Below are positions 1 through 64,000 of a DNA stretch of 64,000 nt, piece after piece (within the stretch, counting starts at the first letter, position 1; the number at the start of each line of letters is the position of its first letter). The stretch lies in the NCBI RefSeq assembly GCF_049337375.1, contig NZ_JBMPIV010000001.1; one strand, written 5' to 3'. The notes beneath the pieces are model-generated. The model saw only the letters and a list, made by a program, of their open reading frames with translations, searched no databases and was not told the DNA's origin. The DNA comes from Nannocystis pusilla (GTDB lineage: Bacteria > Myxococcota_A > Polyangia > Nannocystales > Nannocystaceae). A program made the translations under genes and the position numbers.

Positions 1-115
1 AGCACCCGCGCGATGGTGTCGATCTCCTCGTGGCTCAGCTCGCCGTCGGTGACGTGGCTGAAGGTGAGGTACACGAAGGCGAGGATGTGCAGGGCGGACG
101 GGTTCTGCGGCTTCA
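1..115 (-). CDS. Partial CDS (N-terminal part only, runs off the window start); TerB-like / DjlA-N-like protein
   Basis: Minus-strand ATG at 115..113. The translation MKPQNPSALHILAFVYLTFSHVTDGELSHEEIDTIARVL resembles a TerB-like helical domain, and codon-position GC bias looks coding. Confidence 0.3.
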
Positions 116-190
116 TCGCCGGCGAGAATACCGCAAGCGAGTTCCGGGGACCGGCCGAGGCCCGTCCCGAGCGGCGCGAAGATGCGCGGC

Positions 191-799
191 TCAGTGGTGG
201 TGATGACCGAACACGTCGCCGCCCTCGTGAGCGCCGGGCGCGAGCTCCATCGGCCGGTTGTTGCTGCGCGCGAACTGCACCGCCTCGCGCAGGCGCTCGA
301 ACAGCTGGCGATGGTTCGGCAGGCCGTACAGGAGCAGGTTCGGATGGGTCTGGTCGGTGCCGATGAGGGTGATCTTGGCGTTGTCGAAGATCCGGTCGAG
401 GACGCTCTGCTCGTAGCGCACGTCGAGCACGCGCCACAGCTCGAGCGAGTCGAGCCGCCGGGTGATGACGCCCTTCTGGAACTCGACCCGCCGGCGCGAG
501 ATCTTGTAGCGCGTGCTGATGTGCTGCAGGTACGACCACAGCAGCATCGGCGTGCCGATCAGGGCGAGCAGCCACAGCGGCTTGCCCCGGAGCGCCTCGA
601 TCTGCAACAGGCCGTAGGCGATGCCGCCGCCGAGGATGCAGACGCCCACCCACCACAGGTAGGTGCCGATGTTGGCGCTGTGCTTGGCGATGCCCTCGAA
701 GAAGAGCTCGTCGGTGGCCTGCGTCGGCGAGGAGCCGAGCGGCGGCTGCGCTTGCGGAGGCACTCCCGGGGGCGAAAGGTTGGCCTGCGGCTCTTGCAT
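191..799 (-). CDS. Bacterial PH-domain (bPH_2 / YdbT-like) membrane protein
   Basis: The ORF-track frame is 191..835. I used the internal ATG at 799 (MQEPQANLS...) because codon 1 is TTG. It has two TM helices followed by a PH-like core (KISRRRVEFQKGVITRRLDSLELWRVLDV). Confidence 0.5.
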   Translation of the reverse strand: MQEPQANLSPPGVPPQAQPPLGSSPTQATDELFFEGIAKHSANIGTYLWWVGVCILGGGIAYGLLQIEALRGKPLWLLALIGTPMLLWSYLQHISTRYKISRRRVEFQKGVITRRLDSLELWRVLDVRYEQSVLDRIFDNAKITLIGTDQTHPNLLLYGLPNHRQLFERLREAVQFARSNNRPMELAPGAHEGGDVFGHHHH

Positions 800-854
800 G
801 CGCCAAGGTTGGCACGACGTCCGGGGCCGGCGCAATCGCCCGCCGTCCGCCCGC

Positions 855-1385
855 TCAGCTGGTCTTCGGGGCAGGTTCGAGGTCGAGCGCCGGGTCGTAC
901 CGGCGCCCGTCGGCCAGCGTGACGGGCGTGGCGGTGTGGGCCACGCCGTGCTCGCGCAGGGTGTCGTCGACGATCTGCGCGACCTGGCCGACCAGGGCGG
1001 TGCAGAAGGCGTGGCGAGCGGGACCGAGGAACTCGCCGTGCGGGCTCGTGAGGTTGTTGCACACGAGGTCGGGGCTGGAGCCGCGATCGAGCTCTGCCTC
1101 GACCCGCGCGAGATAACGGGTCATGGCAGCCCGCAAGCCCGGGGTGACCTTGCCGGTGGGGTCGGGATCGCCGAGGAACTCGCCGAGGAGCAGCTGGCCG
1201 GCCACGACCGCACCGCAGGTGCCCTGGCCGGTGATCCCGCCGCGCCGCAGCGATTGATATGCGGCGGGCGGGCGATCGAAGGCCTCGGCGAGGGCGATCC
1301 CGCAGGAGCGGTGGGCGGTGAGCACGCCCTCGTAAAGGACAAGCGCTTTGCTGCGAATCGGGCCGCGAGGCGTGCTGCCGCTCAT
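855..1385 (-). CDS. C_GCAxxG_C_C family (putative redox-active) protein
   Basis: This is the C-terminal in-frame segment of the long 855..2558 minus ORF, starting at MSGSTPRG (ATG at 1385). It carries a GQGTCGAVVAG motif. The upstream part of that long ORF is antisense to the M20 gene and is not coding. Confidence 0.5.
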   Translation of the reverse strand: MSGSTPRGPIRSKALVLYEGVLTAHRSCGIALAEAFDRPPAAYQSLRRGGITGQGTCGAVVAGQLLLGEFLGDPDPTGKVTPGLRAAMTRYLARVEAELDRGSSPDLVCNNLTSPHGEFLGPARHAFCTALVGQVAQIVDDTLREHGVAHTATPVTLADGRRYDPALDLEPAPKTS

Positions 1386-1460
1386 GGACCCCAGGATGCG
1401 CGCGAGCCCGCAGACGGGCAAGCGGTCGCGTCGGCGCGGAGGATGGTCTAGCTTGCCGAC

Positions 1461-2648
1461 ATGTCCTGGACCGACCCGCGCGCCGAGATCGAGGCGCTCA
1501 CCGAGCGCTTGCGAGAGATCCGCCACGACCTCCATCGCCACCCGGAGCTGGGCTTCGAAGAGGTGCGCACGCAGGCGCTGGTCCGCGCGTGGCTCGAGGA
1601 GCGCGGATACCAGCCGCGCAATTGCGCAGAGACGGGGCTGGTGGCCGACCTGCACCCGCACGCGAGCGGGCCGACGATCGCGCTGCGGGCCGACCTCGAC
1701 TGCCTGCCGATGCACGAGAGCACCGACCTGCCGTATCGCTCGATCCACGCCGGGCGCGCGCACAAGTGCGGCCACGACGGTCACACCGCGATCCTGCTCG
1801 GGGTCGCCGACATCCTCGCGCGCCACCGCGAGTCGGTGCGCGGGGGCAACGTCCGCCTGGTCTTTCAGCCAGCCGAGGAGGGGGTCCGGGGCGGCGGCGC
1901 GAAGGTGATGGTGGACGCGGGCGCGCTGGCCGGCGTGCGCGAGATCTACGGGCTGCACAACTGGCCGGCGTACCCGAAAGGCGAGCTGCGCGTGCAGGTC
2001 GGGCCGATGCTGGCGCAGGTCCACATGCTTGCGATCACGGTCCGCGGCAAGGGCGGGCACGGCAGCCAGCCGCAATTGTGTCGCGATCCGATCGTCGCCG
2101 GGGCTCACCTCGTGACGGCGCTGCAGACCGTGGTGTCGCGCGGGCTCGGCTATGTCGGGGGGGCGGTGGTGTCCATCACGCAATTCACGGCGGGCACGAC
2201 GCACAACGTGATCCCCGACGTCGCGCACATGAAGGGCACGATCCGCACGTTCGACCCGAGCACCACCGAGCGGGTGCTGGAGCGCGTGCGCGAGGTGGTG
2301 AGCGGCACCGCGGCGACGTTCGCGGTCGACATCGACCTGCAGATCGAGGTCGGCTACCCGGTGACGATGAACGACGCGACCTGCGTGGACGCGGTGGTCC
2401 GCGTCGGCGCCGCCGTGCTCGGCCGCGAACGGGTGTCGAACGCGGGCCTGCCGCTCGCGGGCGGCGAAGACTTCGCTTACTTCGCGCAAGCGGTGCCGGC
2501 GGCTTACTTCTTCCTCGGGGCCCGCCGCGGCGACGAGGACACGCCGGTCTGCCACCACCCCGACTTCGACTTCGACGACGACCTCATCCCGACCGGCGTG
2601 GCGATGTTCCTCGGGATCGTCCGCGACCGCCTGGCCGCGCTGCCATGA
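1461..2648 (+). CDS. M20 family amidohydrolase (hippurate hydrolase / N-acyl-amino-acid amidohydrolase-like)
   Basis: Full-length match to peptidase M20D. His/Asp/Glu metal ligands are present (HKCGHDGH, EE), with a C-terminal dimerisation region. Confidence 0.85.
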   Translation: MSWTDPRAEIEALTERLREIRHDLHRHPELGFEEVRTQALVRAWLEERGYQPRNCAETGLVADLHPHASGPTIALRADLDCLPMHESTDLPYRSIHAGRAHKCGHDGHTAILLGVADILARHRESVRGGNVRLVFQPAEEGVRGGGAKVMVDAGALAGVREIYGLHNWPAYPKGELRVQVGPMLAQVHMLAITVRGKGGHGSQPQLCRDPIVAGAHLVTALQTVVSRGLGYVGGAVVSITQFTAGTTHNVIPDVAHMKGTIRTFDPSTTERVLERVREVVSGTAATFAVDIDLQIEVGYPVTMNDATCVDAVVRVGAAVLGRERVSNAGLPLAGGEDFAYFAQAVPAAYFFLGARRGDEDTPVCHHPDFDFDDDLIPTGVAMFLGIVRDRLAALP

Positions 2649-3460
2649 CGGGGCGCCCGATCGCCATCGTGACGGGGGCCTCGGCGGGGCTCGGCGAGAC
2701 GTTCGCGCGGGCGATCGCCGCGCACCCGGCGTTCGCCGACCTGGCGCAGATCTGGCTCGTCGCGCGCCGCGAGCAGCGCCTGCACGCGATCGCGCGCGAG
2801 CTGCCGCGCGGGCTCGGGGTGCCGATCACGGCCGATCTGGCGACGCCGGCCGGGACCGAGGCCGTGCTCGCGCGCGTGCGAGACGAACGACCTGCCGTGC
2901 GCCTGTTCGTGGCGAGCGCCGGCGTCGGGTACCTCGGGCCATTCGCCGACCAGGACGCCGAATCGCTGGCGCGCATGCTCGACCTGAACATTCGCGCACT
3001 TTCCTTGCTGACACACGGGATTTTGCCCTGGATGCCCCGCGGCTCGCAGCTGGTGCTGGTCGCATCTGCGGCGGGGTATGTGCCTTCGCCCTATTTCGCG
3101 GCCTATGCAGCGAGCAAGAGCTTCGTGATCTCTCTGGCGTATGCGCTGCGCGAGGAGCTGCGGCCGCGTGGGATCGAGGTGTGCGCAGTGTGTCCAGGGC
3201 CGGTGGCGACCGAGTTCTTCGCGCTCGCCGGCGTGCGTGGGCCGATCTCCGAGGCCGCGACGCCGGAGCGGGTGGTGGCCCTAGCGCTGCGCGACGCGCT
3301 GGCCGGACGGGCCGTATCGCACGACGGCGTGGCCTCGGCTCTGGTGGCGCTGCTCGCCCGCGCGTTGCCGCGGCGGACGCTCGCCTGGCTCGCCGGTCGT
3401 CGCAATGTGCGACGTTCTCCCGCCACTGGTGCCACTCGCGGCGGACGCGAAGGCGCGTAA
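2645..3460 (+). CDS. Short-chain dehydrogenase/reductase (SDR) family oxidoreductase
   Basis: TGASAGLG Rossmann motif and a Y-x3-K catalytic pair (YAASK). The ATG overlaps the stop of the preceding gene (ATGA). Confidence 0.8.
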   Translation: MTGRPIAIVTGASAGLGETFARAIAAHPAFADLAQIWLVARREQRLHAIARELPRGLGVPITADLATPAGTEAVLARVRDERPAVRLFVASAGVGYLGPFADQDAESLARMLDLNIRALSLLTHGILPWMPRGSQLVLVASAAGYVPSPYFAAYAASKSFVISLAYALREELRPRGIEVCAVCPGPVATEFFALAGVRGPISEAATPERVVALALRDALAGRAVSHDGVASALVALLARALPRRTLAWLAGRRNVRRSPATGATRGGREGA

Positions 3461-3578
3461 AATCCGGGGGTCGGGCGAGAAAGCGAGCGGGCGAAATCCC
3501 CAGGATTGCCAAGCGCGAGGGCCCGTGCAAAAACCATAACCCCACGGCCCTTCAGCCTGGCAAATCCCTGGCTTTCCC

Positions 3579-4928
3579 ATGTCTTCTCTTCCCCAACTCG
3601 ACGCGATCGCGACCCTGCTGAACCAGGGCGCCGCGGATTCGGCGGTCCGCTTGTTGCGAAGCTGTTGGGAGCCCGATCTCCCGCCCGACGACCTCGTGCG
3701 GATGTACTGCATGTGGGTCCGCGGGTTGTGTGAGACCGGTGAACTCGACCACGCGCTGACGCTGGCCCGCAGGGCCGCGAACGAATTCCCGCGCGAACCC
3801 GACGTCCTGATCGCGCTCGGCAACGTGCAGGATCTGGTCGGCGACCTCGAGAAGGCCCGCGAGGCGTTCGAATCGGCGATCGATCACGACCCGGGCGGCG
3901 GCCTGCAGCACTACAACCTCGGCGCGGTGCTCGAGCGACTCGGGCGCGAGATGGACGCGGAGGTCTGTTATCGCCGAGCCAACGAGTGCGACCCGCATGG
4001 CGGGATGTACGAGGCGATCGCGGCGCTCGGGGCGTTGCTGCGGCGCCAGGGTCGGCTCGAAGAGGCCGAACAGATCTACGACCTCTACCTCAGCGACGAC
4101 TCGATCAACGTCGAGATCCTGGTCGAGCACGGCATCTGTCTGTCCGACCTCGACCGCCTCGACGAGGCGATCGATCGCTTCGACTTCGCGCTGAGCCTCG
4201 ACCCCGAGAACGCGGGGGCGCAGTACAACAAGGCGATCACGCTCTATCGCCTCGGTCGCTACGAGCAAGCCCTGGGCGCGCTCGAGCGGGCCCGCCAGCT
4301 CGACAAGGGCAACGCGCTCACGCTCGCGGTGCTCGGCGGCTGGCGCCTGTCGGCCGCCGATTGCGACCTCGACGAGGCGCTCGGCCTGCTCTACGGCGCG
4401 CTCGATCTGCTCGAGCGGCGCTACGCCCAGGACCCCGGGCAGCTCGGCTACTGCAGCCTGGTCGCGGAGGAGATCTTCGAAGCGCTGTGGCAGAACGGCC
4501 GCCAGGGCGAGGCCCGCGAGGTCGCGCGGCTGGCCGGCCAGCGCGAGTGGATCACGCCGCACATCCTCGACTGTCTCAACGAGGCCGACCACGGGCGCTC
4601 GCCGCAGGTCAGCATGTACACGGTGGTCGCTCGCGCGGAGGCCGGCGAGCGGCCCGAGCACTGGCCCGAGAACACCGACGGCTACACCACCGGTTTGACC
4701 GTGCTGGCCACCGACGAGAACGAGGCGCGCGAGTTCTGCCTGCAGTATCTGCGGTCGATCGAGCCGTCGCCCGACATCCGCTTCACCCTCGACGTGGTGC
4801 CGCCGCAGTCACCGAGCGACCCGAGCCCGTCGCTCGAGATGATGGCCGAGCTGCGCGGCGCGATGCAGCCGCGGCCGCGCGGCGTCGCGCGAGTCCACGG
4901 CCAGCGGGCTTATACGTTCCGCACCTGA
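3579..4928 (+). CDS. Tetratricopeptide (TPR) repeat protein
   Basis: Multiple TPR-like A/Y/L repeat units (e.g. AQYNKAITLYRLGRYEQALGALERARQLD) and no enzymatic domain. Confidence 0.7.
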   Translation: MSSLPQLDAIATLLNQGAADSAVRLLRSCWEPDLPPDDLVRMYCMWVRGLCETGELDHALTLARRAANEFPREPDVLIALGNVQDLVGDLEKAREAFESAIDHDPGGGLQHYNLGAVLERLGREMDAEVCYRRANECDPHGGMYEAIAALGALLRRQGRLEEAEQIYDLYLSDDSINVEILVEHGICLSDLDRLDEAIDRFDFALSLDPENAGAQYNKAITLYRLGRYEQALGALERARQLDKGNALTLAVLGGWRLSAADCDLDEALGLLYGALDLLERRYAQDPGQLGYCSLVAEEIFEALWQNGRQGEAREVARLAGQREWITPHILDCLNEADHGRSPQVSMYTVVARAEAGERPEHWPENTDGYTTGLTVLATDENEAREFCLQYLRSIEPSPDIRFTLDVVPPQSPSDPSPSLEMMAELRGAMQPRPRGVARVHGQRAYTFRT

Positions 4929-4944
4929 TCGCCGCCGATCGGGG

Positions 4945-4962
4945 CGCTGCAACGTGTTGCAG
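4945..4962. terminator. 8-2-8 perfect hairpin GCTGCAACgtGTTGCAGC, 17 nt after the TPR gene stop
   Basis: Perfect inverted repeat read directly from the sequence. There is no U-tract, but terminators in high-GC genomes are often tract-poor. Confidence 0.35.
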
Positions 4963-5071
4963 CGGCCGAACGTGGCCTCGGAGCCGCAATGGCCAGTCCC
5001 TGGCGGGTCGCGCAGGCGTGTGCGACCCTGCCGTGGTCGACTGTTTTGACTTGCGAGATCGGAGACCGGTG

Positions 5072-6877
5072 ATGCGAACTTCCCTGTTGTTGTGTGCGGC
5101 GCTGGGCGCGGCGTGGATGCTGGCGATCCCGCAGACGGCCGAGGCGTGCGGCGGCGTGTTCTGCGACGGCGGCCTGCCGAACGCGATGCCCGTCAATCAG
5201 GACGGCGAGAACGTGCTCTTCGTCCTCAATCAGGACGAGGTCGAGGTTCACATCCAGATCAGCATCGATCCCAACACCAACGCGCAGAAGTTCGCGTGGC
5301 TGATCCCGATCGCCCAGATCCCCGAGTTCGAGGTCGGCTCGCAGCCGCTATTCGACGCGCTGCTGAACTCGTCGGTGCCGACGTACCAGCTGCAGCAGAC
5401 GTTCGAAGTGTGCGGCGAGGACGGCATCTCCGGCGGGATCACGACCAACGCGACGGGCACCGGCGCCCCCGGTGACTCGGCCGGCGGCAGCACCAGCGGC
5501 GACGACACCGACGGCGGCGAGAACCCGGTGGTGTTCAAGACCACCGCGGGCGCGTTCGAGATCGTGGTGCTGCAAGATCAGACGATCGAGCCGATCAAGC
5601 AGTGGCTGATCGACAACGACTACCAGTGGATCGACGGCTCGGAGATGGTGCTGCAGCAGTACCTCGACGAGGGCAACGTGATCGTCGCGCTCAAGCTGGC
5701 GGCCGGGTCGGACGGCGGCGACGTGCACCCGATCGTGCTGCGCTACCCGTCGAACGAGAACTGCTTCCCGCTGCGGCTGACGCGGTTCGCGTCGATCGAG
5801 AACATGGACATCCGCGTGTTCGTGCTCGGCAACAACCGGGCGGCGCCGACCAACTACCGCCACGTCCTCGTCAACCCGCTGAAGATCGACTGGCTGCAGT
5901 TCGCGGCGAACTACAAGGACGTCATCACCAAGGCGGTCGACGACCTCGAGGCCGAGGGCCTGGCGTTCGTGACCGAGTACGCCGGGCCGTCGAGCGTGGT
6001 CCAGCCGTTCGCGTTCAACTTCTACAGCACGTCGTGGAACGAGTCGGCGTTCGTCGGCCTGCCGCCCGAACAGGTCGTAAGCACGCTCAACGACCAGGGC
6101 CTGGCGAACTGCTTCGGCGCCGACTTCTGCTTCTACAACCACCCGCTGGTCGAGAGCCTTCTCAACGACTTCCTGCCGGTGCCCGACGGCCTGTCGGCGG
6201 AGGAGTTCTACGCCAACCTTCCGGCCTACGCCGACCAGATCGACGCGATGGCGTGGGGCGACGGCAGCGCGTTCGCGCAGGCGCTCGACAGCCGGATCAT
6301 CGCGCCGGGCGAGCACGCGCAGGAGCTGATCGACAGCTACACGTACCTGACGCGCATGTACACGGTCATCTCGCCCAACGAGATGATCGCGGACCCGATC
6401 TTCCACATCAACCCGGACCTGCCGGAGGTGCCGAGCTTCCGCTCGGCCACCGAGTACAACCTGTGCGACGGCAACAGCGTGGTCACGCTGCCCGACGAGC
6501 GCGAGATCTTCGTGCCCAACGGCGGGCCGTGGCCGGACTTCATCGGCGAGATGTGGTGGGCCGAGGAGGTCCAGCAGGTCGCCCTCAAGGGCAAGCCGAT
6601 GCACCTCATCAACAACACGGCCGCGATCAACAAGAAGATCGAGGAGTGGAACCTGGCCCACGGCTGGCCCCGCTTCCCCGAGGGCGCGCCGACCACCAGC
6701 GCGAGCGACACCGACACCGACAGCTCGGGCAGCAGTGACAGCGGGCCCGACTCTGCCACCGGCGGCGGCCAGGACGACGCCAGCGGCTGCGGCTGCCGCA
6801 GCGACGGCGGGCCGGGCGGGAGCCTGCTGGCGCTCGCGGGGCTCGGGCTGCTGGCGGGCCGGCGACGCCGTCGCTGA
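5072..6877 (+). CDS. DUF2330-like secreted protein with a MYXO-CTERM sorting tail
   Basis: SD GGAGA lies 7 nt upstream of ATG 5072. There is a signal peptide and a CGGVFCDGG motif typical of DUF2330. The C-terminus GCGCRSDGGPGGSLLALAGLGLLAGRRRRR is a MYXO-CTERM tail (Cys-rich, GG, hydrophobic helix, basic end). The ORF-track entry 3986..6877 is an artefactual N-terminal extension. Confidence 0.75.
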   Translation: MRTSLLLCAALGAAWMLAIPQTAEACGGVFCDGGLPNAMPVNQDGENVLFVLNQDEVEVHIQISIDPNTNAQKFAWLIPIAQIPEFEVGSQPLFDALLNSSVPTYQLQQTFEVCGEDGISGGITTNATGTGAPGDSAGGSTSGDDTDGGENPVVFKTTAGAFEIVVLQDQTIEPIKQWLIDNDYQWIDGSEMVLQQYLDEGNVIVALKLAAGSDGGDVHPIVLRYPSNENCFPLRLTRFASIENMDIRVFVLGNNRAAPTNYRHVLVNPLKIDWLQFAANYKDVITKAVDDLEAEGLAFVTEYAGPSSVVQPFAFNFYSTSWNESAFVGLPPEQVVSTLNDQGLANCFGADFCFYNHPLVESLLNDFLPVPDGLSAEEFYANLPAYADQIDAMAWGDGSAFAQALDSRIIAPGEHAQELIDSYTYLTRMYTVISPNEMIADPIFHINPDLPEVPSFRSATEYNLCDGNSVVTLPDEREIFVPNGGPWPDFIGEMWWAEEVQQVALKGKPMHLINNTAAINKKIEEWNLAHGWPRFPEGAPTTSASDTDTDSSGSSDSGPDSATGGGQDDASGCGCRSDGGPGGSLLALAGLGLLAGRRRRR

Positions 6878-6904
6878 GGCGACGGCGTCGGCCTGGCGAT
6901 GCGC

Positions 6905-6985
6905 CGAAGGGCATGTCCTCGCGGACATGCCCTGGCAACCATGGTCTGAAGGACATGTCCCTGCGGACATGCCCAAGGAGACAGC
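6905..6985. repeat. 14-bp-period palindromic tandem repeat (about 6 units) between the DUF2330 gene and the next gene
   Basis: ggcatgtcctcgcg / gacatgccctggca / accatggtctgaag / gacatgtccctgcg / gacatgcccaagga, read directly from the sequence. Confidence 0.85.
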
Positions 6986-6986
6986 C

Positions 6987-7808
6987 TCAGCCGATCGGGG
7001 CGTTGGCGATCCGGTGGACCAGCCAGAACAGGTTGGGGCCGTGGCGGTCGGGCAGCTCGCGCTTGACCGCGCGGAGGCTGTCGCACAGCTGCTCGAGGCC
7101 GCGGTCGAGGACGACGGCGCGGCGGGCTTCGAGGCGCTGGCCGACGCCGATCGGCTGCCAGCTGGTGCCCCACGGGATCGACCAGGTCAGCACGCGGTCG
7201 CCCGGGCGCAGGGCCTGCGACAGGTTGCTGTCGGTGAGGGTGACGGGCTCGTCGCGCAGCAGGTCCTTGCCGCGCACGCGCTGCTTGCCGGGGTTCACGT
7301 CGTCGACGGCGACCAGCAGGAGGCGCGCCTGCAGGCAGGCGTCGAGGGCGGCGCGCTGGCGGCCCTCGAGCGGCACGCCGGCGCTGGTGAACATGTCGAC
7401 CAGGCGGACGCCCTTGGGGTCGCGGTAGCCGTACAGGCAGAACGTCTGGGCGGCGCGGCGCAGGTCGGCGTTGTTCTTCTCGGCCGGGGTGGCGCCGCCG
7501 AAGAAGCCGTTCATCACCTGGGTGACGAACGGACCGAAGCGCCGGGTGGCGAAGCTGCCCAGCATCGACTCGACCCGCTCGAAGTCGGCGCGCTCGTAGC
7601 GGCCGAACTTGGGGGTGAGCGGTCGCTCGTTCGTCAGCGCCGCCACGGGGGCAGGGTTGCGCGCGCGGGCGGCCTCCTGGGCCTGCGCGATCTCCTGCTC
7701 GGCGGTGAGGAACGGGCCGGTGCCGCGACGCTTGCGGCGGGAGTCCGAGCGGGGCGTCGACGCGGCGGGCGGGGCTACGGTGCCGGGTTGTTCGGGTGTG
7801 TCGGTCAT
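6987..7808 (-). CDS. Hypothetical protein (no family recognised)
   Basis: Internal ATG at MTDTPEQ (7808). The ORF-track N-terminal extension is Arg-rich noise. The gene overlaps the upstream gene by 4 nt, which suggests an operon. Confidence 0.5.
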   Translation of the reverse strand: MTDTPEQPGTVAPPAASTPRSDSRRKRRGTGPFLTAEQEIAQAQEAARARNPAPVAALTNERPLTPKFGRYERADFERVESMLGSFATRRFGPFVTQVMNGFFGGATPAEKNNADLRRAAQTFCLYGYRDPKGVRLVDMFTSAGVPLEGRQRAALDACLQARLLLVAVDDVNPGKQRVRGKDLLRDEPVTLTDSNLSQALRPGDRVLTWSIPWGTSWQPIGVGQRLEARRAVVLDRGLEQLCDSLRAVKRELPDRHGPNLFWLVHRIANAPIG

Positions 7809-9157
7809 GGGTCCGTCATTTCGGCGCACGCGCCGTCGAAGGCGATCCGCGGCAGTTCGATGGCCAGGCTCGCGTTCGGGGCGGCCGGCGTCGGGTCGTC
7901 GCCGTTGCCGTAGCACGGCTCGTCGGAGCCGGCGGCGTACGCCTCGATGCGCAGGTACAGCTCCTCGTGGGCCATCGGCGCGTCGTCCCACACCAGCGGC
8001 TCGATGTCGCGGATCTTGCCGAGCTCGGCGCAGGGGACGGTGGCGACGCCGTCGAGCACGATCGGCGGGTTCTGGCCGTCACGCAGCGCGGCCGTCGGGA
8101 CGACCTGCAGATCGGCGTCGAGGACGGTGATCCGCGCGCGGTCGATCACGAGGCCCGGCTCCGGCGTGCACGTCGTGAAGGGCAGCTCGTCGGGGCCGCT
8201 GAGGAGCGCCAGCGAGAACGAGAAGCCGGCCTCGATCGGCGCGAGGAAGCTGGCGATCGTGAAGTCGGCGAGCAGGTCGACGCTCTGGAAGCCCTCCGGC
8301 GCCAGCGTGAAGGACGTGACGTCGGCGTCGAGGGCGGGCACTGCGAGCGGCTTGCCGTTCGCGCCGAGGCCGGCGACCGACAGGGTGTAGTCGCCGGGAT
8401 CGAGCGACTGGGTGAAGGTCTGGGCGGTGGTGGTGCAGGGGAAGCGGAGCTTCGTGGCCGTCGGCCCGTCGATCGCCACCTCGACGTCGGTGAGCCCGAG
8501 GCCGCCGCAGGAGGCGCTCGGGTTGCCGCTCATGAGCTCCGGACGGACGACGAGCTGGGCGCCGGCGCTGTCGCCGATCTCGAGGCCGGCGCGGTCGCCC
8601 GCGCAGGACGGGTCGGCGAGGTCGGTGTAACCGTCGCGGTCGTTGTCGATGCCGTCGCTGCACTGCGGCGCGCCGACGATGACGACGTCGAGCGGCTTGC
8701 CCTCGCCGGCCGCGCTGATCACGACGTCCTGGGCGGTCGAGGCGAGCACCTTCTTGCAGGAGGTGTCGACCTCGCTGCCGTCGGTGTCGACGACGCTGGT
8801 GGGCTCGTCGGCGCAGAACTGGACGTCGCGCCGGCCGAGCGCGGTGACGGTGACGCTGTACGTGCCGGCGCCGACCTCCGGCCCCGGCGCGCGGGCGTCA
8901 GGGTTTTCGAAGCCGGCGGGGAAGCACGGGAACTCGCGCTCGTCGAGCAGAGCGTTGCCGCCGTCGCGGGTGCTGACGCGGATCCGGCTGATGCCGAGCT
9001 CCGTGCACTGATCGACCGAGACGAGCTCGGCGGCCTCGCTGACCTCGACCTGGTCGAGGGGCTGCAGGCGCCAGCGGACCGCGAAGCTGGGGTCCTCCGC
9101 GCAGCCGGCCGCGGCGACGGTCGCGAGCGCGAGGGGGGCGAGGCGGGCGCGGAGCAT
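7805..9157 (-). CDS. Secreted lipoprotein with a MopE-like Cys/Asp metal-binding motif
   Basis: ATG at 9157 (MLRARLAPLALATVAAAGC lipobox). It contains CSDGIDNDRDGYTDLADPSC, resembling the MopE-type repeat (C-x-DG-x-DND-x-DG), and many paired cysteines. Confidence 0.6.
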   Translation of the reverse strand: MLRARLAPLALATVAAAGCAEDPSFAVRWRLQPLDQVEVSEAAELVSVDQCTELGISRIRVSTRDGGNALLDEREFPCFPAGFENPDARAPGPEVGAGTYSVTVTALGRRDVQFCADEPTSVVDTDGSEVDTSCKKVLASTAQDVVISAAGEGKPLDVVIVGAPQCSDGIDNDRDGYTDLADPSCAGDRAGLEIGDSAGAQLVVRPELMSGNPSASCGGLGLTDVEVAIDGPTATKLRFPCTTTAQTFTQSLDPGDYTLSVAGLGANGKPLAVPALDADVTSFTLAPEGFQSVDLLADFTIASFLAPIEAGFSFSLALLSGPDELPFTTCTPEPGLVIDRARITVLDADLQVVPTAALRDGQNPPIVLDGVATVPCAELGKIRDIEPLVWDDAPMAHEELYLRIEAYAAGSDEPCYGNGDDPTPAAPNASLAIELPRIAFDGACAEMTDP

Positions 9158-9167
9158 CAGGGCCGGT

Positions 9168-9926
9168 CTATCCGTCACAGGCGGGGTTTTCAAGGTCCAG
9201 GGCGACCAGGACGGGTGAGTCTTCGATTGTCACGGCGTGCGAGCAGCTGCGGCCGTCGATCTGGAGGTCGAGGCGATAGCGGCCGGGGTCGACGTCGGCG
9301 ACGCGGTGCGCGCCCTGGAGGCCGGCGCAGGCTTGCTCCTGGCCGCCCAGGCGCAGGCCGCGGTCGCTGCTCAAGTTCTCGCGGTACAGCGCCGGCGGCT
9401 CGTCGGCCTCGGCGAGGAACAGGTCGGCGGCGGGGTCGGCGTAGCGCAGCGAGACCACGAGGTCGCTGCAGGCGCCGGTCAACGCGAGGTCGAGCGGTTG
9501 CGTCGCGCGCTCCAGCTCGAGGTCGACCGCCGTGATCGCGTGGCTCTCGACCTCGCCGACGGCCGCCGCGGCGACGAGCGGCGCCTCCTCGGCGGCCCGG
9601 CCGCTGGCCGTCAAGGCGTAAGTGCCGGGGCGGAGGTCGAGGAAGATCTCCGGCGTCTCGACCGCCCGCGCCGCCGGCGACATGTTGCCGGTCTCACACG
9701 CGTACGCGAACACGCGGTCGCGCGCGGGGTCGCCGGCGTCGATCACCCGCACCGTCACGCCGGACAGTCCCGCCCCCTCGCAGGTGCGCACCCGGCGAGC
9801 TTCAGGACCGTCGACTGCGTTGGCCTCGCGCGCGGTCCACGTCAGCTCGAGGCCGGTGGCGCCGCCCGCGGGCAGGACGCACGCCGGCCCCAAGAGCCAG
9901 GTCCCTAGGAGCAGCCTTCGCAGCAT
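9168..9926 (-). CDS. Secreted Cys-rich protein, paralog of the neighbouring lipoproteins
   Basis: This is the C-terminal in-frame part of the 9168..12290 antisense ORF. ATG at 9926 gives MLRRLLLGTWLLGPAC, a signal peptide and possible lipobox. The shared N-terminal motif LELTWT matches VELNWT in the next gene. Confidence 0.5.
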   Translation of the reverse strand: MLRRLLLGTWLLGPACVLPAGGATGLELTWTAREANAVDGPEARRVRTCEGAGLSGVTVRVIDAGDPARDRVFAYACETGNMSPAARAVETPEIFLDLRPGTYALTASGRAAEEAPLVAAAAVGEVESHAITAVDLELERATQPLDLALTGACSDLVVSLRYADPAADLFLAEADEPPALYRENLSSDRGLRLGGQEQACAGLQGAHRVADVDPGRYRLDLQIDGRSCSHAVTIEDSPVLVALDLENPACDG

Positions 9927-10567
9927 CCTTCGAGGTCCATGACGGTGCGCCCCTGCTCCGGCGGCTCCTGCACGCAGGCGTCGAGGCCGGTGAGCACGAA
10001 GAGGTAGACCTGCAGGTCGGTCAAGAGGCCCGGCTCGACTCTGCGGGTGCGCGGGCCGGGGGTCAGGGCGCAGGCGGGGCCGAGCTCGCAGACGCATCGG
10101 TCCTCGAACTCGGCGACCAGCGCGACCTCGAAGTCGTAGGGCTCCTCCTCGCGGGCCGCGACGATGGAGAACCCTCGGGCGGCCTCGCAGCCGTAGGTGA
10201 GGACGTCGATCTGGCACGACTCGTCGGCGGCGCAGGCCTCCGGGCAATCGGGCTCGCACAGGCGGAGCTGCGTCCGCAGCCGGTAGGGGCGGCGCGGGCC
10301 GTCGGCGGTGGTGCGGCCGATGAAGCCGCACAGGTCGCCGAATTTGTCGCCGCCGACGTTGGCGCCACAGATGTCGTCCAGCTCGCCGGCGGGGAAGATC
10401 GAGCGGCCGGCGGCGTCGACGATCGTCCAATTGAGCTCGACCTCGCCTTTGTCGCGCACGCACGCGGCCGCCGTGGCGAGCGCGAGGATCGCTCCCGCCG
10501 CCGGGCTCGGGCGCCGCCGCAGGTGCGAGCCCGGCGCGGGCGCGAGCGCTTGGGTGGGGCGAGGCAC
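9905..10567 (-). CDS. Cys-rich lipoprotein (signal ...ILALATAAAC), paralogous family
   Basis: Start chosen at GTG 10567 (VPRPTQ...). The more 5' ATGs would overlap divergent tolQ. The C-terminus is ...GCCEGCS. The start is uncertain. Confidence 0.4.
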   Translation of the reverse strand: MPRPTQALAPAPGSHLRRRPSPAAGAILALATAAACVRDKGEVELNWTIVDAAGRSIFPAGELDDICGANVGGDKFGDLCGFIGRTTADGPRRPYRLRTQLRLCEPDCPEACAADESCQIDVLTYGCEAARGFSIVAAREEEPYDFEVALVAEFEDRCVCELGPACALTPGPRTRRVEPGLLTDLQVYLFVLTGLDACVQEPPEQGRTVMDLEGCCEGCS

Positions 10568-10649
10568 GGCCGGGAGGATAGCAAAACCGTACCCGTCGGG
10601 GGCGGCCCGCGGTTTGACGGGGCCGGGCGGGGGCGTGTAGCCTGCCGGC

Positions 10650-11354
10650 GTGTTGCTTCCCGCGCCCAGCTTGCTCGCCGAGATCGACATCGTCCACCTG
10701 CTGTTCGGCGCCAAGGGCCTCGTGCTCGTGGTCGCCATCCTGCTGGTCACCTCGATCTTCACCACGATCTTCGTGATTCTCTACAAGCTGATCCACATCA
10801 GCCAGGCGCAGTCGCAGTCGATCACGTTCCTCGACCGGTTCTGGGAGTCGAAGCGCCTCGACGACATCTACCGGGTCGCCGAGCAGCTCAAGTACAGCCC
10901 GCTGGCAGCGATGTTCCGCGCCGGCTACATCGAGCTGTCCAAGGTCAAGAAGGGCCAGAACGAGACCACCGGCTCGATGCACGAGAAGATGGACGGGCTC
11001 GAGAACATCGAGCGCGCGCTGGCCCGCGCCAAGGTCAGCGAGACCACCAAGCTCGAGAACCTGATGCCGCTGCTGGCCACCATCGGCTCGGCCGCGCCGT
11101 TCGTCGGTCTGCTCGGCACGGTGTGGGGCATCATGGAGGCGTTCTCTGCCATCGCCGCGTCCGGCTCGGCCGACCTGGCGACGGTCTCGGGCCCGATCGC
11201 CGAGGCGCTGGTGGCGACCGCGACGTCGCTGATGAGCGCGATCCCGGCGGTCATGGCGTACAACTACTTCAACCGCCGCATCAAGGTGCTCGGCGCCGAG
11301 ATGACGACGTTCGGCAGCGACTACACCAACATCGTCAAGCGCCACTTCTTCTAA
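10650..11354 (+). CDS. tolQ: MotA/TolQ/ExbB proton-channel protein
   Basis: Three-TM topology and a conserved C-terminal region (AIPAVMAYNYFNRRI). It is followed by a tolR/exbD-like gene and tolB. Confidence 0.85.
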   Translation: MLLPAPSLLAEIDIVHLLFGAKGLVLVVAILLVTSIFTTIFVILYKLIHISQAQSQSITFLDRFWESKRLDDIYRVAEQLKYSPLAAMFRAGYIELSKVKKGQNETTGSMHEKMDGLENIERALARAKVSETTKLENLMPLLATIGSAAPFVGLLGTVWGIMEAFSAIAASGSADLATVSGPIAEALVATATSLMSAIPAVMAYNYFNRRIKVLGAEMTTFGSDYTNIVKRHFF

Positions 11355-11384
11355 TCGGTCGCCTGCTACGATCACGGTGGACGC

Positions 11385-11831
11385 ATGAGCAGCAAGGTCA
11401 CAGCAGACGCGATCCAGGGCGAGGGCCCGGTCTCGGCGATCAACGTCACGCCGCTGGTCGACGTGATGTTGTGTCTGCTCATCATCTTCATGGTGTCGAC
11501 GCCGATGATGGCGCCGAAGCAGCCGCAGAAGATCGCGGTGCCGAAGGCCAAGGCGCAGGCGATCGCGCAGGAGCAATTCCTGCTGGCCACGGTGTCGGTC
11601 GACGCCAAGGGCGACGTCTTCATGGGCACGGTCGCGCTCTCGCGCGACCCCGCGACCATGGCCAACGAGCTCAGCAGCAACGCGCGCCTCAAGCAGGACG
11701 GGGTGGCCTTCATCCAGGGTGACTCGAACATCGAGTTCAGCCGGATCGTCGAGGTGCTCGTCGCGTTGCGTACGGCCGGGGTGTCCAAGGTCGGCTTCTT
11801 GACCGACCCGAAGGTCCCGCCGCGCACCTGA
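11385..11831 (+). CDS. tolR: ExbD/TolR biopolymer transport protein
   Basis: N-terminal INVTPLVDVMLCLLIIFMV motif, a single TM helix and a periplasmic domain. Confidence 0.85.
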   Translation: MSSKVTADAIQGEGPVSAINVTPLVDVMLCLLIIFMVSTPMMAPKQPQKIAVPKAKAQAIAQEQFLLATVSVDAKGDVFMGTVALSRDPATMANELSSNARLKQDGVAFIQGDSNIEFSRIVEVLVALRTAGVSKVGFLTDPKVPPRT

Positions 11832-11844
11832 GAGGGAACGAGCG

Positions 11845-12699
11845 ATGTCCGAGATCAAAGTCCGCACCGTGCCGATGCTGCTGTCGCCGTTCGTCGAGCT
11901 GGGCCGCCAGTTCGGCGACATCCTGCGCAACCCGACGGCGTTCTTCGGTAGCCTGCTGGGCTCGGCGCTGCTCACCGGCGGGGTGGCCGCGCTGGTGATG
12001 TTCGGGCCGACCTTCGAGGTCTCGGCCGACGAGGACGACGACGAGCTCGAGATGGAGTTCATGCCCGGCGAGCTGGTGCGGCTCGGGCCCAAGCTCGACC
12101 CGACGGAGATCCCGGAGAAGATCATCGTCGAGAAGACGGTCGCGGCCGAGCAGGCCGCCGAGACGACGGTGACCGACGACGACAAGGCGAAGCCGACCAC
12201 CGAGCCGAAGAAGAACGAGCCGAAGAAGAACGACACCAAGTCGACCGAGAAGCCCGACCCCAACAAGAAGGGCGCCAAGGAGTCCGACAAGAATCAGGAC
12301 TCGAACACGCCGCACAACGACCTGCCCACGGTCAAGCAGCTGCCCGGCGATCCCTTCGGCTCGTCGGACGGCTGGTCCGACACCTTCAAGGAAGGCGACC
12401 CGTGGGCCACCGAGGTCATGAAGGTGCTGAACGGCATGAAGGTCGGCACCTTCGGCGCGGAGGGCAAGGACGCGACCTACAAGTTCCGCCTCGAGGTCTG
12501 CCCCGACGGCAAGCTGTCGGCCCAGAAGAAGGAAGGCACGGGCGACACCACGCTGGACGCGCGGATCAAGAGCACGATCGACGGCCTCAAGGTCAGCGTG
12601 CCCGCGGGCGTGGCCGACTTGCTCAAGGGCAAGTGCAAGAAGATCCAGTACGAGTTCACGTGGCGCGGCAAGGGTGCCGGCGCCGGCGCGGTCAAGTAG
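11845..12699 (+). CDS. TolA/TonB-like protein (TM anchor, acidic/lysine-rich linker, C-terminal domain)
   Basis: Inferred from its position between tolR and tolB, one N-terminal TM helix, and a low-complexity charged linker (KPTTEPKKNEPKKNDTK). Confidence 0.55.
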   Translation: MSEIKVRTVPMLLSPFVELGRQFGDILRNPTAFFGSLLGSALLTGGVAALVMFGPTFEVSADEDDDELEMEFMPGELVRLGPKLDPTEIPEKIIVEKTVAAEQAAETTVTDDDKAKPTTEPKKNEPKKNDTKSTEKPDPNKKGAKESDKNQDSNTPHNDLPTVKQLPGDPFGSSDGWSDTFKEGDPWATEVMKVLNGMKVGTFGAEGKDATYKFRLEVCPDGKLSAQKKEGTGDTTLDARIKSTIDGLKVSVPAGVADLLKGKCKKIQYEFTWRGKGAGAGAVK

Positions 12700-12905
12700 T
12701 GGATAGGAGCCGCGGCTCGGCCCGGCAGTTGACATTTTGTCCGCATGCGGCCGGCTGAGCCGTCGTCCGGCCGGTTGCGGCGGCCGGCCGGTGCAGCGGG
12801 CCCCCAGCGCGGCCGCGGTCGAAAGGGCCACAATTGGCCCGCGGGGGGGTTCCCCAGGGCTTGACTGGCGGGTATGGTTGGCACGCTCAGAAGGTGCCAT
12901 CGCCC

Positions 12906-14180
12906 ATGAAGCGGACCCTGCTCGGAACTTCTTTCCTCGCCACCCTCCTGCTCAGCGCCTCGTTTTACGCGGGCAAACAGCCGGCCCTGGCCAACGCGGC
13001 TCCGGCCGCGGGCTCGGAGGTCGACCTCGGCGGCGGGTTCACGCTGCTGCGTCTCGCGGTCCCGGCCGACGGCCGCATCGGCGACATCCTGCGCAAGAAC
13101 GCGTTGATCTCGAGCGGCTTCGAGGTCATCGACCGGCGCAGCATCCCGGCCGCGCTGATCAAGGCCAACGACTTCGACCAGAAGGGCTGGCAGGACATCG
13201 GCGCCCAGGCCGTGATCCTCGCCGACGAGGTCGGCGGTCAGTTCAAGTTCCGCCTGTTCGACATGGGCGCCGGCGGCAAGCCGGTGCTGTCGCGCGGCTA
13301 CGCGGCCAACGACCCGCTCAAGGCCGCGAACCGGTTCATGAACGACGTGATCGAGCACTACACCAAGATCCCGGGTGTGTTCGGCTCGCGCATCGCGTTC
13401 GTCCGTACCAACCGCACGCCGACGGTCACGAAGAACGTGTTCACGGTCGAGATGAACGGCGAGTCGCCGGCCTCGATCACCAACAACCGCTCGCTCAACA
13501 TCTCGCCGTCGATCGGCCCCGGCGGCCAGGTGCTCTTCACCTCCTACGCCAAGCGCAACCCCGACCTGTGGATGAGCTCCGGCGGCTCGCTCAGCCGGAT
13601 CAGCACCCAGCGCGGCCTCAACCTCGGCGGCGTGATGAGCCCCGACGGCTCGAGCATCGCGCTGACGCTGTCGAAGGACGGCAACTCCGAGATCTACCTC
13701 ATCGACACGGGCGGCACGATCAAGGCCCGCCTCACCAACAACGCGGCGATCGACGGCTCGCCGACGTGGAGCCCGGGCTCGAACCAGCTCGCGTTCGTGT
13801 CGAGCCGCTCGGGCGGCCCGCAGGTGTTCCGCATGGGCTCCAACGGCGCCGGCGCGACCCGCCTGACCAAGCAGGGCAGCTACAACCAGACGCCCGACTG
13901 GAACCCCGGCCAGGGCGCCCGCGCCAACCTCGTCGCCTACGCCGGCCGCGACAACTCCAACCGCTACGACATCTTCTCGATCGACGTCGGCAGCGGCAAG
14001 CTGGCGCGCCTGACCCAGAACCCGGGCCGCAACCTCGACCCGACCTGGTCGCCCGACGGCCGCATGATCGCGTTCCAGTCGACCGTCGGCGGCATCGTCG
14101 TCGCCAACGACAAGGGCAACAACCAGCAGGTCATCGCCAAGGCCGGCACCACGCCCGACTGGGGCCCGCGCAGCGAGTAG
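12906..14180 (+). CDS. tolB: Tol-Pal system beta-propeller protein TolB
   Basis: Signal peptide from internal Met 12906 (MKRTLLGTSFLATLLL). The N-terminal TolB domain is followed by repeated WSPDG beta-propeller blades. Confidence 0.85.
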   Translation: MKRTLLGTSFLATLLLSASFYAGKQPALANAAPAAGSEVDLGGGFTLLRLAVPADGRIGDILRKNALISSGFEVIDRRSIPAALIKANDFDQKGWQDIGAQAVILADEVGGQFKFRLFDMGAGGKPVLSRGYAANDPLKAANRFMNDVIEHYTKIPGVFGSRIAFVRTNRTPTVTKNVFTVEMNGESPASITNNRSLNISPSIGPGGQVLFTSYAKRNPDLWMSSGGSLSRISTQRGLNLGGVMSPDGSSIALTLSKDGNSEIYLIDTGGTIKARLTNNAAIDGSPTWSPGSNQLAFVSSRSGGPQVFRMGSNGAGATRLTKQGSYNQTPDWNPGQGARANLVAYAGRDNSNRYDIFSIDVGSGKLARLTQNPGRNLDPTWSPDGRMIAFQSTVGGIVVANDKGNNQQVIAKAGTTPDWGPRSE

Positions 14181-14210
14181 GTCCTTCGGGACATGTCCCC
14201 AAACTCAGGT
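14181..14210. repeat. Single palindromic unit CCTTCGGGACATGTCCCCAAA between tolB and ppx
   Basis: Contains the perfect 12-bp palindrome GGGACATGTCCC, matching the core of the dispersed family. Confidence 0.6.
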
Positions 14211-15143
14211 GAGCCTGCGACGCCGCGCGCCGCGGATCCGCGAGGATCCTGGCGCGCGGTCATCGATATCGGGACCAACAGCGTCCTGCTGCTGGTCGCC
14301 CGCTGGCGCGGCCAAGACATCGAGATCGCGCTCGACCAGGCGACGATCACCCGCCTCGGCAAGGGCGTGGCCGCGACCGGCGTGCTGGCGCCCGAGTCGA
14401 TCGCCCGCACGCTCGCGGTGCTGAAGCAGTACCGCGCGACCGCGGCGCAGTACGGCGCGACGCCGCTGGCGGTCACGACCGAGGGCGTGCGCCTGGCCAG
14501 CAACCGCGACGAATTCCTTCGGCCCGCGGCGGAGGTGCTCGGCGCGCCGGTGCGGCTGCTCAGCGGCGCCGAGGAGGCCGAGCTGTCGTTCCGCTCGGTG
14601 GCGCAGGAGACCGGGTCGGCCGGGCCGCTGCGCGTGCTCGACATCGGCGGCGGCTCGACCGAGCTGGCCGTCGGCGAGGGCGAGCAGCTGGTCTCGTCGG
14701 TGTCGCACCCGATCGGCGCGGTGCGGCTCCACGAACGGTTCGTGGCGCACGATCCGCCGGAGCCATCGGAGGTGGCGCAGATCGAGCTCGCGGCGCTGGA
14801 CACGTTCCGGCGCGGACAGCCGCTCGCGGCGTACCCGATCCTCACCGGGCTCGCGGGCACGGTCACGACCGCGGCGGCGATGCTGCGCGAGCTGCCGGCC
14901 TACGAGCGCGATGCGGTCGACGCCACGGCGTTCGCGTACGCCCAGGTCCGCGACCTCCGCGATCGCGCGGCGCAGGTGACCGCCGCGGAGCGGTGCCGCC
15001 TGTGGCCCGCGCTCGACCCGGCGCGCGCCGACGTGATCGTCGCGGGTCTGACGATCCTGGTCGCGGCGATGCAGCACTGCGGGGCCACCAGCCTGGTCGT
15101 GCGCGACCGCGGCCTGCGCTACGCGCTGATCGAGAGGGATTGA
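14193..15143 (+). CDS. Ppx/GppA family phosphatase (exopolyphosphatase / pppGpp phosphohydrolase)
   Basis: ASKHA fold motifs (IDIGTNSVLLLV, LDIGGGSTEL). Confidence 0.8.
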   Translation: MSPNSGEPATPRAADPRGSWRAVIDIGTNSVLLLVARWRGQDIEIALDQATITRLGKGVAATGVLAPESIARTLAVLKQYRATAAQYGATPLAVTTEGVRLASNRDEFLRPAAEVLGAPVRLLSGAEEAELSFRSVAQETGSAGPLRVLDIGGGSTELAVGEGEQLVSSVSHPIGAVRLHERFVAHDPPEPSEVAQIELAALDTFRRGQPLAAYPILTGLAGTVTTAAAMLRELPAYERDAVDATAFAYAQVRDLRDRAAQVTAAERCRLWPALDPARADVIVAGLTILVAAMQHCGATSLVVRDRGLRYALIERD

Positions 15144-15970
15144 TGCGCGTCGACCTGCACTGCCACTCGACGTGCTCGGACGGCAGTCTGTCGCCGACCG
15201 AGGTGGCGACGCGGGCCCAAGCCGAGGGCGTGCAGCTGTTCTGCCTGACCGACCACGACTCGGTGGCCGGCTACGAGGCGACGGCGGCGGCGCTGCCGAA
15301 CACGAGGGTGCTGCGCGGGGTCGAGCTGAGCTGCCGCCACGCCGGCAAGACCGTCCACCTGCTGATCTACGGGGTCCGCGAGGGGAGCGGGCTGACGGCG
15401 CTGCAAGGCCGGCTCGAACATGTCCTCGAGGACAGACGCACGCGGCTCAAGGCGATCATCGCCCGCCTGCGCCGGCTCGGGGTCAAGCTCGACGGCGAGA
15501 AGATCCTCATCGCCACCCACGGCCACACGCCCGGCCGGCCCGACGTGGCCCGCGCGCTGGTCGAGGCCGGGGTGGTCCGCTCGCAGCGCGAGGCGTTCGA
15601 GCGCTACCTCCACGACGGCGGCCCGGCCGACGTCGCGCTCGAGCGCGTGTCGCTCGACGACGGCCTCCGCCTCGGCCGCAACTCGGGGGCCAAGATGTCG
15701 CTGGCCCACCCGCACACGCTGCGGTCGCCGCAGCTGGTCGACGAGATGTTCGTGCAGTACCGGTCGGCCGGCCTCGAGGGTATCGAGGCCTACTACGGCC
15801 GCTACGGGGCGCAGGAGCGCGGACTGTGGCTGAACGTGGCCAAGCGGCGCGAGCTGGTGGTCACCGGCGGCTCGGACTTCCACGGGGCGGCGGTGCCGGA
15901 GATCCGTCAACCAGGCATCGAGCTGCCGGACCGCCATGCGGAGCGCCTGCAGGCCTGGCTGGCGGAGTGA
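15143..15970 (+). CDS. PHP-domain phosphoesterase (TrpH/YciV-like)
   Basis: MRVDLHCHSTCSDGS N-terminus, a downstream histidine cluster, and a TGATG stop/start overlap with ppx. Confidence 0.8.
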   Translation: MRVDLHCHSTCSDGSLSPTEVATRAQAEGVQLFCLTDHDSVAGYEATAAALPNTRVLRGVELSCRHAGKTVHLLIYGVREGSGLTALQGRLEHVLEDRRTRLKAIIARLRRLGVKLDGEKILIATHGHTPGRPDVARALVEAGVVRSQREAFERYLHDGGPADVALERVSLDDGLRLGRNSGAKMSLAHPHTLRSPQLVDEMFVQYRSAGLEGIEAYYGRYGAQERGLWLNVAKRRELVVTGGSDFHGAAVPEIRQPGIELPDRHAERLQAWLAE

Positions 15971-16059
15971 GCGGACCGCGAGCGCCGCGGGTCGTATTGA
16001 CTTTGCGACATGTGTGAAGGGCCAGGTCCGAAGGGACAGGGTCGAAGGGGCAGGTAGAA

Positions 16060-17673
16060 GTGAGCGCGGGCGGCGGCGAGACCGGGGCGGAGCGGCGAGG
16101 TGAGGACCGGCCGGTGCTGCTGCGCGTCGAGGGGCTGACGATCGCGCGGCCCGACGGCGCGCCGCTGGTCGAGGCGCTGGCGCTGACGCTGCGGGCCGGC
16201 GAGACCGCGGCGGTGTTCGGCGCCAGCGGGGCCGGCAAGTCGACGCTGATGGCGGCGCTGCACGACGCGGACGGGCTGCGAGCGCGCGGGTTTGCGGTCC
16301 GGGCGGCGACGTTCACGGCGGCCGGCGCGGTCGGGATCGTGCCGCAGCGCGGGGCGCTGCTCGACCACCTGAGCGCGGCCGGAAACATCGCCCTGGCGCT
16401 GCGCAACGCCGAGCAGCCGGTGTCCGCCACGCCGCAAGAGGTCGAGCGCTGGATCGCCGCGCTCGACCTGCCGCGGCGCTGGAGCGACGAGGCGCAGGCG
16501 GTCGCGCACGTCAGCGGCGGCGAGGCGCAGCGCCTGGCCGTCGCGCGCACGCTGGCGGGCGGGCGGCGGATCTTGCTGCTCGACGAGCCCTCGGTCGGGC
16601 TCGATCCGCTCCGCGTCGATCGCCTGGCGGCGGCGCTGCGCGGGCAGATCGCCGGCCAGAGCGCGGCCGCGCTGGCGATCACCCACGACCTCGAGTTCGC
16701 GGCCGGCTTCGCCGATCGCTTCCTCTACCTCGACCCGGTCGCGGGACGCCTGGTCGAGCTGCCGATCGCGCGCGGCGAGACGGCGGCGGCGACGGTCGTG
16801 GCGCTCGGGGCGGCGCTGCGCGAGCTGCTGGCCAAAGAGACAGGTCAGGCGGGCGGGCGATCGCGGCGGCGCTTGGGGGCGCGGCTGCGAGCTGTCCTCG
16901 GGGACATGTTGGCGCCGTTCGCGGTGCTGGTCCGGGCCCTGGCGGCCGCTCCGGCGGCGCTGGCTCGCCCGCGCGACTTCACCGAGGTGGCGCGGGTGAC
17001 CTTCGCGCAGGGCCTGTGGCGCCCGCTCGGCTTCATCGCCGCGGTGTCGCTGCTGGTCGGCTTCACCCTGCTTTACATCTTCCACCGCGCGTTCTCGGGC
17101 GGCGGGGTGCCGGTGCGGCCGGACAAGATCTTCGCGCTGATCGGGTCGATGCACGTGCTGGCCCTGGCGCCGCCGCTGTCGGCGATCCTGTTCGCGGCGA
17201 CGTCGGGCAGCGCGGTCGCGGCCTGGCTCGGCGGGATGTCGCTGACGCGCCAGACGGCGGCGCTGCGCGGGCTCGGGATCGCCGAGGCGCGCTACTTGTG
17301 GCTGCCGGCGGTGCTCGGGCTGGCGCTGGCGTACGTGGTGCTGGCGGGGGTGTTCACCGGCGGGATGGTGCTCGGCGGGCTGCTCTACTTGAAGCTGCAG
17401 GTGCCGGCGCTCGCCGACCCGTGGCTGGTCGTCACCGCCGACTTGCTCGATCCGCCGGGCGCGCGCGCGCCGTTCCGCGCGCGCGCGCTGGTGCTGGTGG
17501 CGCTCTACGCCGGCGGTATCGCGGCGGACGCGGTGGCCAAGGGGTCGAGCGACAAGGCCAGCGCCGACGCCGTCACCGCGGCGATGGTCCGCAGCGTGAT
17601 GGCCTGTACGCTATGGGTGGTGGCGCTCGAGCTGGCGTCGCTGGTCGTGCTGTATGGCGCTCGCGGAGGATAA
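16060..17673 (+). CDS. Fused ABC ATPase-permease of the Mla/Mce type (MlaF-MlaE-like)
   Basis: GTG start. The N-terminal half is an ABC ATPase (Walker A GASGAGKST, signature VSGGEAQRLAVARTL, Walker B ILLLDEP). The C-terminal half is an MlaE-like permease with multiple TM helices. Confidence 0.75.
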   Translation: MSAGGGETGAERRGEDRPVLLRVEGLTIARPDGAPLVEALALTLRAGETAAVFGASGAGKSTLMAALHDADGLRARGFAVRAATFTAAGAVGIVPQRGALLDHLSAAGNIALALRNAEQPVSATPQEVERWIAALDLPRRWSDEAQAVAHVSGGEAQRLAVARTLAGGRRILLLDEPSVGLDPLRVDRLAAALRGQIAGQSAAALAITHDLEFAAGFADRFLYLDPVAGRLVELPIARGETAAATVVALGAALRELLAKETGQAGGRSRRRLGARLRAVLGDMLAPFAVLVRALAAAPAALARPRDFTEVARVTFAQGLWRPLGFIAAVSLLVGFTLLYIFHRAFSGGGVPVRPDKIFALIGSMHVLALAPPLSAILFAATSGSAVAAWLGGMSLTRQTAALRGLGIAEARYLWLPAVLGLALAYVVLAGVFTGGMVLGGLLYLKLQVPALADPWLVVTADLLDPPGARAPFRARALVLVALYAGGIAADAVAKGSSDKASADAVTAAMVRSVMACTLWVVALELASLVVLYGARGG

Positions 17674-19468
17674 GTGGCGGCTCGCGTCGATGGCCGGCCT
17701 GGCTGGCCTGGCGCTGGCGGGCGCGCTGCTGGCCGCCGGGCGCGGGGCGCTGATCGAGGCGGCGGCGGTGGAGCCGTTCCGCGTCGAGGTCGCAAGCCCG
17801 CACGCGCCGGCGGCGGACGGACGCTGGTCGGGGCGCGTGGTCCCGCCGGAGCTGGCCGGGCGGGTCGTGGTGCGGGTCGACGGCGCGGTCCGCAGCGGTC
17901 CTGAAGGACATGTGCAAAAGGACATGTCCTTGGAGGCGTCGCGTGATGCGGGCGACCGCACGGCGTCCGCCGCGGGCGGCGGGGAGGTCGGCGCGGCCGG
18001 ACATGACCTCGAGAACATGGTGGAAGGGACATTTTCGGTCGCGCTGGGCGACGCGCCGGGGCTGCGGCTGATCGAGGTCGAGCTGCCGCGGCAGGGCGGC
18101 GCGGAGGTGGCGACCGACGCGGCGCTGGTCGGGCCGTTCCGCGCCCGCTACGACGACTCGCCGGGCTGCGGCGCGGGGGTGCGGGTGGCGGCGAGGGCGA
18201 TCGATCGGCTGGTGCTGCCGCCGCTGCGCGACAAGCTGCTGGCGGCGGCGCCGTCGATCGGGCTGCTCGGGCCGGGGACGACGCTCGAGGAGGCGAGCGT
18301 GACGCTGCGGGGCGACGCGCTGTGGTTCCGCGTGGCGCTGGCGGGCGAGCACCGGATCGCGGTGTCCGGCGCGCTGGAGGTGCGGGTGGCCGGGCCGCGC
18401 CAGCTCGGCGTGCGCCTGGCCTCGCTCGGGCCGGTCGAGTTCACGGGGACGCTGCGCACGCGAGCGACGCTCGGGGCGGCCGGGCTGGGGGCGATCGTGA
18501 CGGGGCCGCTGGCGCCGCTCGGGGCGCTGGCCGGCTACGCGCTGGCCGACGGCTACATCGACCGACGCGCGCGGCAGGAGGTCGAGACGCAGCTGACGGC
18601 GGCCCTGGCGGTGGCCAGCGCGATCCCGCTGATCCCCGAGCGCGCCGAGCTGATCGTCGGCGAGCCGCGCTCGCGGGCGACGCTGGCGTTCTGCGCGGTG
18701 GCCATCGAGTCGGGCGGGATCGCGGCGCACCTGTCCGTACGGCCAGATAAACCTGACCCGAAGACCAGTCAGGAGGCGAGCCGCGTGCGCACGCGGCTCG
18801 CGGCGATCCCGGGGCCGGCACGGCACGGGCTAGAGCTGCCGCCGCTGCGGCCGGTGGCGCCGACGGCCGACGCGGAGGTCGAGCTGAGCCTCGACACGGT
18901 CGCCGCGCTGCTCGACGCGTGGACCGCCAACGGGCTGCTCGGCGACCTGATGGGGCGGGCGCAGTGGGTCGAGCGGGTCGACGAGGCGCTCGGCGAGTGG
19001 ACGACGCTCGGCCTGGCGGAGATCGAGGTGCGGCTGCCGCCGTCGCTGTCCCCGGGGACAGGTGACGGCTGGGCCCTGACCGTCGCGGGGCTGCGCCTGG
19101 GGCTGACCGGCAGCGAGGGCGAGGACCCCGGCGAGGTGCTGGTGGCCGGACGCGGGTTCGTGCGTCCTCACTACGACGCGGGGCGCGGGCGGCTGGCGCT
19201 GGCGGGGACGATCGATCGCCTGCGCCTGTCGTGCGCCCGTGCAGGGGCGCTGTGGCCGTGCTTCGCCGCGCTGCTCGAGATGGGCGACGTCGAGGCGAGG
19301 CTCGATGCGCTGCTCGCCCCCGGCGCCGGGGGGCTGCCGGGGATCGAGGTGCGGGCGCTGCTGCGCGACGGCACGCGAGCGCTGCGCGACGGGGGGCTGG
19401 AGCTGGCCGATCTGGCGATCAGCTACCCGCAGCCGGGCGTGCTGCGCGTGGCGGCCGAGGTGCGCTGA
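17654..19468 (+). CDS. Hypothetical protein with an N-terminal TM segment; the reading frame passes through a 14-bp repeat element. The true start may be ATG 18017 inside the repeat.
   Basis: No recognisable Mce/MlaD domain. The frame is continuous across repeats at 17901-18040, but this could be a GC-rich frame artefact. Confidence 0.4.
   Translation: MALAEDKWRLASMAGLAGLALAGALLAAGRGALIEAAAVEPFRVEVASPHAPAADGRWSGRVVPPELAGRVVVRVDGAVRSGPEGHVQKDMSLEASRDAGDRTASAAGGGEVGAAGHDLENMVEGTFSVALGDAPGLRLIEVELPRQGGAEVATDAALVGPFRARYDDSPGCGAGVRVAARAIDRLVLPPLRDKLLAAAPSIGLLGPGTTLEEASVTLRGDALWFRVALAGEHRIAVSGALEVRVAGPRQLGVRLASLGPVEFTGTLRTRATLGAAGLGAIVTGPLAPLGALAGYALADGYIDRRARQEVETQLTAALAVASAIPLIPERAELIVGEPRSRATLAFCAVAIESGGIAAHLSVRPDKPDPKTSQEASRVRTRLAAIPGPARHGLELPPLRPVAPTADAEVELSLDTVAALLDAWTANGLLGDLMGRAQWVERVDEALGEWTTLGLAEIEVRLPPSLSPGTGDGWALTVAGLRLGLTGSEGEDPGEVLVAGRGFVRPHYDAGRGRLALAGTIDRLRLSCARAGALWPCFAALLEMGDVEARLDALLAPGAGGLPGIEVRALLRDGTRALRDGGLELADLAISYPQPGVLRVAAEVR
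17901..18040. repeat. Composite 14-bp-period repeat (two clusters separated by about 60 bp) embedded in an ORF
   Basis: ctgaag gacatgtgcaaaag gacatgtccttgga ... ggacatgacctcga gaacatggtggaag ggacattttcggtc. Confidence 0.75.
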
Positions 19469-19521
19469 GACACGGCGGAGAGGCGCGGCCAAATTGCTGA
19501 GAGCGGCGGCCGAGGCGCGCC

Positions 19522-19583
19522 GAGACATGCATGTCCGAACGGACATGTTCTATCAAACATGCTCGTTCGGACATCCGCTTCGT
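19522..19583. repeat. 14-bp-period repeat (about 4 units) immediately 3' of the HxlR gene
   Basis: gagacatgcatgtcc gaacggacatgttc tatcaaacatgctc gttcggacatccgc. Confidence 0.8.
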
Positions 19584-19586
19584 CGG

Positions 19587-19952
19587 TCAATCTTGCCGGG
19601 GCGGGTCCTTGCGGTCGAAGCGCTCGCGGGCGCGGGCGATCTCGCCGCGGTGGTCGCCGGCCCAGGCGGCGAGGGCCTGGACCGGGTCGAGCAGGGTGCG
19701 GCCGAGCTCGGTCAGCTCGTAGTCCACGCGCGGCGGGACGGAAGGGGTGACGGTGCGGGTGACGAGGCCGTCGCGCTCGAGGCCGCGCAGCGTCAGCGTC
19801 AGCATGCGCTGCGAGATGCCCTCGATCGATCGCCGCAGCTCGTTGAAGCGCAGCGGTCGGTCGCTCAGCATGCTCACCACGAGGACGCTCCACTTGTCGC
19901 CGACGCGGCTCAGGACGTCGCGCACCGCCACACAGGTCTCTTGCTGATGCAT
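19587..19952 (-). CDS. HxlR family (MarR-like winged helix) transcriptional regulator
   Basis: From ATG 19952 ([26 protein letters not shown]...). This is the C-terminal in-frame part of the ORF-track 315-aa entry and carries the conserved HxlR core. Confidence 0.8.
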
Positions 19953-20038
19953 GTCGCGGCCTCGGTTCTCTTTCATAACCCAGGCCGCGAGCCGGATGAA
20001 GCCGGTCTCGCGTCTTGCTCGCGGCGACGGGCGCGCCG

Positions 20039-20374
20039 TCATCGCCGGCCAGGCTCGCCGCCCGCGTGGGAGACACCCGGCTGGCCGGCCGCCAGCATCG
20101 CCTGGACTGCGGCCGGGTCGGTGTAAGGGATGGAGGCGCCACAACCGGCGCACACGCGCAGGGACATCGGCGCGCGCAGGATGTCCGACTCCGAGGGCCG
20201 GCTGAGGAAGCCACGCTCCGGGACGTGGGCGCAGGTCTGCACGGGCTGGGCGTACCAGCCGTTGACGCCGTGCTCGAGGTTGCGCCACGGCGAGAGGAAG
20301 TAGAACTCCCGACCGTGGCAGATCGAGCACGGCGTGGTGGCGAGGGCGGACGACGGTCGGGGCGAGGAGGTCAT
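20039..20374 (-). CDS. Hypothetical Cys-rich (CxxC...CxxC, zinc-ribbon-like) protein
   Basis: Strong GC3 codon bias, CSICHG and CAGCGA pairs, and no family assignment. Confidence 0.35.
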
Positions 20375-20474
20375 GTCGAGGGAGTATGCCGCGACGCCGC
20401 GGCGCAGGGTGGAGACCCTGGGTGACGGGCCGCCGGCGGGTGGAGACGATTGACGGATCCGCGCGCTCGCAGGC

Positions 20475-20519
20475 CTGTCCCGGGGGACAGCCGACTGGAG
20501 ATGTCCTTCGAGACATCTC
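20475..20519. terminator. Two adjacent perfect hairpins, CTGTCCcgggGGACAG and GAGATGTCcttcgaGACATCTC, just 3' of hipA
   Basis: Perfect 6-4-6 and 8-6-8 inverted repeats read directly from the sequence. Both use motif-family cores (GGACAG / GACATC). Confidence 0.45.
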
Positions 20520-20549
20520 GGAGCCGGGGAGCACCTGCGCGCGTTCAGG

Positions 20550-21824
20550 TCAGCGGCGGCGCGGGCGTTTGGGCGCGCTGCCGGGCAGCTCGGCCTCGGC
20601 AGTGACTGCGTCGAGGCGGCGGCCGATGTCGCTGATGATGGCAGGGGCGACCTCGACCGCGCGCGCCTCGCGAGGCCAGCGCGCGAGGGCGGCTCGCACC
20701 TCGTCGACGATCGCCCGCGCGGTCTTCTCGTCGATCGAGGCGCGACGGGCCAGCCGCAGCATGTGTTGCCAGGTCGGGCGCCGGCCCTCGCCGTCGAGCG
20801 TCATCGTGTGCTCGCCGCCGGGACCGGCGACGAAGTTGAGGTCGTAGGCGGGCGACAGGCGCCAGCCGCCCTCGCGGTCCATCAGGAAGGAGAAGTTCTT
20901 GCCGTGGTCGTCGCGGTTGTGCGCGAGCACGTTGAACACCATCTGGCGGAAGGCCCGGCGCACGTCGGGCTGCGCGCGCGTGAGGTGCATGGTGACGCGC
21001 AGCAACATGTCGTAGTCGAGGTTCGGCTCGCGGAAATCGACGTCGAGCAGACCGGCGAGGGTGTGGACGTGGATGCGCGCGCCGGCGTCGTCGCGGTCGA
21101 ACCGGCGCACGCCGAAGAAGCGCTGGCCGCTGCTGGCCACGAACAGCCGCGTGTCGGGCACCTCGAGCCCCGCGTGGCGCGCGAGGCGGGCGTAGACGTG
21201 CTCGATCGCCCCGGCGTCGCGCTGCTCGTCGCCGGTCCAGAATTTGATGAGCCACGGCTCGTGACCGGGCGGCGGCACGGCTGTCCCATAGACCATGCTG
21301 TCCCCACGGACAGCCACCAGGACCTTCGGTCGCGCCCCGCCCGGAGAGCCGCCGGCGTGCTGCAGCACCGGCAAGAGCTCCGACGGGTGGCCGCGATAGA
21401 CGTCCTCGGCGGCCGCGGCGAGCTTGTCGAGGGCGATCGAGCGATCGGCGACGGGCTCGGAGTCGGTGCACGGGTGAAAGGTCAGGGCGCCCATGGTGCG
21501 CGCGCCGAGGTGCGCCAGGCGATCGAGCGGCGACAGCTGCTCGGGCACGAGGCCGCGCTTGCGGAACAGCCGGTCCATCAGCAAGAGGCCCCAGCCGTCG
21601 GGCAAGGCGTCGGCGAACACGCCGTGCAGGCGCGCGGCGGGGGCTTTGAAGATGCCTGGCTGAAGGGCCAGCTTGAGCGGCGAGATCGAGGGACCGCGGG
21701 CCAACCAGCCCGCGGCGTATTCGAAGTAGATCGCGCGCTCGTGCAGCAGCAGGTGGCCGACGACCTCGCTGTCGTCAGGGGCGCGCTCGAGCCGGACCTC
21801 GAGCTTGCGGGTGACCGGATTCAT
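20550..21824 (-). CDS. hipA: HipA family type II toxin (Ser/Thr kinase)
   Basis: HipA N-terminal and C-terminal domains, including the catalytic region LAHNRDDHGKNFSF. Confidence 0.85.
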   Translation of the reverse strand: MNPVTRKLEVRLERAPDDSEVVGHLLLHERAIYFEYAAGWLARGPSISPLKLALQPGIFKAPAARLHGVFADALPDGWGLLLMDRLFRKRGLVPEQLSPLDRLAHLGARTMGALTFHPCTDSEPVADRSIALDKLAAAAEDVYRGHPSELLPVLQHAGGSPGGARPKVLVAVRGDSMVYGTAVPPPGHEPWLIKFWTGDEQRDAGAIEHVYARLARHAGLEVPDTRLFVASSGQRFFGVRRFDRDDAGARIHVHTLAGLLDVDFREPNLDYDMLLRVTMHLTRAQPDVRRAFRQMVFNVLAHNRDDHGKNFSFLMDREGGWRLSPAYDLNFVAGPGGEHTMTLDGEGRRPTWQHMLRLARRASIDEKTARAIVDEVRAALARWPREARAVEVAPAIISDIGRRLDAVTAEAELPGSAPKRPRRR

Positions 21825-22114
21825 CGCCGGCCTCGCTGGCGCGCCGGCGCCTGGCTGCGCTGCTCGAGCTCCGCCAGCGAGCGCGCCGGCGGGGGGGCGA
21901 ACACCGCCTCGAACTGCTCGAGGCAGCCGAGCGCGAGCGCCAGCTTGAGCAGGTTGTCGAGGGCGATCTGGCCGGTCGTCTCGAAGCGCTTGACGGTGCC
22001 GGCGCTGATGCCGGCTCGCTCGGCCAGCGTCTCGCGCTTCCAGTCGCGGGCCAGTCGCAGCGCCTTCATGCGCCCGGCCAGGCGCTGGGCGACCTCCTCG
22101 GCGGTGAACAACAC
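21821..22114 (-). CDS. hipB: HipB-like XRE-family HTH antitoxin
   Basis: A small HTH protein (ETLAERAGISAGTVKRFETTG) overlapping hipA by 4 nt (ATGA). This is the canonical hipBA arrangement. Confidence 0.8.
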   Translation of the reverse strand: MLFTAEEVAQRLAGRMKALRLARDWKRETLAERAGISAGTVKRFETTGQIALDNLLKLALALGCLEQFEAVFAPPPARSLAELEQRSQAPARQRGRR

Positions 22115-22139
22115 AAGGGGTATTATGTGCGCTTTTACG

Positions 22140-22190
22140 GCGCCCGCAACGATATTAAAGATACAATATAGTCTTTTATATCCATGGCGG
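22140..22190. promoter_or_regulatory. AT-rich promoter/operator patch upstream of hipBA containing ATATTaaagatacAATAT and TATCC half-sites
   Basis: An abrupt local AT-rich stretch (gatattaaagatacaatatagtcttttatatcc) within GC-rich DNA. It resembles HipB operator logic (TATCC-N8-GGATA in E. coli), but the match is only partial. Confidence 0.4.
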
Positions 22191-22199
22191 AGCGCGACA

Positions 22200-22231
22200 A
22201 AGCCCGCCGCCTCGAGCGAGGGGGCGGGCTT
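22200..22231 (-). terminator. Intrinsic terminator candidate for pntAB (stem AAGCCCGCC / GGCGGGCTT followed by a TTTGT tract on the minus strand)
   Basis: Perfect 9-bp stem with a 14-nt loop. It lies 19 nt after the pntB stop and is followed by a short T-tract on the transcribed strand. Confidence 0.5.
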
Positions 22232-22249
22232 GGCGGGGGCGATCGGGGC

Positions 22250-23662
22250 TCAGCCGCGGAGCTTGCCGAGCAGCGCGTCGACGTTCTTCTTGGCGTCGCC
22301 GTAGAGCATGCGGGTGTTCTCTTTGTAGAAGAGCGGGTTGTCGACGCCGGCGTAGCCGACGCCCTTGCCGCGCTTCATGACGATCACCGTCTTGGCCTTC
22401 CACACCTCGATCACGGGCATGCCGGCGATCGGGCTGGAGGGGTCGTCCTGGGCGCCGGGGTTGACGATGTCGTTGGCGCCGATGACCAGCACGAGGTCCG
22501 TGTTCGGGCAGTCGTGGTTGATCTCGTCCATCTCGAGGACGATGTCGTAGGGCACGTTGGCCTCGGCCAGCAGCACGTTCATGTGGCCGGGCAGGCGGCC
22601 CGCGACCGGGTGGATGGCGAAGCGGAAGTTGGCGCCGGCCTTGCGCAGGATCTTGGCGATCTCGGCGACCGGGTGCTGCGCCTGCGCGACCGCCATGCCG
22701 TAGCCGGGGACGACCATGATGTTGCGAGCGGAGCGCATCAGCTCGACGGTGCCGTCGAGGTCGATCTCGCGGCACTCGCCGACCGGCTGGGCCGCCGCGC
22801 CCTTCGGCGCCGGGGCGCCGCCGTCGGAGCCGAAGCCGCCGGCGATGACGCTGAGGAACGAGCGGTTCATCGCCCGGCACATGATGTACGAGAGGATCGC
22901 GCCGCTGCTGCCGACCAGCGCGCCGGTGACGATCAGGAGGTCGTTGCTCAGCATGAAGCCGGCGGCCGCGGCGGCCCAGCCGGAGTAGCTGTTGAGCATC
23001 GACACCACGACGGGCATGTCGGCGCCGCCGATGGCCATGACCATGTGCACGCCGATCACGCTGGCGATGCCGGTCATGATGAGCAGCGGGGTGAGGCCGT
23101 GGTGCGGGTCGGCCAGGAACTGGTAGCCGAGGAACACGCAGCCGAGCACCATCGCCAGGTTGAGCAGGTGGCGGCCGGGCAGGGTCAGCGGCTTGCCGCC
23201 GATGCTGCCGCGCAGCTTGAGGAAGGCGATGATCGAGCCGGTGAAGGTGATCGCGCCGATGAACACGCCGATGTAGACCTCGACGTTGTGGACCGTGTCG
23301 GCGTGGCTCGAGGCGCCGAGGTACGACGACAGGCCGACCAGCACCGCGGCGGCGCCGACGAAGCTGTGCAGCACCGCGACGAGCTCGGGCATCGCCGTCA
23401 TGGCGACGCGCGCGGCCAGGACGGCGCCGATCAGCGCGCCGGGGACGATGGCGGCGGCGAGGATGGCGAAGCCGCTGCCGCTGATGTTCATCAGCTTGTC
23501 GGCGTTCATGCCGACGGCGGTGGCGACGACCGCCAGCAGCATGCCGATGATGCCGTAGAGGTTGCCGCGACGGGCGGTGTCCTGGCGCGAGAGGCCGCCG
23601 AGGCTGAGGATGAACAGCGCGCTGGCGGCGATGTAGATGACGGTGAGGAGGCTGTACGACAT
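22250..23662 (-). CDS. pntB: NAD(P) transhydrogenase subunit beta
   Basis: Full-length PntB: a multi-TM N-terminal region and a C-terminal NADP(H)-binding domain ([11 protein letters not shown]...). Confidence 0.9.
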
Positions 23663-23680
23663 CGTGGTGGTCCCCGCCGC

Positions 23681-25279
23681 TTACTTGCGGAACATCTTCA
23701 GCATGCGCTGGGTGACGAGGAAGCCGCCGGCGACGTTGATCATCGCCAGCAAGATGGCGGCCGCGCCGAGCAGGGTCGCCGCCGAGGTCGGGGCGCCGGA
23801 GATCTGCAGCATGCCGCCGATGATGATGATGCCGCTGATCGCGTTGGTGACGCTCATCAGCGGGGTGTGCAGCGCGGGCGAGACGCTCCAGACGACCTGG
23901 TAGCCGATGAAGCAGGCCAGCACGAACACGGTGAAGTGGCTGAGGAAGCTCGACTTGTCGTCGACGCCGAGGCCGATGCCGACCAGCGCGAGGCCGGCGA
24001 GCACCAGCGGCCACGGGCTCGACTCGCCCGCTGGCGGACCGTGACCGTGGCCGTGGCTCTTCGGCGGCGGCGACGAGGGGCGCGGGGGCTCGGGGGCGGC
24101 GGCGGCCGGCGCTGCCGGTTTGGGCGCGGCCGGGGCTGCGGCGGGGGCCTGCGCGGGCGCGGCGGGCCGCGGCGGGGGCCACTTGATCTCGCCCTGGTGG
24201 GTGATGAGGCAGCCGCGCACGACCTCGTCGTTCTCGTCGATGCGGAAGCCGGCGGCCTTGCCCATGTCGTCGAGCAGGTGGCACAGGTTGGTGCCGTAGA
24301 GCTGGCTCGACTGCGCGGCCATGCGGCTCGGCAGGTCGGTGTAGCCGATGATGGTGACGCCGGCGTGGACGACCTTCTCGCCGGGCGAGGTCAGCTCGCA
24401 GTTGCCACCTGTCTCGGCGGCCAGGTCGACGATGACCGAGCCGGGCTTCATGCGCTCGACCATGTCGCGCAAGATCAGCTTGGGCGCCGGCTTGCCGGGG
24501 ATCAGCGCGGTGGTGACGATGATGTCGACCTCCTCCGCCTGGCGGCGGAACAGGTCCATCTCGGCGGCGATGAAGGCCGGGCTCATCTCCTTGGCGTAGC
24601 CGCCGACGCCGGTGCCGTCCTCGTGGAAGTCGAGCTCGAGGAACTCGGCGCCCATGCTCTCGACCTGCTCCTTGACGACGGGGCGAGTGTCGAAGGCGCG
24701 GACGATCGCACCGAGGCCGCGGCCGACGCCGATGACGGCGAGGCCGGCCACGCCGGCGCCGATGACCAGCAGCTTGGCCGGCGGGACCTTGCCGGCGGCG
24801 GTGATCTGGCCGGTGAAGAAGCGGCCGAACACGTTGGCGGCCTCGATGACGGCGCGGTAGCCCGAGATGTTGCCCATCGACGACAGGGCGTCGAGCTTCT
24901 GGGCGCGGGAGATCCGCGGCACCGCGTCCATGCCGAGCACGGTGACGCCGCGGCTGCGCAGGCGCTCGACGAGGTCGGGGTTCTGCGCCGGCCAGATGAA
25001 GCTGATGAGCACCTGGCCCTCGCGCGCGAGGTCGACCTCGAAGCTGCTCGGCGGGCGGACCTTGAGGACGATGTCGACCTGGCCCCAAAGCCCTTCGGCG
25101 TCGGCCGCGATCCCGCAACCGACGCTGGCGTAGGCGTCGTCGCCGAACTCGGCGGCCGCGCCCGCGCCAGACTCGACCACCACGGAGAAGCCCTGGCTCT
25201 GCAGGCGCTTGGCGGTGTCAGGGGTGGCAGCCACCCGGCGCTCGCCCGGGTAGATCTCCTTCGGAATGCCGATCTTCAT
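23681..25279 (-). CDS. pntA: NAD(P) transhydrogenase subunit alpha (fused alpha1/alpha2)
   Basis: ATG 25279 gives MKIGIPKE..., which matches E. coli PntA MRIGIPRE. The ORF-track codon 1 is TTG. A Pro/Ala-rich linker precedes the TM tail. Confidence 0.9.
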
Positions 25280-25476
25280 AGCTTTGAAGGCGTGCAAGGC
25301 GGACCTGGCGAGGCCGCGGCAGCCGGCCCGAGAGATATCACGAGGTCGTTCGCGGCTCTAGCCGTTTCCTCGCAGGACTTCGGCAAATCGGGCCGCGCGG
25401 CGCCCGACCGCAGGCGTGTGAGCTTGAGCGGGCCCACGGGCGCACGACCTCGCCTCGGCGGGCGCTAGCCTCGGCC

Positions 25477-25965
25477 ATGGCCGAGCCCCTGACCCACTTC
25501 GACCCCTCCGGGGCCGCGCGCATGGTCGCCGTGACCGACAAGCCCGAGACGGCGCGTGCCGCGGTGGCCGAGGCCCGCGTGCGCATGGCCCCGGCCACGC
25601 TCGAGCGGATCCGCGAGGGCCAGATCGGCAAGGGCGACGTGCTGGCGGTGGCCCGCCTGGCCGCGATCGCGGGCGCGAAGCAGACGCCGCAGCTCATCCC
25701 GCTGTGCCACCCGGTGCGGCTGACCGGGATCGACGTCGACTTCGCGCTCGAGCCCGACCTCCCCGGCGTCCGCGCCACCGTCCGCGTCACCGCCGTCGAC
25801 CGCACCGGCCCGGAGATGGAGGCGATGACGGCGGCGGCCGCCGCGGCGCTGACGATCTACGACATGTGCAAGGCGATCGACCGGGCGATGGCGATCGAGT
25901 CGGTCTACCTGGTCGAAAAGTCAGGCGGGAAGTCGGGCGTGTGGACCCGCGGGGGCGCGCCGTGA
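25477..25965 (+). CDS. moaC: Cyclic pyranopterin monophosphate synthase MoaC
   Basis: Conserved MoaC core ([28 protein letters not shown]). Confidence 0.9.
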
Positions 25966-26570
25966 GCGAGCCGCGAGTCGAGCCCTTCGCCGGGGCCGCA
26001 GGCGAGCTGCGCGGGCTGCTCGGGCGGGCGTTCTGCGACAACCCCGGGATGGTCGCCACGCTCGGCGACGAGCGCCCGCGGCGGCTGGCTCGGGCGACCC
26101 GGTTGATGGGCGGGCTGTCCGGCATGGCGCTGGCGAGCGGCACCGTCGAGGTGGTCCGCGCGGGCGGCCGCGTGGCGGCGACGAGCCTGTCCTATGGGCC
26201 AGATCAAAAGCCGCGCGGGCGAGCGCTGCTGCCGATGTACCTCGCGGGCCTCAGCACCGGCCCGCGCGCGCTGGTCCGGCTGCTGCGGCTCGACGAGTTC
26301 CTGCGCACGCACCATCCGCGCGCGCCGCACTTCTTCCTCGCGGTGCTGGGGGTGGAGCCCGAGATGCAGGGGCGCCAGCTCGGCTCGGCGCTGCTGCGCG
26401 CGCTGTCGGCCCGCGCCGACGCGGCCGGGCTGCCGTGCTACCTCGAGACCGACCGCGAGGCTGCCAAGCGCCTTTACATGCGCCACGGCTACGAGGTCGT
26501 CGGCGAGCACGACCTGACGAATCTCGGCGGGGTGCGGTTCTGGCGGATGGAGCGGCCGCCGCGTCGGTGA
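25962..26570 (+). CDS. GNAT family N-acetyltransferase
   Basis: GTG start overlapping the moaC stop. The acetyl-CoA motif region reads [13 protein letters not shown]. Confidence 0.65.
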
Positions 26571-26634
26571 TCGCCGGCGCTCGCCGCAATCACTCGCAGG
26601 TGATCGCGGCGCGCCGACGCGGCGATGAAGCCGG

Positions 26635-28494
<1,860 letters not shown>

Positions 28495-28616
28495 GATGAT
28501 TTCTCCTGGCGAGAGGGGGCCGTGAGAGGGAGTACCCGAGCGGGCCCCGATTGAGTCCCCGGAGGGCCTTCGAGGCGGCTCGGGCCGCGCGAGGCGCGAG
28601 CGAGCCCCATACGCGC

Positions 28617-28649
28617 GAAGGGGGCCTCGCGCTTCCGCGGGGCCCCCTT
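28617..28649. terminator. GC-rich hairpin (AAGGGGGCC ... GGCCCCCTT) between the M16 peptidase operon and glmS
   Basis: Perfect 9-bp stem. It likely terminates the peptidase operon and insulates the glmS promoter. Confidence 0.4.
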
Positions 28650-28679
28650 TGGGGTATCACGAGCCGCCGCGGCGGTCGA

Positions 28680-30275
28680 TTACTTGGCCGGGGCGGGCGC
28701 GGGCGCCGGAGCGGCACCCGCGGCCGCGAGGGCGTTGTTGGCGGCGCAGAAGGTGGTGTCCTTCTCGAGGCACTTGAGGTCGGTGTCGTAGTGGACGATC
28801 GTGGCGTCGGGCAGCGCGTCCTTGATCTGCGGCTCGGCCTTGTCGGCGCGGCCGACGACGACCACGACCGGCACGTCGTTCATGAACTTGCGTGCCATGG
28901 TCTTCATGTCGGCGATCTGGGCCTTGCGGACCTCGTCGCGGTAGGTCTTGTAGTAGTCGCTCGGCAGGCCGTAGGTGAGGATCGTGCGCACGCGGCCAGC
29001 GACCTGATCGGCGGTCTCGATGCTCAGCGGGAAGCTGCCGATCGCCTCGCGCGTCACGTCTTCGAACTCCTTGGTCGTGACCTCGGTGTCGCGCATCTTC
29101 GTGATGTGGCCGAAGATCGCCTTGAGCATCTCGCCGGTGGTGGCGGTCTTGGTCTTGGTCCAGATCCGCCAGGTGCCCGGGGCGACGCCCGGCTCCATCT
29201 TGGTGTAGATGCCGTAGGTGAGGCCCTTCTCCTCGCGCACGTCGAGGAACAGGCGCCCGGTCGAGCCGCCGCCGAGGATGTCGGAGGCGAGGTCGAGCTT
29301 GATCCAGTCGGGGTTCTTGCGCGCGAGCGCGAGGTTGCCGACGCGGATGTCGGACTGGGCCGAACCTGGCCGATTGACCAGGTGGACGATCAGCTTGGGC
29401 GGGTGCTTGTAGGCCTTGAAGCCGTTCAGCGGGTTGGCCGGGGCCTGGCCCTCGATCGGCTTCCACTTGGCGAACACCTCGTTGCCGAGCTTCTCCGCCT
29501 CGGGCACGGTGATGTCGCCGGAGAGGATCAGGTAGCTGTTGTTCGAGCGGTAGAAGGTGTCGTGGAACTTCTTGACCGCGTCGACGGTGACGGCGTCGAT
29601 CTGCGCCTCGGTCGGCAGCGGGCGCCCGTACGGGTGGCCGGACGGGTAGGCGACCATGTCGAACAGCTGGTCGGCGAGCACGTCGGAGTTCGACTTCATC
29701 GCCTTGAGGCCGGTCTTGGCCTTCTCCTTCAGCTTGTCGAGCGCGGCCGGCGGGAACGCCGGGTTCATGACCTCGTCGGCCATCAGCGTCAGCGCCAGCT
29801 TGACGTCGCGCTTGAGCACCTGCGTGTACACGCTGGTGTCGTGGACGCCGGCGCCGGCGCCGAGGCTGCCGCCGACGAACTCGATCTCCTCGTCGATCTT
29901 GGCCTTGGTGCGGGTCTTGGTGCCCTCGCCGAGCATGTTGGCCGTCATCTCGGCCAGCTGCTCGTCGTCCATGGTGCCGGCCTTGATCACGAGCTGGGCC
30001 GAGACCAGCGGGACCTCGTGGTTCTCGACGACGTAGATCTCGAGGCCGTTCTTGGTCTGGATCTTCTGCAGGTCGGGGAACTGGACCTCACGCGGCTCGG
30101 TCGGCGGCGGCGGATCCTGGTAGACCCGCGCGGGCTTGTCGGCGACCGGGGGCGCCTCGACCGGCTTGGTGTCGGTCGGCGGCGTGGTCTCGCCCTTGGG
30201 CTTGCCGCAGCCGGGGGCGGCGAGAGCGGCGACGACGAGGGCAGTGGCGAAGGAATTCGTGGTGCGCGTAAACAT
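28680..30275 (-). CDS. M16 family zinc peptidase (insulinase-like, inactive/beta-type partner), lipoprotein
   Basis: Lipobox LAAPGCG and M16 N-terminal and C-terminal domains. It is paired with an upstream M16 gene. Confidence 0.85.
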   Translation of the reverse strand: MFTRTTNSFATALVVAALAAPGCGKPKGETTPPTDTKPVEAPPVADKPARVYQDPPPPTEPREVQFPDLQKIQTKNGLEIYVVENHEVPLVSAQLVIKAGTMDDEQLAEMTANMLGEGTKTRTKAKIDEEIEFVGGSLGAGAGVHDTSVYTQVLKRDVKLALTLMADEVMNPAFPPAALDKLKEKAKTGLKAMKSNSDVLADQLFDMVAYPSGHPYGRPLPTEAQIDAVTVDAVKKFHDTFYRSNNSYLILSGDITVPEAEKLGNEVFAKWKPIEGQAPANPLNGFKAYKHPPKLIVHLVNRPGSAQSDIRVGNLALARKNPDWIKLDLASDILGGGSTGRLFLDVREEKGLTYGIYTKMEPGVAPGTWRIWTKTKTATTGEMLKAIFGHITKMRDTEVTTKEFEDVTREAIGSFPLSIETADQVAGRVRTILTYGLPSDYYKTYRDEVRKAQIADMKTMARKFMNDVPVVVVVGRADKAEPQIKDALPDATIVHYDTDLKCLEKDTTFCAANNALAAAGAAPAPAPAPAK

Positions 30276-30308
30276 GGTCGTTGGCTCCTGTCCTTGAGGT
30301 CAGCGCTG

Positions 30309-31772
30309 TCAGCCGGGGCCCATCATCGGCGCGCCGGTCGAACCGGGGTTGATCTCGAGGGTCAGCCAGTTGGCGCCCAGGTACTCGGTGGCGACCCGCT
30401 TGATGTCGGCGGGCTTGACCTGCTGGTACTTCTCCAGGTCGGTGAGGATGTGCTTGGGGTCGTTGTGGAACAGGGCGCCCTGGGCGATCTCGCCGGCGCG
30501 GCCGGCGTTGGTGGCCAGCGTCTCGACCGTGTCCATGACCTTCTTGTTGATCGCCTTCTGCAGCTCCTTGGCGGTGATGCCGCTCTTCTGGATCTTGGCG
30601 ACCTCGTCGCGCACGACCTGCTTGATCGCGTCGAACTTGACGTCCTTGTTCGGCAGGGCCTGGATGAACACCAGGCCGACGTCGCGCTGGGCGAAGTGGG
30701 TGCCGCCGCTGAAGGCGGTCAGCTTCTTCTCGTCCTGCAGGATCTTCGGGATGCGCGCCGACTCGCCGACCAGCAGGATGTTGCCGAGCAGGTCGAGGGC
30801 GTAGCGGTCGGGGTGGTTGGCGCCGACGGTGTGCCAGCCGAGCAGGAACAGCGACTGCTGGGCCAGCGGATCCTCGACGACGGTCTCCATCGGCTTGCTG
30901 CGGTCGACCTGGCCGATCGCGGTGGGCGTGCGGTCCGGGCCCTTCTTGATGTCGCCGAAGTACTTCTCGACCTTGGTCTTGAGGTCGCCAAACTCGACGT
31001 CGCCGACGAACACCAGCACCGCGTTGTTGGGCGCGTAGTACTTGTCGAAGAACGCCTGCACGTCGGGGGTCTTGGCGGCGTTGAGGTCCTCGAGGCTGCC
31101 GATGACCTCGTGGCCGTAGCCGGTGCCGGCCCACGCGGCCGACAGCCACTTCTGCACGGCGGCCGAGTACGGCACGTTGTCCATGCGCATGGCCTTCTCT
31201 TCCTTCACGGCCGAGCGCTGGTTCTCGAAGTTGGCGTCGGTGATCTCGAGCGAGCGCAGCCGATCGGCCTCCAGCCACAACCCGAGCTCGAGGTACTGGC
31301 TCGGCAGGTTGTTGTAGTAGAGCGTCATGTCGTAGCTGGTGCCGGCGTTGTTGTTGCCGCCGACGCGCTGCACGAAGGTGAGGTGGCCCATCGGCGGCAC
31401 GTTCTTGCTGCCCTCGAACATCATGTGCTCGAACAGGTGGGCGAAGCCGGTGCGGCCCTGGACCTCGTCGCGCGAGCCGACGTCGTACAGCAGCGTCATG
31501 TTGAAGGCCGGGGTCGAGTGATCCTCGACCACGTAGACGCGCAGGCCGTTGGCGAGCGAGAACTCCTGGATCGGCAGGTCGAAGCCGAGACCGCCCTTGG
31601 CCGGCTTCTTGGCCGCGGTCTTGGCAGGCGCAGGATCCGCGGCCGGCGCGGCGTCAGCGGCGATCGGCGAGATCGACAGGCCGCCGCAGAGGGTGAACAG
31701 GGCGAGGGTGCGTCCGGCGCGGCCGGCGAGGGCTCGGCGCGATCGTCCGTGAGACTTCAGCGTGGGCGACAT
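30309..31772 (-). CDS. M16 family zinc peptidase (HxxEH-type active subunit)
   Basis: ATG 31772 (MSPTLKS...). It has a signal peptide and an HLFEHMMFEGS inverted zincin motif. Confidence 0.85.
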   Translation of the reverse strand: MSPTLKSHGRSRRALAGRAGRTLALFTLCGGLSISPIAADAAPAADPAPAKTAAKKPAKGGLGFDLPIQEFSLANGLRVYVVEDHSTPAFNMTLLYDVGSRDEVQGRTGFAHLFEHMMFEGSKNVPPMGHLTFVQRVGGNNNAGTSYDMTLYYNNLPSQYLELGLWLEADRLRSLEITDANFENQRSAVKEEKAMRMDNVPYSAAVQKWLSAAWAGTGYGHEVIGSLEDLNAAKTPDVQAFFDKYYAPNNAVLVFVGDVEFGDLKTKVEKYFGDIKKGPDRTPTAIGQVDRSKPMETVVEDPLAQQSLFLLGWHTVGANHPDRYALDLLGNILLVGESARIPKILQDEKKLTAFSGGTHFAQRDVGLVFIQALPNKDVKFDAIKQVVRDEVAKIQKSGITAKELQKAINKKVMDTVETLATNAGRAGEIAQGALFHNDPKHILTDLEKYQQVKPADIKRVATEYLGANWLTLEINPGSTGAPMMGPG

Positions 31773-32258
31773 GGGAATTGGTCGTCTCCTGCGAGGCCCG
31801 CAACCTAGCACACGGGTAAAGGTGGCTGTGGGACAAAGCGGGACCCTCGCACGGGCCCGAGACCCACAAACCCACCCGACTTGTGCCCCGCCGCCGAGCA
31901 AGAGAACTCACGAGATTCGCGGGGCGTCCGCGACGCGAGACCGGGGCTCGGACCCCCAATTCACGGCACCATCCGCCGGGCCCTCGGACCAGGTCGTCAG
32001 GGGCAGGCGCAGGAGGCGCCCGAAGAGGTGCCGCCGCGAGGCGCCGCCGCGAGACGGCGCCGTGTGACCCGTCCGACGTGGCCCCTGCGCCCGGATGTCG
32101 GGTTCGCCGCCGGTAGGACGGTTGACAGCGCCTTTGGGCTAATCCTATAAAGCGCGCGCCCTGGGGGGCGTTCCTGCGATCCCCAGAGCACGGGCAATTC
32201 TCTCGATCCCGGTCCTTCGGGACCTGCTCTACCCGGCCTCACCAGGCCGAACAAATTC

Positions 32259-32330
32259 TGGGGCGTCGGCAAGTGGTAAGCCAGCGGTTTTTGGTTCCGC
32301 CATTCGTAGGTTCGAATCCTACCGCCCCAA
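32259..32330 (+). tRNA. tRNA-Gln (anticodon TTG); CCA not encoded
   Basis: The cloverleaf was read by hand. Acceptor TGGGGCG/CGCCCCA; anticodon loop TTTTGGT, giving anticodon TTG; T-arm GTAGG-TTCGAAT-CCTAC. It closely parallels E. coli tRNA-Gln(UUG) and has the conserved tRNA-prs-ctc-pth synteny. Confidence 0.8.
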
Positions 32331-32365
32331 TCTCTCTCCGCTGACCTTCGACCGAGGACCCGCGC

Positions 32366-33313
<948 letters not shown>

Positions 33314-33433
33314 CGCAGGCCGGCGAGCACGACCTCTGCCCAACCGGCGGCGAGCCCGATGGTGTGGCTCCCACCCGGCGGCGAGACAGGGGTCCCGAAC
33401 AGGGGACCCGACAAGAGAAGCGAGACAATCACC

Positions 33434-34126
33434 ATGAATCAGCAACGCGAAATCACGGTCCAGGTCCGCACGGGCACCGGCAAGGGCGCCGCCCACAAGC
33501 TCCGCGCGTCCGGCAAGGTCCCGGGCGTGATCTACGGCCACGGCGGCGAGCACCTGTCGATCGCCATCGACCCGCTGGTCCTGCGCAAGGCCGTCGATCC
33601 GGCCCGCAAGCGCAACACCTGGTTCGCCGTGCGCGTCCAGGAAGAGGGCAAGGCCGACCGGGTCGAGTCGTGCATCATCGTCGACCGCCAGCTCGACCTG
33701 GTCCGCGACGACGTCCTGCACGTCGACTTCCTGCGCGTCGACCCGAGCCGCGAGCTCGAGGTCAAGCTGCCGCTCGAGTTCACGGGCCGCGCGGCCGGCG
33801 TGGCCGTCGGCGGTACGCTGAAGACGATGGCCCGGCAGATCCGCGTGGCCGTCAAGCCGGGCGACATCCCGACCAGCTTCGTCGTCGACGTGACGCCGCT
33901 CGAGGGCGGGCAGACGCTGCGCGTGCGCGACGTGAAGTTCCCGGAGGGCCGCCTGCTCGACAACCCGAACATCCCGCTCGTCCTCGTCGAGGCCGCCAAG
34001 GCCAAGAAGGAAGAGGGCGCGGAGGCTGCTGCGGGCAAGAAGGCCGCCGGCGGCAAGGCTGCGCCGGCCAAGGCCGCTCCGGCCAAGGCGGCCCCCGCTC
34101 CGGCGAAGGACGCCAAGAAGAAGTGA
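33434..34126 (+). CDS. rplY: 50S ribosomal protein L25 / general stress protein Ctc
   Basis: L25 beta-barrel domains plus a Lys/Ala-rich C-terminal tail. Confidence 0.85.
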   Translation: MNQQREITVQVRTGTGKGAAHKLRASGKVPGVIYGHGGEHLSIAIDPLVLRKAVDPARKRNTWFAVRVQEEGKADRVESCIIVDRQLDLVRDDVLHVDFLRVDPSRELEVKLPLEFTGRAAGVAVGGTLKTMARQIRVAVKPGDIPTSFVVDVTPLEGGQTLRVRDVKFPEGRLLDNPNIPLVLVEAAKAKKEEGAEAAAGKKAAGGKAAPAKAAPAKAAPAPAKDAKKK

Positions 34127-34158
34127 GCCTCTACCGCCGATGTTGAGGGCGCGCGCAG

Positions 34159-34737
34159 ATGGCCGACCAGGCGCCATGGCTCCTCGTGGGCCTCGGGAAC
34201 CCCGGGGCCCGGTACGCGCGCACGCGCCACAACATCGGCTTCATGGCGGTCGACGCCTGGTGCGACAAGGCCACGAGCTCGCCGAGCTGGTCCGAGAAGT
34301 GGAAGGCGCAGGTCGCCACCATCGGTACCGGCTCTTCGCGCGTCGTGGCCTTGAAGCCGCAGACCTTCATGAACCGGTCCGGCCAGAGCGTCGTCCCCGC
34401 CGCTCAGTTCCTGCGCGTGCCGCCGGCGCAGATCCTCGTCGTCCACGACGAGGTCGACTTCCAGCTCGGTCGCCTCGCAGTGAAGAAGGGCGGGGGTCAC
34501 GGGGGGCACAATGGCCTGCGTGACATCCTGCAGCTGCTCGGCAACGGCGACTTCCTGCGGATCCGCCTCGGCGTCGGCAGGCCCGTGCACGGCGAGGTCG
34601 CCGATCACGTGCTGTCCGACTTCCGGCCCGACGAGGGCCAGGTCGTCGACGACCTGCTGGAGCGCGCCGTGGCGGCGATCACCTGCGTGACCCGTGAAGG
34701 CGTGGTCACGGCGATGAACAAGTTCAACACCACCTGA
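34159..34737 (+). CDS. pth: Peptidyl-tRNA hydrolase
   Basis: LLVGLGNPG N-terminus and the HNG motif (GHGGHNGLRD). Confidence 0.9.
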   Translation: MADQAPWLLVGLGNPGARYARTRHNIGFMAVDAWCDKATSSPSWSEKWKAQVATIGTGSSRVVALKPQTFMNRSGQSVVPAAQFLRVPPAQILVVHDEVDFQLGRLAVKKGGGHGGHNGLRDILQLLGNGDFLRIRLGVGRPVHGEVADHVLSDFRPDEGQVVDDLLERAVAAITCVTREGVVTAMNKFNTT

Positions 34738-34806
34738 CCCTGGCGTCTCGCCAGCTCTCCCATCCCAGTTCCCGGCCCCTTCGGGCCCGAGTAAAGGACT
34801 CCCCCC

Positions 34807-37026
<2,220 letters not shown>

Positions 37027-37220
37027 TTTAGGCCCTGCGGCCCCCTTGCAGGGGGACGCGTTCGGGGGTACACCTCGCGGCCCGTCCGGATGTTCCGGGC
37101 GGGCCGTTCGCTTTTTGTCCCGGCAGCCATCCGGCTCGCAGGGGCGGCGGACGGCGAGGCCCTCCGGGGCCTTCTCCTTGCTCCCGTGGTGGGGGCCAGC
37201 AAGTCCACAAGGAGACTTAC

Positions 37221-37721
37221 ATGTCCGAAAACACAGTCGGCCAGGTCGTCTCGGTCCAGTCGCGCAAGGGTACGAAGCGCGAGTACGAGACCGTCATCAT
37301 CCTTCGGCCCAACGTCAACAAGACCGGGATCCTCGAGCTCGTCAACAAGATGCAGGGCGTGTTCGAGAAGTACAGCGCCCGCCTGATCAAGATCGAGAAC
37401 TGGGGCAGCCGCACGCTGGCCTTCCCGATCAAGCGCTCGCCGACCGGCATCTACCTCTACTGGCGCTTCCTCGGCGGCTCCGACATCGTCCACGAGTTCG
37501 AGCGCAACCTGCAGATCGCGGAGTCCGTGCTCCGCTACTACACCGTGCGGGTCGAGGACGACGTCGACCCCGACGCGCGGCCCTCGGAGATGACCGAGGA
37601 CCTGCTGCAGGCGGTGGCCGAGCCGCCGCCGGAGCCGGAGCCGCAGCCGGAGCCGGTGCGCGAGGAAGAGGACCGTTTCGTCTCGGACGACGACGGCGAC
37701 GACGAGGAGAGGAGGCGTTAA
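37221..37721 (+). CDS. rpsF: 30S ribosomal protein S6 (with an acidic C-terminal tail)
   Basis: S6 core ([11 protein letters not shown]...) in the rpsF-rpsR-rplI order. Confidence 0.9.
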
Positions 37722-37724
37722 GCC

Positions 37725-37964
37725 ATGAGCGACGAGAAGACTTCATCCCGCCCGAGCAAGGCCAGCCGTGCTTCGCTGCTCGCCAGCGACAAGACCCTGG
37801 TCATCGACTACAAGAACCCGCAGCTGCTCCGCGCCTTCCTCACGGATCGCGGCAAGATCGTCCCGGCCCGGATCTCCGGCGTGACGGCCAAGCAGCAGCG
37901 CCAGATCACCAAGGCGGTCAAGCGCGCGCGCATGCTGGCGCTGCTGCCGTACACGGTGGCCTGA
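37725..37964 (+). CDS. rpsR: 30S ribosomal protein S18
   Basis: S18 core ([40 protein letters not shown]). Confidence 0.9.
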
Positions 37965-37992
37965 CCTTCGAGGACAGAAAGGTTTTTCGCTC

Positions 37993-38439
37993 ATGTTGGA
38001 ACTCATCCTCCGCAGCGACGTCCCCGGCCTCGGCCGCGCCGGCGAGGTGGTCAAGGTGCGCCCGGGTTACGGCCGCAACTACCTCATCCCGCGCGGGCTG
38101 GCGCTCGCCGCCACCCGCGGCAACATGGCCCAGCTCGAGCACCAGAAGCGCCTGATCGCCGCCGAGCAGGCGCGCGTCCTCGCCGAGCACAAGGCGATGG
38201 CGCAGAAGCTCAAGGGCGTGTCGGTCTCGATCGCCCGCAAGAAGGGCGGCGAGGGCAAGCTGTTCGGCTCGGTGTCCACCAAGGACATCGCCGAGGCGCT
38301 GGCCAACCAGAACATCACGATCGACCGCAAGCTGATCAAGCTCGACGAGCCGTTCAAGAACATCGGCACCTACGAGGTCCCGGTGCGCTTCAGCGGCGAC
38401 ATCACCGAGACGATCCGCGTCAACGTGGTCGGCGTGTGA
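37993..38439 (+). CDS. rplI: 50S ribosomal protein L9
   Basis: N-terminal MLELILRSDVPGLGRAGEVVKVRPGYGRNYLIP. Confidence 0.9.
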   Translation: MLELILRSDVPGLGRAGEVVKVRPGYGRNYLIPRGLALAATRGNMAQLEHQKRLIAAEQARVLAEHKAMAQKLKGVSVSIARKKGGEGKLFGSVSTKDIAEALANQNITIDRKLIKLDEPFKNIGTYEVPVRFSGDITETIRVNVVGV

Positions 38440-38557
38440 ACGCCGCGCCGACCCGCCACGGGTCGGACGCGTGCGTGTGAATGAAGAGCGAGGGGTCCGC
38501 GACGCGGGCCCCTCGTCGCTTTCTCTGCTGTGCGGCCGCGGACGACGCCGCGGACGG

Positions 38558-38794
38558 CTACTCGCCCTGGAGGCGCTGGGCGCTGCAGTCGCCCATGAGG
38601 CACTGGGCCGAGTAGACGCCCTTCTGACCGCAGCCGGCGACGTGGTACTTGCCGTAGACCTCGTCGCCGCGGACCTTCAGCTTGTCGGCGTCGCACTTGA
38701 AGTCGGCGGCGGCCTGGGTGCGCGTGACTTTCTCCAGCTTGCCGGCGCAGGCGGACAGCGTGACGGCGGCGAGGGCGACGAGGACGGGGCGCAT
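38558..38794 (-). CDS. Small Cys-rich lipoprotein (78 aa)
   Basis: Lipobox LSAC, six cysteines and good GC3 bias. Confidence 0.45.
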   Translation of the reverse strand: MRPVLVALAAVTLSACAGKLEKVTRTQAAADFKCDADKLKVRGDEVYGKYHVAGCGQKGVYSAQCLMGDCSAQRLQGE

Positions 38795-38840
38795 GCGGTC
38801 ACCTTGCCACGACGGGCCGCGGCGTGAAAGGGTGGGGCCG

Positions 38841-39338
38841 ATGGAACGCCACCAACTCGCCGACTACGACGCGCTCGGCCTGCCGCCCGACGAGGACCTG
38901 CGCCGCGTGATCGCCCGCGCCGACACCGATTCGCAGTTCACCGACGACCTCGATCAACTCGGGTTCGAGCTCGCGCCGATGTCTGCCGACCAGCTCGACT
39001 GTCACGCGCCGAAGTTCTTCGTGGTGGCGATGGACGGCGGAGGCAGCGCGTACGGTCGCTACGTCGACCCCCAGGTCGCGCGCACCGTCGGCCTCCCGTG
39101 GGTGATGTGGGATCACGAGGATGACGCGCTCATCTTCCTCGCCGACGACACTGCCGCCTTCTTCTCGGGCCTCATCGATTTCCGCTGCCATCACAAGCCG
39201 AACGATCCGAGCGCTCGCCGCGTGCGCGCGGTGCTGACGGAGCTCGGGCTGCAGCTCGGCGCGCCTGGCAAGAGCATGCCGGGGTTCCTCGCCGGCAAGC
39301 CCGCCGCGTGGTTGCCGGCGGGGCCGCTGTCGCACTAG
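38841..39338 (+). CDS. SMI1/KNR4 (SUKH-1)-like protein, putative orphan immunity protein
   Basis: Internal ATG 38841 (MERHQLADYDALGLPPDEDLRRV...). The motifs FVVAMDGGGSAYGRYVD and WDHEDDALIFLADDTAAFFSGLIDF match the SUKH/SMI1-KNR4 fold pattern. Confidence 0.5.
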   Translation: MERHQLADYDALGLPPDEDLRRVIARADTDSQFTDDLDQLGFELAPMSADQLDCHAPKFFVVAMDGGGSAYGRYVDPQVARTVGLPWVMWDHEDDALIFLADDTAAFFSGLIDFRCHHKPNDPSARRVRAVLTELGLQLGAPGKSMPGFLAGKPAAWLPAGPLSH

Positions 39339-39405
39339 GACGTGCCGTCGCGCCGCGCGCGGCTCGACAGGAGGCGCGCGGCTCGGGCATCCTTCGGGGC
39401 TGGCC

Positions 39406-40821
39406 ATGGTTGGACGTACTCTCCCGCACAACAGCGAGGCCGAGGCGGCGATCCTCGGCGGTATCATTCTGCGCGGCGATCAGGCGCTGCTCGACGTGCT
39501 CGACGTGGTGCGCGAGGAGGACTTCTACGTCCCGGCGCATCAGGCCGTGTTCCGGGCCATGCGAGCGCTGTCGGAGAAGCGCGAGCCGATCGACACGGTC
39601 ACGCTCGAGGCGCAGCTGCGGTCCAGCGACGAGCTCAAGCTGGTCGGCGGCATCGAGGCGCTGTCGCGGCTCGCCGATCGTTACGCGACCAGCCGCAACA
39701 TCACGCACCACGCGGAGATGGTCCGGCGCCAGGCGACCATCCGCAACCTCGTCGTCGTCACCAAGGAGATCGCCGAAGAGGGGATGGGCGACCTCGAGAG
39801 CCCGGACGAGTTCATCGACCAGGCGGAGAAGCGGGTGCTCGAGGTCAACGAGCGCGGGCGCAAGACCGGCTACGTGTCGTCGCGCGACCTGCTGATCCAG
39901 GTGTTCAACAACATCTCCGAGCGGGCCAAGCGGAAGAACCCGATCACCGGGGTGCCCACCAACTTCACGCAGCTCGACCACATGACGGGCGGGCTGCAGC
40001 CGGGCGACCTCGTGATCATCGCGGCGCGTCCGTCGATGGGCAAGACGGCGTTCGTGCTCAACCTGGCGCAGGCCGCCTGCATCATGCCGCAGCGCTTCGA
40101 CGGCCTGCCCGACAGCGAGAAGCCGGTGATGCACCCGGTGCTGTTCTTCTCGCTCGAGATGGGCGCGAGCCAGCTGGTCGAGCGCGTGCTGTGTGCCGAG
40201 GCCCGCGTCGACGCCGGCAAGCTGCGCACCGGCAACTATCTCGAGGAAGAGTGGATCCGCATGACCAGCGCGGCGTCGCGGATCGCCCAGAGCAAGTTCT
40301 ACATCGACGACCAGGCGGCGCCGTCGATCCTCGAGATGCGCGCGCGTGCGCGCCGCTTCAAGGACGACAAGAGCATTTTCCCTGGCATCGAGGGCCAATT
40401 CGGCATGATCATCGTCGACTACCTGCAGCTCGCGCGCGGCGGCAAGGCCCGCTACGACTCGCGCGAGCAGGAGATCAGCGAGATCTCGCGCGGCCTCAAG
40501 GCGATGGCCAAAGAGCTGCGGATGCCGGTTCTGGCGCTGTCTCAGCTCAACCGCGCGGTCGACACCCGCGCCGATCACCGGCCCCAGCTGTCGGACCTGC
40601 GCGAGTCCGGCGCCATCGAGCAGGATGCGGACGTCATCATGTTCATCTACCGCGCCGAGCGCTACGCCGCGACCGAGGACGAGAAGAAGAAGGTCGAGAA
40701 CCAGGCCGAGATCATCATCGGCAAGCAGCGCAACGGGCCGATCGGCGAGGTCCCGCTGATGTTCATCAAGCACATGACGCGGTTCGAAAACCCGGCCGAG
40801 CCGGGCTTTCATCGCGACTGA
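39406..40821 (+). CDS. dnaB: Replicative DNA helicase DnaB
   Basis: N-terminal domain (PHNSEAEAAILGGI) and a RecA-like C-terminal domain with Walker A (ARPSMGKTAF) and Walker B (IIVDYLQL). Confidence 0.9.
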   Translation: MVGRTLPHNSEAEAAILGGIILRGDQALLDVLDVVREEDFYVPAHQAVFRAMRALSEKREPIDTVTLEAQLRSSDELKLVGGIEALSRLADRYATSRNITHHAEMVRRQATIRNLVVVTKEIAEEGMGDLESPDEFIDQAEKRVLEVNERGRKTGYVSSRDLLIQVFNNISERAKRKNPITGVPTNFTQLDHMTGGLQPGDLVIIAARPSMGKTAFVLNLAQAACIMPQRFDGLPDSEKPVMHPVLFFSLEMGASQLVERVLCAEARVDAGKLRTGNYLEEEWIRMTSAASRIAQSKFYIDDQAAPSILEMRARARRFKDDKSIFPGIEGQFGMIIVDYLQLARGGKARYDSREQEISEISRGLKAMAKELRMPVLALSQLNRAVDTRADHRPQLSDLRESGAIEQDADVIMFIYRAERYAATEDEKKKVENQAEIIIGKQRNGPIGEVPLMFIKHMTRFENPAEPGFHRD

Positions 40822-41039
40822 GGCGCGGCCGCGGCCGACGGGCGGACCCCTGCGGGCCAAAAAGGCGCCCGGGGGGCTCGCGCGGGCCAGTGAGGGTCCT
40901 CGCCGGGGCGTCCGGGCCGGTGCCTGCGCCGTCGCCGAGAGGTGGCCGCGGCGCCCGCAGGATCGCCTGGAAGGCCTGCTGCGGCCGTTTGGTCGCAACG
41001 TAGCGGCGCCGGCGCGGTCCGTGCTAGGTTCTAAGGGCG

Positions 41040-42086
41040 ATGTCGTCGGTTCCGACCCAGATCGGCCCCTACAAGGTCAAAGGCCTCGTCGGCAAGGGGG
41101 CCATGGGGGAGGTCTATGAGGGCGTCGACGCCGGTCTCGGCCGGCGGGTGGCGATCAAGATCCTCGGCAAGAAGCACCGCGAGTCCGAGGAGTTCAAGAC
41201 GCGGTTCCTCCGCGAGGGCAAGGCCCTGGCGCAGATGAATCACCCCAACGTGGTGGCGGTGTACTTCATCGGCGAGCACGAGGACCGGCCCTTCCTGGCG
41301 ATGGAGTTCCTCGACGGCGAGGACATCGGCGCGATGCTGAAGAAGCGGGGCGCGCTGCACCCGGGCGACGCGGCGGAGGTCATCCGTCAGGCGGCGATCG
41401 GGCTCGCGGAGACCCAGCGCGTGGGCGTCGTACACCGCGACGTGAAGCCGTCGAACCTGGTGGTGACGTCGACGGGCATCGTCAAGGTGACCGACTTCGG
41501 CCTGGCCAAGGCGCTGCAAGAGGACCTGTCGATCACCGCCACCGGCGTGTTCGTCGGCACGCCCGACTACCTCGCGCCCGAGCAGGCGATGGGCAAGGAG
41601 GTCGACGCCCGCGCCGACGTCTATGCGCTCGGCTGCTCGCTGTTTCACATGTGCAGCGGCCACCCGCCGTTCCGCAAGGGCGGCCAGGACGACCACTACA
41701 CCGCGGTGGTGCGCCGCCACCTGCGCTCGGAGCGGCCCGAGCTCAAGTACGAGATCAAGGGCTTCGACGAGGCGCTGTCCGACCTGTGCCGGCGCATGAT
41801 GAGCCGCCGGCCCGACGTGCGCCCGTCGTTCGAGGAGCTCAAGGTCGGCCTCACCGAGATCTCGAAGCGCCTCGGCGGGCAAGTGCCCCCGCGCCACGCC
41901 GACGTGGAGCTGCGCTCGCCCGAGGAGATCAGCGAGAAGATCCGGCAGGAGCAGAAGAAGACGCCGTCCGGGGCGGCGCCCGGCTCGCCGCCGAGCGGCG
42001 CGACGCGGACGACGATGATCGCGGTCGGCATCGGTGTGACGATCGGCATCGCCCTCGGCGTTGTGCTGGCCGTGATGAGCCTGTAG
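41040..42086 (+). CDS. Serine/threonine protein kinase with a C-terminal TM anchor
   Basis: Hanks kinase motifs GKGAMGEV, VAIK, HRDVKPSN, DFG and APE. The C-terminus is a hydrophobic helix. Confidence 0.85.
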   Translation: MSSVPTQIGPYKVKGLVGKGAMGEVYEGVDAGLGRRVAIKILGKKHRESEEFKTRFLREGKALAQMNHPNVVAVYFIGEHEDRPFLAMEFLDGEDIGAMLKKRGALHPGDAAEVIRQAAIGLAETQRVGVVHRDVKPSNLVVTSTGIVKVTDFGLAKALQEDLSITATGVFVGTPDYLAPEQAMGKEVDARADVYALGCSLFHMCSGHPPFRKGGQDDHYTAVVRRHLRSERPELKYEIKGFDEALSDLCRRMMSRRPDVRPSFEELKVGLTEISKRLGGQVPPRHADVELRSPEEISEKIRQEQKKTPSGAAPGSPPSGATRTTMIAVGIGVTIGIALGVVLAVMSL

Positions 42087-42099
42087 AGCTTGGCTCTGC

Positions 42100-42924
42100 A
42101 TGCTCCACTCGGAAGACCCGCACTACCACCGCGCCGCGGAACACCTGCGTGAACGCCTCGAGGGCGCCAAGATCGACTGGGTCGTGGTGTCCGGCTCCGG
42201 CTTCGTCGGCATGGCCGGCGACGGGCCCGACGGGCTCGGCATGACGGTGGAGGGCTCGATCCCGCTGCGCGGCCTCGGCCTGCCGGTGCCCACGGTCGCC
42301 GGTCACGGCACGGCGCTGGTGTTCGGCACCGTCGGCAAGCTGCGCGTGTGCGTGCAGACCGGCCGGATCCACCCGTACGAGGGCCACCCGATCAACGTCG
42401 TCACCGCGCCGCTGTGGGCCATGCTGGCCAACGGCGCCCGCGGGGTGTGCCTGACCTGCGCCGTCGGCGGGCTCGACCCGGCGCTGCGCACCGGCCAGGT
42501 GGTGCTGCTCAAGGACCAGATGAACCTGTTCGGCCCGACCCCGCTGGTCGGCGCCCGCTTCATCGACATGAGCCAGCTCTACAGCCCGCACCTGCGCGCG
42601 CGCCTGCAGGCGATCGACCCCGGGCTCGGCGCGAGCAGCCTGGCCGAGGTGGTCTACGCCCACGCCCGCGGCCCGCAGTACGAGACGCCGGCCGAGACGG
42701 CGGCCCTGCGCTCGCTCGGCGGCCAGGTGGTCGGCATGTCGACCACCTACGAGGCGATCCTCGCCGCCGCCCATGGCGCGGCGGTCTGCGGCGTCGGCGT
42801 GGTCACCAACGCGGCCAGCCAGGTCGGCCTGAACCACGAAGAGGTCCAGGAGCGCACGCGCGCGGCCAAGCCCCAGGTGGCCAGCCTGCTGCGCGGGCTG
42901 CTGGCGCAGCCGCCTGGCGCTTGA
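42100..42924 (+). CDS. Purine nucleoside phosphorylase (PNP/MTAP family)
   Basis: PNP-I family phosphate-binding and purine-binding motifs (VVSGSGFVG, GMSTTYEAILAA). Confidence 0.75.
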   Translation: MLHSEDPHYHRAAEHLRERLEGAKIDWVVVSGSGFVGMAGDGPDGLGMTVEGSIPLRGLGLPVPTVAGHGTALVFGTVGKLRVCVQTGRIHPYEGHPINVVTAPLWAMLANGARGVCLTCAVGGLDPALRTGQVVLLKDQMNLFGPTPLVGARFIDMSQLYSPHLRARLQAIDPGLGASSLAEVVYAHARGPQYETPAETAALRSLGGQVVGMSTTYEAILAAAHGAAVCGVGVVTNAASQVGLNHEEVQERTRAAKPQVASLLRGLLAQPPGA

Positions 42925-42980
42925 GGCATGTCCTGAAGGGCATGCCCGAAGGGGCATGCTCGTCGGGGCATGTCTGAACG
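42924..42980. repeat. Cleanest 14-bp tandem array: ggcatgtcctgaag / ggcatgcccgaagg / ggcatgctcgtcgg / ggcatgtctgaacg
   Basis: Four head-to-tail units starting exactly at the PNP stop codon. Confidence 0.9.
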
Positions 42981-43389
42981 TACAGGCTGCCGGAAGGGCG
43001 CCGTGACCGACGTATCGGCGTTACTGCTGCGCGCCGAAGCGTGGCGGCGCTTTCGCTTGCGCCGGCACCTGCACGCGTTTGCCCGCTGACTCGCTGCACC
43101 GGCGCGCTCCGCAGGAGGTCGAGGCGTGGAGCGCCCCGGGGTCGACGCGGCGCTGCGGCGCGCGGCCTACGAGGTCGGCATGGTTCTCGATCGATCCCGT
43201 GACCCCGTGAATTCGCTGGGTCGAGCGACGTGAGATCGGTGAGCGGTGGGCGCCGCCGGAGCGCGGGTCGGTCGCTGCTGGAGCCGCGCGAGGGTCGACG
43301 CCCGCATCGGCGCACGCGTGAGCGACGACGCAGGTCGGGCGGACGTCGGCGAGCCGCGCGTGCGCCCCGGCGTGGTATGACCGGGCGTC

Positions 43390-44451
43390 GTGAGCGTGAA
43401 GCCCGAGCGGATCGCCGCTGCAGCGCGGGCCCGCCAGGTGGCCTTGCTGGGGCTCCTGGCGGCGCGGACCGACGCGATCGGCGAGTCGCTGGCGCGCACC
43501 CACGGGATGGTCGCGTGGGATCGGCACAAGACGATCGGCAAGCTCCAGCGTGGGCTGTGGGCGCTCCGTGAGCAGCGCTTCCACGGGCTCGGGGGGCCGC
43601 CCGCGCGGGTGTGCGAGCGCAAGGACCAGCCGCTCGAGAGCCTGCTGATCGTCAGCACGCTGCTGCGCCAGGGCAGGCGCGTGCACCTCGAGGTCCAGGC
43701 GGGCGCGAGCGCGGTGGTGCCGGAGCTGCTGGCCGAGCTGCGCGACGAGCTGTCGCGCGAGCAGGCCGGCGAGGCGCTGACGATCGGGGCGGCCGGCGAG
43801 CCGGCTCCGGACGAGGCGGGCGCGTGGGAGCGGGTCGGGGTGACGCCGGCGCGGCCGCGGGTGGCGGCGGTGCACGCGGACGCGGACCGCGAGCTGGCCG
43901 CGTACGCGCTGGCGCTGTCGGGGCTGCGCCGCGGCGGGGCCGATCCGCGGCGCATCGTGCAGGCGTTCGTGGCGGGGCCGCTGGAGCGGCTCGAACGGCA
44001 CCTGCACCGGCTGTGGGTCGGCGCGGCGTTCGGGCCGCCGGACGACCCGGAGATGTTCGCGGGGCCGGTCGAGCCGGCGCTGGCCGAGGTGTACCGGGTC
44101 GCGCTGGCCGCGTGGTCGGCTGTCCCCGGGGCCAGGGTGCTCTGTCCCGGAGGACAGCTCGAGCGCCCGGGCGATCCGCGGACGTACCTCGCGCCGGCGC
44201 TGCTGCGCGCGCCGCCGATCGAGCCGCCTCCCGCCCACGCCGGGGCGATAGGCCCGCTGGTGGTGCTGCACCCGTGCGAGCCGGCCACGCTCGACGCGGC
44301 GCTGGCGGCCTGTCGCGCCCGCGGGGACGTGATCCAGCCGCTCGGGCCGGAGGCGTGGCGCCAGCGCGTCGGCACCCCGCCGATGGCGCCGCTGCAGCCG
44401 CTCGCGCTGGGCCGCCTGCCGCCCGGGCTGCCCGAGCCGCGGCCGACGTGA
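43390..44451 (+). CDS. Hypothetical protein (weak aldehyde-dehydrogenase-like character; uncertain)
   Basis: Long ORF with good GC3 bias. It carries no convincing motifs. Confidence 0.35.
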   Translation: MSVKPERIAAAARARQVALLGLLAARTDAIGESLARTHGMVAWDRHKTIGKLQRGLWALREQRFHGLGGPPARVCERKDQPLESLLIVSTLLRQGRRVHLEVQAGASAVVPELLAELRDELSREQAGEALTIGAAGEPAPDEAGAWERVGVTPARPRVAAVHADADRELAAYALALSGLRRGGADPRRIVQAFVAGPLERLERHLHRLWVGAAFGPPDDPEMFAGPVEPALAEVYRVALAAWSAVPGARVLCPGGQLERPGDPRTYLAPALLRAPPIEPPPAHAGAIGPLVVLHPCEPATLDAALAACRARGDVIQPLGPEAWRQRVGTPPMAPLQPLALGRLPPGLPEPRPT

Positions 44452-44879
44452 CGGCGAGCGCGGGGGGGCGGTGACGCGTCGGGGTGTGCTTGAGATTCGC
44501 GCCGATGGGACCGCGCCCGCCTCGTCCGTGGACGAGCAGTCGAGCGGTGCCATGACGCGACGGACCATCCTCCATCGCTCGTGTCGCGCGACCGCGCCGA
44601 AGCGCTCGCGTCTTCGGGGCTCGGCGAACTCGTTCGCGTCCGACTCGTGGTCCGTGTCTCGCGTCGCCGCCATGTGCTCGGGGCAGCGCGACCTTTCGAG
44701 CCGGTCATGAAAGTCGGCTCGAGTTTCGCGGGTCGCGGGAGCAGACCGGTCCTCGCGCGCGACCGGGGGGCACGGGCGAATCGGGGTCGTGAGCGCGGCG
44801 GTCGCGGGCGCGCCGCCGGGGCCCCTGCGGGCGCCCGGCGGCCACGGAGAGGCGAGGCGGCTGACAGCGCAGCCCGGTC

Positions 44880-47831
<2,952 letters not shown>

Positions 47832-47832
47832 A

Positions 47833-47913
47833 GTTGTCCTGAAAGACAGGCCGGTTCGGACATGCCCGGACGGGCATGCTGTATACGACATGCCCGCAAG
47901 GACATGTCCTTGA
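47833..47913. repeat. 14-bp-period repeat (about 5 units) between the SNF2 helicase and the FG-GAP gene
   Basis: gacaggccggttcg / gacatgcccggacg / ggcatgctgtatac / gacatgcccgcaag / gacatgtccttgag. Confidence 0.85.
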
Positions 47914-47915
47914 GG

Positions 47916-49265
47916 CTAGGGCCGGTTGACGGCGATGGTGATCGAGGAGATCCCGCTGCCGAGGCCGATGATGTCGGGGCTGCCGTCGCCCTCGAGGTCG
48001 GCGACGTGGAGCCCGTCGCCCTCGTTCAGGAGCTGGAGATAGGCTGTCATGTGCGGGGCGAAGCCCCCCTGGCCGTCGCCGCGGCGGATCGACACGGGGC
48101 CGGTGCCGGCGGTGACGAGGTCGAGGGCGCCGTCGCTGTCGAGGTCCCCGGCGGCGAGGAGGCGGGCGCCGCAGTGGACCGGGTAGCGGGCCGGGAGCGG
48201 GAAGTCGCCGTTCTTCTGCAGGAAGATGACGAGCTCGCTGGTCTCGAATTCGGTGTTGGTGGCGACGCCCGCGAGGTCGCCGAGGCCGTCGCCGTCGAGG
48301 TCGGCGACGACGAAGTCGTGGAACCATAGCTCGGCCGGCATGCTCGGGGCGGAGGTCGTCTGGACGTTGCCCTGGTGGCGGACGAGCGTGCCGCTGCCGC
48401 CCTGGGTGAACACGAAGTCGTCGGCGCGGCCGTCGCCGTCGAGGGCGCCGAGGACGTAGCCGGGCGTGGCCTGCTCGAGGGCCGGGCCGACGCTCTCCGT
48501 GAAGTCGCCGGTGCCGTCGCCGAGCAGGACGACGAGGCCGTCGAGCGCCTCGGTGTGGGCGACGGTGATGATGTCGAGGTGGCCGTCGTCGTTCCAGTCG
48601 ACCGCGTCGAGGGTCATGACGTTGTCGGCGAGGTGGACGACCTGGTCGTCGGCGAGGCCGCCCTGGCCGTCGAGGAAGAGGACGTGGACGCTGACGCCGT
48701 CGACGCCGATCGAGTGGGCGAGGACGTCGAGGACGCCGTCCTCGTCGAAGTCGCCGCTGGCGCGCACGACGGGCTGGTCGCCGATCGACTGCGGCCACGG
48801 CTTCGAGTCCGAGGTCGTCGGCGCGAACAGCTGGGCGCCGAGGGTGCCGTCGGCGAAGGTCATGAGCAGGTCGGGGCCATGGAGATCGTCGAGCGGGAGG
48901 ACGAGGCTCGAGGTGACCGGCTGCGAGCCGAAGCCGAGGGTGCCGAGGATGCACAGCTCGCCCGCCACGAACTGGCCGTCGAAGCAGGTGGCCTCGGCGG
49001 CGAAGCTGTCGACGAGCTCGCAGGTGCCGAGCTCGCCGCCGGTGTCGGTGGGATCGGTGTCGCTGTCGGGGGCGCCGGTGTCGGTGGTGGGTGCGCCCGA
49101 GTCGGTGGCGGGTCCGTCGGTGGTGTCGCCGGGTCCCTCGGAGGTGTTGCCGGAGCCGCCGCCGGAGGCGTGCTCGCAGTCGCCGATGCAGTGCTTGATA
49201 TCGAGGTCACAGGCGGGGAGGAGAGAGAGGAGGATAGGGAGGGTCGAGAGCGGAGGGATACGCAT
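47916..49265 (-). CDS. FG-GAP repeat (integrin-alpha-like beta-propeller) lipoprotein
   Basis: Lipobox LSLLPAC, an Asp/Thr-rich linker, and repeated DxDGDGxxD calcium-binding FG-GAP blades. Confidence 0.75.
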   Translation of the reverse strand: MRIPPLSTLPILLSLLPACDLDIKHCIGDCEHASGGGSGNTSEGPGDTTDGPATDSGAPTTDTGAPDSDTDPTDTGGELGTCELVDSFAAEATCFDGQFVAGELCILGTLGFGSQPVTSSLVLPLDDLHGPDLLMTFADGTLGAQLFAPTTSDSKPWPQSIGDQPVVRASGDFDEDGVLDVLAHSIGVDGVSVHVLFLDGQGGLADDQVVHLADNVMTLDAVDWNDDGHLDIITVAHTEALDGLVVLLGDGTGDFTESVGPALEQATPGYVLGALDGDGRADDFVFTQGGSGTLVRHQGNVQTTSAPSMPAELWFHDFVVADLDGDGLGDLAGVATNTEFETSELVIFLQKNGDFPLPARYPVHCGARLLAAGDLDSDGALDLVTAGTGPVSIRRGDGQGGFAPHMTAYLQLLNEGDGLHVADLEGDGSPDIIGLGSGISSITIAVNRP

Positions 49266-49364
49266 GGTGGCCTTTCAGCGAGTGAGTGCCTCGGGGCTCG
49301 AGGTTCCGTTCGCCGATCTTCGCGCCTTCGCTGCGGCGGTGATCGAGGTAGCCGCGCGCGTCAC

Positions 49365-49745
49365 GCATGTCCCTTCGGACAGAGTCTCTGCTACCCCGTG
49401 CCGAAGTCTCGCCGCTCCAGAAGACCGCCGCCCCCGAGCGGTGAGATGTCTAAAGGGACAGGTTCGCGGGCCGAGGAACATGTGCGGAAGGGTCGCGGCG
49501 CGGGGGTCGAGCGATGAGGTGTCTAAAGGGACAGGTTCGCGGGCTGAGGCATATGTGCGGAGGGTCGAGTCGCGGGCGTTCGCGCGGTGAGATGTCTACA
49601 TGGACAGGTTCTCGGGCCGACGCACATGTACGGAAGGGTCGCGTCGCAGGCGGTCGAGCGATGAGATGTTTTTAAAAGGGACGGGTTATCGGGCCGAGGC
49701 AGATGCCGCGGGAGAGCGAACGGACAGGTCGTAAAGGACAGGTCT
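49365..49745. repeat. Higher-order tandem array: about 4.5 units of about 73 bp, each built from 14-bp subunits of the dispersed family
   Basis: The units start near 49436, 49509, 49582 and 49656 (cgagcgRTGAGRTGTCTAAAGGGACAGGTTCGCGGGCYGAGG.ACATGTGCGGAAGGGTCGCG...). There is a degenerate copy at 49365-49435. Confidence 0.85.
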
Positions 49746-49774
49746 GCCGAGACCGCGGGCGCCGAGCGACGCGC

Positions 49775-50974
49775 TCAGGAGCGGCACAGCGCGGATACCC
49801 GCGCGGCCAGGGCGGAGGCGGGCCAGCGGGCGAGGAATGCGGCGGCTTCGCGGCGGGCGCGGTCGTGTTCGCCGAGACGGCAGCGGGCCTCGATCGCGGC
49901 GGCGGCGGTCTCCTGGGCGAACACGCCGGCGGGGAAGCGCCGCTGGTGGCGGGCGACCAGCTCGAGGGTGGTGCGGTCGTCGGCGGCGAGCAACGCGGCG
50001 CGGATCGATTCGACGAGGTCGAGCTCCGCGGCCAGCGAGGGCTCCTCGCCGCGAGAGCGGCGCGCGGGCGCGGGGGGAGCGGGCGGGGCGGAGGCGGGCG
50101 GGGCCGGGGTGACGGCGGCCGCGAGCGCGACCGGCTGCGATCCCGGCTGCGACTGCACGGGCGCGGGCTCGTGGGCCGGGGCGACGACCGACGGCGGCGG
50201 CTCGGGCGGTGAAGGGCGGCCGAACGCCAGCACGGCGAAGAGCCCGGCGCCGGCGACCGAGAGGCCGACGACCGGGCTGCCGCCGGCGATCGCGGCCGGG
50301 GTTGCGATATGACTCATCGACCATGTCTTTGCGAGCATGTCCGAGACGACAGCCGGATCGCGCGCGGCGGCCAGGCGCCACGGCGGCGGCCCGGGCGGAC
50401 CGACCGCGACCAGCGCGGCGAGCACGTGGGCGCCCCGGCGCGGCCGGACCCGGCGATCGCGGGCGTCGAGGCGGCGGACCATGCGGTCGAGCTCGCGCCG
50501 GGCGGCGCGCAGGCGCGAGTAGACGGTGTTGAGGTTGACGCCGAGCTCAGCGGCGATCTCGGGGGCCTGCCACTGCTCGAGCTCGGTCATGACGAAGACG
50601 ACGGCCTGATCGCGGTCGAGGCCGTCGAGGAAGCCCTGGAGGATCGCGGCCGCCTCGGCCTGCTCGACGGGGGCCGCGACGGCGGGGGCGAGGACCTCGG
50701 CCTCGCTCAGCGCGCAGCGGCGCGGCTCCTCGCGCGCGGCGCTGCGCCGGTAACGGCTGGCGACGCGCCGCGCGATCTCGAACAACCAGGTGCGCAGCGC
50801 GGCCCGACCGGCGAACTCGGGCAGGCGGCGGTAGACGACCAGGAAGGTGTCCTGGACGGCGTCGTCGACCCGCGCCGGCTCGACGCCGAGGTGCCGGATG
50901 GTGCGCCAGACGAAGCCGTAGTTCGCGCGGTAGACGGCGGCGAAGTCGGGGAGGGCTTCCTGGGGGAGCGGCAC
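49775..50974 (-). CDS. ECF (sigma-70 group IV) sigma factor in one frame with a C-terminal TM plus anti-sigma-like domain. This is either a fusion or two genes with an unrecognised boundary.
   Basis: Sigma region 2 (FAAVYRANYGFVWRTIRHLG...DAVQDTFLVVYRRL) and region 4 (LGVNLNTVYSRLRAARREL). These are followed by a TM helix (AAIAGGSPVVGLSVAGAGLFAVLAFG) and an Ala-rich periplasmic part. A 14-bp repeat sits at the junction (50306-50350). Confidence 0.65.
   Translation of the reverse strand: MPLPQEALPDFAAVYRANYGFVWRTIRHLGVEPARVDDAVQDTFLVVYRRLPEFAGRAALRTWLFEIARRVASRYRRSAAREEPRRCALSEAEVLAPAVAAPVEQAEAAAILQGFLDGLDRDQAVVFVMTELEQWQAPEIAAELGVNLNTVYSRLRAARRELDRMVRRLDARDRRVRPRRGAHVLAALVAVGPPGPPPWRLAAARDPAVVSDMLAKTWSMSHIATPAAIAGGSPVVGLSVAGAGLFAVLAFGRPSPPEPPPSVVAPAHEPAPVQSQPGSQPVALAAAVTPAPPASAPPAPPAPARRSRGEEPSLAAELDLVESIRAALLAADDRTTLELVARHQRRFPAGVFAQETAAAAIEARCRLGEHDRARREAAAFLARWPASALAARVSALCRS
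50306..50350. repeat. Three 14-bp units (atatgactcatcgacc atgtctttgcgagc atgtccgagacgac) in frame at the sigma / anti-sigma junction
   Basis: Read directly from the sequence. Confidence 0.7.
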
Positions 50975-50995
50975 GATCGGGTCTGTCTCCGCGGG

Positions 50996-52570
50996 TCAGC
51001 GATTCCGTGGCCCGAATTGCAGGTCGAGGCCGAAAGTGGTGCGCAGGCCCGCGCGGCCGCCGCGGTACACCTCTTCAGCGCCGACGGTGAAGATCGGGCG
51101 GTTGACGGCCACGAGTCCCTCGACGGCCAGCCACAGGCCGAGCGGGCCGGCGACCCGCCAGCGCAGCGCGGGGCCGAGGAAGAAGCTGGCCCACGGGGCC
51201 CATCGCGGGTTCGGGACGGTGACGTCGCGGGCGACGCCGTGGAGCGCACCGACCTCGAGGCCGGCGCACAGGAGGACGGCGAGCGCCGGGCGCGGGTGCA
51301 GGGTCGGACAGAGCCGCACGACCCCGCCGAGGCGGTCGAAGCGGCCGCCGGGGCGCTCGCTGTCGCCTGGGAGGATCCGGCCGGGCGCGCCCACGAGGCC
51401 GGCCTCGAGGCGCAGGCGCGGCAAGGTGACGCCGCCGAACACGCCGACGAGGCCCCCGACGCCGGGGAGGACGCCGACGTCGAGGCCGCCCTCGAGGCGG
51501 AGGTGGCCGAGCACGCGCGGCGGTGCGGCCGGCCGGGGCGTTCGCGCGGCGGAGAACTCGGCTGTCTCTTCGGACATGTCCTCGGGGGCGAGCGGGCGCG
51601 ACGGCCCGGCGGGCGGTCGCGGGGGCGCGGGCGAGGTGAGCCGGCCTGCGGGTGAGGAGGTCGGGTCTGGCCGGAAGGACAGGTCGGGAGCGGCGGGGAT
51701 CGAGGGGGCGCGGGCCGGGTCGGACGCGAGGGGGTCGGGCGGCAGGAGCGGCGGGACCGGCCTCGTGGGCGACTCGGGTGGAGTGGGGGATGTCCGCGAG
51801 GACAGGTCGGTGGGCGAGGCCGGATCGGACGCGGAGGTCGTGGATGGCCGCGGGGCCAGGTCGGTGGGCGGGGCCGTGCCGGGCGGAGAGGAGGTCGTGG
51901 ATGTCCGCGGGGACAGGTCGGTGGACGGGTTGCCGGGCGGGGAGGTCGTGGATGTCCGCGGGGACAGGTCAAAGGGGCCCGGCGACGGGATCTTGGCTGT
52001 CCCGGAGGACAGGTCGGGCGGCAGGGCCGGGGGCGCGGGCGGGGCGACGGCGACCGCGGGCAGACCGCGGGCGACGCCCAGGGGGTCGAGGTGGATGGCG
52101 ATCAGGAGGGCGGCGGCGCGCGCGAGGATCGGGCAGCTCTCGGCGCGGACGGTGCGGCGGTAGGCGCTGCCCCGCCCACGCAGCACGAGCCGCAGCTCCC
52201 ACGTCGCGGCGGCGCGCGTGACGAGCCCGCGGGCAACGGCGCGACCTGCCGCGTCGTCGCCGGTCGGCTGACGCAGCAGGCCGGCGACCATGTGCAGGAC
52301 GGCGTCGCCGTCGGGGCACTCGCGCGGAGCCTGCCAGGTCAGGTCGACCGGCGGCGCGGCGACCGACGGCGCGGCGGACGAGAGGCGAGCGAACACCAGC
52401 GCGGCGAGGGCGAGCAAGCGAGAGTCCTGGCCCCGGTGATCGTGTCCGGGCAGGCGGGGGGCGTCAACTGTCGGCTGGCGTGCGACCGCGTGGACCGGCG
52501 TGCGGGCGGGGCAGGGCGACAGGTCGCGCGGGCGCGGCCGGGGCGAGACCGGCCGGACCCTGCGATGCAC
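50996..52570 (-). CDS. Hypothetical secreted protein: N-terminal domain, Pro/Ser/Thr-rich 17-18-aa tandem repeats, and a C-terminal region with beta-barrel-like alternating hydrophobicity
   Basis: Repeats of DLSPRTSTTSPPG(N/T)PST and a C-terminal ...GLRTTFGLDLQF... The start is uncertain. It lies 22 nt upstream of the sigma gene. Confidence 0.45.
   Translation of the reverse strand: MHRRVRPVSPRPRPRDLSPCPARTPVHAVARQPTVDAPRLPGHDHRGQDSRLLALAALVFARLSSAAPSVAAPPVDLTWQAPRECPDGDAVLHMVAGLLRQPTGDDAAGRAVARGLVTRAAATWELRLVLRGRGSAYRRTVRAESCPILARAAALLIAIHLDPLGVARGLPAVAVAPPAPPALPPDLSSGTAKIPSPGPFDLSPRTSTTSPPGNPSTDLSPRTSTTSSPPGTAPPTDLAPRPSTTSASDPASPTDLSSRTSPTPPESPTRPVPPLLPPDPLASDPARAPSIPAAPDLSFRPDPTSSPAGRLTSPAPPRPPAGPSRPLAPEDMSEETAEFSAARTPRPAAPPRVLGHLRLEGGLDVGVLPGVGGLVGVFGGVTLPRLRLEAGLVGAPGRILPGDSERPGGRFDRLGGVVRLCPTLHPRPALAVLLCAGLEVGALHGVARDVTVPNPRWAPWASFFLGPALRWRVAGPLGLWLAVEGLVAVNRPIFTVGAEEVYRGGRAGLRTTFGLDLQFGPRNR
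51570..52015. repeat. Coding DNA tandem repeats (about 51-54-bp units) composed of GGACAGGTC / GGATGTCC subunits related to the 14-bp family
   Basis: For example, gaggtcgtggatgtccgcggggacaggtcggtggacgggttgccgggcggg repeated 4-5 times. Confidence 0.75.
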
Positions 52571-52615
52571 GGCCGCGTGGACATCGTCGCCGGGGATTGA
52601 ACGCCGGGATGATCG

Positions 52616-52735
52616 GGTCTTCAGGACAGCCCGATGGCGAGGGCCGGCGGGCGCTGCGGCGCACTGTCCTATCGGACATGTCCTTTGATAAAGGTCATGC
52701 AGGACATGTCGAATAGAGCATGTCCGAACAGACCG
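52616..52735. repeat. 14-bp-period repeat cluster (about 7 units) between the Pro/Ser/Thr repeat protein gene and the ABC SBP gene
   Basis: gcactgtcctatcg gacatgtcctttga taaaggtcatgcag gacatgtcgaatag agcatgtccgaaca. Confidence 0.85.
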
Positions 52736-52739
52736 GTCG

Positions 52740-53741
52740 CTACTTCGCCGGCTTGCGGCCGATCTCGAGGTTGTAAGCGGCGGTGGGTTCGACGGCGCCG
52801 GGCTTCAGGAGGCCGAGGTCGACGAGCTGATCGGCGAGCGTCTTCCAGCGGGCGGGGTCGATCGCGCCGATCGTGCCGCCCTCGGGGGCCGCCAGCGGCT
52901 TGAGGGCGGCGGCGCCCTTGGCCAGGATCTCGGGGCTGAGCTCGGTGTTGCGGGCGCGGATCTCGGCGTTGGCGGCGCTCGGGTCGCGCAGGTACTGCTC
53001 CCACCCGCGCAGCGTCGCGGCGATGACGCGAGCGACCAGCTCGGGGCGGCTCGCCAGCAGCGACTCGGAGGTGACGAGAACGCTGGCATAGGGGTTGAAG
53101 CCGAGGTCGGCGACGAGGACGCAGCGGACCTTGGCGCCCTGCGACTCGGCGATGATCGGCTCGCTGAAGACGTAGGCCTGCTGGACGGCCTTGGGGTCGA
53201 GCAGGAACGGGGCGACGCTGCCGCTGTAGGGGACGACCTGGACCGCCTCGGGCCAGCGGTACTCGGCGCGCAGGAAGCTGGCGAACGGCTCGCGCACGCT
53301 CAGCTGCACGCTGCCCGCCTGGAGGTCCTTGAGGTCGGTGATGCCCGAGGCCTCGTGGACCATCATGCAGCGCGGGCTCTTCTGCAGGCCGGGGACGAGC
53401 GCGACCACCGGGGCGCCCTGGGCCCGCGCGAGCAGGATCTCGCTGGCGTCGGCGACGCCGAAATCGACCCGACCTGCGGCCACCTGCGGCAGGACCGGCG
53501 CGTCAGGCCGCCCCGGGACGAGCTCGACGTCGAGGCCCTCTTCCTTGTAGTAGCCGTGGACGAGGGCGGCGAAGTAGCCGCCGTGCTCGACCTCGGGGAA
53601 CCAGTTGAGGGCGATCCGCACCTGCTGCGAGTCCTGCTGGCGGCCGCAGGTGACGAGCAGCAAGCCGAGACAGGCGACGAGCAGGCGGACGAGGGCGCCG
53701 AACCGCGGGCGCGGCGGGACCGGTCGGGGCGGAGCGCGCAT
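52740..53741 (-). CDS. ABC transporter substrate-binding protein, NMT1/THI5-like (NitT/TauT family)
   Basis: ATG 53741 (MRAPPRP...LVACLGLLLVTCG) gives a signal and lipobox. It has an SsuA/NMT1-like fold. Confidence 0.75.
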   Translation of the reverse strand: MRAPPRPVPPRPRFGALVRLLVACLGLLLVTCGRQQDSQQVRIALNWFPEVEHGGYFAALVHGYYKEEGLDVELVPGRPDAPVLPQVAAGRVDFGVADASEILLARAQGAPVVALVPGLQKSPRCMMVHEASGITDLKDLQAGSVQLSVREPFASFLRAEYRWPEAVQVVPYSGSVAPFLLDPKAVQQAYVFSEPIIAESQGAKVRCVLVADLGFNPYASVLVTSESLLASRPELVARVIAATLRGWEQYLRDPSAANAEIRARNTELSPEILAKGAAALKPLAAPEGGTIGAIDPARWKTLADQLVDLGLLKPGAVEPTAAYNLEIGRKPAK

Positions 53742-53820
53742 GCCGGAAGCGTACACCCGAGCGCCACGGACGCACCAGCGGCCTCGACCGCGTCGCGGGG
53801 CCGATCTCGGGGTATGTACC

Positions 53821-53864
53821 CGAGGACATGATGAAAAGAGCATGTCCTCGGGGACATGTGGCGG
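53821..53864. repeat. 14-bp-period repeat (3 units) upstream of the SBP gene, at the left edge of the AKR-MFS-HxlR insert
   Basis: cgaggacatgatgaaaagagcatgtcctcggggacatgtggcgg. Confidence 0.8.
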
Positions 53865-54029
53865 GCGGCGACCGGAGGCGGGCAGCGCGGGGCAGAAAGC
53901 TCGCGGATCGCGGGTTCGCGCGGCGAAGTCGAAGACAGCCTCTCGTGGCCCGCGGCGGTGCGCTTCGCCGCCGGTGAGCGCGCCCTGACGGAGCCCGGCA
54001 TGCAGGCTCCGCCCGCCGAGCGAGACGGG

Positions 54030-55079
54030 TCAGGCGACGGGGATCGGCGGCGGGACGATGCTGTCGGGCTGGCCGCCGGCGATCCGCGGGCGGCTGCTCT
54101 CGACCTGCTGGTGCGGGGTGCCGAGGGCGATCGCGCTGGTGGCGTCGAGGCGGGCGAGCTGAGCCGGCGCGAGCTCGAGGGTGAGCGCGGCGAGGGCGGC
54201 GTCGAGGTGTTGGCGGGTGCGCGGGCCGAGGATGGGGATCCGCGCAGTGGTGGAGCGATCGGCGTGGGCCAGCGACCAGGCGAGGGCGACCTGGATCGGG
54301 GCCACGCCGGCCTCGGCGGCGACTGCGACGACGGCGTCGAGGATGGCGGTCTCGCGCGCGGTCTTCTCGGTGTGGACGAGCATGCCGAGGCCGGTGAGGC
54401 GGCCCTCGTCGCCGGTGCGGTACTTGCCGGTGAGGAAGCCGCCGCCGAGCGGCGACCACAGGGCCGCGCCGAGCCCCAGCGCCTCTGCCATCGGCAGCAG
54501 CTCGCGCTCCCCGGTGCGCTCGACCAGGCTGTGCTCGATCTGCACGCCCGCGAGCGGGGTCCAGCCGCGCAGCTCCGCGATCGCGTCGCCCCGCGCGACC
54601 CGCCAGGCGGGGAAGTTCGACAGGCCTCCGTAGAGGACTTTGCCGGCCCGCGCGAGGTCGTCGAGGCCGCGCACGATCTCGTCGATCGGGGTCAGGCCGT
54701 CGGGGAAGTGGACCCAATACAGCTCGATGCGGTCCGTCTTGAGCCGGCGCAGGCTGGCCTCGAGCGCGGCGATCATGGTCTTGCGGCTGTTGCCGGTGGC
54801 GTGCAGGCCACCTCCGACGCCGAGGGTGTACTTGCTGGCGACGACGAAGCGGTCGCGCTCGGCCGCGAGGAACTCGCCGAGCAGCTGCTCCGACTGGCCG
54901 ACCTGGTAGGTGTCGGCGGTGTCGATGAAGTTGCCGCCCGCCTCGGCGTAGGCGTCGAAGATCCGCCGCGCCTCGGCGGGCTCGCTGCCGTGGCCCCAAC
55001 CAGTGCCGAAGTTGCCGGTGCCGAGCGCGAGCTCGGAGACGCGTAAGCCTGTGCGACGACCAAATGTCCTGTACCGCAT
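54030..55079 (-). CDS. Aldo/keto reductase
   Basis: AKR fold motifs (LALGTGNFG, IDTADTY, ELYWVH). Confidence 0.85.
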   Translation of the reverse strand: MRYRTFGRRTGLRVSELALGTGNFGTGWGHGSEPAEARRIFDAYAEAGGNFIDTADTYQVGQSEQLLGEFLAAERDRFVVASKYTLGVGGGLHATGNSRKTMIAALEASLRRLKTDRIELYWVHFPDGLTPIDEIVRGLDDLARAGKVLYGGLSNFPAWRVARGDAIAELRGWTPLAGVQIEHSLVERTGERELLPMAEALGLGAALWSPLGGGFLTGKYRTGDEGRLTGLGMLVHTEKTARETAILDAVVAVAAEAGVAPIQVALAWSLAHADRSTTARIPILGPRTRQHLDAALAALTLELAPAQLARLDATSAIALGTPHQQVESSRPRIAGGQPDSIVPPPIPVA

Positions 55080-55205
55080 CGTGTGCTCCTGATGTCGGTT
55101 TTAGATTATGGTCGTCATATGGAATCGGCAAGAGGATGGCGTGTGAGTTCGGTTGAGTCGGTGCGGGCGTATTCGCGCGGCGGGTCTTGCGAGGATTCAA
55201 TCAAA

Positions 55206-55222
55206 CGTTCAATGATTGAACG
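55206..55222. promoter_or_regulatory. Perfect 8-1-8 operator palindrome CGTTCAATgATTGAACG overlapping the MFS start codon, in the AKR/MFS divergent region
   Basis: Read directly from the sequence. TTCAAT direct repeats flank it, and an SD-like GAGGA lies 15 nt upstream of ATG 55212. Confidence 0.6.
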
Positions 55223-56588
55223 CATGGAGATGCGCCTTTCCCCATTGGTCGTGGCCAGCCTGGCCGTGTTCGCGGTGTTCCTCGACACGACGGTGCTGTT
55301 CGTGGCGTTCCCGTCGATCGCGGCGACGTTCCCGGCGGTGCCCACGGCCGAGCTGTCGTGGGTGCTGAACGCGTACACGATCGTGTTCGCGGCCGCGCTG
55401 GTGCCGTTCGGGCGGCTCGCCGATCGCTGGGGCCATCGGGCGACGTTCCTGGCCGGGTCGATCGCCTTCACTCTGGCGTCGCTGCTGTGCGCGGCGGCGC
55501 CGACTCCGGGGCTGCTGGTGGCCGCGCGCGTGCTGCAGGCGGCCGGCGGCGCGGCGCTGGTTCCTTCGTCGCTCGCGCTGGTGATGCGGGCGACGCCGCG
55601 CGAGAGGCTGCCGGTGGCGCTGGCGGTGTGGGGCGCGACGGGAGCGGTGGCGGGGGCGGTCGGGCCGACGCTCGGCGCGGCGCTGATCGAGGCGTGCGGC
55701 TGGCGCTGGGTGTTCGCCATCAACCTTCCGGTCGGGCTGGTGACGGTGCTGCTCGGGCGAAGGCGCCTGACCGAGTCGCGCGACCCGGACAGCGTGCTGC
55801 CGGCGCCGCTCGGGGTGGTGCTGCTGGTGCTCGCGGCGGTGCTGATCACTCTGGCGCTGGTGCTCGGGGAGGCGTGGGGCTGGACGTCGCAGCGGACCGC
55901 GGCGACGCTGGTGGCCGGGCTGGCGACCCTGGCGGCGTTCGTGATCCATCAGGCGCGCACGCGGGCGCCGACGATCGATCTGTCGCTGTTCGCGGGGAGC
56001 AACTTCCGCTGGGCCAACGCGGCGACGCTGACGTTCGGCGCGGCGTTCACGGCGATGTTCCTGGCCAGCGTCCTGTTCCTCACCGCCGTGTGGGGCTGGT
56101 CGATCCTCGCGGCGGGCTTCGGCGTCGCGCCCGGGCCGCTGCTGGTGGCGGTGCTGTCGCCGCGTTTCGGGCGGCTGGCGACGCGGATCGGCCAGCGGCC
56201 GCTCTTGATCGCCGGAGGGCTGTCGTTCGCGCTCGGGGGGCTGTGGCGCCTGGGGATGCTGTCGGCCGAGGTCGACTACGCGGTCGACTACCTACCGTCG
56301 ATGCTGCTGACCGGGACAGGGGTGGCGCTGTGCCTGCCGCAGCTGTCGAGCGTGGTCGGCCAGGCGTTGCCGGCGAACCGCCTCGGGGTCGGCGGGGCGG
56401 TCCACCAGGCGCTGCGCCAGTTCGCGGGGACGCTCGGGGTGGCGCTGGCGATCGGGCTGACTGCCGGGGCGAGCGGGCCGGCCGACGCGCTGGCGCGGTT
56501 CGACCGGGTGTGGTGGGTGATGATCGCCGGCGGGGTGGCGACCGCGCTGTGCTCGCTGCCCCTTCGGACAGGTCCGGCCCGGGCGTGA
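55212..56588 (+). CDS. MFS transporter, DHA2 (EmrB/QacA-like, 14-TM) drug:H+ antiporter family
   Basis: Start at ATG 55212 or 55224. It has 14 predicted TM helices and MFS motif A (GRLADRWGHR). Confidence 0.8.
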   Translation: MIERMEMRLSPLVVASLAVFAVFLDTTVLFVAFPSIAATFPAVPTAELSWVLNAYTIVFAAALVPFGRLADRWGHRATFLAGSIAFTLASLLCAAAPTPGLLVAARVLQAAGGAALVPSSLALVMRATPRERLPVALAVWGATGAVAGAVGPTLGAALIEACGWRWVFAINLPVGLVTVLLGRRRLTESRDPDSVLPAPLGVVLLVLAAVLITLALVLGEAWGWTSQRTAATLVAGLATLAAFVIHQARTRAPTIDLSLFAGSNFRWANAATLTFGAAFTAMFLASVLFLTAVWGWSILAAGFGVAPGPLLVAVLSPRFGRLATRIGQRPLLIAGGLSFALGGLWRLGMLSAEVDYAVDYLPSMLLTGTGVALCLPQLSSVVGQALPANRLGVGGAVHQALRQFAGTLGVALAIGLTAGASGPADALARFDRVWWVMIAGGVATALCSLPLRTGPARA

Positions 56589-56601
56589 TACAACGGGCCT
56601 C

Positions 56602-57057
56602 GTGCGGCGCAAGCGACTCGACCGGATGCAGTGCTCGATCGCCCGGGCGCTCGATGTCGTCGGCGACCCGTGGACGCTGCTGCTCGTGCGCGACGCGCTG
56701 CTCGGGGTGACCCGCTTCGAGGTGTTCCAGGCGCGGCTGCAGATCCCGCGGGCCACGTTGACGGCCCGCCTGGCGCACCTGGTCGACGCGGGAATTCTTG
56801 AGCGCAGGTCCTACCAGGATCACCCGCCGCGCGAGGAGTACGTGCCGACGGCGAAGGGCCGCGGGCTGCGGCCGGTGATCGTGACGCTGATGCAGTGGGG
56901 CGACGCGTTCGCGCGCGAGGACCCACCGCCGACGGTGCTCGAGGACGCCGCCACGGGGCTGCCGATCGAGCCGGTGCTGGTCGACCGTGTCAGCGGGGCG
57001 CCGCTCACGGCGCTGCGCGTGCGCGCGGTCGGACCGGGGGTGCCGCGGCGGGGTTGA
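56602..57057 (+). CDS. HxlR family transcriptional regulator (second copy in the window)
   Basis: GTG start. The conserved core reads CSIARALDVVGDPWTLLLVRDALLGVTRF. Confidence 0.8.
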   Translation: MRRKRLDRMQCSIARALDVVGDPWTLLLVRDALLGVTRFEVFQARLQIPRATLTARLAHLVDAGILERRSYQDHPPREEYVPTAKGRGLRPVIVTLMQWGDAFAREDPPPTVLEDAATGLPIEPVLVDRVSGAPLTALRVRAVGPGVPRRG

Positions 57058-57128
57058 CGACATGTTCTTTGGGGCATGCTCTCAAGGGCATGGTCGAATG
57101 GAAATGTCGGAAAAGACATGTTATTTTG
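57057..57128. repeat. 14-bp-period repeat (5 units) at the right edge of the AKR-MFS-HxlR insert
   Basis: gacatgttctttgg / ggcatgctctcaag / ggcatggtcgaatg / gaaatgtcggaaaa / gacatgttattttg. Confidence 0.85.
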
Positions 57129-57182
57129 TGCAGGCTGTCGACGCGCCGCCGAAGCGCGATTCGGGCCGGTGACGCGGGCCGA

Positions 57183-57971
57183 TCAGTGGACGGCGAGCTC
57201 GCGGCCGCGCCAGCGGCGGAGGGCGAGCTCGCCGAGCAGGGCGACGAGGCCGAACAGCAGCAGGCCGAGCAGGGTGGCGGTGAAGATCGCGGCGAACAGG
57301 TAGGCGGTCTGCAGGCGGCCGGAGGTCTGGAGGATCAGGGCGCCGAGGCCGAGCTCGTCGGCGCCGAAGCCGGCGAAGAACTCGCCGACGATGGCGCCGA
57401 TGACCGCGAGGCCGCCGCTGATCTTGGCGCCGGCGACGAAGTAGGGCAGCGAGCCGGGCAGGCGCAGCTTGAGCAGCAGCTGCAGGCGCGAGGCGTCGCT
57501 CATGGCGAACAGTTCGAGCAGCTGCGGGTCGACGCGGACGAGGCCGGTGGTGCCGTTGGTGATGATCGGGAAGACGCTGAGGATCGCGGCGGTGAGGACG
57601 ACGCTCTGCAGGCCGGTGCCGAACCACACGACGATCAGCGGGGCGACGGCGACGATCGGGACGGTCTGCAGGAAGATCGCGTACGGGTAGAGGCTGCGCG
57701 CCGCCGTCTGCGACTGCGAGAACAGGACGGCCACGAGGCCGCCGACGACGAGGCTGGCCCCGAGGCCGCCGAGCGCGCCGACAGCGGTCAGCAGCGCGGC
57801 CTGGGCGAGCTGGCCGACGTTCGCCGCGGCCTCGCGCGCGACCTCGGCCGGGGTCGGCACGAGGTAGGCCGGCAGCGCCAGGACGCTGCAGGCCAGCTGC
57901 CACAGGCCGAGGAGGGCGAGGAAGACGAGGAGCGGCGGGAGCGCGGCTCGAGCGGCCGATGCGAGGGACAT
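57183..57971 (-). CDS. ABC transporter permease (NitT/TauT / SsuC-like)
   Basis: Six TM helices and an EAA-like loop. Its family is consistent with the SBP at 52740-53741. Confidence 0.8.
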   Translation of the reverse strand: MSLASAARAALPPLLVFLALLGLWQLACSVLALPAYLVPTPAEVAREAAANVGQLAQAALLTAVGALGGLGASLVVGGLVAVLFSQSQTAARSLYPYAIFLQTVPIVAVAPLIVVWFGTGLQSVVLTAAILSVFPIITNGTTGLVRVDPQLLELFAMSDASRLQLLLKLRLPGSLPYFVAGAKISGGLAVIGAIVGEFFAGFGADELGLGALILQTSGRLQTAYLFAAIFTATLLGLLLFGLVALLGELALRRWRGRELAVH

Positions 57972-58080
57972 GCGGGGAGGCAGAGAGGAGGAGGGGGCGA
58001 GCGGCGAGGCGCCGGCGACAGGCGAGGGGGCGGAGGAAGGCGGGGGGAAGGAGGCCGGGCTGGCAGTGGCGGGGCGGGAT

Positions 58081-58160
58081 GGCTGTCCCGAGGGACATGC
58101 GGAAATGGACAGGGCGGAGAGGTCAGGTCCGAACGGGCATGTCCGAAGGGTCAGGTGGGG
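58081..58160. repeat. 14-bp-period repeat between the ABC ATPase and permease genes, overlapping the ATPase 3' end
   Basis: gacatgcggaaatg / gacagggcggagag / gtcaggtccgaacg / ggcatgtccgaagg. Confidence 0.8.
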
Positions 58161-58929
58161 CGGCGGCGCGCAGGCGGGCGCGGACGTCGGCGGCGATCGC
58201 CGCGAACTCGGGGCTGCCGATCAGGGCGGCGCGGCGCGGGCGCGGCAGGGCGATCGGGATGTCGGCGACCACGCGGCCGGGGCGGCCGGAGAGCACGACG
58301 ACGCGGTCGCCGAGCAGGACCGCCTCGGCGACGCTGTGGGTGACGGCCAGGGCGGTGAAGCGGTCGCGCTCCCACAGGCGCAGCAGCTCGTCGTTGAGGC
58401 GCTCGCGCGTGAGCTCGTCGAGGGCGCCGAACGGCTCGTCGAGCAGGAGCAGCTCGGGCCGGGTGACGAGGGCGCGGGCGAGCGAGGCCCGCATCTTCAT
58501 GCCGCCCGAGAGCGCGGTCGGGGGAGCGGCGGCGAACTCCGACAGGCCGACGAGCGCGAGCGCGGCGTCGGCGGCGGTGTTCTGCTCGGCGATCGGGGCG
58601 CGCGCGAGCTCGAGCGGGAGCCGGACGTTGGCGTGCAGGCTGCGCCACGGGAGCAGGGTCGGGTCCTGAAACACGAAGGCGATCGCGCGGCGCGCCCGGG
58701 CCCGCTCGGGGGCCTCGCCGGCGACGGTGATGGTGCCCGCGCTGGCGGGCGCGAGGCCGGCAGCGACGCGCAGGAAGGTCGACTTGCCGCAGCCCGAGGG
58801 GCCGATGAGGGCGAGCAGCTCGCCGCGGCGGACGACGAGGTCGAGGCCGCTCAGGGCCTGCACGCCGCCCGCGAACTGCACGCCGAGGCCGCGGGCCTCG
58901 ATGTGCGGGGCTGGGACCGGCTCGGTCAC
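58123..58929 (-). CDS. ABC transporter ATP-binding protein (NitT/TauT family)
   Basis: GTG start at 58929. It has Walker A GPSGCGKST, the signature LSGGMKMRASLARAL and Walker B LLLLDEP. The last about 11 codons are encoded by the repeat. Confidence 0.8.
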   Translation of the reverse strand: MTEPVPAPHIEARGLGVQFAGGVQALSGLDLVVRRGELLALIGPSGCGKSTFLRVAAGLAPASAGTITVAGEAPERARARRAIAFVFQDPTLLPWRSLHANVRLPLELARAPIAEQNTAADAALALVGLSEFAAAPPTALSGGMKMRASLARALVTRPELLLLDEPFGALDELTRERLNDELLRLWERDRFTALAVTHSVAEAVLLGDRVVVLSGRPGRVVADIPIALPRPRRAALIGSPEFAAIAADVRARLRAAAPPDPSDMPVRT

Positions 58930-59051
58930 GCGGCGGACGCTAACACAGCGACCGGCGCGACGCACAGGCCGGCGCTCTTCCGCGTAATGACGGCGATCGG
59001 CGACACGGCGCGACGGACGGGCGAGGCTCGTGGCGCCCCCCGGCCGCCGCG

Positions 59052-59837
59052 TCAGGCCTTGCGGGGGCGCGAGCGGCGGGCGCGGGCGGGCTTGGCCGGG
59101 GGCGCAGGGGGCTCGGGCTCGGGTTCGTCTGCCTCTTCGGGCATGTCCTCGAGGTCCGGTGCTTCCGAACCTGTCGCTTCAGACATGTCCTCGGAGACCT
59201 CCTCGGCCTCGGCCTCGGCTTCGGCCTCGGGCGGGTCGGACGGGGCCGCCTCGAGGCCGCTGTTGCGGAGGGTGCGGGGCGGCAGCAGCTCGGGCTCGCT
59301 GACGACCTTCTTGGCCAGGAAGATGGCGGCGTCGATCTGGGAGAAGCTGCGGGCGCGGTAGAACTGGAGCGCGCGCTTGTTGTTGGCGGCGACCTCGAGG
59401 ACGAGGTGCGTGCAGCCGCGCACGCGGGCGAGGTGCTCGAGCTGCTCGATGACGAAGCTGCCGATCCCGCGGCCCTGGAAGTCGGGGTGGATGGCGATCT
59501 CCTCGACGAACAGCGGGCGCATGTCCCGGCTCTCGAAGTAGCGCTCGTTGATCCAATTGTCGGAGCCGATGACCTCGTAGGCGCACTCCGCGTAGCCGAC
59601 GATCACCGGGGCGTCGCCCTCGTGGATCTCGAACAGCAGCTGCTCGATGCCCTCCTCCTCGTAGATCTCGAGGAAGCGGGTCTTGGTGCGGGGGCGCTGG
59701 TACTCGACGGTCTCGCGGTTGACCGAGCGGAACACGCGCTTGAGGAACTCCCACACCTTGTTGAGGTCGCGGCGGTGGATCCGGCGGACACGGATGGTGG
59801 GCTCCGTGACGGCGGGCGCGGGCTTGCGGGAGGCCAC
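59052..59837 (-). CDS. GNAT family N-acetyltransferase with a C-terminal acidic/Pro-rich tail
   Basis: GNAT core (HPDFQGRGIGSFVIEQLEHLARVRGCTHLVLEV). The tail (EAEAEAEAEEVSEDMSEATGSEAPDLEDMPEE...) is partly encoded by 14-bp repeat units at 59134-59197. Confidence 0.7.
   Translation of the reverse strand: MASRKPAPAVTEPTIRVRRIHRRDLNKVWEFLKRVFRSVNRETVEYQRPRTKTRFLEIYEEEGIEQLLFEIHEGDAPVIVGYAECAYEVIGSDNWINERYFESRDMRPLFVEEIAIHPDFQGRGIGSFVIEQLEHLARVRGCTHLVLEVAANNKRALQFYRARSFSQIDAAIFLAKKVVSEPELLPPRTLRNSGLEAAPSDPPEAEAEAEAEEVSEDMSEATGSEAPDLEDMPEEADEPEPEPPAPPAKPARARRSRPRKA
59134..59197. repeat. 14-bp-family units inside the 3' coding tail of the GNAT gene
   Basis: ctcttcgggcatgtcctcgaggtccggtgcttccgaacctgtcgcttcagacatgtcctcggag. 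Confidence 0.7.
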
Positions 59838-59912
59838 GCCCGAAGTCTAGCACCGCCGGGGGGGCGCTCGTCCGCCTTGCGTGTGTGCGCACGTGCGTGG
59901 CATGCTCGGCCG

Positions 59913-61733
59913 ATGCGTCTCCGCGCCGCTGCGTCCGCCGCCGAGCCTGCGCGCCGGCGTGGCCGACGTCGCAGCGCGGGCCTGCGCCGGATCGGGCTCG
60001 GGTGCGTGGCCGTCGCGCTCGCTTGCGGACCGGGCGAGCAGAAGGCGCAGAAGGTCGAGGCGAACCCGAACATGCCCGACCGCGTGCAGGCGCCTGCGCC
60101 CGCGCCGCGCCGGCCGGAGGTCCACGACTGCCCCGAGGCGCTCCGCGAGCCCGAGCAGGTCGACCGCGTGATCGGCTCGGCTTGCAAGTCGGTGACGGTC
60201 CACCCGGGCTATCGCATCGAGAACGGGTCGCTGACGATCGAGGCGGGCGTGACCCTGCAGTTCATGCCCGACGCCGAACTGGCGGTCGGCTTCGAGCGCC
60301 CGGCGACGCTGCACGTGCGCGGCACGCCCGAGTCGCCGGTCCGCTTCACGGCCGCGGGCGAGCAGGCCAAGCCCGGGGCGTGGAAGGGGATCGCGCTGTA
60401 CGACCACGCCGACGGCTCGGAGATCGCCGGGCTCGTGCTCGAGTTCGCCGGCACCGACCTGCGCGGGGCGATCTACGTGCAGGCGACCGACGTGAAGATC
60501 GACGGCTCGACGGTGCGCGACAGCCAGAACGTGGCGGTCCACGTGACGTCGAAGGGCCACGTCAGCAGCTTCAAGGGCAACCGGCTCGAGCGCGTGAGCT
60601 CGCCGGCGCTGCTGCTGCCGGCCCGCTCGGCCGGGTCGGTGACGCCCGACAACACGTTTCCGCCCGACTCGGTGATCCACGTGCTCGGCGGGACGATCCG
60701 CGAGCGCGCCCGCTGGGACGTGCCGAAGGTGCCGTTCGTGATCGGCGGGGTGATCGAGATCGAGGGCCCCGACGACAAGCACGAGGCGATGCTCGAGCTG
60801 GCCCCGGGGACAGTCCTGAAGTTCGACGACGACGCGTACTTCACGGTCGGCTACGACCACCCGGCGGCGCTCATCGCCGAAGCGGCGGGCAAGGAGCCGA
60901 TCGTGCTGACGTCGGCGACCCGCCAGACGTCGCACGCGTGGCGCGGGGTCAACCTCTACCGCTCGGCCACCGCGAGCTTCAGCAACGTGGTGTTCGAGTA
61001 CGGCGGCCAGCGCTCCGACCGCGGGGTGGTCTACGCCAACAACGAGGCGCGCCTCAGCGCGAAGGGCTGCACGTTCCGCGACAACGGCGGCGGCGTGACG
61101 CTCCAGGGCGCGAACGTCCGCCTCGGCGACTTCCGCGACAACACGTTCGAGCGCTCGCACCCGGCCTTCGACGTGAGCCCGCAGCTGTTCGGGATGATCC
61201 CGCCCGAGAACAAGCTCGACGCCGCGACGACGGTCCAGGTCGAGGGCGGCGAGGTCAGCAAGGACGCGGTGTGGAACGACTTCGGGGTGCCGATCGAGGT
61301 CAAGCGCCCGGTCTCGGTCGACAACCAGGCGACGCTGACGATCCGCGCCGGCGCCAAGCTGCGCGTCCACGACGGCTTCTCGCTCGGGGTCGGCGAGTTC
61401 GGCGGCGGCTCGCTGCGCGTCGAGGGCACGGCCGAGCGCCCGGTGCAGATCTTCGGGACCACCGACCGCCGCGGCACGTGGGACGCGATCCGCCTGTACG
61501 AGAAGGCCCGCGGCAACCTGTTCGAGCACGTGCAGCTGCGCAACGCCGGCGGCGAGGGGGCCATCAACGTCGCCATGGGCGTCGACGCGGTCGTCCGCGA
61601 CGTGTCCTGCGTGCGCTGCTTCAGCCCGACGCTGACGTGGGCCTGCGGCTCGCGCGTGACGTCCGAGCGCGTCGCAGGCGGGGCCGAGACGCCGGCGGCG
61701 ACGCTGCCGCCGTTCGGCTGCGACCCGGCTTGA
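59913..61733 (+). CDS. Right-handed parallel beta-helix (pectin-lyase-fold) repeat lipoprotein
   Basis: ATG 59913 and lipobox VALACG. It has repeated beta-helix rungs (e.g. VHV.S.G.VS...N......G) over about 550 aa. Confidence 0.6.
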   Translation: MRLRAAASAAEPARRRGRRRSAGLRRIGLGCVAVALACGPGEQKAQKVEANPNMPDRVQAPAPAPRRPEVHDCPEALREPEQVDRVIGSACKSVTVHPGYRIENGSLTIEAGVTLQFMPDAELAVGFERPATLHVRGTPESPVRFTAAGEQAKPGAWKGIALYDHADGSEIAGLVLEFAGTDLRGAIYVQATDVKIDGSTVRDSQNVAVHVTSKGHVSSFKGNRLERVSSPALLLPARSAGSVTPDNTFPPDSVIHVLGGTIRERARWDVPKVPFVIGGVIEIEGPDDKHEAMLELAPGTVLKFDDDAYFTVGYDHPAALIAEAAGKEPIVLTSATRQTSHAWRGVNLYRSATASFSNVVFEYGGQRSDRGVVYANNEARLSAKGCTFRDNGGGVTLQGANVRLGDFRDNTFERSHPAFDVSPQLFGMIPPENKLDAATTVQVEGGEVSKDAVWNDFGVPIEVKRPVSVDNQATLTIRAGAKLRVHDGFSLGVGEFGGGSLRVEGTAERPVQIFGTTDRRGTWDAIRLYEKARGNLFEHVQLRNAGGEGAINVAMGVDAVVRDVSCVRCFSPTLTWACGSRVTSERVAGGAETPAATLPPFGCDPA

Positions 61734-61839
61734 GGCCGCGCGCCGGGACTGGCCCGCTCTCGACGGGGCGGGCCATCGGGTCGCGGTCGCTATTCTGATG
61801 TGCTCGGAAAGTTCGCCGCGAGCTTCCAGGGGGCATGGC

Positions 61840-61925
61840 GGCAGTAAAATAAGGGGTAATTTTTGTCCCCTAAGCACCTCGATCGGCATGCAAAGGTAAG
61901 TATATGGTCCTTTGTTTTTGCCGGG
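61840..61925. other. Local AT-rich island (about 85 bp) with a small hairpin (AGGGG-taatttttgt-CCCCT) in a convergent intergenic region. Candidate sRNA, promoter remnant or insertion scar.
   Basis: gcagtaaaataaggggtaatttttgtcccctaagcacctcgatcggcatgcaaaggtaagtatatggtcctttgtttttgcc stands out against the GC-rich background. Confidence 0.3.
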
Positions 61926-62003
61926 AGGTCCGCGGTGACGATGGGCGCCGGGCCCGTTCGTCGGCAGGATGAGGCCCGGCTCGACGGCGGACGCGGCATG
62001 GCT

Positions 62004-62155
62004 CGCTGGACATGTCATCAAGAACATGCTCGATAGAGCATGCTCTCATGAGCATGTTCATCGAGACATGGCCGGGAGGGCAGGTGTGTCCGGGGCCCGG
62101 CGCGCCTCACGAGCATGTTCTTCGAGTCATGGCCGTGAGGGCATGTGCGTCCGGG
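62004..62155. repeat. Long 14-bp-period repeat cluster (about 10 units) including an internal duplication of about 48 bp, overlapping the 3' end of the TPR/kinase-associated gene
   Basis: gacatgtcatcaa gaacatgctcgata gagcatgctctcat gagcatgttcatcg agacatggccggga ... gagcatgttcttcg agtcatggccgtga gggcatgtgcgtcc. Confidence 0.85.
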
Positions 62156-64000
62156 GTCCGGCGCGGGTCAGCAGGCGCTCGCTGGCGGCCAGCTGGCGGG
62201 CGAAGCTGGCGCCGGCGCTGCGGTAGAACGCGAGCGCGGCGCCGAGGTGCGGGCGGGCGGCGGCGACCGACGGCGGCGTGGCGCTCAGCAACGCCTCGGC
62301 GAGGGTGCGGTGGGCGCGAGCGAGGCGCGGGGCCCAGTGCGGGTCGTCGGCGGCGAGGACGGTGAGCTCGGCGACGGCGGCGGCCAGCGGGACGCGGGCC
62401 TCGAGCGGCCGGCCGCGGACGAGCAAGTTCTGGCCGAGGACGAGGCGCAGCTCGGCGATCTCCTCGCTCGACCAGGTGGTGTCCGGCATGCGCGCGAGGG
62501 TGGCCTGGAGGTGCTCGATGGCGGTGTCGTCGTCGACCGAGCCGGCGAGGCCGCGATAGCCGGCGAGCAGGGTCGCCTCGGGCCCGAACAGGCGCGTGCC
62601 GGACAGCTCCGACAGCTCGGCGGCGGCGCGGAAGACCGAGGCGGCGTCGTCGTCGTCGCCGATCTCGGTGGCGGCGCGGCCGAGGTGGAACAGGCACCGC
62701 GTGCGACGCACGAGGTCGTCGGGCAAGAACCGCTCGAGGGCGACGCAGCCGGCCTGGAGGATCGACCAGGCCTCACCCGGCTCGGCGAGCTGGGCGGCGG
62801 TGATCCGCGCCTCGATGGTGGCGGGGTGAACGACGCCGAGCTCGGCGTCGAAGATCTCGAGGGCGCGCGCGAGGAGGTCGTCGCGCGCGGCGCCCGGCTC
62901 GGTGACGGAGGCGAGGTTGAGGAGGGTGTAGCCGACGTCGCGGTGGCCGGCTGACAGGGCGCCCTGGCGCACGCTCAGGGCCTCGGTGAAGTAGCGCCGC
63001 GCCTCGGCCGAGTTGCGCTGGGCGAGGTTGGCGACGCCGAGGTTGTGCAGGACGAGGCCGCGCAGGGCCTCGGGAGCGGCGCCGCGAGAGGCGAGGGCGA
63101 GGGCGAGGGGCTCGTCGGCGAGGGCGCGCGCGACCATCTCGGGCCGGCGACTGGCGGCGACGATCCGCGAGGCCACGGCCTCGGCCGCGATCGCGTCGCC
63201 GCGCGACTCGATGCCGCTGCGCATGGCCCGGGTCAACCACTCGAGCTCCTGACCGGTCTCCTCGGAGGTGTTGAGCGAGAGCCGCCCGCGCAGCAGGGCG
63301 ACCTCGGCCCGCAGCGGGGCGTAGCCGATCTGCTCGGCGGCGGCCTCGATGTCGACGGCCTGATCGACGGCGTCGTGGATCCGCCCGAGCTTGGCCAGCG
63401 CCTCGACCCGCGCCATGTGATTGCGCAGGTCGGCGACGCGCTCGCCGAGCTCGGGGTCGTCGGGCGCCGGGGGTTCGGCCTTGAGGAAGGCGAGCTCGTG
63501 GCAGGCGGAGGGCGGCACGAGATCGCTGGCGGCGCCGAGCGCCCGCGGGGCCATGTCCATGTCGGCGATCGAGAGGGCCTTGACGGTCTCGTCGAAGGCG
63601 TCGCGCCGGCGATCGAGGCAGCGGCGCTGGCGATCGAGCAGGGCCTCGGTGTAGCGGCCCTGGTGCTCGGCGAGGCAGGTGTCGCGGTGGTTCTCGGCCC
63701 ACGAGGCGGCGAAGCGATCGAGCTTGTCGGCGACCTTGGGCCACAGCACGGCGGCGTAGTTGGGCGCCGCGTCGCGCAGAGCCGTGGCGACGGCGTTGCG
63801 CTGGGCCGGGCCCCAGACGCGGGCGATGTCGGCGTCGGCGTCGGCGCACGGGGACTCGGCGGCGGCCTCGGGCACGAAGGCGAGGCCGGCGGCGCCGGCG
63901 GTGAGGGCGAGCGCCAGAGCGGCGCCGACGAACCGCCAGGTCCGCCCGCGCGACGGGACGAGCGCGCCGAGCAGCGCCTCCATCGACGGGTAGCGGTCGC
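62127..64000 (-). CDS. Partial CDS (5' end beyond the window): TPR-repeat protein with an N-proximal TM segment, typical of the C-terminal region of myxobacterial Ser/Thr-kinase or anti-sigma-associated TPR proteins
   Basis: The frame stays open to the window edge. There is a TM helix (WRFVGAALALALTAGAAGLAF) followed by TPR-like repeats. Confidence 0.55.
   Translation of the reverse strand, partial: DRYPSMEALLGALVPSRGRTWRFVGAALALALTAGAAGLAFVPEAAAESPCADADADIARVWGPAQRNAVATALRDAAPNYAAVLWPKVADKLDRFAASWAENHRDTCLAEHQGRYTEALLDRQRRCLDRRRDAFDETVKALSIADMDMAPRALGAASDLVPPSACHELAFLKAEPPAPDDPELGERVADLRNHMARVEALAKLGRIHDAVDQAVDIEAAAEQIGYAPLRAEVALLRGRLSLNTSEETGQELEWLTRAMRSGIESRGDAIAAEAVASRIVAASRRPEMVARALADEPLALALASRGAAPEALRGLVLHNLGVANLAQRNSAEARRYFTEALSVRQGALSAGHRDVGYTLLNLASVTEPGAARDDLLARALEIFDAELGVVHPATIEARITAAQLAEPGEAWSILQAGCVALERFLPDDLVRRTRCLFHLGRAATEIGDDDDAASVFRAAAELSELSGTRLFGPEATLLAGYRGLAGSVDDDTAIEHLQATLARMPDTTWSSEEIAELRLVLGQNLLVRGRPLEARVPLAAAVAELTVLAADDPHWAPRLARAHRTLAEALLSATPPSVAAARPHLGAALAFYRSAGASFARQLAASERLLTRAGPRTHMPSRP

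Follow-up and report, generated by a model that had tools for sequence, protein, structure and literature searches.

The tandem array that lies between the genes for an ECF sigma factor and an FG-GAP repeat lipoprotein in Nannocystis pusilla is lineage-specific and non-coding, and our analysis suggests that it is probably a near-neutral minisatellite, or a BIME-like amplification, raised on a REP-like palindromic family. The array is made of 73-bp units that draw in part on a 14-bp family with genomic habits of its own, it is absent from the relatives we compared, and what these relatives do share with the window is a conserved block next to the FG-GAP gene. The effect of the array is probably nil or non-specific, acting for example through the length of the spacer or through a few extra weak family sites, and we infer that the array has no specific function. 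Judged by sequence comparison, it appears dispensable for the FG-GAP gene, whose control region would be the conserved 55-bp block.

The array and the spacer that holds it

The window, by which we mean the whole 64,000-nucleotide stretch of DNA that was analyzed, has a GC content of 72%. The array lies inside a spacer of 509 bp, downstream of the stop codon of the sigma gene and upstream of the start codon of the FG-GAP gene. The ECF sigma factor gene (49775..50974, minus strand, 399 aa) matches Pfam Sigma70_r2 and Sigma70_r4_2 and NCBIfam TIGR02937, the last with a score of 72.6 bits (cutoff 42.9), and its product carries a C-terminal extension of about 235 aa with a Pro-rich linker and a hydrophobic stretch that, judged by inspection only, is probably membrane-spanning. 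The FG-GAP repeat lipoprotein gene (47916..49265, minus strand, 449 aa) matches Pfam FG-GAP_3 with E = 3.8e-22; its product is 100% identical to a Nannocystis pusilla protein and shows a lipobox, MRIPPLSTLPILLSLLPAC, in its N-terminus. The domain matches and the lipobox confirm the initial annotation, which had placed a sigma gene on one side of the array and an FG-GAP lipoprotein gene on the other. As the two genes are both read from the minus strand, the array follows the 3' end of the sigma gene and precedes the 5' end of the FG-GAP gene. It had been placed correctly 3' of the sigma gene but wrongly "immediately 5'" of the FG-GAP gene, since it begins 170 bp upstream of the start codon.

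Tandem Repeats Finder (TRF) reported a single array at 49435..49705, with a period of 73, 3.7 copies, 81% matches and a score of 343, and a repeat finder agreed on the register. The units are U1 (49435-49507), U2 (49508-49580), U3 (49581-49654) and a partial fourth (49655-49705). The pairwise identity of the three full units is 82-89%, and their alignment scores are 76-99, compared with a mean of 4.8 and a maximum of 14 for shuffled sequences. This is the composition of a minisatellite, with head-to-tail units of about 10-100 bp whose similarity is above chance. The earlier description of four and a half contiguous units of about 73 bp with 80-90% identity was right in the tandem arrangement and in the identity; the number was too high, as TRF finds three full units and about 0.7 of a fourth. 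Its further claim that each unit consists of five 14-16-bp subunits of one family was overstated. With a weight matrix derived from 951 canonical cores, all members of the 14-bp family, we recognized three cores per unit (TGAGATGTCT, GGACAGGTTC and GAACATGTGC, with a spacing of 14/20/39 bp) and none in the remaining 39 bp or so, and the block is therefore only in part built from the 14-bp element. The cores within the units are degenerate and off the strict 14-bp register of the family.

The extent first given to the array, 49365-49745, proved too wide at both ends. At one end, 49365-49434 fails to align to the units, and most of it is a 66-bp segment (49366..49431) that holds no array unit by unit alignment, is inverted by BLAST relative to other strains and has the canonical palindrome CATGTCC-CTTC-GGACAG at its end (49366-49383). 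At the other end, 49722..49745 is a mini-array of its own, separate from the 73-bp array and made of two family cores in exact 14-bp register, GGACAGGTCG TAAA GGACAGGTCT on the plus strand, with weight-matrix scores of 8.1 and 9.6. This pair begins 29 nt past the sigma stop codon, which is the canonical post-stop location of the family, and it is kept in two of the related loci described below (L001 and L126), with related pairs in two others (L004 and L002).

The array is non-coding, since its period of 73 bp does not make a whole number of codons and its GC content by phase is flat (0.59/0.62/0.67), and on these grounds a coding repeat was rejected. In contrast, a 54-bp repeat of 3.4 copies at 51788-51970 looks coding. 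It lies within an ORF (50996-52570, minus strand) whose third-position GC is 0.84-1.0 throughout, and it encodes Pro/Ser/Thr-rich repeats of 18 aa with the motif DLSPRTS. The DNA that encodes this motif is a family-like palindrome (GACCTGTCC…GGACATCC), so that the family motif is also present in coding DNA. DLSPRTS recurs in N. exedens (L002, ~3440-3640), and the coding periods of 54, 48 and 63 are multiples of 3. A structured RNA, riboswitch or sRNA was rejected as well. Rfam gave no match at E <= 1 over 49150-49850, its sole match in the whole window at gathering thresholds was a tRNA gene (32259-32330), and the array folds like shuffled sequences, with z = -0.13 and -0.15 and with individual units between -0.3 and +0.3. 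No sigma-70-like promoter was found within the array.

The 14-bp palindromic family

Each unit of the family joins a palindromic core of 10 bp, GGRCATGYCC, to a spacer of four variable bases, and the units keep a strict 14-bp register; this consensus was derived from 176 and from 951 units. Within the window, TGTC-N6-GACA occurs 27 times compared with 0.63 expected from shuffles. We scanned 185,579 species genomes with a three-core pattern, for which the calculated chance expectation is ~0.03, and found at least 120 matching stretches. By the 120 matches listed, 116 of which are from Nannocystis (exedens, pusilla, punicea, bainbridge, radixulma, RBIL2 and metagenome-assembled genomes), the family is restricted to this genus. 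The other four listed matches (L066, L078, L093 and L114) come from an alphaproteobacterial MAG, a 'Polyangiaceae' MAG, a Nocardiopsis contig and a deltaproteobacterial MAG; in L066 the spacers that separate its four cores are all CGCG, and mis-binning, transfer or convergence are possible explanations for the four. The pattern had 0 matches in viral contigs. We found no published account of the family in the searchable literature.

The register of the family is exact. In ~1.05 Mb, core-to-core distances of 14, 28, 42, 56 and 70 bp were counted 362, 217, 141, 50 and 12 times, and distances of 13 or 15 bp not once. The cores form arrays of 2-8, mostly at gene 3' ends, and the genes flanking these arrays are convergent in 145 cases, tandem in 170 and divergent in 26. 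An array was present in 48% of 230 convergent junctions and in 4% of 212 divergent ones, and the first core lies most often -5 to +20 nt from the stop codon (205 of 460 measurements); as the loci were chosen for holding one perfect array, the absolute rates are inflated and the ratios are unaffected. The unselected 64-kb window agrees with this picture and contains 17 phased arrays. This density of about one phased array per 4 kb extrapolates to a few thousand per Nannocystis genome (11-13 Mb, 72% GC). The largest canonical cluster of the window (61994-62148) has ~10 cores between convergent genes, includes a 61-bp x2 higher-order repeat and folds with z = -4.95.

Several observations bear on what is conserved in the family. 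At 47830-47909 in the window, the convergent FG-GAP and SNF2 genes are separated by a spacer that is taken up by six cores in exact 14-bp register, and at the orthologous junction in five other lineages (L004, L126, L002 and L128 among them) the CATG and the register are kept and the spacers diverge. Adjacent 4-nt spacers within one array are identical in 7% of cases and mostly unrelated, and adjacent cores show no R/Y pairing covariation (odds ratio 1.06). Since CATG and register are kept where the spacers diverge, and covariation was not found, the cores look constrained as sequence and not merely as stems. As RNA, canonical arrays form strong folds whichever strand is taken (z = -3.5 to -8.3), and they are followed by no enrichment of T in a run. 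The elements have no orientation bias relative to genes (CAGG 51 vs CCTG 43, with symmetric spacers); GACAGGT is in excess on the plus strand of the window (18 vs 5), largely because of copies inside tandem arrays. Avoidance of CATG, as a signature of restriction-modification, was rejected, CATG being observed 238 times against 162-181 expected. At window positions 1461, 14193, 51577 and 53843, ORF starts coincide with the ATG of a core CATG centre (GGACATGTCC), and this coincidence may either be an artefact, produced by choosing the first in-frame start codon, or reflect a genuine overlap of element and gene start.

Relatives, origin and possible roles of the array

The spacer was compared with syntenic loci of N. 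pusilla Na p29 (L001), N. exedens (L002), L004, L126, L128 and L131, the last from a more distant genome labelled N. pusilla (GCA_020073745.1), and with the non-syntenic locus L132. Across eight syntenic or related loci, conservation is limited to the ~60 bp that follow the sigma stop codon and the ~55-100 bp that precede the ATG. Between these stretches each lineage has a different sequence, and the 73-bp x3.7 array occurs in the window alone. L001 has two copies, 64 bp apart, of a 64-bp derivative that is without the TGTCC..GACA hairpin part, L004 has the 73-bp block in single copy, and L126 and L002 have a run of isolated palindromes. In L128, where the FG-GAP protein is 66% identical, an unrelated 39-bp x3 array (648-763) carries CTGTCC-N4-GGACAG in each unit. 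The whole spacer of L131 (3944-4000) measures 57 bp and consists of the conserved block, GATCGGCGAACGGAACC-N16-TCACTCGCTGAAGG, with no array. The initial annotation had proposed comparing strains for copy-number variation, and the variation is there: 3.7 copies in the window, two in L001, one in L004 and none in L131 (two conspecific genomes).

The part of the spacer that is conserved next to the FG-GAP gene lies at 49266..49320 on the minus strand and reads GATCGGCGAACGGAACC-N16-TCACTCGCTGAAAGGCCACC, followed by the ATG. This 55-bp block (GGAACC-N16-TCACTC) is kept in L001, L002, L004, L126, L128, L131 and L132, and GGAAC-N15-19-CACTC has one occurrence in the whole window. The block fits the pattern of a GGAAC-like -35 element and a short -10 element set 16-17 nt apart, and we regard it as a candidate ECF-type promoter and ribosome-binding site for the FG-GAP gene.

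The single-copy block of L004 suggests how the array arose. It contains two family cores, GGACATTTTC and GTGCATGTCC, 75 bp apart and at positions that match the unit joints. In the window the joints recur every 73 bp and run from …CCGCACATGT directly into TCCTCGGCCCG…, and they can be read as the left half of the second L004 core fused to the sequence after the first core. Slipped-strand mispairing or unequal recombination between short direct repeats would be expected to leave a joint of this structure, and we infer slippage or unequal recombination between cores as the mechanism of duplication. The spacer between the sigma and FG-GAP genes would already have housed a loose cluster of the genus-specific palindromic family, and two cores ~73-75 bp apart would have served as short direct repeats in the lineage of the window strain. 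Slipped-strand mispairing or unequal recombination between them would then have duplicated the bracketed block to ~3.7 copies, and the same unstable spacer would have undergone a 66-bp inversion and a deletion of ~70 bp. The traces of the last two events are a segment at L001 5380-5443 that is 88% identical by BLAST to 49366-49431 in inverted orientation, with L004 likewise inverted relative to the window, and ~70 bp found in the L001 and L004 spacers that are missing from the window. The inversion is bounded by a family palindrome, and palindromic repeats seem to promote such rearrangement. Taken over this one spacer, with its duplications, inversion and deletions, the family appears to drive local rearrangements.

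Similar amplifications occur elsewhere in the genus. In 1.06 Mb we counted ~20 long-period arrays (periods 34-152 bp) whose sequence contains TGTCC-N4-GGACA, and a strain-specific tandem array of ~6 copies of a unit close to CCGCGCGAGCCTGCGAGCCTCCGCCCC fills part of the aldo-keto-reductase/NMT1 spacer of L001 (901-1066) and is not in the window. The frequency of the long-period arrays, together with this array in a neighbouring spacer of L001, indicates that such amplification is routine in the genus, and the independent array of L128 in the same spacer indicates that amplification there is recurrent. The initial annotation had spoken of a recent expansion of the element. The expansion agrees with the single copy in L004, the two 64-bp copies in L001 and the absence of the unit elsewhere; the recency is doubtful, as the units differ by 11-18% and the flanks of the two N. 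pusilla strains are 95-97% identical, so that the expansion is either not very recent or fast-evolving.

A regulatory reading, which we consider unlikely, would make the array a platform on which weak ECF promoters borne by the units, sites for a protein that recognizes the family cores, or both let the copy number tune or insulate the FG-GAP gene, the presumed target of the adjacent sigma factor. Its best evidence is the motif GAACC-N16-TCAY, found in three array units, in all of them on the gene-sense strand, and in the proximal block; the window strands, 128 kb in all, hold one further match, and the ~340 canonical arrays hold none. In L004 the unit's ortholog reads GGAACC, and in 0.96 Mb of other Nannocystis DNA five of the seven matches to the motif fall at the sigma/FG-GAP locus, the total being at expectation (6.5). 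The apparent constraint on the family cores and the independent amplification of repeat modules in this spacer in other lineages point the same way. Repeated amplification of hairpin-plus-linker modules, seen in the window, L001, L128 and probably L126, could reflect selection favouring multiple copies, which runs counter to mere instability, and since canonical cores look selectively maintained, the cores in the array might still bind whatever recognizes them. The comparison with relatives weighs more heavily against a platform: the array and the motif, which matches an ECF promoter loosely, are missing from the conspecific L001 and from L002, L126, L128 and L131, where the block is conserved. 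The unit and the block resemble each other only in the short motif, and a unit duplicated from the promoter block was rejected because the local alignment score of 17 was reached by 112 of 500 shuffles. An autoregulatory GGAAC-N16-TCAC upstream of the sigma operon was rejected too, as none was found in the window. We could not uphold the earlier proposal of a phased array of protein-binding sites serving as the target of the sigma factor, given lineages without the array, a conserved proximal block, and unit cores that are degenerate and out of register. From the motif in three units, a weak promoter-like role may be retained as a residual possibility.

There is also a small chance that the CATG cores in 14-bp register are sites for a Nannocystis-restricted DNA-binding protein that coats gene 3' ends and convergent junctions, with the long-period arrays as expanded platforms. 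Its specificity may be PadR-like (ATGT-N8-ACAT), and it may work as a transcriptional roadblock, as an insulator or as a topological barrier. If this were true, the 73-bp array would be a platform that separates an ECF sigma gene from the gene it likely controls, and its effects on expression would differ from strain to strain.

We hold it to be quite improbable that the array enlarges a role that canonical arrays may have at gene 3' ends and serves the sigma operon as a multi-hairpin terminator, an insulator or a stabilizer of the mRNA 3' end. The post-stop placement of the canonical arrays, their preference for convergent over divergent junctions and their strong folding on both strands fit such a role, and the array does lie downstream of the sigma stop codon. 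The 73-bp units, however, fold no better than shuffles. The canonical arrays are not followed by a T-run, adjacent cores lack pairing covariation, and L131 has its 57-bp spacer with no hairpin array. A terminator scan of 49150-49850 gave one weak site, at 49754-49741 and outside the array, and the GC-rich hairpin with a U-run of an intrinsic terminator was not found.

Repeats are a known source of error in assembly, and a false expansion or a mis-join had to be weighed; we consider it very improbable. The units differ at 11-18% of positions and by indels, and reads would therefore be uniquely placeable. An independently assembled conspecific has a related, different multi-copy structure at the same place, and three further lineages show the single-copy precursor. 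With a real array of diverged units, a collapse of the assembly does not apply.

We consider it just as improbable that the array is a cluster of mobile elements (MITE- or REPIN-like, mobilized by a transposase) or that it is a degenerate CRISPR. Although the 14-bp family is dispersed, palindromic and REP-like, BLAST of the window and ~1 Mb of other Nannocystis DNA gave no copy of the 73-bp unit outside the locus, the units abut without unique spacers (as the initial annotation noted in setting CRISPR aside), the flanking ORFs that were scanned (SNF2, FG-GAP, ECF sigma, NMT1 and aldo-keto reductase) contained neither cas nor transposase domains, and neither a RAYT-like match in 1.09 Mb nor the family pattern in viral contigs was seen. 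A dispersed mobile unit was rejected for want of a second copy in that BLAST search, and a scan of metagenomes with the unit-specific 19-mer GAACCTGTCCCTTTAGACA returned only two unrelated contigs of 53% GC.

As a near-neutral and hypervariable intergenic minisatellite, which remains our preferred reading, the 73-bp array is of little importance in itself. In practice it could be used to type strains of N. pusilla, and it should put assemblers on their guard. The 14-bp family is the more interesting object, being genus-restricted, abundant, strictly phased and apparently undescribed, in a host group in which transcription termination and genome organization are essentially unstudied. Its unusual traits are the 14-bp register, the conserved cores with free spacers, the post-stop placement and the persistence at orthologous junctions across species, and together they suggest either a system that recognizes the sequence specifically or a REP-like element of a new kind.

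Comparison with known systems

The MIRU minisatellites, or VNTRs, of Mycobacterium tuberculosis are tandem repeats of 40-100 bp in the intergenic spacers of operons, and their units recur at ~40 loci per genome. The 73-bp array shares with them head-to-tail units of several dozen bp, a location between two same-strand genes in a high-GC genome, a copy number and structure that vary between close strains, and the lack of an evident RNA or protein product. It differs from them in that the unit is visibly assembled from a smaller palindromic family and was found at one locus only in the window and ~1 Mb of Nannocystis DNA, where a MIRU-like unit would be found at many.

A second likeness is to the higher-order repeats of satellites, in which a longer period comes from an amplified block of diverged shorter repeats; the 73-bp period is of this kind, and its joints fall inside the short repeats. 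The array is, however, tiny (3.7 copies), three of its nominal five subunits are recognizable, and 73 is not an integer multiple of 14.

The canonical arrays of the 14-bp family, in turn, can be set beside operators. The met-boxes of MetJ are tandem operator boxes in strict register, and the family arrays resemble them as palindromic boxes at one exact spacing, whose cores are conserved as the spacers drift. PadR-family operators have the form ATGT-N8-ACAT (PMC3506622). The family junction ATGTCC-N4-GGACAT has this operator geometry, a low-information resemblance that we take as a lead only. The difference from both MetJ and PadR operators is one of place and number, since the family arrays lie outside promoters, behind stop codons and at convergent junctions, and amount to an estimated thousands of sites per genome.

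The closest comparison for the family is with the REP and BIME elements of E. coli and other proteobacteria, some of which lie within 15-20 nt of stop codons (PMC2817692, PMC3733652, PMC12306157) and in which one end bears a conserved tag, GTAG or CGTC (PMC3733652). The family differs from REP elements in its core, a 10-bp perfect-type palindrome centred on CATG, in its exact 14-bp register with free 4-nt spacers, in the absence of a GTAG or CGTC tag from its consensus and of pairing covariation, and in being confined to one genus (116 of the 120 matches listed). No RAYT was detected either: tblastn with the E. coli TnpA-REP, whose sequence was checked against PDB 4ER8, gave a best E of 0.8 in 1.09 Mb, which is only a few percent of the Nannocystis genomes. 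The likenesses are that the family is short, palindromic, extragenic, highly repeated, clustered and concentrated at gene 3' ends, often within 15-20 nt of a stop codon, and the 73-bp array, as the tandem amplification of a composite block, resembles a BIME-2.

Follow-up and report, generated by a model that had tools for sequence, protein, structure and literature searches.

Cores of a Nannocystis palindromic repeat family in the translated linker of a predicted envelope protein encoded beside an ECF sigma factor gene

Here we analyzed a 64,000-nucleotide stretch of the Nannocystis pusilla genome (contig NZ_JBMPIV010000001.1; hereafter the window), in which a long open reading frame on the minus strand encodes a protein with a Pro/Ser/Thr-rich repeat and is followed by the gene for an ECF sigma factor. 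The main features of the two genes are as follows.

50996–52570, minus strand: ORF of 524 aa from the first GTG, an uncharacterized envelope protein conserved in Nannocystaceae and Myxococcota
52379–52429, minus strand: hydrophobic N-terminal helix, a putative Sec signal peptide (residues 48–64, LLALAALVFARLSSAAP), based on the AF2 helix and ortholog starts
52070–52348, minus strand: N-terminal globular alpha/beta domain (residues 75–167) with a W-x-A-P-x-x-C-P motif and a fold like the TolB N-domain, LptE, PqiC, and TraT
51521–52069, minus strand: disordered linker (residues 168–350; P 28%, S 15%, A 13%, T 11%)
51783–51972, minus strand: tandem array of 51–57-bp (17–19-aa) units in ~3.4 copies, with one element core per unit
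51014–51511, minus strand: small C-terminal OmpA/OmpX/OmpW-like beta-barrel (residues 354–519), ending in LDLQFGPRNR
49775–50974, minus strand: ECF sigma factor gene with sigma-2 and sigma-4 domains (residues 11–166), 21 bp past the ORF stop

The likely start of the envelope protein is a TTG at 52417, in agreement with the annotated starts of its orthologs (MLALAALVF). Searches with Pfam (E ≤ 1) and NCBIfam assigned the ORF to no family, including OmpA_membrane and OMP_b-brl. In the AF2 predicted model, residues 354–519 form a barrel with a pLDDT of ~85–95, and Foldseek matched its ~170 aa to the eight-stranded OmpA transmembrane domain, OmpX, and OmpW, folds of the ~150–190-residue class, and to NspA and Ail (target TM-score 0.60–0.75, probability 1.0, E 5e-8 to 5e-4). 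The beta-barrel-like periodicity that had been noticed at the C-terminus from the sequence alone thus corresponds to a predicted barrel. The best structural match of the N-domain is to TolB-N and LptE, not to STN. Between these two domains lies the linker, for which GC3 is highest in the ORF frame (0.89). AF2 places the region in a disordered segment, in line with its description as a low-complexity linker in the earlier note, although that note also called it extracellular, which is unlikely. In OmpA, OmpX, and OmpW folds, both ends of the barrel face the periplasm. Because of this orientation of the barrel termini and the resemblance of the N-domain to the periplasmic TolB-N and LptE, the modeled tether is more probably periplasmic than extracellular.

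Among orthologs, the linker ranges from 112 to 221 aa and contains between 0 and 9 copies of the motif described below, with P0008 and P0011 being motif-free. A comparison of repeat number across strains, which the earlier note had proposed, indicated that it differs: unit number and linker length change between strains by whole 45–57-bp units.

The sigma factor ORF (399 aa) has Pfam and NCBIfam hits to Sigma70_r2, r4_2, and TIGR02937, and the same ORF continues with a hydrophobic segment and a C-terminal extension of ~180 aa. No ECF-group assignment was obtained from PMC7826278. The envelope protein gene had been described as lying directly upstream of this sigma gene, and the pairing is conserved, with a co-oriented ECF sigma gene downstream in nearly all of 60 loci across Myxococcota. 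Pfam detected no FecR-type domain in the sigma ORF, which gave only sigma domains, or in the neighbors tested, and neither Pfam nor NCBIfam detected a TonB-dependent transducer (plug, STN). The earlier proposal of a surface-signalling unit is therefore only an analogy.

The tandem repeat within the linker was located by two methods. TRF on the window reported a period of 54 with 3.4 copies and 83% matches at 51788–51970, and a repeat search placed unit starts at 51783, 51837, and 51894, with spacings of 54, 57, and 51 bp and degenerate copies at 51644–51687 and 51974–52017. Translated from the minus strand, the units are the 17–19-aa repeats DLSPRTSTTSPPG within ORF 50996–52570. The protein repeat is therefore real and is encoded by DNA repeats of close to the ~51–54 bp first described. 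Every tandem unit, and three dispersed copies, hold the sequence GAC-MTG-TCC-N4-RG-ACA. The linker contains a total of seven TGTCC-N4-GGACA inverted-repeat cores, five intact and two degenerate, and the core translated in one frame gives D-[L/M]-S-x-x-T. These copies, along with related elements flanking the two genes, are as follows.

51998–52015, minus strand: core copy GACCTGTCCTCCGGGACA (PPDLSSGTA)
51953–51970, minus strand: core copy GACCTGTCCCCGCGGACA (PFDLSPRTS), whose 5′ flank GCCCCTTTGA is identical in an intergenic copy of L003
51902–51919, minus strand: core copy GACCTGTCCCCGCGGACA (STDLSPRTS)
51845–51862, minus strand: mutated core copy GACCTGGCCCCGCGGCCA (TDLAPRPS), both arms altered (TGGCC/GGCCA) and still complementary
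51791–51808, minus strand: core copy GACCTGTCCTCGCGGACA (TDLSSRTS)
51668–51685, minus strand: dispersed degenerate core GACCTGTCCTTCCGGCCA (APDLSFRPD)
51563–51580, minus strand: junction copy GACATGTCCGAAGAGACA (PEDMSEETAEF), with rare codons GAA and ACA
52630–52730, no strand assigned: family elements clustered upstream of the ORF, in the spacer (GGACAGCC, TGTCCTATCGGACATGTCC, GGACATGTCG, GCATGTCC)
49435–49745, no strand assigned: 73-bp × 3.7 tandem repeat downstream of the sigma gene, each unit holding GATGTCT-N4-GGACAGGTT, followed by two GGACAGGTC units

The junction copy keeps its position just ahead of the barrel in Nannocystis orthologs. An internal translation start at its ATG was ruled out, as the codon is CTG in L003. 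Within the gene, every copy has the same frame and orientation, an arrangement that fits duplication of a single founder and, equally, selection on D-L-S-x-x-T.

The same patterns are strongly enriched in the window relative to dinucleotide-shuffle expectations. GGACAKGTCC occurs 14 times (0.17 expected) and GACAKGTC 35 times (3.8 expected), six of the latter on the plus strand within the ORF. TGTCCNNNNGGACA was found 18 times against 0.07 expected, four of them within 51570–52015, and the 18-nt pattern GACMTGTCCNNNNRGACA eight times against 0.00. Five copies of GACMTGTCCNNNNRGACA are within the ORF; the others are at 6952 (intergenic), 45262 (in another CDS), and 52665 (in the spacer upstream of the ORF).

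These elements belong to a family of 10-bp palindromes, GGRCAKGYCC, set in a 14-bp phase with junctions of the form TGYCY-N4-RGRCA. In 359 kb of sampled loci, we counted 196 hairpin-type sites. The family density in these loci is ~1.6/kb in intergenic DNA and 0.19/kb in non-target CDS, and by type of gap it is 5.0–8.5/kb in convergent, 1.3–2.1/kb in tandem, and 0.07–0.47/kb in divergent spacers, with gene boundaries defined by a home-made codon-score caller. Since divergent spacers are almost devoid of elements, we discarded the idea that the family represents promoters or transcription-factor sites. Intergenic arrays consist of three to six head-to-tail units at 14 bp and fold at −35 to −44 kcal/mol (z −2.7 to −6.7). 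The core is also translated in the tails or linkers of an unrelated GNAT acetyltransferase, SNF2 helicase, MFS transporter, and ABC ATPase, and in unrelated proteins the nucleotides are read in other frames too. The 10-mer is almost missing from the non-Nannocystis loci examined. Rfam at gathering thresholds found only a tRNA in the whole window. In the literature, GGACATGTCC and Nannocystis repeats or palindromes led only to p53 response elements and to papers on other subjects. The family appears to be specific to Nannocystis or Nannocystaceae and seemingly undescribed, and it appears REP-like because it is concentrated at gene 3′ ends and forms long hairpins. We identified no insertion footprint, target duplication, terminal inverted repeats, or transposase, and the data therefore do not separate insertion from de novo emergence.

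How much of the coding repeat derives from this family is more limited than was first suggested. The earlier note attributed to both the same 14-bp phase and a GGACAKGTCC-like core. The core is indeed common to the two. TGTCC-N4-GGACA is the exact junction of two neighboring 14-bp units, so the 14-bp phase holds for only ~1.5 units per repeat. Lag-14 autocorrelation is 0.52–0.66 in the intergenic arrays against a mean of 0.25, whereas in the whole coding repeat it is 0.36–0.39 against a mean of 0.37, indicating no 14-bp periodicity. The family match covers ~18 of 54 nt per unit, or about one third (the shared core is ~14–24 nt). The repeat is thus not built from expanded 14-mers, since only the ~18-nt inverted-repeat core of each 51–57-bp unit fits the family and BLAST likeness outside the core barely exceeds that of codon-resampled controls.

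The relationship of the core itself to the intergenic family is most clearly seen at the level of codons. Background codon use is 2.1% ACA for Thr, 26% CGG and 1.7% AGG for Arg, 21% GGG for Gly, 1.9% CCA for Pro, and 5.7% GAA for Glu. In four Nannocystis orthologs, the motif Thr codon is ACA in 23/23 copies, the motif Arg codon is CGG or AGG in 17/17, and the motif Gly is GGG in all copies, though copies within one genome are not independent and these counts overstate the number of independent events. Where the motif Thr is replaced by Pro, the codon becomes CCA. The two x residues vary (P/S/F/E/A, then R/G/K/Q/W/E), yet NNG-NRG stays. The remaining 15 Thr codons in the window linker are ACC, ACG, or ACT. 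When codons were resampled for the same peptide, 0.002–0.01 composite motifs were expected compared to the 4–8 observed, and 0/5000 resamples reached the observed count. With the linker as BLASTN-short query, 55 kb of Nannocystis intergenic DNA gave 24 hits of at least 28 bits (codon-resampled controls: mean 9, maximum 23) with a top score unexceptional against controls; as BLASTN-short discriminated poorly, we relied on the exact-pattern and codon tests.

Retention of the motif within the genus was not a decisive test, because codons at conserved residues are 81% identical among Nannocystis (19% differ) and synonymous sites are unsaturated. We therefore used more distant orthologs of 37–46% identity. 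TCC-NNN-GGG-ACA is kept in L061 (5/5) and GAG-ACA in L062 (2/2), and these nucleotide cores stay even where D-L became E-L or D-Q. The metagenome-assembled genome L007 also carries the motif, with few intergenic elements in its 21 kb and a motif Thr that is mostly ACC (5/7), so the peptide may account for part of the conservation, or the motif may be older than the genus-level expansion of the family. Overall, these data show that the conserved entity is a nucleotide motif rather than a peptide. The proposed tie between coding repeat and intergenic family beyond GC-rich chance therefore holds at the nucleotide level, through the fixed rare ACA, CGG/AGG, GGG, and CCA codons as well as through resampling.

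We consider it probable that the repeat is the translated, disordered, Pro/Ser/Thr-rich tether of an envelope protein, carrying seven cores of the Nannocystis palindromic family, with a founder that was amplified along with its flanks. A founder copy may have been inserted or absorbed into a mutation-tolerant linker, and the founder with ~36 nt of flanking Pro/Ser/Thr codons may then have been amplified by slippage or unequal recombination. The copies would persist as weak 5-bp hairpins, presumably since all that is required of the linker is length, flexibility, and an uninterrupted frame; its sequence is dispensable, its frame is not. The output would be a tether of tunable length joining the outer-membrane barrel to the periplasmic domain, and this domain is presumably in communication with the neighboring ECF sigma protein through the membrane-anchored C-terminal part of the latter. 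The ORF comes first in the conserved module that it forms with the sigma factor gene. Of the earlier idea that a selfish or structural DNA repeat was co-opted into an extracellular linker, the nucleotide kinship and the disordered linker stand, while the expanded 14-mers and the extracellular location do not.

Alternatively, the embedded inverted repeats could be functional nucleic-acid elements, either weak mRNA hairpins or sites for a palindrome- or hairpin-binding protein, with possible effects on the speed of translation, on mRNA decay, or on how strongly the downstream ECF sigma factor is expressed. We find this unlikely, though several observations are in its favor. The TGTCC-N4-GGACA nucleotides are kept across divergent lineages including L061 and L062, and the unit with both arms mutated to TGGCC/GGCCA retains its complementarity. 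Core density in the linker is ~10/kb, above the intergenic average, and family elements load the whole operon, occurring in the upstream spacer, the linker, the linker of the sigma ORF, and the downstream 73-bp array, with comparable arrays downstream of paralogous sigma genes. However, stems in the coding copies do not extend beyond 5 bp, the complementarity of their flanks falls short of the shuffled null, and the −1/+1 flank covariation seen in intergenic copies is absent. Strong mRNA structure in the coding repeats was dropped as a candidate, since their mRNA folds no better than shuffles (z = −0.3 and −1.9). Covariation at the central stem position is weak across the family, L005 and L003 carry decayed versions of the position-conserved junction copy, and P0008 and P0011 lack the motif altogether.

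Selection on D-[L/M]-S-x-x-T as a peptide motif, for example as a glycosylation, protease, or binding site, is improbable. Here the family resemblance would be secondary and the rare codons would be inherited via tandem duplication, consistent with the shared frame and orientation throughout this gene and with recurrence of the motif in several Nannocystaceae lineages, including L007 with its mostly ACC Thr codons. Yet positions 4 and 5 accept the chemically unrelated E, F, W, K, and G without loss of NNG-NRG, and codons with backgrounds of 2–28% are fixed at Thr, Arg, and Gly. L061 has E-L or D-Q in place of D-L and still keeps TCC-NNN-GGG-ACA. Elsewhere, the core nucleotides are read in different frames and contribute to unrelated proteins, and some orthologs are motif-free.

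It is very improbable that the linker is non-coding, with the N-domain and barrel as two genes split by an intergenic array and the long ORF as a high-G+C artefact. This would account for the low codon score of the gene, the ATG within the junction core, and the frameshifts within the linkers of orthologs L004, L005, and P0005, but P0005 also has frame errors within its conserved N-domain, which suggests assembly indels. Moreover, most orthologs have an ORF that runs through both domains without interruption, as one frame does in the window, L001, L002, L003, L006, L007, L061, and L062 despite big differences in length, GC3 peaks in the ORF frame, and the junction ATG is CTG in L003. Polyangiaceae homologs have the two-domain architecture without the elements, which also rules out that two genes fused recently across an intergenic array. 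The linker frameshifts in L004, L005, and P0005, if real, would question obligatory read-through. Lastly, the view that the coding repeat resembles the intergenic motif by chance at 72–77% G+C is in line with BLAST hits lying just above the maximum of codon-resampled controls but is refuted by exact-pattern counts far above the dinucleotide-shuffle and codon-resampling expectations.

The reading as a translated tether with amplified family cores makes a conserved-looking envelope peptide repeat, on codon-level evidence, a conserved nucleotide palindrome drawn from a repeat family that is spread over the genome, and it offers a mechanism for rapid length change of a periplasmic tether. More broadly, and with slightly less than even confidence, we propose a very abundant 14-bp-phased family, carried by Nannocystis and less so by other Nannocystaceae, that is REP-like at 3′ ends and has repeatedly become exonised in C-terminal tails and disordered linkers, where it would drive repeat-number variation of envelope tethers. 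If so, the sampled density of ~1 site per 2 kb would imply thousands of sites per 12-Mb genome and a D-[L/M]-S-x-x-T / T-G-P / G-H-V peptide signature across the proteome. In a stronger version of this proposal, the cores would be kept in the ECF module through action on its mRNA or DNA. For annotation, D-L-S-x-x-T “motifs” and long alternative-frame ORFs in Nannocystis may be repeat-derived. Both the seemingly undescribed REP-like family, found in the largest bacterial genomes, and the uncharacterized Myxococcota-wide module of a tethered outer-membrane barrel protein and an ECF sigma factor are worth studies of their own.

Compared to known systems, this case is an exonised repeat like the Rickettsia RPEs rather than a new kind of system, and would be a counterpart of the RPE phenomenon in a free-living bacterium. 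RPEs and intragenic MITE, ERIC, and BOX insertions that are read in frame have been reviewed (PMC10969869). Like the RPEs, the Nannocystis family is a genus-restricted, high-copy palindromic repeat found between genes and in frame inside ORFs, and it adds peptide segments at structurally tolerant places of unrelated proteins without disrupting conserved domains. RPEs are ~100–150-bp elements with their own conserved peptide, whereas here only a ~14–24-nt core is shared, it has been tandemly amplified with flanking Pro/Ser/Thr codons, and presence or absence involves whole 45–57-bp units rather than a bounded mobile element with recognizable ends.

The family also resembles REP, BIME, and REPIN elements, for which RAYT transposases are known (PMC2817692, PMC3116915), in being made of short imperfect palindromes of very high copy number that are mostly extragenic, arrayed, located at gene 3′ ends, and folded into stable hairpins. 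It differs in having a 10-bp palindrome with a CATG or CAGG center repeated head-to-tail every 14 bp, while REPs are 20–40 nt and alternate in orientation. By inspection, no GTAG/GGAG 5′ head is apparent in the listed family contexts.

For the module as a whole, the closest parallels are in envelope systems. As in FecA-FecR-FecI, an outer-membrane barrel protein with a separate periplasmic N-terminal domain is predicted to be encoded beside an ECF sigma factor in conserved synteny, and the partner or extension of the sigma factor crosses the inner membrane. In contrast, the barrel here is small and OmpA-like instead of a 22-stranded TonB-dependent transducer with plug and STN domains, FecR is lacking, the gene order is different, and the sigma factor has its own C-terminal membrane extension; a signalling role for the barrel-sigma module is only an analogy. 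The protein is likewise comparable to OmpA, OmpX, and OmpW with proline-rich hinges and to the Pro-rich region of TonB, in which a flexible Pro-rich segment, whose length matters rather than its sequence, connects a small barrel with a soluble periplasmic domain. Unlike OmpA, the soluble domain is N-terminal and the barrel C-terminal, and unlike OmpA-type proteins generally, this protein belongs to no Pfam family and has a far longer linker of varying repeat number.

The window that holds the repeat-bearing ORF is ~72% G+C, and its proteins are matched best by those of Nannocystis pusilla, N. sp. RBIL2, N. punicea, and relatives. The start of the ORF is likely a TTG at 52417, which agrees with annotated ortholog N-termini (MLALAALVF). 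Tandem Repeats Finder reported a 54 bp period at 51788-51970 (3.4 copies, 83% matches), and a repeat search of the window placed unit starts at 51783, 51837, and 51894 (spaced 54, 57, and 51 bp), along with degenerate copies at 51644-51687 and 51974-52017. The tandem coding repeat claimed in the earlier note is thereby borne out, with units encoding the peptide ...T-D-L-S-P-R-T-S-T-T-S-P-P-G.... Long alternative-frame ORFs also span the repeat (50707-51972 on the minus strand, 51036-52163 on the plus strand; e.g., MTCPRGHPRPP...). They are shadows, identical DNA in other frames, and their T-C-P and G-H-P peptides are the element core translated in other frames, which could mislead annotation.

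50996-52570, minus strand, repeat-bearing ORF, 524 aa from the first GTG
51563-51580, minus strand, junction copy of the core (PEDMSEETAEF), positionally conserved
49775-50974, minus strand, ECF sigma gene with Sigma70_r2 and r4_2 domains and a TIGR02937 match
6905-6998, 16016-16055, 17900-17930, 42925-42985, 47835-47912, 52630-52730, and 62005-62165, intergenic arrays

The intergenic motif proposed earlier is real and far above chance, with GGACAKGTCC observed 14 times in the window against 0.17 expected and GACAKGTC 35 times against 3.8, six of the latter on the plus strand inside the ORF. What the coding repeat and the family have in common is the inverted repeat TGTCC-N4-GGACA, the junction of two adjacent units, which extends on the coding strand to GAC-MTG-TCC-N4-RG-ACA. 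In the window, TGTCCNNNNGGACA occurs 18 times (0.07 expected) and an 18-nt pattern eight times (0.00 expected); five of the eight are in the ORF, and the remaining three fall in intergenic DNA (6952), in a different CDS (45262), and in the upstream spacer of this gene (52665). As a whole, the coding repeat is not a 14-mer array: at lag 14 its autocorrelation (0.36-0.39) does not stand out from the mean (0.37), whereas the intergenic arrays, with a mean of 0.25, reach 0.52-0.66 at lags 14, 28, 42, and 56. Because this signal is flat and BLASTN-short matches of the linker to 55 kb of Nannocystis intergenic DNA are only marginally above codon-resampled controls, the family accounts for ~18 nt per 51-57-bp unit and the remainder is ordinary Pro/Ser/Thr coding sequence, so a repeat built from expanded 14-mers is not supported. 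A few flanking bases are sometimes common too, as with GCCCCTTTGA, also found in an intergenic copy in homologous locus L003.

Codon use distinguishes a nucleotide motif from a peptide motif. The motif D-[L/M]-S-x-x-T is always spelled GAC MTG TCC NNN NRG ACA in the window and loci L001 (RBIL2), L002, and L003, with Thr as ACA in 23/23 copies and Ser as TCC throughout. Adding L007 (a MAG) and the distant locus L061, the position-5 Arg is CGG or AGG in 17/17 cases (CGC in 0) and the position-5 Gly is GGG throughout. Copies in which Thr has changed to Pro use CCA. Across 45.9 thousand codons of Nannocystis ORFs, background use is 2.1% for Thr ACA, 11.7% for Ser TCC, 1.9% for Pro CCA, 5.7% for Glu GAA, 26% and 1.7% for Arg CGG and AGG, and 21% for Gly GGG. 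Residues themselves vary, with P/S/F/E/A tolerated at position 4 and R/G/K/Q/W/E at position 5. The five ACA codons of the window linker are exactly its five motif Thr, and its 15 non-motif Thr are ACC, ACG, or ACT. Synonymous resampling with the peptide unchanged gave 0.002-0.01 expected composite motifs versus 4-8 observed, and for each Nannocystis ortholog 0/5000 resamples reached the observed count. Since codon identity at conserved residues is 81% among Nannocystis species and synonymous sites are unsaturated, we also compared more distant orthologs. L061 (protein P0012, 37-42% identity) keeps TCC-NNN-GGG-ACA-GC in 5/5 copies although D-L has become E-L or D-Q, L062 (P0010) has GAG-ACA in 2/2 copies, and L007 has ACA in 2/7 and ACC in 5/7 motif Thr. 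Among the ortholog linkers compared, P0008 and P0011 do not contain the motif.

Element nucleotides are also translated in unrelated proteins, including a GNAT acetyltransferase, an SNF2 helicase, an MFS transporter, and an ABC ATPase.

59052-59837, minus strand, GNAT acetyltransferase gene, C-terminal tail with EDMSEATGS and EDMPEEADE
59130-59190 (minus), 45262-45279 (plus), 56557-56575 (plus), 58136-58150 (minus), and 19047-19060 (plus), cores translated in unrelated proteins

The N-terminal region of the helicase contains VSEGTGPE (GTG TCC GAA GGG ACA GGT CCC), a copy that every Nannocystis locus keeps, rare codons included, and in the transporter and ATPase the core supplies the last residues. 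Together, the fixed codons, resampling, distant orthologs, copies in unrelated proteins, and motif-free orthologs indicate that the conserved object is the nucleic-acid inverted repeat, with the peptide as its by-product; this codon-level evidence supports the earlier note's central proposal that the coding repeat and the intergenic family are related. One unassigned ORF of the window also translates the core, as SLSPGTG. Separately, the ECF sigma ORF carries a degenerate 14-bp-phased array at 50305-50360 (minus strand; GGCTGTCGTC TC GGACATGCTC GCAA AGACATGGTC GATG AGTCATATCG), translated as AVVSDMLAKTWSMSHI between the sigma-4 domain and a hydrophobic segment, so the neighboring gene's linker holds family elements too. 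Related copies are at the matching place in L003 and L006.

The intergenic arrays consist of GGRCAKGYCC 10-bp palindromes separated by 4-nt spacers. Across 15 Nannocystis loci totaling 359 kb, we counted 196 TGYCY-N4-RGRCA sites, 35 within this gene family; outside it, ~105 are intergenic (~18% of the sequence) and ~56 in CDS, with boundaries from our own codon-score gene caller. Site density per kb is 5.0-8.5 in convergent gaps, 1.3-2.1 in tandem gaps, and 0.07-0.47 in divergent gaps, a distribution that places the elements at the 3' ends of genes and away from spacers that hold promoters alone. Two hairpin-type copies lie a short way past the FG-GAP gene of L007. When folded, arrays form long nested hairpins that reach ~24 bp, with z down to -6.7 against shuffles.

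42920-42990, hairpin-forming array, -44.3 kcal/mol, z = -6.7
6905-6998, 47832-47915, and 62005-62165, further hairpin-forming arrays

The -1/+1 flanks of intergenic copies covary (A..T 58 and C..G 41 versus A..G 25 and C..T 14). The 10-mer occurs 1.3-3.7 times per 10 kb in the window and orthologous Nannocystis loci and 0-1.9 times in paralogous ones, and is essentially absent from the non-Nannocystis Myxococcota loci compared. The family appears to be undescribed, as Rfam has no family matching the palindromes and literature text searches returned no description. At 62045-62165, two direct copies of a 61-bp repeat (88% matches), made of 14-bp units of a variant with lower G+C (GAGCATGTTCATCGA / GACATGGCC), adjoin the 3' end of gene 62127-63998 (minus strand).

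Across strains, repeat number differs by whole 45-57-bp units gained or lost between the window and L004 (N. pusilla Na p29), L001, and L005 (N. exedens DSM 71) in DNA alignments, and ortholog linkers span 112-221 aa with 0-9 motifs. GC3 is maximal in the ORF frame (0.89), which is open through both domains in the window, L001, L002, L003, L006, L007, L061, and L062. The frame changes within three linkers.

L004 10595-10680, N. pusilla Na p29
L005 10634-10837, N. exedens DSM 71
protein P0005, second N. pusilla assembly

Such changes could reflect genuine disruption or indels from the long-read assembly of G+C-rich repeats; assembly indels are likely, because the P0005 frame also breaks inside the conserved N-domain. 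Within the gene, every core copy has the same frame and orientation, which fits amplification from one founder better than a series of independent insertions. The coding copies retain 5-bp arms only, with stem extension below the shuffled null, and the junction copy has decayed in L005 (GAC ATG GCC GAA GAG GCA) and L003 (GAC CTG TTC). In unit 51845-51862 both arms have changed, to TGGCC/GGCCA, a single anecdote of compensation, and the mRNA of the coding repeats folds no better than shuffles (z = -0.3 and -1.9). That the cores are kept in the ECF module for some activity as RNA or DNA seems unlikely.

An AlphaFold2 model of the protein was built on a 13-sequence alignment.

residues 48-64, hydrophobic helix
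residues 75-167, confident alpha/beta domain
residues 168-350, unstructured segment, pLDDT < 50
residues 354-519, confident barrel

In Foldseek searches of the PDB, the predicted barrel matches the OmpA TM domain, NspA, Ail, OmpX, OprF-N, and OmpW (E 5e-8 to 5e-4, target TM-scores 0.60-0.75). Since OmpA-type barrels have both termini in the periplasm, the tether and N-domain are predicted to be periplasmic, and the extracellular placement of the linker suggested earlier is unsupported.

The sigma gene begins 21 bp downstream of the ORF stop, and its ORF also carries a hydrophobic segment and a ~180-aa C-terminal extension. In a tblastn survey of Nannocystaceae, Polyangiaceae, Labilithrix, Enhygromyxa, and other Myxococcota, a sigma domain comes straight after the family gene at nearly all of the 60 loci, which supports functional coupling of the sigma factor with the tethered barrel protein; an FG-GAP protein gene is next in orthologous loci. 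The arrangement in which a C-terminally extended ECF sigma gene comes after an N-domain/linker/small-barrel gene is conserved across Myxococcota (L001-L062), and Nannocystis genomes each have several paralogous copies. The module in L061 (4508-10041) has an Omp85-family gene immediately upstream and an FG-GAP gene downstream. Between the sigma and FG-GAP genes of the window, 49435-49745 holds a 73-bp x 3.7 tandem repeat (81% matches) with GATGTCT-N4-GGACAGGTT in each unit and two GGACAGGTC units after it; its RNA folds no better than shuffles (z = 0.0). Comparable arrays of 39-77-bp period with one hairpin per unit closely follow sigma genes, orthologous or paralogous, in L003 (12828-12906), L010 (12736-13048), L016 (12767-12941), and L020 (12676-13250). 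The likeness of the module to FecA-FecR-FecI is analogical only, because it has no TonB-dependent transducer or FecR feature.

The element family behaves like REP/BIME sequences and differs from them in its 14-bp head-to-tail architecture (PMC2817692, PMC3116915). Our best reading is that a REP-like palindrome core was exonised into a tolerant periplasmic tether, much as RPEs enter proteins (PMC10969869), and that subsequent unit amplification would have produced today's strain-to-strain length variation.

Follow-up and report, generated by a model that had tools for sequence, protein, structure and literature searches.

Disruption of operons by horizontally acquired genes is a general phenomenon of operon evolution. 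REP/BIME, the SMAG elements of Stenotrophomonas and the Correia elements of Neisseria are families of extragenic palindromic repeats, and the REP sequences of E. coli include the one between malE and malF, inside an ABC operon. The HxlR/DUF24 family comprises thiol-switch regulators with adjacent detoxification genes, as reported for YodB, HypR and HxlR (PMC3351151).

The locus described here lies in a window of 64 kb, i.e. the whole stretch of DNA of the soil bacterium Nannocystis pusilla that was analysed (64,000 nucleotides), where the SBP gene of a NitT/TauT-type ABC importer is separated from the permease gene by three other genes with arrays of a 14-bp repeat at both edges. The locus as a whole is likely to represent an old composite insertion, derived in part from Actinomycetota, the arrays not being scars of the insertion.

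Layout of the locus

Six open reading frames and four 14-bp arrays were recovered, from the ORF list and a position-weight-matrix scan, respectively, where the original prediction had placed them. The ATPase gene of NitT/TauT type (58123-58929, minus strand; ABC_tran PF00005, 1.3e-31) is the first gene of the ancestral operon; its best NCBIfam models are those of nitrate, sulfonate and taurine ATPases (ntrCD, SsuB, TauB-like), all of which scored under their equivalog cut-offs. It is followed by the gene of a SaoP/SsuC/NtrB-like permease (57183-57971, minus strand; BPD_transp_1 PF00528, 4.3e-21). The last gene of the ancestral operon (52740-53741, minus strand; PF09084, 4e-38) encodes an NMT1/THI5-like SBP with the lipoprotein signal LLLVTC, which is 100% identical to an N. 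pusilla protein; among solved structures, 4nmy and 3ix1, the pyrimidine-binding protein ThiY, are nearest to it. No TPP riboswitch was found at the importer locus.

Among the three intervening genes, the aldo/keto reductase (AKR) gene (54030-55079, minus strand; PF00248, 2.5e-64) has the same orientation as the ABC genes. The other two are on the plus strand and form a cassette of a DHA2/EmrB-type MFS efflux transporter (55227-56588; PF07690, 4e-43; TIGR00711, 233 bits at a cut-off of 230), followed by an HxlR/DUF24-type winged-helix regulator (56602-57057; PF01638, 4.4e-19). The only Cys of the regulator is part of the N-terminal motif MQCSIARAL.

Insertion into a compact operon

The split order ATPase–permease–[HxlR, MFS, AKR]–SBP is found in eight Nannocystis lineages (the window, L001-L006 and L091); the compact order ATPase–permease–SBP is found in two sister lineages, with gaps of 39 and 10 bp in L085 and 44 and 10 bp in L007, and at about 37 distant loci of several phyla, also with short gaps. 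Both L085 and L086 carry the left flank of the window (a beta-helix gene, 67% identical, and then GNAT, 90%), and their operon is contiguous. The canonical gene order and the insertion of a module into a pre-existing operon, both put forward in the original prediction, are thus borne out by uninterrupted operons in relatives, including one that shares the left flank of the window.

The insertion is ancient and preceded the divergence of the Nannocystis species sampled. The ancestor would have had a compact NitT/TauT-type importer operon of ATPase, permease and NMT1/ThiY-like binding lipoprotein, and about 3.4 kb would have entered its permease-SBP junction of about 10 bp in the common ancestor of the split-carrying Nannocystis lineages. 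No transposase, integrase, terminal inverted repeat or target-site duplication was found, a short duplication being undetectable with a 10-bp ancestral junction. The dN/dS values range from 0.10 to 0.48 across the six genes of the locus (ATPase 0.17-0.48, permease 0.14-0.38 and SBP 0.26-0.41), and the insert and its flanks have similar dS values. Purifying selection has acted on the three ABC genes and the three inserted genes as they diverged together, and the transporter would not have been inactivated by the insertion.

Directly upstream of the SBP start, there is a conserved block of about 50 nt (53742-53790, minus strand; …CCGCTGGT…GCGCTC…T.TAC.CT…ATG), which displays invariant columns across seven lineages and a -10-like TACGCT at 53748-53753. 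The compact operons, with a spacer of just 10 bp, lack this block. Since this gained block is probably the SBP's own promoter or 5' region, the SBP would likely be expressed separately from the ATPase and permease.

Origin of the inserted genes

The best non-Nannocystis homologues of the MFS transporter are 72-76% identical, and all the named ones belong to Actinomycetota (Acidimicrobiales, Ilumatobacter, Actinomarinicola and Nitriliruptoraceae). In the Acidimicrobiia-type contigs L081-L084, the MFS gene is likewise followed by an HxlR gene, the product of which is 62-68% identical to that of the window. In a neighbour-joining tree (midpoint rooting, no myxobacterial outgroup), the Nannocystis MFS clade is nested within the actinobacterial radiation. 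This nesting among Acidimicrobiia points to horizontal transfer of the MFS-HxlR pair with its palindrome from Acidimicrobiia-like Actinomycetota.

The palindrome TTCAATGATTGAA (55208-55220), a putative HxlR operator located 7 nt upstream of the MFS ATG, is the sole match in the window at two or fewer mismatches (0.04 expected). Exactly one exact match is present in each of L001-L006, L081 and L084, one copy with a single mismatch is present in L082, and exact matches number zero in 82 other loci compared. In the form TTCAAT(G/C)ATTGAA, the palindrome is common to the Nannocystis and Acidimicrobiia cassettes and is in every case found shortly before the MFS start. At the level of sequence, cassette and palindrome are conserved across phyla. 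HxlR would presumably bind the palindrome at the start of the pump gene and be released on modification of its thiol by an electrophile or oxidant.

The AKR has its best non-Nannocystis matches (70-73% identical) in mixed taxa (Chondromyces, Binatia and Burkholderiales), and the neighbour genes of its homologues outside Nannocystis are unrelated to the insert module; its origin is, as judged from these homologues, separate from that of the MFS-HxlR cassette. The small detox module of the original prediction was inserted, but not as a single pre-formed unit; the AKR and the MFS-HxlR pair are unlinked outside Nannocystis. The insert would be a composite of an operator-MFS-HxlR cassette and a divergently transcribed AKR, which may have arrived in one event or in two successive ones (AKR, then MFS-HxlR); a genome carrying just one of the two parts was not found among those sampled.

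The divergent control region between the AKR and MFS genes (55080-55226) is without an array, and its GC content drops to 64%. On the minus strand, at about 55087-55135, it contains the sigma70-like elements TTGCCG-17 nt-TAATCT and the Shine-Dalgarno sequence AGGAG, conserved in a seven-genome comparison; a strict consensus promoter scan called no promoter in this region. These elements would form the AKR's own promoter, from which it would be transcribed divergently. Comparison of insert and flanks for composition and codon usage, by which a foreign insert might have been recognized, revealed no clear difference: the GC3 of the insert is 0.94-0.96 against a window mean of 0.95 ± 0.03, and in synonymous codon usage MFS and HxlR deviate by only about 1.4 SD, so the foreign origin gains no independent support from composition.

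The 14-bp arrays

The array unit is a short palindrome (GGAC-AT/AG-GTCC) with a 4-nt spacer; 2-7 such units follow each other head-to-tail with a strict period of 14 bp. The motif GRCATGYC occurs in 26 copies in the window as compared to 5.5 ± 2.4 in shuffles, the pair distances peak at 14, 28, 42 and 56 bp, and the position-weight-matrix scan detected 31 arrays in the 64-kb window against 0-2 (about 1) per shuffle. Arrays are present in 12 of the 32 intergenic regions that hold a gene 3' end, and in 5 of 7 convergent gaps versus none of 7 divergent gaps (Fisher p = 0.02); a stop codon lies within 38 nt of 12 of the 16 intergenic arrays. L001-L006 carry 11-18 arrays per 21 kb, and nearly all other loci give 0-1 weak matches; some arrays are also present at other places in the sister contig L085. 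The arrays are thus abundant, lineage-specific and located at gene 3' ends. Searches for a matching Rfam family and for papers on such arrays gave no result; the array family appears to be undescribed and is a more unusual feature than the insertion.

The arrays may possibly, although we remain doubtful, be functional RNA-level elements (bidirectional hairpin terminators or REP/BIME-like 3'-end stabilisers), which now divide the former operon into units with separate termination. They adjoin stop codons and occupy convergent gaps, they fold at several sites into long nested hairpins (z-scores of -5 to -7.6), and their positions are kept across species despite a sequence turnover faster than that of other intergenic DNA. 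However, sequences built by joining array units at random fold at least as well (mean z of the real arrays -0.3), U-tracts are not in excess (2 found versus 1.6 expected), and in the asymmetric arrays after the ATPase gene folding is weak on the sense strand (-7 to -23 kcal/mol) and stronger on the antisense strand. The asymmetric variant is also polarized with the DNA strand and not with transcription (12 to 1), and some arrays are inside coding sequence. Any function of the arrays is presumptive.

Arrays and the insertion

The array at the ATPase stop (58091-58146) has four units, mostly of the asymmetric GACAGGTC variant, and overlaps the stop codon; its position is kept in L001-L006 and L091, and a rudimentary array of 2-3 units, seen by eye and not called by the array scan, is present at the ATPase stop of L085. 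The left edge of the insert is occupied by an array of five units (57056-57125) in the convergent gap between the permease and HxlR stops, the HxlR stop codon being inside the first unit; in the other split lineages its position is conserved (2-5 units) and its sequence is not. The right edge, between the AKR and SBP genes, carries three units (53822-53863), which give a terminator-like match, with just one other in 52000-60000. In each of the eight split lineages, about 95 nt separate this array from the SBP ATG downstream, and the AKR-proximal part of the AKR-SBP spacer ranges between about 34 and 400 nt in length; the array is anchored to the SBP start and not to the AKR stop, a poor fit to a pure 3'-end element. 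An array of six units (52658-52741) abuts the SBP stop codon and was called at the same position in L001, L002, L003, L005, L006 and L091, L004 being the only one of the seven other split lineages without such a call. The further arrays foreseen between the ATPase and permease genes and after the SBP gene are thus present.

The arrays predicted at the edges of the insert are also real, but they are special neither to the edges nor to this locus, as arrays occur throughout the window; at their frequency in intergenic regions with 3' ends (12/32) and in convergent gaps (5/7), arrays at both edges are unremarkable. It is unlikely that recombination between pre-existing arrays, at the operon junction and in the flanks of a mobile AKR-MFS-HxlR module, brought about the insertion and left the edge arrays as its joints. 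Both edges have arrays in all eight split lineages, the split order and a high array density coincide in the same clade, and the arrays elsewhere in L085 suggest that the family may pre-date the insertion. Against this, the uninterrupted 10-bp junction of L085 and L007 is without an array, the Acidimicrobiia cassette loci L081-L084 have none except for one isolated unit in a coding gene of L081, and the AKR and the MFS-HxlR pair are nowhere found linked as such a module outside Nannocystis. The edge arrays share only a generic 23-nt, 74% match of units, nothing else brackets the insert, and co-location is expected with 10 further intergenic array sites in the window. Moreover, today's arrays cannot record an ancient joint because they change in sequence more quickly than the rest of the intergenic DNA. 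The repeat-mediated insertion of the original prediction is therefore not supported, the 14-bp arrays having not demonstrably caused the insertion, and the proposed distinction between direct and inverted orientation of the edge repeats is meaningless since the units are palindromic. For the composite insertion favoured here, the arrays would have come to occupy the new gene boundaries after the rearrangement.

Polarity of the rearrangement and identity of the SBP

An ancestral split order, from which the compact operons of L085 and L007 would have arisen by exact loss of the three inserted genes, is highly improbable: close outgroup contigs number only two, but the distant loci in several phyla are contiguous as a rule, two independent deletions back to a 10-bp junction are unparsimonious, and the MFS-HxlR cassette is actinobacterial in affinity and otherwise absent among myxobacterial matches.

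Compared with the compact operons of L085 and L007, the ATPase of the window is 73% identical, the permease 82 and 78%, and the SBP, which directly follows the permease in both, 74 and 68%, respectively. Since the best outgroup matches of all three proteins share contiguous operons, the SBP is, by homology, the cognate partner of the ATPase and permease. That it is instead an orphan or belongs to a different transporter, in which case no operon was split, is scarcely credible. In its favour, ABC genes are absent within 10 kb of about half of the distant SBP homologues, and that of L009 adjoins the beta-helix gene without ABC genes; against it, the best distant matches of the three proteins also lie side by side, e.g. 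in L015.

Comparison with known systems

In its components and Pfam families, the importer matches ThiXYZ (with ThiY, 3ix1), SsuABC and TauABC, and an SBP of lipoprotein type and the contiguous ATPase-permease-SBP order of the window's relatives are likewise shared with these NitT/TauT importers. Unlike them, the SBP gene of the window is 3.4 kb of unrelated genes away from the permease gene, and the importer reaches no NCBIfam equivalog cut-off and is without a TPP riboswitch.

The HxlR protein shares the PF01638 winged helix and conserved N-terminal Cys of the YodB/HypR/HxlR-type regulators, together with a palindromic site beside the regulated gene and an oxidoreductase and efflux pump as neighbours. 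It differs in that the regulator gene is downstream of the DHA2 pump and predicted to be co-transcribed with it, the putative operator lies at the pump start, and the cassette is common to Acidimicrobiia and Nannocystis. As in operon disruption in general, a foreign cassette occupies an intergenic junction of a conserved operon, and the separated gene has been kept and has gained an upstream element of its own; nothing is unusual here except for the cis-operator conserved across phyla and the composite nature of the insert.

The arrays resemble the REP/BIME, SMAG and Correia families in being abundant, lineage-specific, mostly extragenic, hairpin-capable and dense at gene 3' ends and in convergent gaps, and, like REP families, they also occur between the genes of a transporter operon. 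Unlike these families, their units are only 10-14 nt long and arranged head-to-tail at a strict 14-bp period, without the GTAG-type head or long imperfect stem of REP-type elements, from which they further differ by an asymmetric variant with DNA-strand polarity and by some copies in coding regions.

Results

Open reading frames and family searches confirmed every gene named in the original prediction at its place. The ATPase (58123-58929, minus strand) matches PF00005 at 1.3e-31, its best NCBIfam models being ntrCD, SsuB and TauB. The permease (57183-57971, minus strand) matches PF00528 (BPD_transp_1) at 4.3e-21, with SaoP, SsuC and NtrB matches below their equivalog cut-offs. The substrate-binding protein (SBP; 52740-53741, minus strand) is an NMT1/THI5-like lipoprotein (PF09084 at 4e-38), the closest solved structures of which are PDB 4nmy and the ThiY pyrimidine-binding protein, 3ix1; it shares 100% identity with an NCBI Nannocystis pusilla protein, the host being a Nannocystaceae myxobacterium. 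The presence of an ABC ATPase, an SsuC/NtrB/TauC-type permease and a cognate SBP indicates a NitT/TauT-type importer (TC 3.A.1.17), an assignment by family matches below equivalog level, as the number of NCBIfam equivalogs at cut-off, and so of substrate assignments at that level, was 0. An Rfam search of the window (GC ~72-74%) returned one tRNA elsewhere and no riboswitch, TPP included.

A scan of the genome collection with the SBP gave 80 loci, onto which all window proteins were mapped. The split order is identical in six named Nannocystis genomes (RBIL2, exedens DSM 71, punicea, bainbridge, pusilla Na p29 and radixulma) and recurs in a metagenome contig (L091) with an SBP of 79% identity. 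Two sister-lineage contigs carry the compact operon: L085, a metagenome contig of 79 kb (SBP 74% identical; gaps of 39 and 10 bp), and the MAG contig L007 (68%; gaps of 44 and 10 bp). The left flank of L085 is that of the window, a beta-helix gene followed by a GNAT gene. About 37 more loci, from Planctomycetota, Latescibacterota, Gemmatimonadota, Sandaracinaceae and others, are contiguous in the same order, which bears out the canonical ATPase-permease-SBP arrangement. The compact operons in L085, L007 and the distant loci thus show the uninterrupted order to be the ancestral state and the SBP to be the cognate partner of the ATPase and permease. The concern that the SBP gene might belong to another transporter is removed by its orthologues, which lie directly 3' of the permease in L085 and L007.

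Gene order places the interruption as a probable one-time insertion on the branch leading to the split Nannocystis lineages, between the 74% and 79% levels of SBP identity. The dN/dS values of 0.10-0.48 across all six genes of the locus, along with similar dS in insert and flanks, show that the whole split arrangement has been inherited and functionally retained. The proposal of an insertion into a pre-existing operon is therefore upheld by the uninterrupted operon of relatives, L085 with its shared left flank in particular, although the event is ancient and the insert composite; the part assigned to repeats found no support.

Several other arrangements were recorded around homologous genes. 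In L087 (7707-9863), a Myxococcales MAG with an SBP of 60% identity, a 718-aa ORF that gave no Pfam match occupies the permease-SBP junction, where insertion may thus have happened repeatedly. Within 10 kb of roughly half of the distant SBP homologues (L008, L009, L018, L019 and ~35 others), neither an ABC ATPase nor a permease is encoded; the homologue in the Nannocystis sp. MAG L009 adjoins the beta-helix gene without ABC partners. The GNAT-ATPase gap is 2-4 kb longer in N. punicea (L003), N. bainbridge (L004) and N. radixulma (L006) than in the window, a further lineage-specific change beside the operon. The intervals 49775-50974 and 50996-52570, directly 3' of the SBP gene, hold between them a 474-524 aa ORF, which is rich in Pro/Ser/Thr repeats and gave no Pfam match, and a 399-aa protein that combines ECF-type sigma regions 2 and 4 with a long C-terminal extension. 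Both genes are kept in all split lineages and are absent downstream of the SBP gene in L085.

The aldo/keto reductase (AKR) gene (54030-55079, minus strand), identified by ORF and family search, has its best outside matches (70-73%) in mixed taxa, namely Chondromyces, Binatia and Burkholderiales, with unrelated neighbourhoods; MFS/HxlR linkage was absent around its homologues in Chondromyces and a bioreactor metagenome contig. The supposed detoxification module is thus a composite, seen in Nannocystis only among the genomes sampled, and no literature describing an AKR-MFS-HxlR module was found. The data do not separate one insertion event from two. Comparison of GC and codon usage between insert and flanks gave no clear difference, and so no help on foreign origin: GC, GC3 (0.94-0.96; window mean 0.95) and codon usage all lie within ~1.4 SD, the MFS and HxlR genes being only ~1.4 SD atypical in codon usage relative to window genes.

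The MFS pump (55227-56588, plus strand) scores 233.4 bits against TIGR00711 (cut-off 230.2), which assigns it to the DHA2 (EmrB/QacA) subfamily, and the HxlR regulator (56602-57057, plus strand) matches PF01638 at 4.4e-19 over residues 19-106. The nearest homologues of the pump outside Nannocystis are 72-76% identical, and all named ones belong to Actinomycetota, mostly Acidimicrobiia (Acidimicrobiales MAGs, Ilumatobacter, Actinomarinicola tropica, Nitriliruptoraceae). In three Actinomycetota contexts, an HxlR gene directly follows the pump, its product being 62-68% identical to the window HxlR. Neighbour-joining places the Nannocystis pumps as a single clade nested inside actinobacterial sequences. 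A 13-nt palindrome, TTCAAT(G/C)ATTGAA, lies just 5' of the pump start in the window, in 6/6 named Nannocystis loci and in the Acidimicrobiia-type contigs L081 and L084, with a one-mismatch copy in a third such contig, L082; no second copy was found in the window (0.04 expected) and none in the other 82 loci. The actinomycetotal affinity of pump and regulator, the shared palindrome and the nested clade together point to a transfer of operator, pump and regulator as a unit from Actinomycetota to Nannocystis.

The palindrome, TTCAATGATTGAA, is accordingly a candidate HxlR operator conserved in two phyla. The translated HxlR has one Cys only, C11, within MQCSIARAL, and an N-terminal sensing Cys is a feature of the HxlR/DUF24 family (PMC3351151); owing to this position, typical of DUF24 regulators, the protein is proposed as a thiol-switch repressor. 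It would most likely repress the mfs-hxlR operon at the palindrome, from which electrophiles or oxidants would release it.

The divergent AKR-MFS region (171 bp) is the sole GC-poor stretch (64%) and is devoid of arrays. Within it lies a stretch unchanged across seven genomes, TTGCCG-17 nt-TAATCT followed by AGGAG, which reads as a putative AKR promoter and Shine-Dalgarno sequence, although the strict consensus scan, which returned 0 promoters in 8 kb, did not call it. The AKR-proximal part of the AKR-SBP spacer is hypervariable (~34-400 nt). All split lineages have kept the 3-unit array and, immediately 5' of the SBP ATG, a block of ~50 nt; this block contains a -10-like TAC(N)CT (TACGCT at 53748-53753 in the window), 6 nt ahead of the SBP start, and is not present in compact operons. 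It probably represents a promoter or 5' region gained by the SBP gene after separation from the ATPase and permease genes. A sigma-54 reading of this block was rejected on inspection, as the supposed -12 element differs between species. A 20-nt, 90% inverted repeat (53727-53746/53995-54014) was likewise dropped as chance; the segment is not conserved, being deleted in L004 and L006 and different in L002 and L003. In the L005 locus (N. pusilla Na p29), a GC-rich unit of ~23 nt, GCGAGCCTGCGAGCCTCCGCCCC, has undergone a strain-specific expansion in tandem at ~9600-9840 in the hypervariable spacer; the tblastn matches to the ATPase and the SBP at this locus are cut short, perhaps through frameshifts or errors of assembly.

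The repeats described at the insert edges are real and lie where they were placed, at 53822-53863 (AKR-SBP) and 57056-57125 (permease-HxlR). They are generic rather than special to these edges, as a position-weight-matrix scan found 31 arrays across the 64 kb, against 0-2 in shuffled sequence. The units are short palindromes that approximate AAGGACATGTCCTT, with the core GRCATGYC, and recur at a strict 14-bp period. The core occurs 26 times in the window (5.5 expected), with inter-core distances peaking at 14, 28, 42 and 56 bp. On the gene map of a self-trained codon-bias caller, 12/16 intergenic arrays are no farther than 38 nt from a stop codon, the seven strongest (7/7) lie at a stop codon or within 38 nt of one, and an array is present in 5/7 convergent gaps as compared to 0/7 divergent ones (Fisher p = 0.02). 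Given this frequency and 3'-end bias, arrays on both sides of any gene block here are expected.

No sign was found that recombination between arrays inserted the module. The arrays coincide with the insert edges, and beyond this co-location nothing was found in favour. As array-rich genomes coincide phylogenetically with the split arrangement, a causal role is improbable rather than disproved. Against it, the uninterrupted permease-SBP junction is 10 bp long and array-free, the Acidimicrobiia cassette loci are array-free save for one isolated unit within a coding gene, and further arrays occur where nothing was inserted, after the ATPase gene (58091-58146) and after the SBP gene (52658-52741). 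The insert ends show no terminal inverted or direct repeats and no target-site duplication, the best candidate being a generic 23-nt, 74% unit match, and the insert holds no transposase, integrase or recombinase gene, its ORFs being AKR, MFS and HxlR only. Checking the edge repeats for direct orientation is without meaning, since the units are palindromic. More simply, arrays would be regular occupants of gene 3' ends in Nannocystis that later settled at the new boundaries as well.

Array density is 11-18 per 21 kb in L001-L006, the named Nannocystis loci, and 13 in the 14.5-kb L091; outside Nannocystis proper, among 91 loci examined, a sparser variant occurs in L085 only. A scan of viral contigs for a perfect double unit gave one unrelated match. 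Array positions are conserved across species, whereas unit number and sequence change. Over 44000-63900, identity to the closest genomes (L005, L001 and L002) falls from 96%, 93% and 88% at third codon positions, through 89%, 78% and 70% in the remaining intergenic DNA, to 84%, 71% and 62% in arrays; the arrays are the fastest-evolving DNA of the region, and present-day arrays cannot therefore preserve an ancient joint. Such variability with persistence of position and motif implies turnover or regeneration, not simple conservation.

The tandem repeats at 49435-49705 (73 bp × 3.7 copies) and 62045-62165 (61 bp × 2 copies) are made of 14-bp units, which suggests amplification of arrays in larger blocks. 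Array-like units also occur in coding sequence (window 59137-59206, 50303-50344 and 51556-51973; L091 11827-11882): in the acidic C-terminal tail of GNAT, conserved in L001, L002 and L005; in the C-terminal part of the ECF-sigma-like gene; and in 54-nt repeats of the 474-524 aa ORF, encoding a DLSPRTS-type peptide repeat of species-dependent copy number.

An asymmetric unit variant, GACAGGTC (e.g. 16004-16059, 46158-46199, 49720-49747, 51784-51973 and 58091-58146), occurs 12 times on the plus strand against 1 occurrence of its complement, GACCTGTC, whatever the gene direction, the counts being partly non-independent as some copies lie in tandem repeats. GC skew on the plus strand is positive over the whole window. 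The polarity of the variant seems to follow the DNA strand, possibly replication, rather than transcription.

Discussion

The split operon offers a clean, datable case of a conserved transporter operon outliving the insertion of foreign genes, in which the detached SBP gene is still under selection with its own upstream element gained, and in which a regulator, its pump and their operator moved jointly from Actinomycetota to Myxococcota. It is a useful textbook case of an ordinary kind of genome change, and unsurprising as such. The array family is the feature deserving follow-up. It is apparently undescribed, no Rfam family and no literature describing it having been found, and it is abundant and marks gene ends in Nannocystis; if the density of the window holds, a genome of roughly 12 Mb would carry thousands of arrays. 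That supposed insertion scars are gene-end repeats calls for caution in annotating transcription units, terminators and rearrangements in these genomes, which are 11-13 Mb in size and rich in natural products.

As to function, a tentative and rather doubtful reading is that the arrays form a Nannocystis-specific, genome-wide class of boundary elements, bound by a dedicated DNA- or RNA-binding factor and actively regenerated at gene 3' ends, including new boundaries that arise from rearrangements like that of the present operon. This would explain the persistence of array position and motif despite turnover faster than that of neutral-looking DNA, and also the DNA-strand polarity of the asymmetric variant. 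The arrays may otherwise be protein-binding arrays, or a self-propagating product of slippage.

They may also act as terminators or stabilisers at the RNA level, as most folded arrays form long, nested GC-rich hairpins (-21 to -56 kcal/mol; z-scores down to -7.6). The array at 57056-57125 is an exception, at -12.3 kcal/mol (z -1.36) when folded in the sense of the permease. However, permuted or random concatenations of units fold at least as well as the real arrays, and folding of the asymmetric arrays is poor on the sense strand. The 12 to 1 bias of the asymmetric variant to the G-rich strand, irrespective of gene direction, also speaks against a simple role of RNA structure. The antisense strand folds better at 4/4 array sites, which is consistent with GC skew rather than with selection on RNA.

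The arrays share a GC-rich hairpin with intrinsic (Rho-independent) terminators, but a U-tract after the hairpin occurs at chance level (2 terminator matches in 8 kb, 1.6 expected), a further point against such a simple RNA-structure role. The REP/BIME unit is an imperfect palindrome of 20-40 nt with a conserved GTAG-like head. The arrays resemble REP/BIME in being abundant, extragenic and biased to gene 3' ends; unlike REP, they consist of 10-14 nt GGAC(AT/AG)GTCC units in strict 14-bp tandem.

Follow-up and report, generated by a model that had tools for sequence, protein, structure and literature searches.

A conserved palindrome at the start of a DHA2 efflux gene in Nannocystis pusilla is a probable operator for the HxlR/DUF24 regulator of the same operon

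In a 64-kb stretch of Nannocystis pusilla DNA (the window), a perfect 8-1-8 palindrome, CGTTCAATGATTGAACG (positions 55206–55222), lies directly in front of a gene for an MFS efflux transporter that is followed by a gene for an HxlR-type regulator. The available evidence supports a role of this palindrome as a functional operator at the MFS promoter, and the HxlR protein from the downstream gene is by far the best candidate for its binder. It is probable, judging from sequence, that the HxlR protein represses its own MFS-HxlR operon from this site. The reading builds on the site itself, its position, its conservation, its co-variation with the regulator and the family membership of the protein; binding, sign of regulation, transcription start and signal are predictions drawn from these.

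The palindrome and the promoter of the efflux gene

A sequence-only reading of this DNA had pointed out a perfect 17-bp palindrome with 8-nt arms around a single base, which the letters at 55206–55222 bear out. Symmetry alone was dropped as evidence, since the window holds 24 perfect palindromes with arms of 8 nt where Markov shuffles give 20 ± 5.5, and so shows no enrichment. This one is the only one of them with less than 50% GC, a palindrome with at most 45% GC being seen in 8 of 300 shuffles, and a search for CGTTCAATGATTGAACG with up to three mismatches, for which 0.02 matches are expected per window, returned the site as its sole match. Because perfect 8-nt-arm palindromes are so common in the window, the real support comes from conservation: TTCAATNATTGAACGCATG is unchanged in an alignment of seven Nannocystis sequences with the exception of the central base, the palindrome is present at the 5' end of the MFS gene in the orthologous regions of all seven loci, and a 13-bp core, TTCAAT-N-ATTGAA (55208–55220), is kept across phyla. 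The TTCAAT direct repeats that had been described ahead of the palindrome amount to one extra TTCAAT at 55196–55201, within the half-site-like TTCAATCA (55196–55203, plus strand), which this strain has and the six other Nannocystis species lack, and which shows no evidence of function. No second site was found in the intergenic region upstream of the MFS gene or elsewhere in the window.

The MFS gene (55224–56588, plus strand) is the first gene of the operon and encodes a transporter of the DHA2 (EmrB/QacA-type) family, matching Pfam MFS_1 with an E-value of 3e-43 and the NCBIfam model TIGR00711 (efflux_EmrB) with 235.4 bits at a cut-off of 230.2; its closest solved relatives are EmrB, EfpA and QacA. 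The claim that the palindrome overlaps the start codon did not hold. ATG 55224 is kept in all seven Nannocystis sequences, ATG 55212 is lost in three species because its codon depends on the variable central base of the palindrome, and ATG 55230 is lost in N. exedens. This conservation, together with an in-frame 3-nt indel in N. punicea, fixes the start codon at 55224, and the palindrome stops 1 nt before it.

Conservation also points to a promoter. A -35-like hexamer, TTGCGA (55187–55192, plus strand), forms part of CTTGCGA, which is invariant in the seven Nannocystis sequences, and is separated from TTCAAT by a spacer of constant length (15 nt) and variable sequence; in group 1 of the Acidimicrobiia loci described below, TTGACA, TTGCGT or TTGTGT stands at an equivalent distance of 14–15 nt. 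With the -35 element fixed 15 nt upstream of the core, the -10 element would fall inside the palindrome, where the geometry singles out AATGAT (55211–55216, plus strand; 18 nt from the -35) as the putative hexamer. The A of ATG 55224 is the eighth nucleotide after AATGAT. As the start codon thus follows closely on the putative -10 and is preceded by no Shine-Dalgarno sequence, the MFS mRNA is probably leaderless. A scan of 54900–57300 for simple sigma-70 promoters and intrinsic terminators called nothing, the proposed MFS promoter being passed over because its hexamers are weak, with 8 of 12 positions matched. Past the stop codon of the HxlR gene, an imperfect hairpin with 25-nt arms followed by a T-rich stretch (57058–57109, plus strand; folding z-score -2.2) is possibly the operon terminator, although the terminator scan did not call it.

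The HxlR protein

The neighbouring genes are arranged as the sequence-only reading had stated, with an aldo/keto reductase (AKR) gene divergent from the MFS gene and, after a gap of 13 nt behind the latter, a gene for a winged-helix regulator of the HxlR/DUF24 family (56602–57057, plus strand). Its product matches PF01638 with 68.6 bits over residues 19–106 (cut-off 20.8) and belongs to the long PA1607/BosR-like subfamily, as seen from a C-terminal extension of about 45 residues and from homology over the full length: the profile match to PA1607 (2F2E) has an E-value of 5e-36, with profile positions 1–142 aligned to PA1607 residues 2–143. The AlphaFold2 model (pLDDT 84) has the winged helix-turn-helix fold of the solved family members, with a TM-score of 0.75–0.80 to 2F2E, and Foldseek matched it to PA1607, PA1374, HypR, HxlR, YodB, YtcD and QsrR, all with a probability of 1.00. 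The recognition helix is predicted at residues 50–62.

The conserved N-terminal Cys that the family carries at helix alpha1 is present as Cys11, the only Cys of the protein. It is invariant in 39 homologues and aligns with Cys14 of HypR, and in the model a helix (residues 12–20) begins directly after it. By analogy, a response of the protein to an electrophile or oxidant is plausible. Formaldehyde, which had been named among the possible signals, is spoken against by the sequence Q10-C11-S12-I13, in which Ile13 takes the place of Lys13, since B. subtilis HxlR needs a Cys11-Lys13 pair. Control of hxlAB (ribulose monophosphate pathway) does not apply either, as the adjacent candidate target is a DHA2 MFS transporter.

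Conservation of the cassette and its motif

The MFS-HxlR pair occurs in seven Nannocystis loci (the window and six other species) and in 43 Acidimicrobiia loci, and in all 50 of them, from two phyla, the core TTCAAT-N-ATTGAA or a clade-specific variant stands at the 5' end of the MFS gene. With up to two mismatches allowed, the core is found there in 41 of 49 related loci, against three matches elsewhere in 617 kb. A generalised motif gave 32 matches in the expected 500-nt zone (about 40 kb) and three outside it (about 577 kb), which corresponds to an enrichment of about 150 times at this position. The start codon lies 2–4 nt past the core and is without a Shine-Dalgarno sequence in group 1, and lies 10–31 nt downstream of the site in Acidimicrobiia groups 2 and 3 (63 nt in L067).

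The operator diverges along the HxlR tree, and its left half-site varies with residue 51, which in the model stands at the N-terminal end of the predicted recognition helix. Proteins with Ala51 (PRATL) go with TTC(A/G)AT in 35 of 35 loci and those with Asn51 (P/ARNTL) with TTG(C/T)AT in 12 of 12, the fully symmetric TTGCAT-N-ATGCAA occurring among the latter. On the HxlR tree this correlation goes back to just one or two independent evolutionary changes, and it is clean for the left arm only, because several Asn51 loci retain the right arm ATTGAA. A simple code in which Ala51 reads C and Asn51 reads G was rejected, as it is broken by a 40%-identical HxlR paralogue (L090/L155, one locus sampled twice) that has the helix SRNLL yet the site TTCAAT; the exact 17-mer stands 47 nt upstream of this paralogue, which is divergent from a SnoaL-like gene. 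Orthologues from Burkholderiaceae (47–49% identity) have no MFS partner; two AGTT(T/G)CGTGACG(C/A)AACT boxes stand upstream of them, and a gene for an HlyD-type efflux adaptor runs divergently. Both kinds of MFS-less relatives adjoin boxes in a common GTT-N9-AAC frame; the upstream regions of the alphaproteobacterial orthologues L040, L043, L044 and L046 hold no comparable palindrome. The earlier proposal of the HxlR protein as the binder gains from the 50-locus conservation, the co-variation of half-site and helix and the GTT-N9-AAC boxes.

Proposed mechanism and alternative explanations

The favoured reading is a self-contained two-gene cassette, in which the gene for a DHA2 MFS pump is followed by that for its HxlR/DUF24 regulator. 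An HxlR dimer would bind the 15–17 bp of GTTCAAT-N-ATTGAAC, each recognition helix (residues 50–62) reading one half-site; the conserved 8-1-8 repeat, which varies with the HxlR protein, has the right size for such a dimer site. Of the operon promoter, the site would span the spacer, the -10 element and the discriminator; the A of ATG 55224, or a nucleotide adjoining it, would probably be the transcription start. Since the site covers these elements, bound HxlR would bar RNA polymerase and repress the pump gene along with the regulator gene itself. Alkylation or oxidation of Cys11 by an electrophile or oxidant would probably lift the repression, as in YodB and QsrR, and the pump, once derepressed, would export the offending compound.

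Family membership does not decide between repression and activation, because B. subtilis HxlR and HypR are themselves activators (PMC3351151, PMC7835342), and the protein might instead switch the pump on from the palindrome after its modification. The more distant start codons of groups 2 and 3 would leave some room for a promoter downstream of the site. By contrast, the window and every locus of group 1 have the start codon 2–4 nt past the core, so that the promoter can only overlap the site or lie ahead of it, and the conserved -35 element stands 15 nt upstream, whereas the activator site of HypR lies at -53 to -95, which makes activation quite improbable here. That the symmetry has no regulatory meaning at all, and reflects either the conservation of a core promoter or a hairpin in the 5' mRNA, appears extremely unlikely. 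The -10 element and the transcription start do probably lie in or beside the palindrome, and groups 2 and 3 have a right arm that resembles a -10 hexamer, T(A/G)GACT, but conservation is highest in the left arm (TTCAAT, or for the Asn51 clade TTGCAT), although this arm falls in the normally unconstrained spacer, and symmetry is regained in the TTGCAT-N-ATGCAA sites. As for an RNA hairpin, a loop of 1 nt cannot form, mixed sites (TTGCAT...ATTGAA, TTCAAT...ATTAGA) break the pairing, and a leaderless mRNA would not contain the site. The only stable fold of 55196–55235 needs the upstream TTCAATCA and was rejected because this partner is strain-specific; an Rfam scan of the region gave no match other than a meaningless one below threshold. 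The single site could also repress the divergent AKR gene (54030–55079, minus strand; PF00248, E-value 2.5e-64), which the sequence-only reading had joined with the pump into one co-regulated pair. The divergent layout is kept in all seven Nannocystis genomes, and in B. subtilis the AKR gene ytbE, the MFS gene ytbD and the HxlR-type gene ytcD presumably lie close together. Yet none of the 43 Acidimicrobiia loci has an AKR gene next to the MFS promoter, which places this gene outside the conserved module; in Nannocystis it has a conserved promoter-like element of its own (55103–55131, minus strand), with a putative -35 TTGCCG (55131–55126), a 17-nt spacer and a putative -10 TAATCT (55108–55103), as well as a Shine-Dalgarno sequence AGGAG (55090–55086, minus strand). 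With the centre of the palindrome about 85 nt upstream of that -35 and no second site at hand, a joint AKR and efflux regulon is unlikely and the claimed pair is not supported.

A different binder has to be considered, since the 17-mer is not unique to HxlR: on many metagenomic contigs it also serves MarR_EPS (TIGR04176) genes as promoter box. In at least 32 of the 120 metagenomic matches listed, a MarR_EPS gene has its 5' end no more than 100 nt from the exact CGTTCAATNATTGAACG, and the GC content of these contigs spans 23% to 66%. The box is flanked by -35-like and -10-like hexamers, often with a second, degenerate copy nearby, and no paper on it was found in the literature searched. The matches listed in this exact-17-mer scan comprise MarR_EPS loci and the one HxlR paralogue locus (L090/L155), and no MFS-HxlR cassette was among the 120, though this was expected. 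Like HxlR proteins, MarR_EPS regulators are winged-helix dimers, and they have the identical 17-mer in the promoters of their own genes; unlike them, they belong to another family, have an unrelated recognition helix and are found in exopolysaccharide loci. A MarR_EPS-type regulator encoded elsewhere might thus bind the palindrome in trans in place of HxlR; in that case the efflux operon would be part of a regulon linked to exopolysaccharides. A home-made HMM, however, found no MarR_EPS gene in the 64-kb window or in 80 HxlR loci (L001–L080), so that in the window the box adjoins no such gene, as a MarR_EPS autoregulatory box would. Moreover, the box of the MFS-HxlR loci varies by clade with the HxlR helix (TTGCAT-N-ATGCAA, ATTGGA/ATTAGA), and the sampled MarR_EPS loci, which were chosen by exact match, show no link between the box and MFS or HxlR genes; binding in trans is considered very improbable. 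It is likewise very improbable that GTTCAAT-N-ATTGAAC is read by both the PA1607/BosR-like HxlR and the MarR_EPS families, in real cross-talk and not by coincidence. Such cross-talk would wire a horizontally acquired efflux cassette into an exopolysaccharide or biofilm regulon where both regulators are present, and would deserve notice, as the biofilm phenotype of BosR/PA1607 has no known target.

Relation to known systems

Repression of the operon by its own HxlR protein, the preferred reading, is an ordinary type of switch, a repressor-operator pair of a kind already known. Its interest lies in the long PA1607/BosR-like branch of the HxlR/DUF24 family, for which no operator, regulon or signal was found in the literature searched; searches on the motif, PA1607, HxlR-efflux pairs, ytcD/ytbD and TIGR04176 likewise found no described operator. 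For this branch, GTT-N9-AAC would be the first candidate motif and efflux systems would be the first candidate targets, and the cassette offers a compact part for testing what PA1607/BosR-like regulators sense. Because promoter, operator, pump and regulator are conserved as a unit in Acidimicrobiia and in the myxobacterium Nannocystis, it would also illustrate cleanly how a regulatory cassette can pass from one phylum to another and keep its cis-element intact. DitR, the regulator of mfsBC, was set aside as irrelevant, being TetR-type.

The operators of YodB of B. subtilis and QsrR of S. aureus are palindromes that overlap promoters, and the repressor comes off them when quinones or diamide modify its conserved N-terminal Cys (PMC6798810); YodB, CatR, QsrR and HypR all use this Cys as their sensor (PMC6798810; PMC3351151). 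The 56602–57057 protein shares the Pfam family, the fold and the N-terminal Cys with YodB and QsrR, but is 20–27% identical to them, has about 45 extra C-terminal residues and a single Cys, and would act on an efflux pump of its own operon, whereas their targets are quinone/nitro-reductases and dioxygenases. The QsrR operator is GTATA-N5-TATAC, and the operator proposed here is unrelated in sequence to those of YodB and QsrR. HypR (YybR) of B. subtilis, whose sensor Cys14 aligns with Cys11, recognises GTATCAAAATTGATAC, a 7-2-7 inverted repeat of 16 bp that also occurs near its own promoter, which suggests autorepression; it activates hypO from its site at -53 to -95 and forms an intersubunit disulphide from two Cys (PMC3351151), whereas the protein described here contains a single Cys and would bind on the predicted core promoter. 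B. subtilis HxlR, a formaldehyde-activated activator of hxlAB that senses via a Cys11-Lys13 methylene bridge (PMC7835342), has the same fold and Cys11, but here residue 13 is Ile, the candidate target is an efflux pump and not RuMP genes, and the position of the site argues for repression. For BosR, a biofilm phenotype is on record, but neither a DNA site nor a regulon or signal (PMC9611778). PA1607/BosR and PA1374 of P. aeruginosa (2F2E, 4GCV) are the closest solved relatives of the protein, with 37–38% identity, and the match to PA1607/BosR runs over the full length, including both the C-terminal extension and the N-terminal Cys.

Position and conservation of the palindrome

The perfect 8-1-8 palindrome CGTTCAATGATTGAACG described in the sequence-only reading was confirmed at 55206-55222, within a 144-bp divergent region that has an aldo/keto reductase gene (AKR; 54030-55079, minus strand, PF00248) on one side and an MFS gene (55224-56588, plus strand, PF07690) on the other. 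The MFS protein scores above the cut-off of NCBIfam TIGR00711 (DHA2 efflux; 235.4 bits vs 230.2), and its nearest solved structures are EmrB, EfpA and QacA. The gene of an HxlR-family regulator (56602-57057, PF01638) begins 13 nt past the MFS stop codon. Symmetry by itself is weak evidence, since perfect palindromes with 8-nt arms number 24 in the window compared with 20 ± 5.5 in shuffles. The palindrome at 55206-55222 is the sole AT-rich one among them (GC around it is 50-57% vs 70-80% in the flanks), and an AT-rich palindrome of such kind arose in 8 of 300 shuffles.

A scan for relatives, with one genome per species, found 121, of which 80 loci (L001-L080) were kept. According to tblastn, the MFS gene is followed by the HxlR gene in six other Nannocystis species (MFS identity 86-98%) and in 43 Acidimicrobiia/Ilumatobacteraceae loci (58-74% for MFS, 50-67% for HxlR). 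All six of these Nannocystis species, and nine Acidimicrobiia loci as well, have an exact core TTCAAT-N-ATTGAA; if up to two mismatches are allowed, 41 of 49 loci carry it at the MFS 5' end, with just three matches elsewhere in 617 kb. Loci without a near-exact core carry recognisable variants, for example TTGCAT-N-ATGCAA, and rather than being missing from orthologous regions the palindrome is kept, as core or variant, at MFS 5' ends. With a generalised TTNNAT-N-ATNNAA score, 32 sites fall within the 500-nt zone where they would be expected and 3 beyond it, and in the 64-kb window this score recovers the 55206-55222 site alone.

The Nannocystis regulators nest within Acidimicrobiia group 1 in a neighbour-joining tree and no other Myxococcota locus was recovered in the 80 loci kept of 121 relatives, which suggests that the whole cassette, including the putative operator, moved between phyla. 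In a comparison of the window's HxlR and MFS genes with L001-L051, the Nannocystis cassette is 61-74% identical to the Acidimicrobiia/Ilumatobacteraceae sequences. In L075, L077 and L080 (Mycobacterium, Mycolicibacterium, Solirubrobacteraceae), more distant HxlR relatives (42-47% identity) lie divergent from MFS genes of 41-44% identity, and the repeat between the divergent genes differs, as shown by L080 with CTGGCTTTGGTTT...AAACCAAAGCCAG.

Candidate binders of the site

That the palindrome would be an operator read by the downstream HxlR protein, as the sequence-only reading had proposed, appears fairly probable, and comparative support for it comes from the conservation at MFS 5' ends and from a box that changes with the HxlR clade. 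Along the HxlR tree the site diverges: a recognition helix starting PRATL goes with the left arm TTC(A/G)AT in 35/35 loci and P/ARNTL with TTG(C/T)AT in 12/12 loci. The predicted recognition helix covers residues 50-62, with residue 51 at its N-terminus. As the proteins with Asn51 fall into a single clade and one further, separate branch, only one or two independent changes are represented. The right arm in Asn51 loci often remains ATTGAA. Boxes in the GTT-N9-AAC frame of the Nannocystis site also adjoin HxlR-subfamily genes in two further contexts without an MFS gene. Burkholderiaceae orthologues of the regulator (47-49% identity; L052-L070 from Burkholderia, Paraburkholderia and Caballeronia) have two conserved 17-bp AGTT(T/G)CGTGACG(C/A)AACT boxes in this frame in their own upstream region, at about 3880-3990 of each locus; in L055 the divergent gene encodes an HlyD-type efflux adaptor, and a -10-like TAGGAT lies about 10 nt before the ATG. 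In two metagenome contigs, the exact 17-mer (L090, 2032-2048; L155, 3551-3567) is found 47 nt upstream of the start of an HxlR paralogue (40% identity) that is PA1607-like with a Cys-rich C-terminal tail, next to a divergent SnoaL-like (PF12680) gene. The helix of this paralogue reads SRNLL, so that a simple residue-51 code fails to extend to it.

These contigs come from a reverse test, a metagenome scan for exact CGTTCAATNATTGAACG that matched at least 120 contigs. Among the 120 matches listed, L081-L200, an MFS orthologue stands beside CGTTCAATNATTGAACG in none and the HxlR paralogue occurs in two near-identical contigs, while 38 have a MarR_EPS gene (TIGR04176; 137-152 bits vs a cut-off of 88), for which reason the identical box apparently serves another winged-helix family as well. 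In 32 of those 38 contigs no more than 100 nt separate the MarR_EPS 5' end from the box (exact matches in MarR_EPS promoter regions are, for example, L083, 1631-1647; L170, 3003-3019; L159, 5706-5722), and the MarR_EPS contigs listed span a GC content of 23% to 66%. The box lies in these matches between -35-like and -10-like hexamers, often with a second degenerate copy close by, its neighbours include RfaH-like and PseB genes, and it resembles an autoregulatory box that is very widely conserved, of which no published description was found in a literature search. A MarR_EPS regulator acting in trans on the window site is nevertheless only a minor alternative: neither the window nor L001-L080 contains a MarR_EPS gene and the box in MFS-HxlR loci changes with the HxlR clade, so the HxlR protein is retained as the probable binder. 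It is also unlikely that the palindrome acts as an RNA hairpin, since a 1-nt loop is impossible, mixed sites destroy pairing, an Rfam search gave no match and the sole stable fold relies on a strain-specific repeat. Downstream of the regulator gene, the AT-rich convergent intergenic region at 57058-57140 holds an imperfect hairpin with 25-nt arms, three (G/A)CATG(T/C)T-type repeats (GACATGTT twice) and a TTATTTT run, and may be a bidirectional terminator.

Proposed promoter geometry and the AKR gene

An alignment of seven Nannocystis sequences, including the window, shows an invariant CTTGCGA, 15 nt of constant length and variable sequence, and then TTCAATNATTGAACGCATG, which is invariant too; in Acidimicrobiia group 1, TTGACA, TTGCGT or TTGTGT stands at an equal distance of 14-15 nt. 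CTTGCGA and this constant spacing put a -10-like hexamer, AATGAT (55211-55216), within the palindrome at 18 nt from the -35. A simple promoter scan of the cassette region called no promoter. The conserved MFS start codon is, on comparative grounds, ATG 55224, and the proposal that the palindrome, which ends at 55222, overlaps the start codon is therefore unsupported. Among Nannocystis the central base of the palindrome is G or C, whereby ATG 55212 is destroyed in three species, and N. exedens lacks ATG 55230; behind the ATG, 3 nt are inserted in frame in N. punicea, and third-codon positions vary from codon 4 on. No Shine-Dalgarno sequence precedes ATG 55224, whose A is the 8th nt past AATGAT, and from this and the spacing we infer that the MFS mRNA is leaderless, with the operator spanning roughly -18 to -2. 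Groups 2 and 3 have ATTGGA, ATTAGA or similar as their right arm, which forms with the next two bases T(A/G)GACT, plausibly an actinobacterial -10, with the start codon 10-31 nt downstream of the site (63 nt in L067). The overlap of the site with the predicted core promoter in both arrangements argues for repression.

The AKR gene has a separate, conserved promoter-like element on the minus strand, TTGCCG-17-TAATCT (55131-55103), and, by contrast with the MFS gene, a Shine-Dalgarno sequence (AGGAG). The AT-rich conserved block at 55099-55132 fits this promoter, and its spacer CCATATGACGACCA is also conserved. Because the centre of the palindrome is some 85 nt upstream of the AKR -35 and tblastn places an AKR gene beside the MFS-HxlR pair in Nannocystis only, with none in Acidimicrobiia cassettes, the suggested co-regulation of AKR and efflux through the palindrome finds no support. 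Likewise, the extra TTCAAT copy (55196-55201) behind the reported direct repeat is missing from the other six Nannocystis species. An 8-nt inverted repeat, GACGACCA/TGGTCGTC (55055-55062 and 55109-55116), flanks the AKR start on both sides, and GTGAGTTCGGTTGAGTCGG (55143-55161), between the AKR and MFS promoters, is largely conserved in 7/7 Nannocystis sequences and might bind another factor. Elsewhere in the window, a long minus-strand ORF at 50996-52570 contains a Pro/Thr/Ser-rich repetitive segment with DLSPRTSTTS-type repeats.

The regulator compared with known HxlR/DUF24 proteins

The HxlR protein shares 95% identity with a protein of Nannocystis pusilla, and its nearest solved structures are PA1607/BosR (2F2E) and PA1374 (4GCV), which match it over the full length, including the C-terminal extension of about 45 residues, at 37-38% identity (TM 0.75-0.80 to 2F2E). 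BosR has a biofilm phenotype, while its DNA site and regulon are undescribed (PMC9611778). The window protein has a single cysteine, Cys11, which is conserved without exception in 39 homologues and is aligned with Cys14, the sensing residue of HypR; in the HxlR/DUF24 family the N-terminal Cys is the sensor of quinones, diamide or HOCl (PMC3351151; PMC6798810). In B. subtilis HxlR, formaldehyde sensing requires Lys13 in addition to Cys11 (PMC7835342), and since the window protein has Ile at position 13, formaldehyde is not favoured as its signal and this part of the proposed aldehyde response is unsupported. The HypR site is a 7-2-7 repeat of a size similar to the 8-1-8 palindrome (PMC3351151). 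DUF24-type autorepressors with a palindromic operator are a known kind, to which the window cassette would add another.
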